32,000 bases of DNA from Nanobdella aerobiophila (GTDB taxonomy: Archaea > Nanobdellota > Nanobdellia > Nanobdellales > Nanobdellaceae): positions 240,001 through 272,000 of the forward strand of contig NZ_AP019769.1 of NCBI RefSeq assembly GCF_023169545.1, written 5' to 3'. A model generated the notes under the pieces. That model was not told the DNA's origin. It saw only the letters and a program-made list of their open reading frames with translations, and did no database searches. Below are positions 1 through 32,000 of the stretch, piece after piece (positions within the stretch are counted from its first letter, which is position 1; each line of letters begins with the position of its first letter). A program made the position numbers and the translations under genes.

Positions 1-126
1 AACATTACTTTCTACTACTTCTATTTTATTAGATAATATAGAATATATATCATAAAATAATGCAACTAGTAATATAATAAAAAATAATAATATTCTCCAA
101 TCTTTTAGAAATGATTTTATATTCAT
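1..126 (-). CDS. 5' end of a membrane or secreted protein gene that runs off the window (partial)
   Basis: A minus-strand ATG at 126-124 opens a frame with no stop down to position 1: MNIKSFLKDWRILLFFIILLVALFYDIYSILSNKIEVVESNV. A basic N-terminus is followed by a hydrophobic segment. It is absent from the ORF track because it is truncated. Confidence 0.3.
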   Translation of the reverse strand, partial: MNIKSFLKDWRILLFFIILLVALFYDIYSILSNKIEVVESNV

Positions 127-150
127 AAGTTCATTATATATGAAACCTTT

Positions 151-732
151 TTATGGTTTACCTCTCGAATATCCTCTTGTTACCCCCATTGCTACAATAT
201 GCGCTATTCTAACTGGTTCTGGTATCCTTGAGTATTTTGAGGTTAACTTTATTATATTTATTGCAGTATCAAGGTCAGTCCCATAATATTGAAAAAATAA
301 TCTTCCGTACATAGTATCATAAAAATTTATTTCAGGATAATTATTTATTATATCTATTCTCTTTTGATAATTATGTATCTTTTTTGCAGCTAGTTTAAAT
401 TTTTCGATATTGGGTCTTTTTCTTACTACAGATATTATAGGCAGATTTAAATTATTATAAAGATATTTAAAATCTATTAGGTTAAAGCCACCAAAGGAGA
501 CACCATTTGTCATAATTATTCTTAATTGATTATAGTGAGTTGTTCTTTTTATCATATCTATTATTTTTTCATTTACATCAAATCCGTCAATTTCTATTTT
601 ATTAGATAATACGCCATCTATTTGCTTATATCCTCTAAATATTACTCCAATTATTATAGTTTCTTTATCTATCTTTTTATTAAAATATCCATCATCAATT
701 CCAATTATCCTGATTTCTCTTTTGATATCCAT
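151..732 (-). CDS. UPF0215/DUF99 family protein (endonuclease V-like fold)
   Basis: N-terminal IIGIDDGYF and C-terminal SRIPEPVRIAHIVA match the conserved ends of archaeal DUF99 proteins. Length is 193 aa. Confidence 0.75.
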   Translation of the reverse strand: MDIKREIRIIGIDDGYFNKKIDKETIIIGVIFRGYKQIDGVLSNKIEIDGFDVNEKIIDMIKRTTHYNQLRIIMTNGVSFGGFNLIDFKYLYNNLNLPIISVVRKRPNIEKFKLAAKKIHNYQKRIDIINNYPEINFYDTMYGRLFFQYYGTDLDTAINIIKLTSKYSRIPEPVRIAHIVAMGVTRGYSRGKP

Positions 733-1289
733 TTATTAATATATTTTTCCCAATCGAATTTAAAGAATATTATGCTTAAAATAATAAATATTATTGAAGA
801 GTATATAGATAAATTAATTAATGATACATTTACAATTGTACTAATTTCTTTTAATATATTTATCTCTATAAAGAGCTCTATGAATGATTTTATTATCTTT
901 CCAAATAGCTCTATAATATAATACAATACTATTCTTATCTTTTCTATACCGAATGATAAAAATAATAGATCGTCTAATGGTAAGAATGGCAATATGGCTA
1001 GTAAGAATATTATTATTATAAAATATTTATTTCTATATATACTTTTTATAAAGTTCATATTTTTATTGTTTTTCAATGGTTTAGATAATAATAGACCAAT
1101 AATATACATAATCAATTTTCCAGTTGCTGCTCCTATGCCAAGTATTGTTGAAATTATTAATATATTAAGATTATTTATTCCTAATTTTACTAGTATAGGT
1201 ATAGATAATAATGTAAATGGAGCTCCGAACAATGGAAAGGCGTTTAATATAAAAGATTCAAAGAATATATATAAAAAATAATATATCAT
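705..1289 (-). CDS. Integral membrane protein, possibly DedA/YqaA (VTT/SNARE-associated) like
   Basis: 194 aa with multiple hydrophobic helices. AFPLFGAPFTLL and LPFLPLDDLLFLSFG resemble VTT-domain motifs. It overlaps the MBF1 stop by 4 nt and the DUF99 start by 28 nt. Confidence 0.5.
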   Translation of the reverse strand: MIYYFLYIFFESFILNAFPLFGAPFTLLSIPILVKLGINNLNILIISTILGIGAATGKLIMYIIGLLLSKPLKNNKNMNFIKSIYRNKYFIIIIFLLAILPFLPLDDLLFLSFGIEKIRIVLYYIIELFGKIIKSFIELFIEINILKEISTIVNVSLINLSIYSSIIFIILSIIFFKFDWEKYINKWISKEKSG

Positions 1290-1729
1290 TCTTCAAAATC
1301 TATTATATCTCCTACTGTAACATAATCATGGTTTTTTCTATCTCTGTTATTTTCTGTTAAAACTTCTTTCTTTATTATCTTTATATTTAATTCTTTTTCT
1401 ATTTTTTTAGCTGTATTTATATCTGGCATTATCTTTTTATTTTCTATTGCTTTATATAAGCTTTCTTTCATATTCAATTTTCTAGCCATGTCTTCTTGTT
1501 TTAAATTATTTTCTTCTCTGTATTTTATTAGTAATTTATTATAATCTTCATCTATTACTTCTGAAACGATCTCCATCACTTTTGTATTCTTGTTATTTAC
1601 TAGATTATTATTCTCATCTACTTCTTTTCCATATCTTTTACAGTCAATACATACTTTTAATATTGAGTTTTCTATGAGTACTCTATATAATCTTTCAGTG
1701 TTTTTTCCACAGAGTTCACAGGTCTTCAT
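1286..1729 (-). CDS. mbf1: Archaeal multiprotein bridging factor 1 (Zn-ribbon plus XRE-type HTH)
   Basis: N-terminal CELCG...CIDCKRYG zinc ribbon. The C-terminal helix-turn-helix (NLKQEDMARKLNMKESLYKAIENKKIMPDINTAKKIEKEL) has the aMBF1 architecture. Confidence 0.85.
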   Translation of the reverse strand: MKTCELCGKNTERLYRVLIENSILKVCIDCKRYGKEVDENNNLVNNKNTKVMEIVSEVIDEDYNKLLIKYREENNLKQEDMARKLNMKESLYKAIENKKIMPDINTAKKIEKELNIKIIKKEVLTENNRDRKNHDYVTVGDIIDFEE

Positions 1730-2349
1730 TTTAATAATTTTAGTATTTCATCTTTATATTCTAATGCAATTATTACTCCTACTATAATACCAAAAGATAT
1801 TGATGTAGACATAAGAAAATAATATAAAGTATTTATTAATATCTGGGAATTTAGACCTATATATGATAGTGCTATGGATAAAAAGATATAAATAAATAGG
1901 CCTTTTATTAGATTCTTAGCACCATTTTTTGTCTTGAACAATGAAGAAATCACTTCTCCGATTCCGACTCCAACTAAAACTATTATAATAGATATATAAA
2001 TGTAATTTAATATAGTAAAGAGTATATACGATTGTGGAAGATTAATGTATAATCCTAGAATGATAAAATATATTATTATATAATACTTTAATAAGTCTAT
2101 AATTATATTAGATAATTTTCTACCGAAGAACATCTCTTTATAAATCAAGGTCAGATTATCTATATTTAAATAATTTAATATTATTTTTGTAAAAAATATT
2201 GTTATTTTTGATACTACATAACCTATAGATAAGAATACTATTAATATAATAAAATCAGCAGTGTAGGTAGGTAACTGAGTAATCGTATCTAAAATTCTAT
2301 ATCCTATTATATTATATATTTTTATTAAAACTTGCCCTATGAAATCCAT
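1726..2349 (-). CDS. Integral membrane protein of unknown function
   Basis: 207 aa with about 5-6 hydrophobic segments. It overlaps mbf1 by 4 nt. The opposite-strand ORF is short and low-complexity. Confidence 0.6.
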   Translation of the reverse strand: MDFIGQVLIKIYNIIGYRILDTITQLPTYTADFIILIVFLSIGYVVSKITIFFTKIILNYLNIDNLTLIYKEMFFGRKLSNIIIDLLKYYIIIYFIILGLYINLPQSYILFTILNYIYISIIIVLVGVGIGEVISSLFKTKNGAKNLIKGLFIYIFLSIALSYIGLNSQILINTLYYFLMSTSISFGIIVGVIIALEYKDEILKLLK

Positions 2350-2404
2350 TATCTATATACATTATAAATTTTTATAAAATGAAATAATGAATATATAAAA
2401 ATTC

Positions 2405-2477
2405 GGGCCTATGGCTCAGAGGCTAGAGCGTCCGGCTGATAACCGGGAGGTCGGGGGTTCGAATCCCCCTAGGCCCA
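2405..2477 (+). tRNA. tRNA-Ile (anticodon GAU)
   Basis: The cloverleaf folds by hand: acceptor GGGCCTA/TAGGCCC, D stem GCTC/GAGC, anticodon stem TCCGG/CCGGG with loop CTGATAA, T arm GGGGG-TTCGAAT-CCCCC, discriminator A. No CCA is encoded. It is a GC-rich island in AT-rich DNA. Confidence 0.92.
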
Positions 2478-2533
2478 TAATATTTATGGTTGTGCAATAT
2501 TTTAGATTTCTGTTTAATTATGTATATTAAAAA

Positions 2534-2643
2534 TGCGGGGGAGGGGATTTGAACCCCTGGCGGGCCTTAACCCATCGGGTTTCTTACTAATATTATTTAT
2601 TCGGTCTTAAGCCCGACCCCTTTGGCCGCTCGGGCACCCCCGC
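2534..2643 (-). tRNA. tRNA-Leu (anticodon UAA), type II with long variable arm, interrupted by an intron of about 25 nt
   Basis: The reverse complement reads GCGGGGG-TG-CCCGAGCGGCCAAAGGGG-TCGGG-CTTAAG-[ACCGAATAAATAATATTAGTAAGAA]-A-CCCGA-TGGGTTAAGGCCCGCC-AGGGG-TTCAAAT-CCCCT-CCCCCGC-A. The acceptor and T stems are perfect, and the mature length of about 85 nt fits tRNA-Leu. Confidence 0.88.
2581..2605 (-). other. tRNA-Leu intron at the canonical 37/38 position (boundaries +/-1 nt)
   Basis: A 25-nt AT-rich insert separates the anticodon loop CTTAAG from the 3' anticodon-stem strand CCCGA. Removing it restores a 5-bp anticodon stem and a 7-nt loop. Confidence 0.75.
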
Positions 2644-2701
2644 ATTATCTTTTTATTAATATCGATTTCTTTTTTAAAGTTTTTTTCTTATAGATATATG
2701 A

Positions 2702-3121
2702 ATGGTAAATGTATATAAAAGAATAGGACTGTCAGTATATCAGGGTAAAGATAATAGAAAAGAGAACGGAAAATTAAAAGTTTCAAATAGTAAAAAAAGA
2801 AAACATAATTATGGTAGAAATCCTGTACTAACTAAATTATCTAAAGATGATAAAGAAATAAGATATATAATTAGAACTAAGGGTGGGAATACAAAAGTGA
2901 AGCTTAAATCTGCTCTATATGCAAATGTATTAAATCCTGATACAAAAGAAATTAAGAAATCTAAAATATTAGAAATATTAAAAAATCCAAATGATAAAAA
3001 TTTAGATAGGGAAAAAATAATAACAAAAAATACAGTAATTAATACTAGTCTTGGAAAAGCAGTGGTGGTATCGAGACCGGGTCAGGATGGAATCATAAAT
3101 GCAGTATTAATAAAACAATAA
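2702..3121 (+). CDS. rps8e: 30S ribosomal protein S8e
   Basis: YQGKDNRK, RTKGGNTKVKL and the C-terminal VSRPGQDGIINAVLI are S8e signatures. The start codon is uncertain: about 9 extra N-terminal residues relative to typical S8e. Confidence 0.85.
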   Translation: MVNVYKRIGLSVYQGKDNRKENGKLKVSNSKKRKHNYGRNPVLTKLSKDDKEIRYIIRTKGGNTKVKLKSALYANVLNPDTKEIKKSKILEILKNPNDKNLDREKIITKNTVINTSLGKAVVVSRPGQDGIINAVLIKQ

Positions 3122-3181
3122 TCTTTCTTAAATCTAAAAATAAAACATATATTTATAAAATCTTTTTTTATACTCTTTCTT

Positions 3182-3400
3182 ATGGAAATAATCAGACCTT
3201 TGGATATAATAACACAATCTAAGGGAAAAGAGATATTGGTAGAGATGAAGAATGGTAAACAGTATAAGGGTAAGTTAGTAGCATCAGATGTGCATCCAAA
3301 TATGGTACTAGAAGAAGTAACAGAATTAGATACGAATAAGAAATTGCCTTGGATATTCCTAAGGGGAGATAATATATCTTTAATAAAACCTCCAGAATAA
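3182..3400 (+). CDS. Sm-like (LSm/SmAP) RNA-binding protein
   Basis: 72 aa. Sm1/Sm2-like pattern: PLDIITQSKGKEILVEMKNGKQYKGKLVASDVHPNMVLEEV ... IFLRGDNISLI. Confidence 0.85.
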   Translation: MEIIRPLDIITQSKGKEILVEMKNGKQYKGKLVASDVHPNMVLEEVTELDTNKKLPWIFLRGDNISLIKPPE

Positions 3401-3404
3401 AAAT

Positions 3405-3656
3405 TTATACTATATCGTCTTCAGATACGACGATATAGTCTCCTATTGCTTTTACGGCCATAAAAGGGACTAAAAATCCATCCTTTGTTTTTTCTAATCC
3501 CAATCTCTGACTATTATCGGTTGGAGATTTTAATATAATATTTAGTACTTCCCCACTTCTTTCTTCAAATTGTAAGTCTGCGACATCTCCCAGTTTCCTT
3601 CCTTTATCAGTAACTACAGACTTGTTTATGAGTGCTATAGATTCGTATCTATCCAT
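3405..3656 (-). CDS. PRC-barrel domain protein
   Basis: 83 aa. The pattern INKSVVTDKGRKLGDVADLQFEERSGEVLNIIL ... IGDYIVVSEDDI is typical of small archaeal PRC-barrel proteins. Confidence 0.7.
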   Translation of the reverse strand: MDRYESIALINKSVVTDKGRKLGDVADLQFEERSGEVLNIILKSPTDNSQRLGLEKTKDGFLVPFMAVKAIGDYIVVSEDDIV

Positions 3657-3688
3657 ATATAAAAATACACATTATGAAATTATAAAGC

Positions 3689-4666
3689 TTATGCATCCCT
3701 TATACCTTCTTCAGTTATTCTAAATATAGCTTCTCTCTCAGGTAAATGTGGGGCATCAATTAATCTTGCTATCCTGGTCCTATCTTTACCTTTTCTCATA
3801 AATATTCTATATGTTATTGCATGTGCTAATACATGTCCACCAACTGCTTGCTGATCTATGGCGAAGAAGCCTTCTGGTTTTGCCATAACTTGGTTAGTTA
3901 CATATACGGCAATATTATATACTGTTGCTAATTTTAATAAATCTCTTAGATGCTGATTTAGCCTTTGTTGCCTTTCGGCTAAATTACTTCTTCCAACATA
4001 TTCTGCCCTAAAATGAGCAGTAATTGAATCAATAACTAATAATCTTATATTCCTACCTTCGTGTATTAAAGATGGTAATCTTTTAACTATATTTATTTGA
4101 TGATCTGAATTATATGCCCTAATAAATAATATGTTTCTTAAGGCAGAATCGGGATCTATTTGTGAACCCTTTGCTATTTGTATTATCCTTTCAGGTCTAA
4201 ATGTACCTTCTGTATCTATATAGACTGCTTGTGCAACCTTATCTGGTTCACTTAATCCTCCTTTTTCCTTTGGTAATTGTATATTTACTGCTAGTTGATG
4301 CCCAAGCTGTGTTTTTCCGGATCCAAATTCTCCGAATGCTTCTACTAGAGATTGTGTTTCTAAACCTCCACCAAGTAAATCATCTAGTGCATGGGAGCTT
4401 GTAGTTATTCTTTCTACATTTTTTCTTGATTCATAATATTCATAAGCTGTCTTAAATCCTTTCCCAACCATATCTTGAGCTAATTCTACTAATTTCTTGG
4501 CAGTTTCCTCTCCAACTCCTGCTTTTTCTATTAATTCATGAGCAGAAGTCATAGCTAAATCTTCTATAGTCATTATACCAGACTCCCTCAATTTTTGTGC
4601 AGTTTTTGGTCCTACACCTGGTAAGTCTTCTAGATCTACTATCTCCTTATTTTCTTCATCTACCAT
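3689..4666 (-). CDS. radA: DNA repair and recombination protein RadA
   Basis: N-terminal HhH ([19 protein letters not shown]), Walker [10 protein letters not shown], Walker B LLVIDS, and RadA/Rad51-wide similarity across 325 aa. Confidence 0.95.
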
Positions 4667-4688
4667 CTAAGATATATAAAATCAATAT

Positions 4689-5279
4689 TTATATTTTTAA
4701 AAATTCTTTAATTAAAATATTCTTAATATCTTCTTTACTTAATGATAAATAATTTAAGTACTCAATCTCTTTATTATTTAATTTTAATGTTTTTGAACCA
4801 TGAAATCCTCTAGATTTTTTGTTGAATACGTCTAGTATTGGTAATAATATTGAAATTCCATTCTCATCATATACTATTTGGTTTAGTCTTGCATCAGAAT
4901 TTTCAGAATTATGTGGTATATATATTCTCGAAATTATAACAGCTTTATTTTTATTATATATCTTTTCATCAAATTTTGAATTTATATTAGAATATATATT
5001 ATATAGATTATATATGTATATCTCTTTATTATTATCTAATAGAAAGTTTATATTTACATTTTTATTTACTATAAATTCATTATATAATATTGCTTTATTT
5101 TGATTGTTTATTATTATATTTAAATTTTCGCTATTTATATAAAATTTATTTATATATATATTATTTCCAGGATTAATATTTATATTTTCCGTATTATATA
5201 TATTTTCTATTATATTATATCTATCAAATTCCTTATCATAATATTTCCTAAACAGATCTTTAAAATATTGAGAATCCAT
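4689..5279 (-). CDS. Miniaturised SufB/SufD-like Fe-S assembly scaffold protein
   Basis: The C-terminus LPILDVFNKKSRGFHGSKTLKLNNKEIEYLNYLSLSKEDIKNILIKEFL parallels the SufB/D signature (P-LeI...H-atvG-ld-e-lFYL-sRGi...A-ll-gF). The upstream part consists of short repetitive beta-strand-like N/I segments. It overlaps sufC by 20 nt. Only 196 aa. Confidence 0.5.
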   Translation of the reverse strand: MDSQYFKDLFRKYYDKEFDRYNIIENIYNTENININPGNNIYINKFYINSENLNIIINNQNKAILYNEFIVNKNVNINFLLDNNKEIYIYNLYNIYSNINSKFDEKIYNKNKAVIISRIYIPHNSENSDARLNQIVYDENGISILLPILDVFNKKSRGFHGSKTLKLNNKEIEYLNYLSLSKEDIKNILIKEFLKI

Positions 5280-5949
5280 GTTCTTCTATCTTATTTATTA
5301 TTTCTTTTGATCCTATATATTTTATTTCGCCATTTAATAATATCATTACAACATCTATATTAATATCTTTTATAAATTTCATATTATGAGATATTATTAT
5401 AATTATCTTGCCTTCATTCTTTAATTTATTTATATAGTATTTTAGTTTTTCCATAAACTCTATATCAGATCCTGAATCTATCTCATCAAATATAATTACA
5501 TCTCTATTTAATAATATTGATAATAATAAGGATAACCTCTTCTTTTCTCCACCAGATAAATTATGATTTATTCCTCTGTCCAAAAAATTATCTGGCAGTC
5601 CTAATTCTTGGCCTATTTTTTTAATATTTTCTTCATTATAATTTTTTAATATATTCATTAATATGGTTCTTGTTTTTATGTTTTCAATCTCTATTGGATT
5701 TTGAAAAGAATAGTATATATATTTTGCAATTTCTTCAGTCTTCATATTTGTTATATCTATATCATTTAGAATTATTCTTCCTTCTTTTCTATAATTTATA
5801 TCATTTAATATAGCCTTAGATAATGTTGTTTTACCAGATCCATTAGGTCCAAATATTAAATATATTTTACCATTTTCAAAATCAAGATTTATATTATTCA
5901 ATATCTTTTTATCTTCAGAGTATATACTTAAATTTTCTATTTTTAGCAT
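5260..5949 (-). CDS. sufC: Fe-S cluster assembly ATPase SufC (ABC-type ATPase)
   Basis: Walker A GPNGSGKTT, signature LSGGEKKR, Walker B IIFDEIDSG, H-loop ISHN. No transmembrane partner is present, and a SufB/D-like gene lies immediately downstream. Confidence 0.8.
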   Translation of the reverse strand: MLKIENLSIYSEDKKILNNINLDFENGKIYLIFGPNGSGKTTLSKAILNDINYRKEGRIILNDIDITNMKTEEIAKYIYYSFQNPIEIENIKTRTILMNILKNYNEENIKKIGQELGLPDNFLDRGINHNLSGGEKKRLSLLLSILLNRDVIIFDEIDSGSDIEFMEKLKYYINKLKNEGKIIIIISHNMKFIKDINIDVVMILLNGEIKYIGSKEIINKIEEHGFSIF

Positions 5950-5988
5950 TAAAGTTTTATATAAAAAATATTTTTAAATATAACAGGG

Positions 5989-6504
5989 TTATAATTTCCT
6001 AGCTTTCTTAAAAGATGGAGTTAGTCCCCTTAAAGCTCTTTTTCTGTTTTTTCTATACAATAGCCAGGAATATTCTTCTCTATTATATATATTTGGATTA
6101 TTTGGATCTGCCATTATAATTTCGTACCATTTATATTTTCCATCTTCAGCTACATAATATGAGTTTATTACTTCTAGATTTGAATACTTTCTCTGTGCTC
6201 TCTGTTCAGCAATCGACCTTAATGATATATCTAGAGGTCTATAATAGTAGTAATTTACAGTTTTTACATGTCTTGGCATATCTTTTCTCTTCCTTAGTCC
6301 TTTCTTCACTCTTATTCTTAATAATACAATGCCATTTAGTGGTTTCCAGCCTAATCTTCTTGCTTTATCTAATCTAGTAGGCCTATAAATTCTATGTATC
6401 TCTGGTTGCCTTCTAAATTCAACTAATCTATTTATCCATATCCTTTTAGTTAGCTCATTATCATCCCTCCAAAATTTTCTAATATATTTATATATAGATG
6501 TCAT
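5989..6504 (-). CDS. rpl15e: 50S ribosomal protein L15e
   Basis: YKYIRKFWR..., RPTRLDKARRLGWKP.. and GIVLLRIRVKKG match L15e over 171 aa. Confidence 0.9.
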   Translation of the reverse strand: MTSIYKYIRKFWRDDNELTKRIWINRLVEFRRQPEIHRIYRPTRLDKARRLGWKPLNGIVLLRIRVKKGLRKRKDMPRHVKTVNYYYYRPLDISLRSIAEQRAQRKYSNLEVINSYYVAEDGKYKWYEIIMADPNNPNIYNREEYSWLLYRKNRKRALRGLTPSFKKARKL

Positions 6505-6749
6505 TTCTTTTCTTCTTTTTCTTCTGATTTTTGTTCCTCTTCTAATTCCTTCTCCACTTCCTTTAATTCCTTCTCTAATTTTTTATCTTCAATTCCAATC
6601 CAAAGTAATATTATTCCTATTATAAATAATATTGGCCCTATTATCCCTTTTATGACTATTATAAATTCTGATAACCAGTACCATATCATAGCTAGTCCTA
6701 ATAATAATAAAACAACACCTATAATAGATTCCTTTATCCAGTCGTTCAT
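6501..6749 (-). CDS. Small two-TM membrane protein with a highly charged E/K C-terminal tail
   Basis: 82 aa with two clear hydrophobic helices, followed by EDKKLEKELKEVEKELEEEQKSEEKEEKK. It overlaps the rpl15e start by 4 nt. Confidence 0.55.
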   Translation of the reverse strand: MNDWIKESIIGVVLLLLGLAMIWYWLSEFIIVIKGIIGPILFIIGIILLWIGIEDKKLEKELKEVEKELEEEQKSEEKEEKK

Positions 6750-6787
6750 CTTAATATAACTATAAATAAATCTTTTAAATATAATAC

Positions 6788-7666
6788 ATGAATGAAATAT
6801 TGCTTGAACTAAAGAATCTAATAGACCAGATCCCTAAAGGTTATGTTAGTACATTTAAAATATTATCATATTATTTAGGCTCAGAATATGCTGTAAGGTT
6901 TATATTAAATTATTATAGGAATTTGAATACAAATTGGTGGAGATTAGTCAATGAAAAAGGAATAATTTATAATGAGGAACAAAGAAAATTATTATTAAAT
7001 GAGAATATAAATATAGTAGGTAATAAAGTTGATTTAAATAAATATCTATTCAAAGATTTTAAAGTAAAAGAAAGAATATTAGAGAAATATAGAAATATAC
7101 AGATACAGCTAGCAAATAAAATAGTATTGAAAGACATAAAAAAATGTAATATAATTGGTGGAGTGGATCTAAGCTATAAAGGAGATATAGCATATGTTGT
7201 TTATACAATATTCGATAAAGATTTAAATTTATTGAATAGTTATATATATCAATATAATGTTGATTTTCCATATATACCATCTTTTTTATCTTTTAGAGAA
7301 GGAAATCCAATAATAAATACATTTGGTAATATAAAAGAAAAAATAGATTTATTATTTGTAAATGGACATGGGATAATACATCCATATAAAATGGGTCTTG
7401 CTTCATATATTGGTGTTATCTTAAATATACCAACCATTGGTGTGGCAAAATCCTTATTATATGGAAAGTTAATTAGCAATAATATTTATATAGATAAAGA
7501 GTTAGTGGGGTATAAAATAATTAAGTTTAATAGATCTATTTTTGTCTCTCCCGGAAATCTAATTACATTAGAAAATGCAAAAACAATATCTGAAAAATAT
7601 TGGATTAGAGGCGCCTATCCAGAACCGCTAAGATTAGCAGATTATATAAGCAAGAAAATAAAATGA
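6788..7666 (+). CDS. nfi: Fusion protein: N-terminal alkyltransferase-like (ATL/MGMT DNA-binding domain, Cys replaced by Trp) plus C-terminal endonuclease V
   Basis: Residues 1-85 (IPKGYVSTFKILSYYLGSEYAVRFILNYYRNLNTNWWRLVNEKG) align with the MGMT C-terminal domain, but IPCHRV is replaced by TNWWRLV. Residues ~100-292 carry the EndoV motifs GGVDLSY, YIPSFLSFREG, VNGHGIIHPYKMGLASYIGV and PTIGVAKS. Confidence 0.8.
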   Translation: MNEILLELKNLIDQIPKGYVSTFKILSYYLGSEYAVRFILNYYRNLNTNWWRLVNEKGIIYNEEQRKLLLNENINIVGNKVDLNKYLFKDFKVKERILEKYRNIQIQLANKIVLKDIKKCNIIGGVDLSYKGDIAYVVYTIFDKDLNLLNSYIYQYNVDFPYIPSFLSFREGNPIINTFGNIKEKIDLLFVNGHGIIHPYKMGLASYIGVILNIPTIGVAKSLLYGKLISNNIYIDKELVGYKIIKFNRSIFVSPGNLITLENAKTISEKYWIRGAYPEPLRLADYISKKIK

Positions 7667-7950
7667 TTATTTTGTATATATCATAATAATTATATATAAT
7701 ATTTCTAGCTTTTTATTATAGATATATAGAGTATTTTTTCCTCGATATTATATATATTTTTTATAATTTAATAGCGATGGCCATTAAATATAAAAAATCC
7801 CTTATTAGTTACAAATATTATATTTTTATCTTTTAGAAAATTGTATATTTTGTATAAAATCTCATAGTTGTATATACTTCTATATCTGTTAAGAGGATTT
7901 TAAATTTTTTTACTTTTTTAAAAAATTTATATTATTATTTATCTTTCTAT

Positions 7951-8352
7951 CTATTCTTTGAATCCTTGAACTATTATTTTTTCTCCAATATCCCAAACTA
8001 AAACCTTTTGTCCTTCTTGTATTCTTCCTTTCATATCATCATCTAATATTTTTGCATCAAATGTCTCATAAGTATCTAAATTCATTACTGTATATTGTAT
8101 ATCTGAAACTTTTGCTATTACTTGTCCTCTTATTTTATTTATTATTGGAACTTCTATCGGGTCTTGTGTTGGTTTTACTAGTTCTGTTGTCTTCCCAGAA
8201 ATTATAGACCTTATAACAATTCTAGCTTTAGCAGAACCATGTTTACCTGTTTTTGCTGTTTCCATTTCTAGTACTTCCCATGCTTCATTATTATACCATA
8301 CATATGATCCTTTTTTCAAATCAACTACTTTTTTTACTTGTATCTCTGGCAT
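7951..8352 (-). CDS. eif5a: Translation initiation factor 5A (aIF5A)
   Basis: Hypusine-site motif KTGKHGSAKARI. 133 aa, with an SH3-like N-domain plus an OB C-domain pattern. Confidence 0.9.
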   Translation of the reverse strand: MPEIQVKKVVDLKKGSYVWYNNEAWEVLEMETAKTGKHGSAKARIVIRSIISGKTTELVKPTQDPIEVPIINKIRGQVIAKVSDIQYTVMNLDTYETFDAKILDDDMKGRIQEGQKVLVWDIGEKIIVQGFKE

Positions 8353-8394
8353 AGATTATATATAATCTAAAAATGTTTATATTATTTATATTTC

Positions 8395-9597
8395 ATGGAT
8401 GTAGAATATTTAAAAAATGATATACCTATATATAAGATACCAATAGATAGCTCAGATAGTATTGGTATATGCATAACTTTTAAAGTAGGCTCAATATATG
8501 AAGAAAAAGATAAGAGAGGGATTTCACATCTTTTAGAGCATATGATGTTTAGGTCAAATGATAAATATACTGCTAATCAGGTAGATGAAGGTTTAGAGTT
8601 AAATGGGGGTTTATCAAATGCTTTTACATTTTTTGATTCAACTTCATATCTTGTAGAAACTATACAAGAGGGTTTTGATAAGTCATTAGATATACTCTAT
8701 CATTCTATAATAAATAGAAAGTATAGAATAGATGAATTTGAAAAAGAAAGATTGATAGTATTATCAGAAATTGAGAGATATGAAAATGATCCAGAATCAT
8801 TATTAAATTTTATATCAAATAGAGCATTATTCGGAGATTCAGATCTTGGAGATCCGGTTGGGGGTACTCGAGAAACAATATTGAATATAAATAAAGAGGA
8901 TATTGAAGATTTCAAGGAAAAATATTATAATCCAGATAATATGATTATTATAGTAGAAGGAAGATTTAGTGAAAACCATATAAATAAAATAAAAGAGTAT
9001 TTTAATAATATAGAAGGTAATAGTGATAATAAAAAGACTCCAACCATAGATAAGCCAAGAGATATAAAATTATATATGGATAATATCAAGGGACAAATAT
9101 ATTTTTCTTTAGTGAATAGATATAATATAAATGATTATATATATTTATCCGCATTATCAGATATACTATCTGGTGGAGCATCTTCAAAACTGTTTCAAAT
9201 ATTTAGAAATAAATATGGGATAGGATATCATCAATCACTAAGTGTATATACATTATATAATAATTCAGTATTATCATTAGAAATACCTAGTTTTGATAAA
9301 GAAAAAGAAAATATATTACCTGAAGCGATAGATTATTTAATAAATAATTATGAAGACTATATAGATCAAGAGTATGTAAATGGAAGGATAAATAGATCAA
9401 ACTTCATATATAGTACGAAAATAAAGAATAATATATTTCTTAGGCTATCTACAGAAGTAGAATATATATTAAAATTTGGAAAAAATTTGGAAGAAATAAG
9501 AAAAGAAATAATTAATATAGAAAAAAATTATATAAAAATCGAAAAATATTTAAAAGAATTGAAAAATGGTAAAAATATATTCATATATCCACGATGA
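8395..9597 (+). CDS. M16 family (pitrilysin/insulinase-like) zinc peptidase
   Basis: Inverted zinc motif HLLEHMMF near the N-terminus followed by a downstream E. 400 aa, the typical single M16 unit length. Confidence 0.8.
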   Translation: MDVEYLKNDIPIYKIPIDSSDSIGICITFKVGSIYEEKDKRGISHLLEHMMFRSNDKYTANQVDEGLELNGGLSNAFTFFDSTSYLVETIQEGFDKSLDILYHSIINRKYRIDEFEKERLIVLSEIERYENDPESLLNFISNRALFGDSDLGDPVGGTRETILNINKEDIEDFKEKYYNPDNMIIIVEGRFSENHINKIKEYFNNIEGNSDNKKTPTIDKPRDIKLYMDNIKGQIYFSLVNRYNINDYIYLSALSDILSGGASSKLFQIFRNKYGIGYHQSLSVYTLYNNSVLSLEIPSFDKEKENILPEAIDYLINNYEDYIDQEYVNGRINRSNFIYSTKIKNNIFLRLSTEVEYILKFGKNLEEIRKEIINIEKNYIKIEKYLKELKNGKNIFIYPR

Positions 9598-10238
9598 TCG
9601 AGGAAATAATATATAATATAGACAAAACATTGAAAGATAATAAGATAAACGAAATATTGGCTTCTCCATATATATGGGAGAAATATAAAGATTCATTTAA
9701 AGTATTAATAACAATATTATTATCTATAAGATTAAGAGAAGAAAAAACTTTAGAAGTATCTAAAAGACTATTTAATATATATAAAGATATAGAAAGTATT
9801 AAAAAAGCATCTTTAGAAGATATAAAAAATACAATAAAAGATATTGGACTATATAATAATAAGGCCAAATGGATAAAGGAAATTGCAGAATTGTGGGATT
9901 ATAATAAACAATGTGATGAAGATTTTATAAGATCCTTGCCTGGAATAGGAAGAAAGATTGCAAATGTTTATTTTATTATTGTATGTAATAAAAATTATAT
10001 TGCGGTAGATACCCATGTTCATAGAATATTTAATAGGATAGGAATAGTGAATACTAAAAATCCAGAAAAGACAGAAGAAGAATTGTATAAAATAATACCA
10101 GAAAAATATTGGAAAGATATAAATTTTAAATTTGTTTTATTTGGAAGAAATATATGTAAACCAGTTAATCCAAGATGTATTATCTGTAATGTAAGAATTT
10201 ATTGTAATTATGGAAGAAAAAGAATAATAGATTATTAA
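9594..10238 (+). CDS. nth: Endonuclease III (HhH-GPD DNA glycosylase/AP lyase) with a 4Fe-4S cluster loop
   Basis: HhH LPGIGRKIANVYF, VDTHVHRIFNRIG, and the canonical C-x6-C-x2-C-x5-C motif (CKPVNPRCIICNVRIYC). It overlaps the peptidase gene by 4 nt. Confidence 0.85.
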   Translation: MIEEIIYNIDKTLKDNKINEILASPYIWEKYKDSFKVLITILLSIRLREEKTLEVSKRLFNIYKDIESIKKASLEDIKNTIKDIGLYNNKAKWIKEIAELWDYNKQCDEDFIRSLPGIGRKIANVYFIIVCNKNYIAVDTHVHRIFNRIGIVNTKNPEKTEEELYKIIPEKYWKDINFKFVLFGRNICKPVNPRCIICNVRIYCNYGRKRIIDY

Positions 10239-10281
10239 AATATAAAATAAAACAAAAGAAGAAAAATGTATTTTAAAGCCT

Positions 10282-10524
10282 TTATAATTTCTTAAATAAT
10301 GCCTTTTGTGCTAGTTGTATATCTTCTCTTTTTACAGTTGTTCTTTTACCATGTGTTGCTAGTGATACTGCTTCTTTTGCTATTTCAAATGCTATATCTT
10401 CTAATTGTTGCTTCATAAATCTTATTGCCTTATCAGACACTCTAGTTACTCCTGCTTGTTCGCCTTTTTCTTTTAATATTTTTTCTACTACTGCCATTGG
10501 AATTCCTCTCTCTCCTCTTGCCAT
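10282..10524 (-). CDS. Archaeal histone (HMf-like histone fold)
   Basis: MARGERGIPMAVVEKILKE...VSDKAIRFMKQQLEDIAFEIAKEAVSLATHGKRTTVKREDIQLA is a full histone fold. I prefer the internal ATG at 10524 (80 aa). The 20 upstream codons of the tracked ORF are K/N/I low complexity and contain a TTTATAAATA TATA-like box. Confidence 0.85.
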   Translation of the reverse strand: MARGERGIPMAVVEKILKEKGEQAGVTRVSDKAIRFMKQQLEDIAFEIAKEAVSLATHGKRTTVKREDIQLAQKALFKKL

Positions 10525-10722
10525 AAATCTATATATTATTTTTATATTTATAAAACTTTTTTTATTTTTCTTTTTATAATCCATAGTAAATCTAAATTTT
10601 TTATTTATTAGAAAAAATGTTTCATATTATTTAGGTTATATATTGAAGTTCCCATATAATATATATAAAAAATTTAATTTTCCCCCAAAATCAATTTTAA
10701 TGGATAATAATCAAAAAAAAGA

Positions 10723-11469
10723 TTATTCTCTTGGAGCTAGAACAAAACCAAATTTAAATTTATCAGTAGACTTATAATCTATCCATATTGGTTTTCCAGA
10801 ATCTAATCTAAATAATAGAGTATCCGAAATAATTGCAACTTTAGATAATTTATATAAATAGTCTACAGAATATCTTGCCGATGCTTTTGATGGAACCTCC
10901 ATAGATAATACGCTTTCATCCTGCGGCGTTAGATCTATTTTCATATCTTTTAATTCTCCTTCTGCAACGAATGAGATTTTTGGACCGTTAGGATCTGCTA
11001 TTAGTTTTATTTCATCTGCTATAACTTTTGCAGATTCTATTATATCATAAAATGCCTTTGAGTCCATCTCTACCTTTATTGGTAGATCTAGACTTGGTAG
11101 TTCCATAAAATTTCCTTCAGATTCTATTAGTGGTAAACTAAATAGTTTCCTAGCTTTACTTTTTATCTCTATTAATAATTTATTTTTTTCTTTATCGGTA
11201 CTTATGGTTAATTGATCTTTTAGTTTTGCTCTTGTTAATATTTTTTTCAAATCTTCTAGGTTAATCGTAAATTTTTCTTCTTCATCAACTTCAAATTCTG
11301 TAAACATATTATTATAAAGATCTAATAATATTACTGCTACATTAGCCGGGTCTAATGAAGATAAAAATATTCCATCTTTATTTGCTTTAAATGTTCCTTC
11401 CGATAGGAAGCTTACTACTGTTGGTAATATATTTTTTAGCTCTTTAGCCTGAGGAAAAGTAACTTTCAT
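10723..11469 (-). CDS. pcn: DNA polymerase sliding clamp (PCNA)
   Basis: 248 aa. The N-terminus (KELKNILPTVVSFLSEGTFKANKDGIFLSSLDPANVAVILLDL) and the two-domain pattern match archaeal PCNA. Confidence 0.9.
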   Translation of the reverse strand: MKVTFPQAKELKNILPTVVSFLSEGTFKANKDGIFLSSLDPANVAVILLDLYNNMFTEFEVDEEEKFTINLEDLKKILTRAKLKDQLTISTDKEKNKLLIEIKSKARKLFSLPLIESEGNFMELPSLDLPIKVEMDSKAFYDIIESAKVIADEIKLIADPNGPKISFVAEGELKDMKIDLTPQDESVLSMEVPSKASARYSVDYLYKLSKVAIISDTLLFRLDSGKPIWIDYKSTDKFKFGFVLAPRE

Positions 11470-11504
11470 AAATACTATTTTTAAAAAAAGTTAATAAATA
11501 TAAT

Positions 11505-11714
11505 TTAAAATGCTTTACCTTGGAAGTATCCGATTAAAAATCCTATTATTAATAATAATATCCCATTTATAGGATAAGTTTCGAATATGGATATAAAATT
11601 AAAGAACCCGCTTGTAAAATTATGATAGAAAAAATATGAATATCCTACAAGTATTATTACTATTATAATAATTGATAAGATTAATGCAGATCCTCTCCCC
11701 ATTTGTCCTCTCAT
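11505..11714 (-). CDS. Small two-TM membrane protein
   Basis: 69 aa with two hydrophobic helices. It starts 4 nt after the helicase stop, so it is probably co-transcribed. Confidence 0.5.
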   Translation of the reverse strand: MRGQMGRGSALILSIIIIVIILVGYSYFFYHNFTSGFFNFISIFETYPINGILLLIIGFLIGYFQGKAF

Positions 11715-11717
11715 ATT

Positions 11718-14312
11718 CTAAATAGATTGTTTACTATTTAAAAATATTTTATATATAAACCTCCCTGAATATTTATCCAGGTATTCATTATAATTCCCAC
11801 ATTTTGGGGAATATATACATCTTGGACAACCATCTATGCATTTACAAGAATATAAAGATTTTATTGATCGATCTATTAACTTTTCAATATTATTATATAA
11901 TATTTCTGATAGACCAACGCCAGATTCATATCCTTCATATATAAATATAGTTGGTTTATTCGTTTGGTTGTGTATTGGGTAAGAATATCCTCCTAATTCT
12001 TGAGAATCTACAAATGTTACTATAGGAGATATTTTTATTATATTATGCTCTATTGCATGGATTCCTGATCTAAAACTAGCCTGATAATCTATAATTTTCT
12101 TTATTAGAAATTCTAAGATCTTGTCTTTTATATTATAATTTTTATTTAAATAATCTTCTATTATCTCTTTTATTTTTTTTGTAGCCAATCCTCTATATTT
12201 TTCATAAAAGAAATCTTTATTTATTGTAGAAGCAAAATTATATATTTCTCCAGTGTCTATATTATAATTTTTATTTTTTATATATTCTTCTAATTTTTCT
12301 TTAAAATATTCATTATAAATATTTTCGGATTTTGTATAATCTTCTGGTAATATAATCCAAATCGCTTTTGTATTGAACTCATGAATTATTGTTTTGTCGT
12401 AATATTTTATATTTTGCATAAAGTCATTTCCAGATCTATATTTTTCTATATAACCAATATACTCTTTTTTTACTTTTATTTCTCCAATATATACATCCCA
12501 ATCTTTTATTTTCTTACTTCCTATAGTATTTATTATCTTTACATCTTCATAAAATACTGGTTCTGTTTCTATATACGGTAATTCTGGTCTGAAAAAAATA
12601 AAATTAATATTATCTATACTATAATAATCTCTTATTCTTATACTTTTACCTCCAGAATAATATACCATACCTGGTAATAAATATTCATAAAAAGCATATT
12701 CATCCATTTCTTCCAATACCTTACCTTTTCCTTTTAGCATATTTACCATTCTTATTAAACTATCTCTCCTTTTGACTCTTTTTATGATTTCTTCTTCTTT
12801 ATCTACATCTACTATATAATATATTTTGTCCGATATATTTCTTAATCCAGAATATACTATATTTTCTTTTATCTTATAATACTCTTTTCCAAATATAGGA
12901 TCTCTTATTTTTGTAATTAAATCATTTTTTTCTAAATCTTCTAAATATTTTTTTTCTATATCAGATAATATATCTTTGTCTAATCTATTGAATTCATTTA
13001 TTGAATATAGTAAATGTTTCTTTATTATTTTCTCATTATCTAAATTTAATGGTATATTATCTATTTTATTTTTTTCTATCCTATTAAAAAATTCTTTTAT
13101 ATTATTTGAATAATAAAAATCTAATGCATCTTTTTTAAATATCATAATATTTAATCCTTCAGATAACCTGCCGGATCTACCAAATCTTTGTATAACTGAA
13201 GATATACCATCTTTTGGTATTCCATAATTTACTACCGTAGATATATCACCTATATCAATGCCCAATTCTAATGCGGATGTAGTCAGTAGTATTATATATT
13301 CATTATTCTTGAATTTATATTCTATCTCTCTTCTTTTATTCTTTAAATAGCTTGCTTTATATGGGTATATCTTATTATATTTATCTATTTCGTTTATATC
13401 ATTTTTCAATAATTCTACTCCTTTTTTTGATTCTATAAATACTAGCGATTTTAATTGATTTTCTAATAATATTCTTATTATTTTTCTTAATATTAGTCTT
13501 GAATTAGAACTTTTTGGGTCTATTGATATTATATATCTATCGTATCTTTTACTATAATCTTGATCTATTAGTTCAAAATCTAGATCAAACATCTTCTTAG
13601 CAAAATCTGTGGGATTTTTTAATGTAGCAGATAAAGATAATACCTTAAATATGTTATTTTTGTAAAAATATTTTAATATTCTTATTAATCTTCTAAATGT
13701 ATATGCAGAATTTGTCCCAAATACACCCCTATATGAATGCAATTCATCTACTACTATTAAATCTAAATTTTTAAAGAAATAAAACAATTTATCATGATTT
13801 TTTAATAAATATAGATGTAGATTGTCTATCGTAGTTAATATTAGATTTGGTTTTTCTCTTATTATCTTCTCCTTTTCATTATATGTAAGATCTCCTAGTA
13901 TAAATCTCATTTTTATATTTAATTTTTTACCTGTATATTCTTCAAAGTTTTTTATCAGTTCTTCAAATTTTTCGTATTGATCATATAATAAAGCTCTTAA
14001 TGGATATATTAGTAAATATGTCCTACTTGGATGTGATATTATATTGTCCATTATATATAATCTGAATATATGTGATTTACCAGATGCAGTTGGAGTTGTG
14101 ATTATTAAATTTTTATTTTTGTATAATAATTCTAATGCATCAGCCTGGTGCTTATACAACTTAAAATTTATATAATTAAGGTACTCATTTATTTCTTTAT
14201 TATTGAATTTAAAATCTTGATACAGAGGATCCTTTTTATCTAAATGTTTCGAATCAATTATATAATCTTTAAGTTCATCTTCTATTTTTTCTTTTATATC
14301 CTTTATATACAT
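11718..14312 (-). CDS. Superfamily 2 DExH helicase with C-terminal DUF1998 Cys-cluster domain (COG1205, YprA/MrfA/Hrq1-like)
   Basis: Motif I TTPTASGKS, motif II VVDELH, motif III LSLSATL, motif VI QRFGRSGR. The C-terminal CKCIDGCPRCIYSPKCGNYNEYLDK is the DUF1998 metal-binding signature. Confidence 0.85.
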   Translation of the reverse strand: MYIKDIKEKIEDELKDYIIDSKHLDKKDPLYQDFKFNNKEINEYLNYINFKLYKHQADALELLYKNKNLIITTPTASGKSHIFRLYIMDNIISHPSRTYLLIYPLRALLYDQYEKFEELIKNFEEYTGKKLNIKMRFILGDLTYNEKEKIIREKPNLILTTIDNLHLYLLKNHDKLFYFFKNLDLIVVDELHSYRGVFGTNSAYTFRRLIRILKYFYKNNIFKVLSLSATLKNPTDFAKKMFDLDFELIDQDYSKRYDRYIISIDPKSSNSRLILRKIIRILLENQLKSLVFIESKKGVELLKNDINEIDKYNKIYPYKASYLKNKRREIEYKFKNNEYIILLTTSALELGIDIGDISTVVNYGIPKDGISSVIQRFGRSGRLSEGLNIMIFKKDALDFYYSNNIKEFFNRIEKNKIDNIPLNLDNEKIIKKHLLYSINEFNRLDKDILSDIEKKYLEDLEKNDLITKIRDPIFGKEYYKIKENIVYSGLRNISDKIYYIVDVDKEEEIIKRVKRRDSLIRMVNMLKGKGKVLEEMDEYAFYEYLLPGMVYYSGGKSIRIRDYYSIDNINFIFFRPELPYIETEPVFYEDVKIINTIGSKKIKDWDVYIGEIKVKKEYIGYIEKYRSGNDFMQNIKYYDKTIIHEFNTKAIWIILPEDYTKSENIYNEYFKEKLEEYIKNKNYNIDTGEIYNFASTINKDFFYEKYRGLATKKIKEIIEDYLNKNYNIKDKILEFLIKKIIDYQASFRSGIHAIEHNIIKISPIVTFVDSQELGGYSYPIHNQTNKPTIFIYEGYESGVGLSEILYNNIEKLIDRSIKSLYSCKCIDGCPRCIYSPKCGNYNEYLDKYSGRFIYKIFLNSKQSI

Positions 14313-14320
14313 ATCTTTTT

Positions 14321-15739
14321 TTAGTGACTCATATTTATTTGTTTTTCTGATATTTTATAATTTTCAATAAATAGCGCAAATATTGCAGATATTATCATGA
14401 ATATAATCCCAAATATACCAATATAATTAAATGCTGTAGATGAAGGTAAAAAACCTAAAACTAAATATTGATTATTTAGATAATCTATTAATGGTACCTG
14501 ATATGTTTGCATCAATGTTGTAGATAATATAGGACCAATTGCGCTTCCTAAAGATCTCAATAAAGTATTTAATCCTAAGCCGGTTGTTCTATATTCTGCC
14601 GGTAATGATATAGATACCATATTTACAATTGGTATTAATAATGAAGAAAGACCTACAGACATAAAAATACCATCGAATAATAAATCTATAATTGTACCTC
14701 TATTTATTATTAATAATATGAAAGATATGATTGATAATAGTATGCCTAAAAATATTACTGGTTTGGGTCCTCTCTTAGGTAATATTTTTCCAATTATCGG
14801 TCCAAAGAATAACATTCCTAATGATATGGGAGACATTATATTTCCAGATTCTATTATAGATAGCCCTAATCCTTCTGGTTTTGGTATCTGAGAATAATAT
14901 GTAAAAAATATGAATAAAGAAAACATCGCTATTCCAGAAAAAATTCCAATTATATTTGCAGCGGCAAAATTTTTTATTTTAAAATATTCTAATTTTAATA
15001 AAGGCTCTTTAATTCTTTTTTCATATAATATAAATAAAATTATTAACAATATACTAGTAAATAAGTATATTATTGATAAATTAAACCATCCATATTGAGA
15101 TCCTAAAGTTAAATATACCAAAAATAATCCTACAGAGATTGATAATATTATGGATCCGAAATAATCTATAGATTCTCTTACTTTTTTTCCTGTTATTGGT
15201 AAATATTTAAATGATAGTATTAATAATATAGCAGATAATATTGCAGCAGTATGGAAAGCAGCTTGCCATCCCAAATATTCTACAATATAAGAACCTAATA
15301 ATAATCCTAATGCAGGACCGATACCAAGTGTAGCACTTAATATACCTTGTGCATATGCTAATCTTTCTTTAGAATATAAATCTGCAATTATAGATATAGC
15401 AATTGGAAAGACTGCAAAACCTAATCCCTGTATTGCTCTAGCAAATATTAAAAAATATATATTTGGTGAAAAACCTGCTAATGATACTGCTATATTATAA
15501 AATAATATTGCTAATAGATATAATTTTTTCTTTCCATAGACATCTGCTAGTTTACCCATTATTGGAGATGCAGCAGCACCTACTATCATATAGGAGGTAG
15601 TTACCCAACCAGCCAAATTAGAACTAACTCCAAAATCTTTTTGAATAGTATATAAAGCAGGTACAACCATTGTTTCTACATAATTTATAATTAATAACAT
15701 AGAAGCTAATAATAATAGAATTTTTTCATTATAATTCAT
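14321..15739 (-). CDS. MFS transporter (DHA2/EmrB-like, about 14 TM)
   Basis: 472 aa, highly hydrophobic. MFS motif A-like GKLADVYGKKK and FARAIQGLG. Confidence 0.8.
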   Translation of the reverse strand: MNYNEKILLLLASMLLIINYVETMVVPALYTIQKDFGVSSNLAGWVTTSYMIVGAAASPIMGKLADVYGKKKLYLLAILFYNIAVSLAGFSPNIYFLIFARAIQGLGFAVFPIAISIIADLYSKERLAYAQGILSATLGIGPALGLLLGSYIVEYLGWQAAFHTAAILSAILLILSFKYLPITGKKVRESIDYFGSIILSISVGLFLVYLTLGSQYGWFNLSIIYLFTSILLIILFILYEKRIKEPLLKLEYFKIKNFAAANIIGIFSGIAMFSLFIFFTYYSQIPKPEGLGLSIIESGNIMSPISLGMLFFGPIIGKILPKRGPKPVIFLGILLSIISFILLIINRGTIIDLLFDGIFMSVGLSSLLIPIVNMVSISLPAEYRTTGLGLNTLLRSLGSAIGPILSTTLMQTYQVPLIDYLNNQYLVLGFLPSSTAFNYIGIFGIIFMIISAIFALFIENYKISEKQINMSH

Positions 15740-15835
15740 ATTTAAATCTTTATAAAAAATTTGTTAAATATTATGTTATTACTATTTCACGTCGACTAAA
15801 TATAATGATAAATATATCTTTAATAAAGATGTCTT

Positions 15836-17380
15836 ATGAATAGATTATATTATCTATTATCATTCATATTCTTATTATTTCCTATATATTCTATATCTAA
15901 TGGGTTAATTGATCTATTAATCTATCCTCAAAATGTGGGTATAATAGAGGGTGGACAGAATTTAGTTCCAATTACATATGTAGTACAAAATATTGGACCT
16001 GTATTATTTAATGTTACATTTTATCAAATAAATCGTTATCCATTTTATAGTTCTAATTATTATAATAATACTCAAAATATTACTATAAATGAGATACCTA
16101 CTAATGGAACAATAGATCTAACATTTTTTTATTATATTGCACCAAATATAAATCCAGGTATATATGAGTCCCAAATTGGTGCTTATGAAAATTTTTATGG
16201 TTTAGAAAATTTAGAAATATTAAATGCTTCTATACCATTAATAGGATATACTAATTTTTCCATAAATTCTTTTTTTGGTACTCAAAATAATATAATATCA
16301 CCATATAGCGATCAAGAAGATGTACCAATAACTTTTGTAATTATAAATGATGGTAATATAGCATTGAATAATGTAACAATATATTTTACTAATAATAGTA
16401 TATTAGATTTTTATCAGAATAGTTATTATATTGGTATATTACCAATCGGAACTCCCTATTATCTTACTACTTATGTAAATATAAATAATGTATCTTCTGG
16501 ATCATATAATATACCATTAAATATATCTTATTTTGATGGAGATGTTCAAACATTATACACAACTATTAATATAGGATATACAAATATTGGAATAAATAGT
16601 TTTACAGATCCTCCAGTTATATATCCTGGTGATAATGTATTACTAAATTCTATATTATTTAATTATGGTAATCAACCTGCTGGCAATATTTATCTATATA
16701 TAGATTCTCCTTTTAATTTATTAACCTCTGATTATTATAATTTTGGTATATTAGAACCTGGACAATTTTATAATATATCCTCTTTATTTTATATTCCTAA
16801 AGATACAAAATATGGTATATATCCAGTAACGTATGAAATATATTATAATGATTTAGAATATAATTATACTTATTATCTAAATATATTACCGGAAGCAAAT
16901 ATATCTATAGAAGATGTATATTATAATAATTTAAATCCAGGAAGCTCCGAAGTCCCTATAATATTAGAAATAAAAAATATAGGTAGTGCTGAAGCTAAGA
17001 ATTTAGTAGCTTATTTAGGGTCTAATAATGTTATAAAGCCTTATGTAAGTTCTTCAGATCCATTAGAAGCATTAACAGCTTCAGAATTAGATATAGGTAA
17101 TTTATATCCAAATCAAAGTACAAATTTAACTTTCATAGTAAAAATTAGTTCTGGTGCAAATTACGGGAGTTATTCTATACCAATAATATTTTTATGGAAT
17201 CAAACAGAAGCATATTATCCATTTGAAGAAGAAGAGAATATAAATGTAAATATTTTAGAACCTATATATTATAATCCTACCTTTTATATTAATATAATAA
17301 AAATAATTATATTACCAATAATTGTAATATTAGGACTTATATTATTTAAAAAATTTAAGAAGAAGAAAAAAGATAAATGA
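15836..17380 (+). CDS. Secreted, C-terminally anchored surface protein with COG1361/CARDB-like repeats
   Basis: N-terminal signal-like MNRLYYLLSFIFLLFPIYSISNG. CARDB-type strands (PIILEIKNIGSAEAKNLVAYL). About 16 N-x-S/T sequons. C-terminal TM plus a basic tail KKFKKKKKDK. Confidence 0.7.
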   Translation: MNRLYYLLSFIFLLFPIYSISNGLIDLLIYPQNVGIIEGGQNLVPITYVVQNIGPVLFNVTFYQINRYPFYSSNYYNNTQNITINEIPTNGTIDLTFFYYIAPNINPGIYESQIGAYENFYGLENLEILNASIPLIGYTNFSINSFFGTQNNIISPYSDQEDVPITFVIINDGNIALNNVTIYFTNNSILDFYQNSYYIGILPIGTPYYLTTYVNINNVSSGSYNIPLNISYFDGDVQTLYTTINIGYTNIGINSFTDPPVIYPGDNVLLNSILFNYGNQPAGNIYLYIDSPFNLLTSDYYNFGILEPGQFYNISSLFYIPKDTKYGIYPVTYEIYYNDLEYNYTYYLNILPEANISIEDVYYNNLNPGSSEVPIILEIKNIGSAEAKNLVAYLGSNNVIKPYVSSSDPLEALTASELDIGNLYPNQSTNLTFIVKISSGANYGSYSIPIIFLWNQTEAYYPFEEEENINVNILEPIYYNPTFYINIIKIIILPIIVILGLILFKKFKKKKKDK

Positions 17381-19038
17381 AGTATTTTTTAGATTTAGCC
17401 CAATTAATGGAAAAAATAGAAAAAATTAGTGAAAAAAATTTAAAGATAGATATATTATCAAGATTTATAAGAGAATTAGAAGTAAATGAAATAAAGATAA
17501 CGATATGGTTGATTTTGGGTAATATAAATGAAGAATGGGTTGATAATAATCTGAATGTATCTGTTGGAACAATTATAAAAGTATTAAAAAATTTGAATAT
17601 AGACCTTAAAGATTTATCTTTTTTATATAAAGAATCTGGAGATCTAGCTGAAGCAGTTAAAATAATATTTGAAAGATATAATATAAATAAAAATAATTGG
17701 TTTAAAAGAAAATATAAAATTATAGATATATATAACGAATTAAAGAAAATAGAATCATTAAATGGCGAAGAGTCTAGACACAAAAAGATCTTATATTTAG
17801 AAGGAATATATAAGAATTTAGATCCTTTAGAGGCAAAATTATTAACAAGAATTTTACAAGGAGATATGAGATATGGAGTATTAGATGGAACTATTGAAGA
17901 TGTATTATCTTATTTATATAATATTTCTGATGATAAAATAAAGCATTTCCATGCATTAATAGGAGATTTAGGTACATTAGCAGAATATTTATATAAAAAT
18001 AAAGATATAAATAATATTAGTTTAAGATTGTTTCATCCTTATAAACCAATGCTTGCAGAGAAGGCGGAAAATTTTAAAGAAGCTATAGATAATCAGAACT
18101 ATATTTTTGAATTTAAATTTGATGGAATAAGAGCGCAAATACATAAAGAAAAAGATAAAATTAAAATATTTACTAGAAGATTGAAGGATGTAACAAATTC
18201 TTTTCCAGATATTGTAAAATTAATATTAGAAAATATAAAAAATGATAGCATTGTGCTTGAAGGAGAGATCGTTGCATGGGATTTTAAAAATAATATCTCT
18301 CTACCATTTCAAGAAATATCTAAAAGAATTAAAAGAGAATATAATATTGATCAAATAATAAAAGATATACCTGTAAGGTTATTTTTATTTGATATTATAT
18401 ATTTGGATGGAGAATTATTAATAAATAAAGATTTTTTAACTAGAAGAAAAATATTAGAATCTGTAAAAAATAATTTAGATATAGTTCCTTATATTTATAC
18501 AAAAAATGAAGAGGAAGCAAAAGAATTTTTTATAAAATCTATAAATATTAAGAATGAAGGATTAATTGCTAAGAAATTAAATTCACTATATTTACCTGGA
18601 AAAAGAGATAGATCATGGTTAAAAATAAAAGGTCATCTAGAACCATTGGATTTAGTAATTATCGGAGGAGAGTGGGGGCATGGTAGGAGAAAAAATTTTA
18701 TCTCAGATTTGTATTTAGCAGCAAGAGATGATACCACAGGGAAATTTTTAATGATTACAAAGACTTTTAAAGGACTATCTGATAAAGAATATGAACAATT
18801 GACAAAAGAGTTATTAAAATATAAAATTAAAGAAAATGGAAGAATATTATATTTTAAACCAAAGATTGTAGTAGAAACAATATATGATGAAATACAGAGA
18901 AGTCAGAAATATAAATCAGGATACGCATTGAGATTTGCGAGAATAAATAAAATAAGATTTGATAAGAGTGAAAAAGACATAGATACTATACAAAGGGTAG
19001 AAGAATTATATAAAAAACAATTAAAATTAGAATTATGA
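17377..19038 (+). CDS. lig: ATP-dependent DNA ligase
   Basis: Adenylation motif I EFKFDGIRAQIH, motif III/IV LEGEIVA.., motif V GLIAKK, motif VI-like C-terminus. 553 aa. It overlaps the upstream gene by 4 nt. Confidence 0.92.
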   Translation: MKYFLDLAQLMEKIEKISEKNLKIDILSRFIRELEVNEIKITIWLILGNINEEWVDNNLNVSVGTIIKVLKNLNIDLKDLSFLYKESGDLAEAVKIIFERYNINKNNWFKRKYKIIDIYNELKKIESLNGEESRHKKILYLEGIYKNLDPLEAKLLTRILQGDMRYGVLDGTIEDVLSYLYNISDDKIKHFHALIGDLGTLAEYLYKNKDINNISLRLFHPYKPMLAEKAENFKEAIDNQNYIFEFKFDGIRAQIHKEKDKIKIFTRRLKDVTNSFPDIVKLILENIKNDSIVLEGEIVAWDFKNNISLPFQEISKRIKREYNIDQIIKDIPVRLFLFDIIYLDGELLINKDFLTRRKILESVKNNLDIVPYIYTKNEEEAKEFFIKSINIKNEGLIAKKLNSLYLPGKRDRSWLKIKGHLEPLDLVIIGGEWGHGRRKNFISDLYLAARDDTTGKFLMITKTFKGLSDKEYEQLTKELLKYKIKENGRILYFKPKIVVETIYDEIQRSQKYKSGYALRFARINKIRFDKSEKDIDTIQRVEELYKKQLKLEL

Positions 19039-20165
19039 AAAATATAAATATATTATTATTCTTTAGAATATTTAGAAGTTTTATTGCAGGCTATATATCA
19101 ATATTTTTATCTTTGTATTTATATAATATATTAAGATTATCTTTAATAAATATAGGAATTTTATTTGGTATAGGCGCGTTATCGCAATCAATATTATCTT
19201 TATTTGTAGGATATCTAGCTGATAAATATAATAAAAAAATTATATTATTTTATATATCATTATTATTTCCTATATCATTAATTATATTATTATTGTCGAA
19301 TAATATATATTTAATTGCTATTTCTTTTATTCTAGGAGGTTTTGGAACTGTAGGAACATTATCTGGTGGTGGAATAGGTGCAGTTGTTACTCCAATAATA
19401 AATTCTTTAATAACTAGTTATATTAGAGATAATAGAGAAATTATATATACAAAATTTATTATAATTTCTGGTATTGCAGGTTCTTTAGGTGCTCTGTTGT
19501 TATACATGAATTATAAAATTGTATTATTATTAGGAATAATAATATTAACTATTTCTTCTTTTATATTATTAAAATTAGATAGACCTAATGATATAAAAAT
19601 ACAAAAAGCGAATAATAGAGAAATAAGTAAATTAATAATAATATCAGGATTTTTTAATGGTGCCTCTGCAGGAATTATATTAAATTTTATTCCAATATTA
19701 TTCAATCATTACTTATTATTTAATAAAGCTCAAATAAGTAATATATATACAATAACTGGCTTATTATCTATTATATCATTATATATTATTGAGAAATATT
19801 TAAAATGGAATATATTTAATAAAATAGTATTCTTTAGAATTGTTTCTTCTAGCTTTTTATTATTATTTTTAATTTCTATATTTTTCTTTCATTTATTATC
19901 CATACTATTTTTCGTATTATATACACTATTTAGGGTAGCTTCAATACCATCACAGCAAGAAATTATATCAGAAAATATAAACAATAAAGTAACAGAAGTA
20001 TTTGGAGCAAATCAATCTACAAGAATTTTAGGTTCATTTATATTTCAATCAATTGGAGGATATTTATTATCTTTATCTATAGTAATACCTTTTTTGATAT
20101 CATATGTATTTTTAATGTCTAGTGCGATGATATATTATAAAATTAAAAAGGATAATAAAAATTAA
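19035..20165 (+). CDS. MFS-like polytopic membrane transporter
   Basis: 376 aa with about 10-12 TM. It has the motif GYLADKYNKK after TM2 and overlaps lig by 4 nt. Confidence 0.6.
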   Translation: MKNINILLFFRIFRSFIAGYISIFLSLYLYNILRLSLINIGILFGIGALSQSILSLFVGYLADKYNKKIILFYISLLFPISLIILLLSNNIYLIAISFILGGFGTVGTLSGGGIGAVVTPIINSLITSYIRDNREIIYTKFIIISGIAGSLGALLLYMNYKIVLLLGIIILTISSFILLKLDRPNDIKIQKANNREISKLIIISGFFNGASAGIILNFIPILFNHYLLFNKAQISNIYTITGLLSIISLYIIEKYLKWNIFNKIVFFRIVSSSFLLLFLISIFFFHLLSILFFVLYTLFRVASIPSQQEIISENINNKVTEVFGANQSTRILGSFIFQSIGGYLLSLSIVIPFLISYVFLMSSAMIYYKIKKDNKN

Positions 20166-20416
20166 TATATTATATATGAAAGATCTTTAAAAAATAAAAG
20201 ATAAGATTTCTTGAAAAAATAAAAGAAAGTTATTATGAAGGATAATATAATTTTTCAATGTTTTTTATTTAATAATTTTTCTAATTGATATTAAAATATT
20301 GTTTATTTAAGAAGGATACTAGAAAGTTTTTAATATTTATCTATTAAATAAAAAAGATTTTCTAAACTTTAAAAATTATATTTAGAAAAAAATCACCTAA
20401 AAATTATACAAGAAAT

Positions 20417-21967
20417 TTAAGAAATAGAAATAGAAGGCATAACTCCATTTGGTGGATATGCCATAACTAAAGCATAATTGAAATAGATAGTTTGACCTGT
20501 TGCTCCTAGATCACCAGTAGGTAAACCAAAATAAAACTCGCTACTACCACTCAAAGTATTTACGTTCACAGATAAAGACATTATATTTTGGTTGTTAGTC
20601 GCATTATATAAATATCCATAAACTGTAGATGAAGATAAACCAGGATACACGAATTCTGCAATATATGATCCGTTCTCTATGCTAACATTAGAACTATAAC
20701 CGCACATATATCCGCTACCATTCCAGAATATTATGCCGGGGTTTGGTGGACCCGAACATGGTCCTGCATCATCAGCATCAGTTCCTACCCCCATACCATA
20801 CTCTAAACTAGATGCTATTGATGTATTTACAAGTCCTGCCCAAGACATAGTGTTGTCTGGAGGATTAACAGTTTCTATAAATGATTCAGCAACATATCCC
20901 CCCGGAGGTATTCCTTTATAATATGTCATTGCACTATCAAGTGCCTGAGTTACTAATTCTAGAGTTGATATATTTTCACCATTATATAAGATAGATACAT
21001 TAGAGCTTAATGAGTTTCCTGGTCCCAAGGTAAAATCACTTGTAGGCGTATTTCCATTAAAGTATAGATCAAATACGTCATTACCATTATCATACTCTCC
21101 GTATGTAGAAGATAGTTGAGGAGCTTCACCTACATATGGATAATCTTGTTGATAATAATTAGTACTAGTACTTCCTATTCCCATATAAATTGTAATATTA
21201 CTATTTGCAGGAATTCCATTTGGTAAATTTACCCACCAGACATCACAGAGAACATTACTTATACTTTCTTGTCCTTCATACCATGAATATATATTCGGAG
21301 AACTACCAGAAGTTGTAGTAAAATATGCATTTTGTCCATTGGAATTTATACCTCCGTATAGTATTGGGTTATCTACATATGCAAAATTATTACCTACACT
21401 AGGATTACCATTACATATAGCTATATCTTGTTGGAAAGGTGTTGGAGTACTTATATTTTGAGTATTATATATTGTTATAGGTAAAGGGTTAGTAAAGTAT
21501 CCTACAAGATATCCATTACCTAGATTATTATTATTTCCCACTCCTTGATAATCTAAGGTAATTTGTGGATTATTATTATTTGAAGGATTATATATACATA
21601 AAGAATTATTTATATAACATGTATCTGTACTACCTTGTAATATAGTATTGTTATTATTACATATAATATTATTACCATTTATACTAACAATATTATTATT
21701 TCCATTATTAATAGTTAGTACAGTATTATTATTTATTACTATAGGTACATTACCATTATTATATATATCTATATATAATATATTATTTGAACAATAAGAA
21801 TTAGTAATAGAGAAAGATATATATTGTGATTGTCTACTTACCTGATTACTAGTAGAAGAAGTTAATCCAGAAAATAATCCGGATAAGAATGCATAAGTTA
21901 ATCCTGCAATAGCTACAGTAATAACAATAATTAATATAGTAGCTATAATAGGTGATATAGATCTCAT
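20417..21967 (-). CDS. Surface protein with archaeal type IV pilin-like N-terminus (class III signal peptide) and DUF2341/concanavalin-like ectodomain
   Basis: MRSISPIIATILIIVITVAIAGLTYAFLSG matches the archaeal Pilin_N (DUF1628) helix. NPLPITIYN...FQQDIAI...YFTTTSG...YSWYE...VWWVNLPNGIPANSNITIYMGIG fits the DUF2341 pattern. I prefer the start at 21967, because the 14 upstream codons of the tracked ORF (to 22009) hold a TTTATATA box about 25 nt upstream. Confidence 0.7.
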   Translation of the reverse strand: MRSISPIIATILIIVITVAIAGLTYAFLSGLFSGLTSSTSNQVSRQSQYISFSITNSYCSNNILYIDIYNNGNVPIVINNNTVLTINNGNNNIVSINGNNIICNNNNTILQGSTDTCYINNSLCIYNPSNNNNPQITLDYQGVGNNNNLGNGYLVGYFTNPLPITIYNTQNISTPTPFQQDIAICNGNPSVGNNFAYVDNPILYGGINSNGQNAYFTTTSGSSPNIYSWYEGQESISNVLCDVWWVNLPNGIPANSNITIYMGIGSTSTNYYQQDYPYVGEAPQLSSTYGEYDNGNDVFDLYFNGNTPTSDFTLGPGNSLSSNVSILYNGENISTLELVTQALDSAMTYYKGIPPGGYVAESFIETVNPPDNTMSWAGLVNTSIASSLEYGMGVGTDADDAGPCSGPPNPGIIFWNGSGYMCGYSSNVSIENGSYIAEFVYPGLSSSTVYGYLYNATNNQNIMSLSVNVNTLSGSSEFYFGLPTGDLGATGQTIYFNYALVMAYPPNGVMPSISIS

Positions 21968-22064
21968 AATATAGATATGTTTTAGTAATATATAAACTTT
22001 AATATACATTCGAAATAAAATTAAAAATTGGTTATGAAAAATCTATTATTGAAGTAAATACGAC

Positions 22065-22138
22065 TGGGGTGGGTGGGACTTGAACCCACGACCTCCCGGT
22101 CTTCAGCCGGACGCTCTCCCGGTCTGAGCTACCACCCC
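22065..22138 (-). tRNA. tRNA-Phe (anticodon GAA)
   Basis: The reverse complement folds as GGGGTGG-TA-GCTC-AGACCGGGA-GAGC-G-TCCGG-CTGAAGA-CCGGG-AGGTC-GTGGG-TTCAAGT-CCCAC-CCACCCC-A. All stems are perfect. Confidence 0.92.
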
Positions 22139-22154
22139 GACAAATATTTTATAT

Positions 22155-22952
22155 CTAAATAAGATTTTTAATACTTTTTAATATTTCTTTTAGAAAATCT
22201 TTACGATCCTCTATTGTAGATCTAGCTTTGAGAACTATAAGACCATTATAATATAATTTTGGCTTTATAACTAAATAATTATTATCTCTTTCTACTGAAA
22301 ATTTAATTATATAGTTTTTGTATTGAGTACTATATTTTGATATCTTATTATATAGATTTTTTTGTTCTGGTATTTTTATAAATATATTAGAAATGTCGTA
22401 TGTACATAAAAAATAATCGTTAGACACCTCCTTAATGCATAACTCTTCTAGTTTATTATTACTAAATATTTTATCAATGTATTTTATAGTTTTATTGATT
22501 TGAACTTTTTCTTTGCGTTCTATAGATATATTTCCTAAATTGTATTCAATAGGCTCTATCTCTTTTAGTATGCTATCCAGTTCTTCACTTTTATCTATTA
22601 TGGAAAAATTGTATTTATGTGGTCTAAAAATTCTATTATTATAATATTCGATTAGTAAACTATTGTTCCAAAATTCTATTATTACTTTTGTATAAGACTC
22701 ATTAATAGCATAATCTTCATTTATCTTATATAATTGATATCTATTTTTTTCAATAGTTTCCTTAATGTCCTTTGAAGATTTATAACTAAATTCTATATTA
22801 TATACTAGCATCGGAATTATTGTATTCTTTTCTTCTTCTTGATTAATATATTTAATAGTTCCATATTCACTTATATAGGACCTTAAGATCTCTTTAATAT
22901 CCTTTTCAGATCTTATAATAATGTTGTTAACTACTATCTGATTATAATACAT
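22155..22952 (-). CDS. Hypothetical protein (no recognisable motif)
   Basis: 265-aa ORF with K/E/N/I-rich but non-repetitive composition. There is no competing ORF on the other strand. It lies 16 nt from tRNA-Phe and is divergent from the XPD gene across a 35-bp spacer. Confidence 0.6.
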   Translation of the reverse strand: MYYNQIVVNNIIIRSEKDIKEILRSYISEYGTIKYINQEEEKNTIIPMLVYNIEFSYKSSKDIKETIEKNRYQLYKINEDYAINESYTKVIIEFWNNSLLIEYYNNRIFRPHKYNFSIIDKSEELDSILKEIEPIEYNLGNISIERKEKVQINKTIKYIDKIFSNNKLEELCIKEVSNDYFLCTYDISNIFIKIPEQKNLYNKISKYSTQYKNYIIKFSVERDNNYLVIKPKLYYNGLIVLKARSTIEDRKDFLKEILKSIKNLI

Positions 22953-22987
22953 AAACTAATATTTTTTATAAATATTAATAAAATATA

Positions 22988-24799
22988 ATGCTTCAAGATT
23001 ATTATCCTATATTAAATAATAGACCATATCAGATAGATGTAATAGAAAAAATAATCAAAGATATTGCAGATAATAAAAGATATATATTAGTTGATTCTCC
23101 AACAGGTTCTGGAAAAACTTTAATATCTTTAATAGTAGCAGATTTATTATCAAAAAAAGATAAGATTACTCATATAGGTGTTAGAACTACAGAAGAAATA
23201 AAAAGATTTTTAGAAGATTCAGAAAAATTGAATATATATTTAAAGATATTTCCAAATAAAAAAAAGACATGTCCATTATTTATAAACTCAAATTTATCTG
23301 GAGAAGAAATAATATGTTCAGATTGTATATATAAGAAAGCTTTATATGAAACAGATATATTATATGATCTATTAAAAAGATATAATTATGATTTTAAAAA
23401 ATTAACAAAGATGGAAGCTATTAAGATAGATAAAAAAGATTTTCCCAAATGCATATATCAGTCATTTAAAAAAATAGATTCAAATATTTATATATCTACT
23501 TATCCATATATATTTAATCAATATCTAAATGAAATACTATCTCTAGATGGAGATCCAGATTTTTTAATTATGGATGAAGCTCATAATTTATTAACTACTA
23601 TATTAAATCCATATTCATTATCTATAAAAAGATATATAGAAAAAAGTTTTAAGATAAGAGGGGAGCAAAATTTATTATTTCAAGATCTTATAAAAGAATT
23701 TGAAATGATAAAAGAATCATTAAATATTTCAGATGAAGATTATTATAATTTAAGAGATAACTTGGTTCAATTTTCAGATCAGTTTTTAAGTTATATTGAA
23801 AATATATTTATTAAAAAATTTAATACGGAAGATATAAATATTATTAAAAGTAGAATAAATAGCAATATTAAAGAAATATATATTGATAAAAAAGATTTAA
23901 ATGAAATATTCGATTTAAATAGGTATTTATTTGATAATTTATCATTTTATTGGGAGACATATAAAAGATATATATCAAAAAATAATTTACAATTACCAAA
24001 GAAAAAATGGAACATAAATAAATTTATAAAATTATATACATATTTATCAGATAAAAATATATTTTGGATAATGAATTCTTTTAAATTAGAAGGATATATA
24101 ACAAAATTTGAAGAGATTATAAAATCATTTGATAATTATAAGTCAATTATATTAATGTCTGGAAGTAATTTTTCTAAAGATAATTTTTCTAAATTATATA
24201 AAGTTGATCCTAATATTATTGATTATATAAAGGTTAATGTAAATTTTGGTAAAAAAGAATATGATCTTATATATAATTTCTCATCTAGATTCTCTTTAAG
24301 AAATGATAAGAGAAATATAGAGAACCTAATATCAGATATAAAGTTAATATCAGAGAATTTTGATAAATATCAATTATATATGTTTCCTTCTTATAGTTTT
24401 ATGTTAAATATATATAATAAATTAGATATAAAAGATATTATATTCTTAGATGATGGTGAAAAATCATTAAATAAAATTTTGAAAACAGATAAAAAGATAG
24501 TATTTACATACTCAAGATCTAGATATATTGAAGGTATACAATTAGTTAAAAATAATCGATCATTATTGAAAGTAATCGTTATTGTAGGAAAACCATATCC
24601 TCCACCACCAAATGCTTCAATACTAATAAATAAAATAATAAAAGATAATAATATAGATTATAGAGACCTTTCTGAAATATTAAAAGATATAAATATAAAA
24701 CAGGTAATAGGTAGAGCAATAAGATATCCAGAAGATACTGTTAAAATATTTTTTATAGATGATAGATATAGAAAAATGGAAATGAAGAGGTATATCTGA
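22988..24799 (+). CDS. xpd: XPD/Rad3 (DinG family) Fe-S DNA helicase
   Basis: RPYQ, Walker A DSPTGSGKT, and four Cys between motifs Ia and II (TCPLF, ICSDC, PKCIY) as in the XPD 4Fe-4S domain. DEAH box MDEAHNL and motif VI QVIGRAIRYPED. Confidence 0.8.
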   Translation: MLQDYYPILNNRPYQIDVIEKIIKDIADNKRYILVDSPTGSGKTLISLIVADLLSKKDKITHIGVRTTEEIKRFLEDSEKLNIYLKIFPNKKKTCPLFINSNLSGEEIICSDCIYKKALYETDILYDLLKRYNYDFKKLTKMEAIKIDKKDFPKCIYQSFKKIDSNIYISTYPYIFNQYLNEILSLDGDPDFLIMDEAHNLLTTILNPYSLSIKRYIEKSFKIRGEQNLLFQDLIKEFEMIKESLNISDEDYYNLRDNLVQFSDQFLSYIENIFIKKFNTEDINIIKSRINSNIKEIYIDKKDLNEIFDLNRYLFDNLSFYWETYKRYISKNNLQLPKKKWNINKFIKLYTYLSDKNIFWIMNSFKLEGYITKFEEIIKSFDNYKSIILMSGSNFSKDNFSKLYKVDPNIIDYIKVNVNFGKKEYDLIYNFSSRFSLRNDKRNIENLISDIKLISENFDKYQLYMFPSYSFMLNIYNKLDIKDIIFLDDGEKSLNKILKTDKKIVFTYSRSRYIEGIQLVKNNRSLLKVIVIVGKPYPPPPNASILINKIIKDNNIDYRDLSEILKDINIKQVIGRAIRYPEDTVKIFFIDDRYRKMEMKRYI

Positions 24800-24802
24800 T
24801 TT

Positions 24803-24851
24803 GGTTATTATCAGTAACCAATTTTATAAATAATTTATAAATTTGTTTCTT
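24803..24851. repeat. Direct repeat copy 1 (43 bp perfect core at 24803-24845; 49 bp with 1 mismatch)
   Basis: GGTTATTATCAGTAACCAATTTTATAAATAATTTATAAATTTG is identical to 25790-25832. It contains the hairpin GGTTA-N7-TAACC, two TTTATAAAT units 11 bp apart, and the palindrome AATTTATAAATT. Confidence 0.95.
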
Positions 24852-25461
24852 TATTGGAACCATTCTTATTGATTTCTTCAATATCTATATTATAGTTATG
24901 TATTTTTTTATATCCATATAATACTGATTTTTCATCAATATGCAAATTAATTTGATATCTTTTACAAAAATCTATTAGATATCTAATAAATTTATCTGAA
25001 TTTTCTAGCGGTATTCTAATTATCAATGGTTTATAAGAAATTATACTACCATTGAACTCTTCTAATATACCTTTTTTATTTCTATCCTTTCTTCCATTTA
25101 AATAATAATAAAATATTTTTCTTTTACTATTATTTGCTTTAATTTCAATTGTCAATTCTTTTTTACTTTTATATTCAAATATATTGTATAATCTTTTATT
25201 TAATTTTACAGAATATCCATCTGATAAAATTTCGAAAAATATAGGACCAAGAGAATATAAATTATCTAACTTTACAGATGTAACATGATATCTTTTTACT
25301 AATTCCTCATATATCTTTTTATCAAATTCTTTAAATATTATTAATATGTCTATATCACTTGGATTCTCTTTTCCTCTAGTAATGGATCCGAATATAATTA
25401 TATCGAATATTTTATTATTTAAATATTCTTTTAATTCTTTATATATATCTTCTAACTTCAT
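24835..25461 (-). CDS. Nucleotidyltransferase (MNT/Pol-beta superfamily, antitoxin-type) with an uncharacterised C-terminal extension of about 110 aa
   Basis: FGSITRGKENPSDIDILIIF is the G-S-x(n)-D-x-D minimal NTase motif. It overlaps the HEPN gene by 23 nt, and its last 5 codons lie inside repeat copy 1. Confidence 0.8.
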   Translation of the reverse strand: MKLEDIYKELKEYLNNKIFDIIIFGSITRGKENPSDIDILIIFKEFDKKIYEELVKRYHVTSVKLDNLYSLGPIFFEILSDGYSVKLNKRLYNIFEYKSKKELTIEIKANNSKRKIFYYYLNGRKDRNKKGILEEFNGSIISYKPLIIRIPLENSDKFIRYLIDFCKRYQINLHIDEKSVLYGYKKIHNYNIDIEEINKNGSNKETNL

Positions 25462-25759
25462 CTGAATATTCTTTTAATAGTTTTGCTTCTTCATCCGATA
25501 ATTTATTATAATACGTTTTTCTATATATTTCAAATATAACCTCATATATATCTAGTAGTCTTTTTATTATATTATCTTCTTTTAAACTTTTTAATACATC
25601 AAATCTTTCATTATGATTTTTTATCCTTATATTATATCTTTTTAAGTATATATCTATCATTAAGAATATTGCAGTTGCGTAGTCTCTTACTGCAGCAGTG
25701 TATCTTTTTTTATTAAAGTTATCATTACCAGATTCTATAAACTCCTCAAATACTTCCAT
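25439..25759 (-). CDS. HEPN domain protein (toxin-type partner of the MNT)
   Basis: 106 aa, all-helical. KKRYTAAVRDYATAIFLMIDIYLKRYNIRIKNHNERFDVLKSL ... YRKTYYNKLSDEEAKLL follows the PF05168-type HEPN pattern. It lies immediately upstream of the NTase gene and is translationally coupled to it. Confidence 0.7.
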   Translation of the reverse strand: MEVFEEFIESGNDNFNKKRYTAAVRDYATAIFLMIDIYLKRYNIRIKNHNERFDVLKSLKEDNIIKRLLDIYEVIFEIYRKTYYNKLSDEEAKLLKEYSDEVRRYI

Positions 25760-25789
25760 TAAAATATTATTAATTATCTCTATTATAAA

Positions 25790-25838
25790 GGTTATTATCA
25801 GTAACCAATTTTATAAATAATTTATAAATTTGGTTCTT
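25790..25838. repeat. Direct repeat copy 2
   Basis: Identical 43-mer at 25790-25832, followed by one mismatch (G vs T) and then TTCTT. It lies 30 nt upstream of the HEPN start and 9 nt beyond the permease stop. Confidence 0.95.
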
Positions 25839-25847
25839 ATATGTAAA

Positions 25848-27026
25848 CTATTCATATCTCAATGCAATCATTGGATCTATTCTTGATGCTTTTATCGCGG
25901 GTATTGTTCCAGATAATATTCCGATAAAGAAGGGGAATAATAAAGAAAATATAATTAATTGAATAGAAATATATGGTTGTAATGCTGTAAAACCCATAGA
26001 TTTAAATATAAATCCAGCAATATTTGACATAATATATCCAAATATTATACCAAATATACCGCCGATTAATCCAATTATTCCAGACTCTAATAAAAATAAA
26101 AATAATACTTCGTTGTTATCCATGCCTAGAGCTTTTAATAAACCAATTTCTTTATATCTCTCTAACACAGATGTGTACATGGTATTTAAAATATTTATTG
26201 CAGATATTAATAAAGATACAGATGCAATTATTAAAGAAAAGATTGTCAATCCACCAACTATACTATTTATTTCACTTTCTAATGATTTTGCAGTTATTAT
26301 TACATAACTTTGTCCTTTTAAACTATTAATATAATCATTTATAGCTATATATGCCAAATTATAATTATATACTATTATCATTAAATAATTATAATTTATA
26401 TTACCAAATATTTTTTTATAATAACCTTCTGGAAATATTATCTCATTATTAAATCCACCACCTGTTTCTTGAAATATACCAATTACCTCACATCTTTGAT
26501 TAAATATATTTATATAATCTCCTACATTTATCTGATCATTTGGATTATTATTACCTTTATATATATTATAACCTATATCTACTTGACATTGATCATTATT
26601 ATTTATTAATGAACCCTGATATATCTGGTATCCATCATACTTTAAATAATTTATGTATTTTGTGTTTATTACATATACAGTTGCTACTCCATAATTATTA
26701 TTATAATATATTTCTGTGGATATAAGATATTCAGGTATAGCAATCTGTACACCCGGTAATCTTTGTATATTTTCTAAAAAAGTATTTGATATAAATCCAT
26801 TTATTGAAGATGAAAAACCTTTACTAACTCCCGGATATATAAATATTACCTTATCACCTAAAGTACTTAATTGATTGGAAATATAATTTTGTAATCCCTG
26901 GGATAAAGATACTAATACAAATATTGTTGCTACACCTATAGTAATACCAATGGAAGTTAATAGTGTCCTTAATTTCTTTTTTGATAAATATTTATATATA
27001 AATAAAAAATAATCATCTATTTTCAT
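25848..27026 (-). CDS. ABC transporter permease, MacB/FtsX family
   Basis: N-terminal TM (LRTLLTSIGITIGVATIFVLVS), a large extracytoplasmic domain, and a C-terminal FtsX module (EIGLLKALGMDNNEVLFLFLLESGIIGLIGG). Confidence 0.85.
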   Translation of the reverse strand: MKIDDYFLFIYKYLSKKKLRTLLTSIGITIGVATIFVLVSLSQGLQNYISNQLSTLGDKVIFIYPGVSKGFSSSINGFISNTFLENIQRLPGVQIAIPEYLISTEIYYNNNYGVATVYVINTKYINYLKYDGYQIYQGSLINNNDQCQVDIGYNIYKGNNNPNDQINVGDYINIFNQRCEVIGIFQETGGGFNNEIIFPEGYYKKIFGNINYNYLMIIVYNYNLAYIAINDYINSLKGQSYVIITAKSLESEINSIVGGLTIFSLIIASVSLLISAINILNTMYTSVLERYKEIGLLKALGMDNNEVLFLFLLESGIIGLIGGIFGIIFGYIMSNIAGFIFKSMGFTALQPYISIQLIIFSLLFPFFIGILSGTIPAIKASRIDPMIALRYE

Positions 27027-28452
27027 GTTTCTTTCTTCTATAGATATAGTATGCTATTATAATAATTATAACTGATACTATTATAAATAAGAAGCTACCA
27101 TTATTATTTGTATATTTTATATTTAAATTATATCCAATATCTTTTAATGGTATATTGTATCTTAATACATAATAATTTCCATATATATCCGAATAATATA
27201 CTTTTACAATAATTGTAGAATTATATAAATAAGAGGGATTTTCAGATGATATAGTATAAACTACAGAATTTGAATTTCCAGGATCTAATTCTCCGATATA
27301 GCCTTGATCTGGTGTTATTATACAATTATTTGAACAATAAACATCCATATACATATTATAAGCAGGAGCATATCCATAATTAAATATATTAAATGTTATT
27401 GTCCCATCATTATAAGAACCTGATATAGTTATATTTGGATATGTATTAATGTTTTCTATAATATTCCCACTCAAATTATTTAATATCGAATTAGAATAAT
27501 ATTGAATTTGAAATGGTATACTTATTGTTCCATATACATTATTTGGTACTACTATAGTTAATGGTATATATAAATATTGTCCAGGTTTTATTGAATTAAT
27601 GTATATATTATTATTTTCTATAGATATGTTAGACCCTTCAAAATTTATAGCAATATCATTTATAGTAGAATTTGTGGGATTATATATTGTTAGATTTATT
27701 ATATTATTTCCAATATTTAAATAAGAGATATTATATAATAATTCTATTCTATTATTTGAGTTTATTATCGGTACATTTACTGATGTAAAATAATTTCCTA
27801 TATTTCCTAAACTATCTTCATATTGTATATTTATAGGTATTGTACAATAATTGTCTGCATAATTCGGGGGGATAATTAATTGAAAGTTTAATAATTGAGA
27901 ACTATTTAAATTGTTTAAATAAAATGCGGTTGGTTGAAGTGCACATTCAGTAGAATTTGATTCTATTAATACATTATTTATATTACCGCCATTATTTGTA
28001 ATATTAAGAGTTATATTTGATATAGCACCATAGTAATTATTATTATAATATATATTATTTATTGTTATATATGGTAAATTTTGTATTATTATTGGATATA
28101 TTTGAGAAGTGTAACTTACACCATTATTATTTACATAAGAACCATTTATAACAATATCATATGCTCCTGGATTACAAGAGTCATAAACATTTAAATATGT
28201 ACAATAATTATTATTTTCCTCTAAATAGGGTATATATACACTTGAAGTATTTGAATATAGACAATATGGATAATATATATTTAATGTAATTAAGTTGTCT
28301 GTAGATTGATCATTATTCAATATACAAACCTCTAAATTAATGTTATTGTTTGTATTCACAATATTTGGAGATATTTTTGTTATATTAATTTGTATAGAAA
28401 ATATATTATATGACATTAACAACAGAAGTAATATATATAGCAACTTTTTCAT
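27013..28452 (-). CDS. Secreted, C-terminally anchored COG1361/CARDB-like surface protein (paralog of 15836-17380)
   Basis: Signal-like MKKLLYILLLLLMSYNIFS. Repeated CARDB-type strands (NITLNITNNGGNINNVLIES, ITFNIFNYGYAPAYNMYMDVY). About 14 sequons. C-terminal TM plus RRKKHENR. It overlaps the permease gene by 14 nt. Confidence 0.7.
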   Translation of the reverse strand: MKKLLYILLLLLMSYNIFSIQINITKISPNIVNTNNNINLEVCILNNDQSTDNLITLNIYYPYCLYSNTSSVYIPYLEENNNYCTYLNVYDSCNPGAYDIVINGSYVNNNGVSYTSQIYPIIIQNLPYITINNIYYNNNYYGAISNITLNITNNGGNINNVLIESNSTECALQPTAFYLNNLNSSQLLNFQLIIPPNYADNYCTIPINIQYEDSLGNIGNYFTSVNVPIINSNNRIELLYNISYLNIGNNIINLTIYNPTNSTINDIAINFEGSNISIENNNIYINSIKPGQYLYIPLTIVVPNNVYGTISIPFQIQYYSNSILNNLSGNIIENINTYPNITISGSYNDGTITFNIFNYGYAPAYNMYMDVYCSNNCIITPDQGYIGELDPGNSNSVVYTISSENPSYLYNSTIIVKVYYSDIYGNYYVLRYNIPLKDIGYNLNIKYTNNNGSFLFIIVSVIIIIIAYYIYRRKKHENR

Positions 28453-28482
28453 GACTTATAATAATAAAAAATCTTTATAAAT

Positions 28483-29178
28483 CTATTTTAGTAGCTCTAA
28501 TGCTTCATCTACCGTAGTGTTATCAGATAGGATCTTTCCATTTCTTATCACGACGATTCTTTCTGTTTGTTCAGCAATTCTAGGATCATGGGTTACTATT
28601 GCAATAGTTTTTCCTTCTTCTTTATTTAGTTTTTTTAGTATATCTATAACATCATTTGCAGATTTTTCATCTAAATTTCCTGTAGGTTCATCCGCCAATA
28701 TCAATTTTGGATCATTAGCTAAGGCTCTTGCTATTACTACTCTTTGTTGCTGTCCTCCTGATAATTGATTTGGTAAATTATATAATCTATTTCCTAAGCC
28801 AACCTTTTCTAATAATTCTTTAGCTTTATTATTTTTTTTATTAGCGATTTTCGTTATTAATTCAACATTTTCTAAAGCATTTAAATAATTAAATAAATAA
28901 AATTGTTGGAAAATAAATCCTATATAATTTTTTCTAATTTTTGATAACTCTTTATCAGATAATTTTAATATATCAAATCCAAATAAATTGATTTTTCCAG
29001 AAGTTGGTTTATCTAAACAACCAATTATTGATAATAGCGTACTTTTTCCAGAACCTGATGGCCCCATAATAGAAATTAATTCTCCTTCCTCTACTTCTAG
29101 ATTAATATTATCTAATGCTTTGATATAAGAATCGCCAATCTTATATATCTTTGTTACATTTTCTAATTTAATTATCAT
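28483..29178 (-). CDS. ABC transporter ATP-binding protein (MacB/LolD-type)
   Basis: Walker A GPSGSGKST, Q-loop, signature LSGGQQQRVVIARAL, Walker B LILADEPTGNLD, H-loop VTHD. Confidence 0.92.
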   Translation of the reverse strand: MIIKLENVTKIYKIGDSYIKALDNINLEVEEGELISIMGPSGSGKSTLLSIIGCLDKPTSGKINLFGFDILKLSDKELSKIRKNYIGFIFQQFYLFNYLNALENVELITKIANKKNNKAKELLEKVGLGNRLYNLPNQLSGGQQQRVVIARALANDPKLILADEPTGNLDEKSANDVIDILKKLNKEEGKTIAIVTHDPRIAEQTERIVVIRNGKILSDNTTVDEALELLK

Positions 29179-29816
29179 TATATAGATATATTAATATAAT
29201 TTTTTAATTCAAACATATTTATTATTCTTGGATAATTAATTTCTGGATATCTCCATGCAAGTCTCAAAGGATATGGAGGATAATATACTTTTTTATATAG
29301 ATTTATTTTTATGCTTATTTTACTTAAGTTTGTATTTTTATCGTCTATATAATATAAATTGCTATCTATATCTTTTAAATATAATAAAGCATCTTGTATA
29401 TTCTTATATTCTTCAGATCCATATATTAGTATATCTTTAAAATATTTATCTAATCTTGTTTCTTTTATCCTTTTTATTTTAATATCTTTTGTATCATCTG
29501 TTGAAGTTACCATATACAAATCAACTTTGTTTTTTATTTTTTCTAAAAATTCTATAGTATCTGGTAATATTATCTGATTTTTAGTTCGAATTTTCCAGTA
29601 TTGCTCTATTATAAAATCTGGATTATCTTTTATGATAAATCTAATCCATTTACCTCTTTCAAATATCCCAAAAAAGTCTCCTAACTCCTCGATCATTAGC
29701 ATTGCGTCCACAAAACCATTATTAAGATCTAATTCTTCTTTTATTTTTTCATATATTGATGGTATTATGGTATAACTATCTACTAAAGTTCCATCAAAAT
29801 CTGTTGCTAAAATCAT
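29178..29816 (-). CDS. HAD superfamily hydrolase
   Basis: Motif I ILATDFDGTLVDS, motif II LYMVTST, motif IV-like YYIDDK. Its stop shares 1 nt with the ABC ATPase start. Confidence 0.7.
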   Translation of the reverse strand: MILATDFDGTLVDSYTIIPSIYEKIKEELDLNNGFVDAMLMIEELGDFFGIFERGKWIRFIIKDNPDFIIEQYWKIRTKNQIILPDTIEFLEKIKNKVDLYMVTSTDDTKDIKIKRIKETRLDKYFKDILIYGSEEYKNIQDALLYLKDIDSNLYYIDDKNTNLSKISIKINLYKKVYYPPYPLRLAWRYPEINYPRIINMFELKNYINISI

Positions 29817-30122
29817 TTAAAATACTTCTTGGTCTAGTAAAATTTTATATCTCAATATATCCTGTGAAATACTCAGTATATTGTTATTTAGTTTTTTTTG
29901 TAATTCGATTATATTTATAAATATTTTATATTCATCTTCCTTTAATAATGGTCTACTTAGTTCCATTTTATTAAAATTTTCTAATTCTTCAGTTATCTCT
30001 TCCATGTTATCTATGATCTCTTTTATAGACTTTATATTATTTTTTATATTTTTTAAAACCTGAATTTCTCTTTTATTTAATTCAATATCATGGTCTTCTG
30101 CATCTCTTATAGGATCAACCAT
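29817..30122 (-). CDS. Small coiled-coil protein of unknown function
   Basis: 101 aa with heptad-like E/K/I/L/N composition. It directly abuts the HAD gene start. The opposite-strand ORF (29881-30063) is a hydrophobic shadow. Confidence 0.5.
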   Translation of the reverse strand: MVDPIRDAEDHDIELNKREIQVLKNIKNNIKSIKEIIDNMEEITEELENFNKMELSRPLLKEDEYKIFINIIELQKKLNNNILSISQDILRYKILLDQEVF

Positions 30123-30145
30123 AATTTAAAGAAATATTTGTTTAT

Positions 30146-30454
30146 TTATAAATTTAATTCTATTTTATTATCATATTCTTTTGTTATATCCCATATTCTT
30201 AATTTTTTACTATATATACTTTTTGGTTCTTTTGTATTATCATCTATAACCAACACTATAGTTCCTGTAATTAATTTATTTTGTCCAATACTCTCTTCTA
30301 TTTTGAATCCAAATCTTTGTAGTAATTTTGTGAATTCTTTTTTATATTTATTTATAATATCCTTATCTTTTGCTGATATTGCTCCATAAAAATTTCTAAT
30401 AAAACTCCTACCAGTTGGATTAACAGGCCTTAATATTTCTATTTCTATCTCCAT
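30146..30454 (-). CDS. Small soluble protein of unknown function
   Basis: 102 aa with balanced composition. The competing + strand ORF 30090-30389 is F/I/L/S-rich, as expected for the antisense of K/E/N codons. Confidence 0.5.
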   Translation of the reverse strand: MEIEIEILRPVNPTGRSFIRNFYGAISAKDKDIINKYKKEFTKLLQRFGFKIEESIGQNKLITGTIVLVIDDNTKEPKSIYSKKLRIWDITKEYDNKIELNL

Positions 30455-30499
30455 AAAATTTTATTAATAAATAAAAATTTAAAGATAATAGATCTTTAG

Positions 30500-31171
30500 A
30501 TGAAAATATTAGTTAGTAGTGATCTCCATTTACCATATAATATGAAGGAAATTTATGATTCTATAAATAAGATAGATGAGAATATAGATATTATAATACT
30601 TGCTGGTGATATTATAGATAATAAGCAGCATATATATTTAAAAAAGATATATTATATGCTTAATCAAAAATTTAATAATAAAAAAATATTTTCTACATTT
30701 GGAAATAATGAAGCTTCTTTTTTATTAGATGATAAAAATTATAAGGACTATTATAAAAAGGAATATAACAGTTTTATATGGTTGGATTATGATTTTTATG
30801 ATTTGGGAGATTACTATATAGTTGGTTTTGAGGGATTTCCGGATAGAACTTGGAAATTGAGTAATATATCAGAGATAAAAAAATATTATATAAGTAAATT
30901 AAGAAGTATATTCGAGAAATTAGACAAAAAGATAATAGTATTTTCTCATTATGGACTCTCAAGAGATACTGTATTAGGTGATCCTGGTCCTTTATGGGCT
31001 TTGTATTCTCCTGATATACAAAACTTGATAGAAGAATATTCTGATAAAATTATTATTGGTTTTCATGGTCATGTTCATCAGGCTGCGAATATAAGAGCTA
31101 AATTAAATAATACAGAAATTTATAATGTTGCATTTCCTATACATAAAAGATTTTTAATATTTGAAGTCTAA
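30500..31171 (+). CDS. Calcineurin-like metallophosphoesterase
   Basis: Motifs SSDLH (DxH), LAGDIID (GD), FGNNE (GNHE variant), FSHYG and GFHGHVH are present in canonical order. Confidence 0.8.
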   Translation: MKILVSSDLHLPYNMKEIYDSINKIDENIDIIILAGDIIDNKQHIYLKKIYYMLNQKFNNKKIFSTFGNNEASFLLDDKNYKDYYKKEYNSFIWLDYDFYDLGDYYIVGFEGFPDRTWKLSNISEIKKYYISKLRSIFEKLDKKIIVFSHYGLSRDTVLGDPGPLWALYSPDIQNLIEEYSDKIIIGFHGHVHQAANIRAKLNNTEIYNVAFPIHKRFLIFEV

Positions 31172-31180
31172 TTTTTATTT

Positions 31181-32000
31181 GTGGAATGTTCTATATTTAA
31201 AGAAGTAAATAATTATCTAAAAGATTATAGCGAATTGTATAATTTTTTTAATCAATATAAAGACAGGATATTATTTAAGGATAAAAGGGAGATAAAAGAG
31301 AAAGATTTCCTTGTAGAAGCTTACTTTAGTTATAAAGAAAATAATATTATTCTGCCGAATGAGTTTTGTAATGTAAAAAAATCTATGATCTTTAAATATA
31401 AATACTATTATTCTTTATATGCTTTTATTCATGAACTAATACATGCATATGACTATAATAAATTAAATATTTTTGACCCTAAGGTAGGGGAATTAAAAGC
31501 AGTTGCTCTGGCTCTGGTAATCATAAATAATACATATATATCAAAGAAGGTTATAAAACAAACTTATAATATTAATCCATTGAATTATGTATATATTAAT
31601 GCCTTAAATTATCTAATTATAGGATTTAATTCTTCTTATAATAATATAAAGGAGATTTTTAGATCAATAAATAGATCTACTTTAGATGATAAGTTGAATA
31701 ATACTAAAGATATTTTATATAATTATCTCTTAAGTAAAATAGATACAATAGTAATATATGATATTAAATTGCATAATTATGAAAGACTTCATGAAGATAT
31801 ATCAAAAATTATAAAGGAATTGGTTGAAAATGATTATAATCCAAAAGATTATAGCTCATTGGATAGGATCTTAAATAAAATCTTAGAGTATTTAAGGGCA
31901 TTCTATAGAAATGAAGCTTTCATATTAATAGATAAGATTTTCAGATATATAAACTCTTATTATATAGGAGCTAGATTAGGTTATTTTTTATTAAAGATAT
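31181..32000 (+). CDS. Partial ORF (runs off window) encoding a protein with an HExxH motif; putative metallopeptidase-like protein
   Basis: The frame is open from 31172 to 32000, in the same frame as the upstream gene after its TAA at 31169-31171. The first plausible start is GTG at 31181; the first ATG is at 31385. AFIHELIHAYD falls at 31421-31453 (HELIH at 31430-31444). It is not in the ORF track because no stop lies within the window. Confidence 0.5.
   Translation, partial: MECSIFKEVNNYLKDYSELYNFFNQYKDRILFKDKREIKEKDFLVEAYFSYKENNIILPNEFCNVKKSMIFKYKYYYSLYAFIHELIHAYDYNKLNIFDPKVGELKAVALALVIINNTYISKKVIKQTYNINPLNYVYINALNYLIIGFNSSYNNIKEIFRSINRSTLDDKLNNTKDILYNYLLSKIDTIVIYDIKLHNYERLHEDISKIIKELVENDYNPKDYSSLDRILNKILEYLRAFYRNEAFILIDKIFRYINSYYIGARLGYFLLKI

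Follow-up and report, generated by a model that had tools for sequence, protein, structure and literature searches.

The 43-bp direct repeat that brackets the HEPN-MNT gene pair of Nanobdella aerobiophila is real but is not an insertion scar; it is most likely a palindromic control region that this toxin-antitoxin-like (TA-like) pair carries twice. We put a probability of roughly 55% on a reading in which the repeat controls a Nanopusillaceae HEPN-MNT (type VII TA-like) operon from upstream, with a second copy at the operon 3' end. A sequence-only reading of the 32-kb stretch of DNA that was analysed in full (hereafter the window) had taken the repeat for an insertion footprint. By contrast, both copies were found to flank an orthologous cassette at an unrelated chromosomal site, and the repeat is neither a target duplication nor an att core.

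The repeat pair and the genes it brackets

The perfect 43-mer (GGTTATTATCAGTAACCAATTTTATAAATAATTTATAAATTTG) was found in two copies spaced 987 bp apart, with identity extending to 49 nt (48/49) and a single mismatch (T24846 versus G25833), as had been reported for this DNA. By their position in the operon, these are termed the 3' copy (palD) and the 5' copy (palU) (Table 1). No third copy of the 43-mer was detected in the 32 kb with up to 3 mismatches allowed (100 shuffles yielded 0 matches), and no further repeat copies were present in the ~43 kb of AP019769 examined. An assembly artefact was considered unlikely, as the genome is finished and the unitigs of an independent k=31 assembly (run DRR261008; L001 and L002) break inside the repeat, as they would in a genuine repeat of 31 bp or more.

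The gene layout was likewise found as described. The XPD gene (its product 100% identical to a N. aerobiophila protein) ends 3 nt short of copy 1, the stop codon of the permease (25848-25850) is 9 nt past the 49-mer and 15 nt past the 43-mer, and the HEPN and MNT genes overlap by 23 nt. The reported lack of an integrase or transposase also held for the 32-kb window by Pfam scan of its 34 ORFs; neither was encoded by the genes called in the related loci that were fetched, and no transposase was found in the ~43 kb of AP019769 examined. Two details of the earlier description had to be corrected. Five terminal MNT codons had been assigned to copy 1, yet the 43-mer holds the stop codon plus 2 2/3 codons and the 49-mer the stop codon plus 4 2/3. 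Terminal inverted repeats had been described as missing; however, the core of the repeat (25803-25835) is palindromic, with 16-nt arms and 1 mismatch, and thus the copies form an inverted repeat besides a direct one. A repeat search of the window also returned an inverted pair (I1) with 68-nt arms of 72% complementarity.

Table 1. Features of the HEPN-MNT locus in window coordinates.
Feature	Position	Strand	Basis or remark
XPD/Rad3-family helicase, left flank (MJ1_0305 by inference)	22988..24799	+	Pfam ResIII, Helicase_C_2, DEAD_2
Repeat copy 1, 3' copy (palD)	24803..24851	-	43-mer 24803-24845 perfect; holds MNT stop and last codons
Dyad O2 of 3' copy, GGTTA-N7-TAACC, flanks extending to TTGGTTA/TAACCAA	24803..24819	-	Sequence, DNA fold
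Double-TATA palindrome of 3' copy	24816..24848		One foot mutated: + strand GTTT versus GGTT in 5' copy
MNT, minimal nucleotidyltransferase (GS...DIDIL motif) with ferredoxin-like C-terminal domain	24835..25461	-	Pfam, alignment, AF2
Degenerate dyad O1 of 3' copy, GGTTCCAATAAAGAAAC, in MNT-tail codons	24845..24861	-	Alignment with L019 and L020 3' copies
HEPN-like partner (MJ1_0307), all-helical	25439..25759	-	Motif KNHxERF; without Rx4-6H
Core TATA box TTTATAAT, -30 to -23 of HEPN ATG, just outside copy 2	25782..25789	-	Sequence
Repeat copy 2, 5' copy (palU)	25790..25838	-	43-mer 25790-25832 perfect
Degenerate outer dyad O1 of 5' copy, reaching permease stop	25832..25848	-	Alignment with L012-type GTTCTTTAAAGAAC
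ABC-transporter permease (FtsX/MacB_PCD), right flank	25848..27026	-	Pfam; syntenic with L003 and L005

A 20-mer of the repeat had no match in IMG/VR or in the GTDB species genomes, a set that lacks the source genome and in which a locus search based on XPD also gave no match. A degenerate palindrome pattern gave 0 matches in IMG/VR and one match in the JGI metagenomes, a chance match in a bacterial gene, this collection being one that lacks the element-bearing contigs L018 and L020. Extra element copies, which a generic intergenic repeat of the REP or MITE kind would have at many unrelated loci, were found neither in the window nor in ~150 kb of related loci nor in IMG/VR.

A cassette at two unrelated sites

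The XPD/permease junction was compared with that of the two closest relatives at hand, L003 (AP031373.1) and L005/L006 (GCA_049974095.1), with which XPD is only 70-73% identical, such that a closer relative could differ. In both, the XPD and permease stop codons abut (TAA/TTA) with no spacer and no repeat, and neither a whole nor a half element copy was detected at the empty sites of L003 and L005. Compared to these relatives, N. aerobiophila has an extra 1,048 bp that includes both repeats. On the evidence of the aligned loci, this 1,048-bp unit is lineage-specific at the XPD/permease junction. The cassette is therefore accessory DNA at this site, as had been proposed, but the empty site that had been drawn (XPD, one repeat copy and permease, with a 55-61-bp spacer) is not the one that the relatives have. 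The two empty-site relatives are sisters (XPD 89% identical to each other), and hence parsimony alone cannot polarise insertion versus deletion.

An orthologous HEPN-MNT cassette of ~72% nucleotide identity was found at a different site on four other Nanopusillaceae contigs (L012, L018, L019 and L020), in the order DUF123, tRNA-Cys, element, HEPN, MNT, element and CTP synthase, with L019 and L020 stopping short of CTP synthase. The window repeat matched the elements of these contigs at up to 35/36 positions, and the two element copies at the tRNA-Cys/CTP-synthase site differed from each other at 4/35 positions. The presence of a homologous cassette at an unrelated site in other Nanopusillaceae reveals that the unit has moved at least once, and the same element at both cassette ends elsewhere reveals that the repeats belong to the cassette and are not derived from the target. 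By these alignments, both repeat copies have been inherited with the cassette as part of it, and the XPD/permease target was not their source. Of the mobile cassette envisaged by the sequence-only reading, the absence from relatives and the occupation of another site elsewhere were borne out, while the repeat as an integration scar was not. Neither was the insertion found to be recent, as the nearest cassette is 61% identical in amino acids and 72% in nucleotides, and the G+C content of the cassette equals that of the genome.

Both palindromes have been retained to a high degree. Compared to L012, L019 and L020, the palindrome core of the window was 86-94% identical for the 5' copy and 89-94% for the 3' copy, with coding sequence of the cassette 66-75% identical and third codon positions 61% identical to L012. 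The 3' copy is thus better conserved than the coding sequence (89-94% versus 72%). Residues 189-208 of MNT, the tail encoded by the 3' palindrome, were predicted to be disordered and differed among clades by alignment; thus, coding constraint does not account for the conservation of the 3' copy. The L012 3' copy was nearer to the window copies than to the L012 5' copy, which argues for direct selection and not gene conversion alone. The L018 3' copy has in common with its own 5' copy a patch (ATATGGTTCTCAA) that is absent in L012.

The palindromic element and its gene pair

The element is composed of a 35-37-bp palindrome, AGAACC-(two head-to-head TATA-like boxes)-GGTTCT, and a GGTTA-N7-TAACC dyad; short dyads of the form GGTT(A/C)-N5-8-(T/G)AACC number one or two per copy. 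In palU, dyad O2 (25790-25806) is joined to the double-TATA palindrome (25803-25835). Promoter-like sequence had been read in the repeat, and TATA-like boxes are indeed present. The repeat terminus coincides with the start of the HEPN -30 TATA box, which the inner dyad abuts, and most genes that come first in a window operon likewise have a TATA box at -29/-30. Few palindromes with arms of 13 nt or more were present in the ~150 kb of these genomes: those of L012 are two only, namely the cassette ends, and the sole one of the window beyond the cassette ends is inside the MNT gene. An xAAC-N23-29-GTTx arrangement around a TATA-like stretch was detected upstream of HEPN in 7/7 upstream regions examined, which come from four independent lineages (L013, L015, the clade of the window and L012, and pTBMP1, a Thermococcus plasmid, L021), the pattern being one defined post hoc with a background rate of 4-10% per random 110-nt window. 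By sequence, the window pair is an overlapping bicistronic operon, and dyads and a palindrome, as candidate operator(s), are immediately upstream of the -30 TATA box in all family members examined. No 3' element copy was detected in L013, L015 or pTBMP1.

The MNT protein scored 33 bits against Pfam NTP_transf_2 (cut-off 21), and its GSx(10)DxD catalytic motif (FGSITRGKENPSDIDIL) was invariant in 12 homologues. The AF2 model (pLDDT 87) had as its best PDB matches by Foldseek the MntA antitoxins 6m6u, 7bxo and 7aer, at borderline E-values of 1e-3 to 4e-3. Taken together, Pfam, alignment and model identify MNT as a pol-beta-fold nucleotidyltransferase with GSx(10)DxD, as in type VII systems. Its partner scored 18 bits in Pfam, below the cut-off of 22; however, PF05168 was matched by 4/5 members of the partner family (best E-value 7.9e-8). 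A homologue search with this HEPN-like protein returned the query alone, and a single-sequence model was all-helical (pLDDT 69) with no significant fold match. The family has the conserved motif (Y/H)N(I/V)x(I/V)KxHx(E/D)R (KNHAERF in pTBMP1). Neither protein has a recognisable DNA-binding domain, a point against an operator role for the repeat.

In its small nucleotidyltransferase with GS...DxD and its overlapping gene for a helical PF05168-type partner, the window pair resembles the type VII HEPN-MNT systems of Shewanella oneidensis (MntA/HpeT, SO_3165/SO_3166) and Aphanizomenon flos-aquae. Promoter palindromes are another common feature; the Shewanella promoter has two and is bound by the MNT antitoxin that it expresses (PMC4621449). 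Unlike these systems, the window pair has the HEPN gene first, an additional ferredoxin-like domain in MNT and an operator/TATA module repeated at the 3' end. Its HEPN-like family has no conserved Arg 4-6 residues ahead of the His (Rx4-6H) and no Tyr at +2 by alignment, and the window partner has KNHxERF instead. The pair may accordingly be described, from sequence and predicted structure, as type VII TA-like, with toxicity and AMPylation putative.

The pair of Thermococcus barophilus plasmid pTBMP1 (TERMP_RS10980/RS10975) was found to be homologous (hhalign 97% for the HEPN-like proteins; 31% identity for MNT) and has a similar layout, with a gene for a 111-aa partner overlapping that for a 210-aa MNT. 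Upstream is an inverted repeat with 18-nt arms in which GAGAAC/GTTCTC feet flank a TATA box, again similar to the window. By contrast to the window pair, that of pTBMP1 is plasmid-borne, has no 3' palindrome copy and has a Shine-Dalgarno leader. It adjoins another toxin-antitoxin pair. A search for the pair on viruses and plasmids had been proposed; plasmids gave this one distant homologue, and MNT had no relatives in phage records or IMG/VR. A viral or plasmid origin was rejected in view of the lack of a viral MNT relative and the lone distant plasmid homologue.

Readings of a probable control region carried twice

An autoregulatory operator and promoter module is the most likely identity of the element. 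The HEPN-MNT transcript would be leaderless and driven by the -30 TATA box that abuts the inner dyad of the 5' copy. The Shewanella MNT antitoxin offers an analogy, by which a protein or complex encoded by the cassette may bind the GGTT/AACC dyads and repress this promoter. The 3' copy would then be an auxiliary operator cluster, which could loop the DNA for repression or stop transcription arriving from the convergent neighbour. The 48/49 identity of the copies in N. aerobiophila, which extends 12 nt past the palindrome, may reflect gene conversion or re-duplication between them. We know of no toxin-antitoxin system in which an operator copy at the 3' end is a feature of regulation. Against the operator interpretation, the palindromes are at the extreme ends of the DNA common to two chromosomal sites, as would be expected of recombination sites.

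That the palindromes are primarily recombination sites, i.e., the ends of a non-autonomous mobile cassette that is mobilised in trans by an enzyme (recombinase or transposase) whose gene is elsewhere, or released by host cruciform-cutting enzymes, is the strongest of the rival explanations, although we consider it improbable. Consistent with it, the element marks both ends of the DNA common to two unrelated sites, at most 15 nt from neighbouring genes; the cassette has no recombinase of its own; the palindromic core makes the copies inverted repeats in addition to direct ones; palindrome symmetry tends to be better in the 3' copies (perfect 18-nt arms in L012); and contig L020 folds back through the palindrome. 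Systems of comparison are integron attC sites, the subterminal hairpins of IS200/IS605 and of their derivatives, the palindrome-associated transposable elements (PATEs), and elements that exploit Xer/dif. Integron cassettes are likewise small, often TA-encoding and devoid of an internal recombinase, with same-orientation imperfect palindromes at their ends. However, the window element has no attC core (GTTRRRY/RYYYAAC), since its AGAACC/GGTTCT feet put pyrimidines after GTT, and integron attC identity was rejected on this basis; the window element is also conserved in sequence beyond structure, the cassette comes with a promoter of its own, IntI was not detected in the sequence examined, and the empty sites have no attI- or attC-like site. 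The ends of IS200/IS605, PATEs and REP elements, which are mobilised in trans, have in common with the window direct-orientation palindromes at both ends and no target-site duplication (none was obvious here), yet no Y1 transposase was found in the sequences examined, there was no sign of multiple copies, and the window palindromes coincide with a candidate promoter and operator. More generally, recombination sites are disfavoured by the lack of an integrase or transposase in the 32-kb window or any fetched locus, by empty sites with no copy or half-copy, and by the lack of solo copies or copies with other cargo in ~150 kb of related loci and in IMG/VR. Family members without a 3' copy have the dyad/TATA layout upstream only, which points to a regulatory origin. 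Somewhat less probable again is a dual role, in which operator palindromes double as the ends of a recombinase-less cassette that moves between sites in the transposase-poor Nanoarchaeota by a host enzyme or by inter-palindrome recombination. The host enzymes named for such a role are a Xer-like recombinase, a Holliday-junction resolvase, and Mre11-Rad50 acting on extruded cruciforms. If true, this would be an archaeal counterpart of integron cassettes and Xer-exploiting elements, with regulation and recombination in one sequence.

The 3' copy might instead be a functionless leftover of tandem duplication, or of over-unit-length insertion from a circular or concatemeric intermediate, kept alike by gene conversion from a selected 5' copy. 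This we regard as doubtful, a shade below the dual role. The near identity of the N. aerobiophila copies beyond the palindrome, the patch that L018 has in both of its copies, and an MNT reading frame that runs into the element and finishes as a disordered tail are in its favour, but 89-94% identity of the 3' copy across lineages (66-75% for coding sequence) and the likeness of the L012 3' copy to the window copies are not what maintenance by conversion alone predicts. Function as an RNA or single-stranded-DNA hairpin, i.e., a 3' mRNA stabiliser or terminator plus a 5' structure in a longer transcript, is very unlikely. Folding of the palindromes as DNA at 37°C is much stronger than that of shuffles (z = -2.7 to -6.4), and the stop codon is inside the stem of the 3' copy. 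Archaeal transcription termination, however, uses T runs and not hairpins; the window 3' copy has a mutated foot (GAAAC), conservation is of the sequence with no compensatory changes, and no Rfam family matched the repeat region. As RNA, the window hairpins have a predicted stability of -1 to -2 kcal/mol at 65°C and 0 at 75°C, and the growth optimum of N. aerobiophila is 65°C (bioRxiv 10.1101/2023.10.27.564410); predicted melting at this temperature speaks for double-stranded DNA bound by protein rather than for a structured nucleic acid. A tRNA-fragment or split-tRNA idea, suggested by the identity of the hairpin loop CTGATAA to the anticodon loop of tRNA-Ile(GAU) (2405-2477), was rejected based on differing stems, a loop not conserved in L012-type copies (CTCAAGAT) and no match by Rfam or ARAGORN. 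We give the least credence to the earlier model, in which an ancestral XPD-permease spacer with one 43-mer received a circular cassette by site-specific or homologous recombination that duplicated the repeat. It has in its support the perfect direct repeats around the cassette and a k=31 unitig graph that is compatible also with an empty site plus a circle; it is contradicted by the empty sites of relatives, which have neither spacer nor repeat, by the same element flanking the cassette with diverged copies at a different locus in other species, and by the lack of an integrase. Archaeal att-repeat elements (SSV-type and pNOB8-type) similarly have inserted DNA flanked by direct repeats of ~40-50 bp, and the L012-type cassette also adjoins a tRNA gene (16-17 nt downstream of it). 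By contrast to these elements, no integrase was found here, the repeat does not overlap the tRNA, and the empty site has no att copy. Repeat duplication of the CRISPR/Cas1 type was rejected as well, there being no array-like repeats in the window or cas locus and diverged copies in other species.

Few TA/defence modules are as abundant in archaea as HEPN-MNT pairs. To our knowledge, little is known of how archaeal HEPN-MNT pairs are regulated and how they spread in tiny symbiont genomes with no obvious mobile machinery. The case presented here is a compact and testable model in a cultivated organism. The operator predicted here has GGTT/AACC dyads around TATA boxes and is conserved between the Nanopusillaceae and a Thermococcus plasmid, and the second copy at the 3' end is unusual and selectively maintained. 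If this 3' copy loops DNA, insulates the operon from convergent transcription or moves the cassette, it would represent a new design principle for self-contained accessory modules; otherwise, the locus would amount to an autoregulated gene pair of the usual kind whose promoter region is duplicated.

Genes and repeat copies between XPD and the permease

The repeat pair is real and non-random. Both 43-mers described in the sequence-only reading were recovered, 987 bp apart and extendable to 49 nt with one mismatch, and the same genes were found around them. A third copy was detected neither in the 32-kb window (at up to 3 mismatches) nor in shuffled sequences. Unitigs of N. aerobiophila (k=31, run DRR261008) stopped within the repeat on the XPD side and on the cassette side, as expected from a true repeat of more than 30 bp; they are compatible with an integrated form or with an empty site plus a circle alike. 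Two details of the earlier description were revised. The 43-mer holds the stop and fewer than three codons of the minimal nucleotidyltransferase (MNT) gene (fewer than five for the 49-mer), rather than five codons and the stop. Inverted repeats had been reported as lacking, but the repeat core is a palindrome with 16-nt arms, which makes the two copies both direct and inverted repeats of each other. The composition of the cassette is unremarkable against the window (about 23% G+C). XPD, MNT and the HEPN-like protein match N. aerobiophila proteins at 100% identity. The genome is 668,961 bp, and 735 of its 736 genes are expressed according to a published paper.

Features of the window and of related loci
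Feature	Position	Strand	Remark
Window: tRNA-Ile(GAU)	2405-2477		
Window: 110-nt tRNA	2534-2643	-	Rfam, 45.8 bits
Window: Asn-rich protein	20417-22009	-	
Window: tRNA-Phe and 265-aa ORF	22065-22952		ORF without Pfam match
Window: XPD	22988-24799	+	
Window: DNA extra in N. aerobiophila	24800-25847		1,048 bp
Window: 43-mer, copy 1 (3' copy)	24803-24845		
Window: hairpin with loop CTGATAA	24803-24819, 25790-25806	-	
Window: MNT	24835-25461	-	Pfam, 33 bits
Window: HEPN-like gene, MJ1_0307	25439-25759	-	23-nt overlap with MNT
Window: 43-mer, copy 2 (5' copy)	25790-25832		
Window: palindromic core	25803-25835		
Window: FtsX/MacB permease	25848-27026	-	
Window: Asn-rich protein	27013-28452	-	
L003 (AP031373.1): VapB/PIN pair	9238-9857		
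L005: 36-bp palindrome	18297-18332		
L012: tRNA-Cys(GCA)	1236-1310		
L015 (N. aerobiophila, Logan contig): paralogous pair	7040-7988		HEPN-like, 112 aa; MNT, 206 aa
L020: reversed flank	about 1400-1507		
L021 (pTBMP1): two-gene module	2053-3049		

Two large, Asn-rich, surface-type proteins are encoded in the flanks; one has the N-terminus of an archaeal type IV pilin, and the other is MJ1_0309, an S-layer-domain protein in the literature. Elsewhere in the window, a 110-nt tRNA, presumably intron-bearing and without a call by ARAGORN, adjoins tRNA-Ile. The minus-strand hairpin loop of the repeat equals the anticodon loop of this tRNA-Ile; with different stems and a loop that varies in other species, the likeness was rejected as coincidence.

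The cassette and its empty site in related genomes

XPD homologues were found in Nanopusillaceae only. The closest relatives with usable context were AP031373.1 (L003, 73% identity in XPD) and the MAG GCA_049974095.1 (L005, 70%), with the JGI contig L006 representing the same population as the latter. In L003 and L005, XPD and the same permease converge with their stop codons back-to-back (TAA/TTA), with zero spacer and no repeat copy at the junction. Thus, all 1,048 bp, including both repeat copies, are extra in N. aerobiophila. An empty site with one repeat in a 55-61-bp spacer had been predicted and is contradicted by these junctions, the nearest relatives being 70-73% identical in XPD. The two relatives share 89% XPD identity and so represent one sister lineage. 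Insertion in N. aerobiophila and deletion in this lineage cannot be told apart by parsimony alone, and the perfectly abutting junction favours insertion. In more distant genomes, other genes follow XPD. A VapB/PIN toxin-antitoxin pair lies directly upstream of XPD in AP031373.1, where the window has tRNA-Phe and the 265-aa ORF; accessory modules seem to accumulate around XPD.

A word-indexed homologue search returned 12 MNT relatives, with all named sources being Nanopusillaceae or Nanoarchaeota. The nearest (58-61% identity) were on L012, whose MAG also contains the empty site L005, and on L018, L019 and L020. Their gene order is DUF123, tRNA-Cys, HEPN, MNT and CTP synthase, with L019 and L020 stopping short of the last gene. 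When the window repeat was compared by BLAST to all fetched loci, only these four contigs matched (best 35/36). Each carried the element at both places, upstream of HEPN and over the MNT stop codon, 956-1,032 bp apart. The core, AGAACC-WW-ATTTATAAAT-W-ATTTATAAA-WW-TGGTTCT, is palindromic, its arms measuring up to 18 nt. With 4 of 35 positions differing between the 5' and 3' copies of L012, the repeats are long-standing parts of the cassette rather than a recent duplication of the target. By this comparison of loci, the cassette is an accessory unit located at different sites in related genomes, and its transfer between two sites took both copies along. The copies had been taken for the footprint of a recent insertion; instead, they were inherited with the cassette and flank its ortholog at another site.

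In all four contigs the cassette starts 16-17 nt downstream of the tRNA-Cys(GCA) gene, with no overlap of repeat and tRNA. Past the 3' palindrome of L020, the tRNA-Cys flank recurs in exact reverse complement (22/22). The contig was probably folded back through the palindrome during assembly, though it may reflect a genuine rearrangement.

A putative promoter and operator module

In front of most first-in-operon genes here, a TATA-like hexamer begins 29-30 nt from the ATG, a signature of leaderless transcripts. For HEPN, TTTATAAT lies at exactly -30 to -23, and the adjacent base is the end of repeat copy 2. Upstream from this TATA box follow the dyad GGTTA-N7-TAACC, a double-TATA palindrome and a degenerate outer dyad. 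The same layout (GTTx..xAAC, a TATA-like stretch within about 25 nt, GTTx..xAAC) was found 5' of HEPN in the distant family members L013 (in AP031373.1), L015 (a type I cas operon of N. aerobiophila) and L021 (Thermococcus barophilus plasmid pTBMP1). A relaxed form of the pattern occurred in 4-10% of random 110-nt windows versus every upstream region examined; having been defined post hoc, after the data were seen, the common layout is supportive rather than conclusive. Between two divergent genes of L005 is a perfect 36-bp palindrome formed by a head-to-head pair of TATA-like boxes (ATAATAAATATATAAAAGCTTTTATATATTTATTTT), and symmetric double-TATA promoters thus exist elsewhere in these genomes. 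The MNT of the cas operon pair (MJ1_0576) is 46% identical to that of the window; this pair has cas4 on one side and, on the other, a 451-aa gene without Pfam match that follows a DevR/Cas7 gene. The pTBMP1 module adjoins a ParD/PIN pair, and its TATA box is bracketed by the 18-nt arms of an inverted repeat (TCATGAGAACAAAAAGCC / GGTTTATTGTTCTCATGA; feet GAGAAC/GTTCTC). Viruses or plasmids of the Nanobdella lineage had been proposed as a place to find the pair; on the Thermococcus plasmid pTBMP1, a homologous pair is present without the 3' repeat copy.

The catalytic GS...DIDIL motif of MNT is intact. In its confident AF2 model (pLDDT 87), the N-terminal domain best matched MntA antitoxins at a borderline E of about 1e-3, and an extra C-terminal domain is ferredoxin-like. 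A full HMMER scan with a threshold of E <= 1e-10 yielded 231 clusters, and among the top-scoring ones most were of similar length, which indicates that MNTs with two domains form an established family. The partner is modelled as helical and matched PF05168 weakly (18 bits, below the cut-off of 22); four of five family members match this profile (best E = 7.9e-8). The pair resembles type VII systems, yet lacks one of their defining sequence features, Rx4-6H; a KNHxERF motif, common to the pTBMP1 protein, is conserved instead. On these sequence features the pair is HEPN-MNT-like and is not assigned as a family member.

In Shewanella, the promoter of the MNT antitoxin bears two palindromes and is bound by the antitoxin itself (PMC4621449), and by analogy we read the repeat as a putative autoregulatory operator and promoter module. 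The main weakness of this model is that no DNA-binding domain was recognisable in MNT or the HEPN-like protein. As for a structured nucleic acid, RNA hairpins of the window copies were predicted to be essentially unstable at 65°C, the growth optimum (bioRxiv 10.1101/2023.10.27.564410), the aligned copies held no compensatory changes, and the element region had no Rfam match; together, these results favour a double-stranded protein-binding site.

Conservation of the 3' copy and movement of the cassette

Between the window and L012, L019 and L020, identity was 86-94% in the 5' palindrome core and 89-94% in the 3' core, versus 66-75% in coding sequence (61% at third codon positions, against L012). 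Constraint on the encoded protein is unlikely to account for this: the element encodes the MNT tail (residues 189-208), which varies between clades and for which disorder is predicted. Gene conversion alone is insufficient, as the 3' copy of L012 is nearer to the window copies than to its own 5' copy. This pattern suggests that selection acts on the 3' copy itself. In N. aerobiophila, identity between the copies continues 12 nt past the palindrome, across the inner dyad, and ends at the TATA box; L012-type 3' copies are without the inner-dyad part, a difference that points to gene conversion or a renewed duplication within the N. aerobiophila lineage. Over about 150 kb of loci, palindromes of comparable size were rare: the cassette ends are the only two in L012, the window has just one other, within the MNT gene, and elsewhere their number was at chance level.

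The 3' copy was confined to the window and L012 clade, being absent at L013, L015 and pTBMP1. The main rival explanation is that the elements are cassette ends used for recombination, and they do delimit the DNA common to both insertion sites. By contrast, no recombinase gene was found among the 34 window ORFs compared to Pfam, in agreement with the lack of integrase and transposase reported earlier; neither an attC-type core nor a target duplication is present, the empty sites are without an element copy, and no solo copies were detected in the window or the fetched related loci. In both chromosomal contexts the downstream gene is convergent and almost touches the cassette. If bound, an operator cluster at the 3' copy could stop incoming transcription or form a loop with the 5' copy. 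Taken together, the comparisons suggest that the repeat is a palindromic control module with a second copy selectively maintained at the 3' end. The main interest lies in this 3' copy and in how such a cassette relocates in genomes that lack evident mobile-element enzymes.
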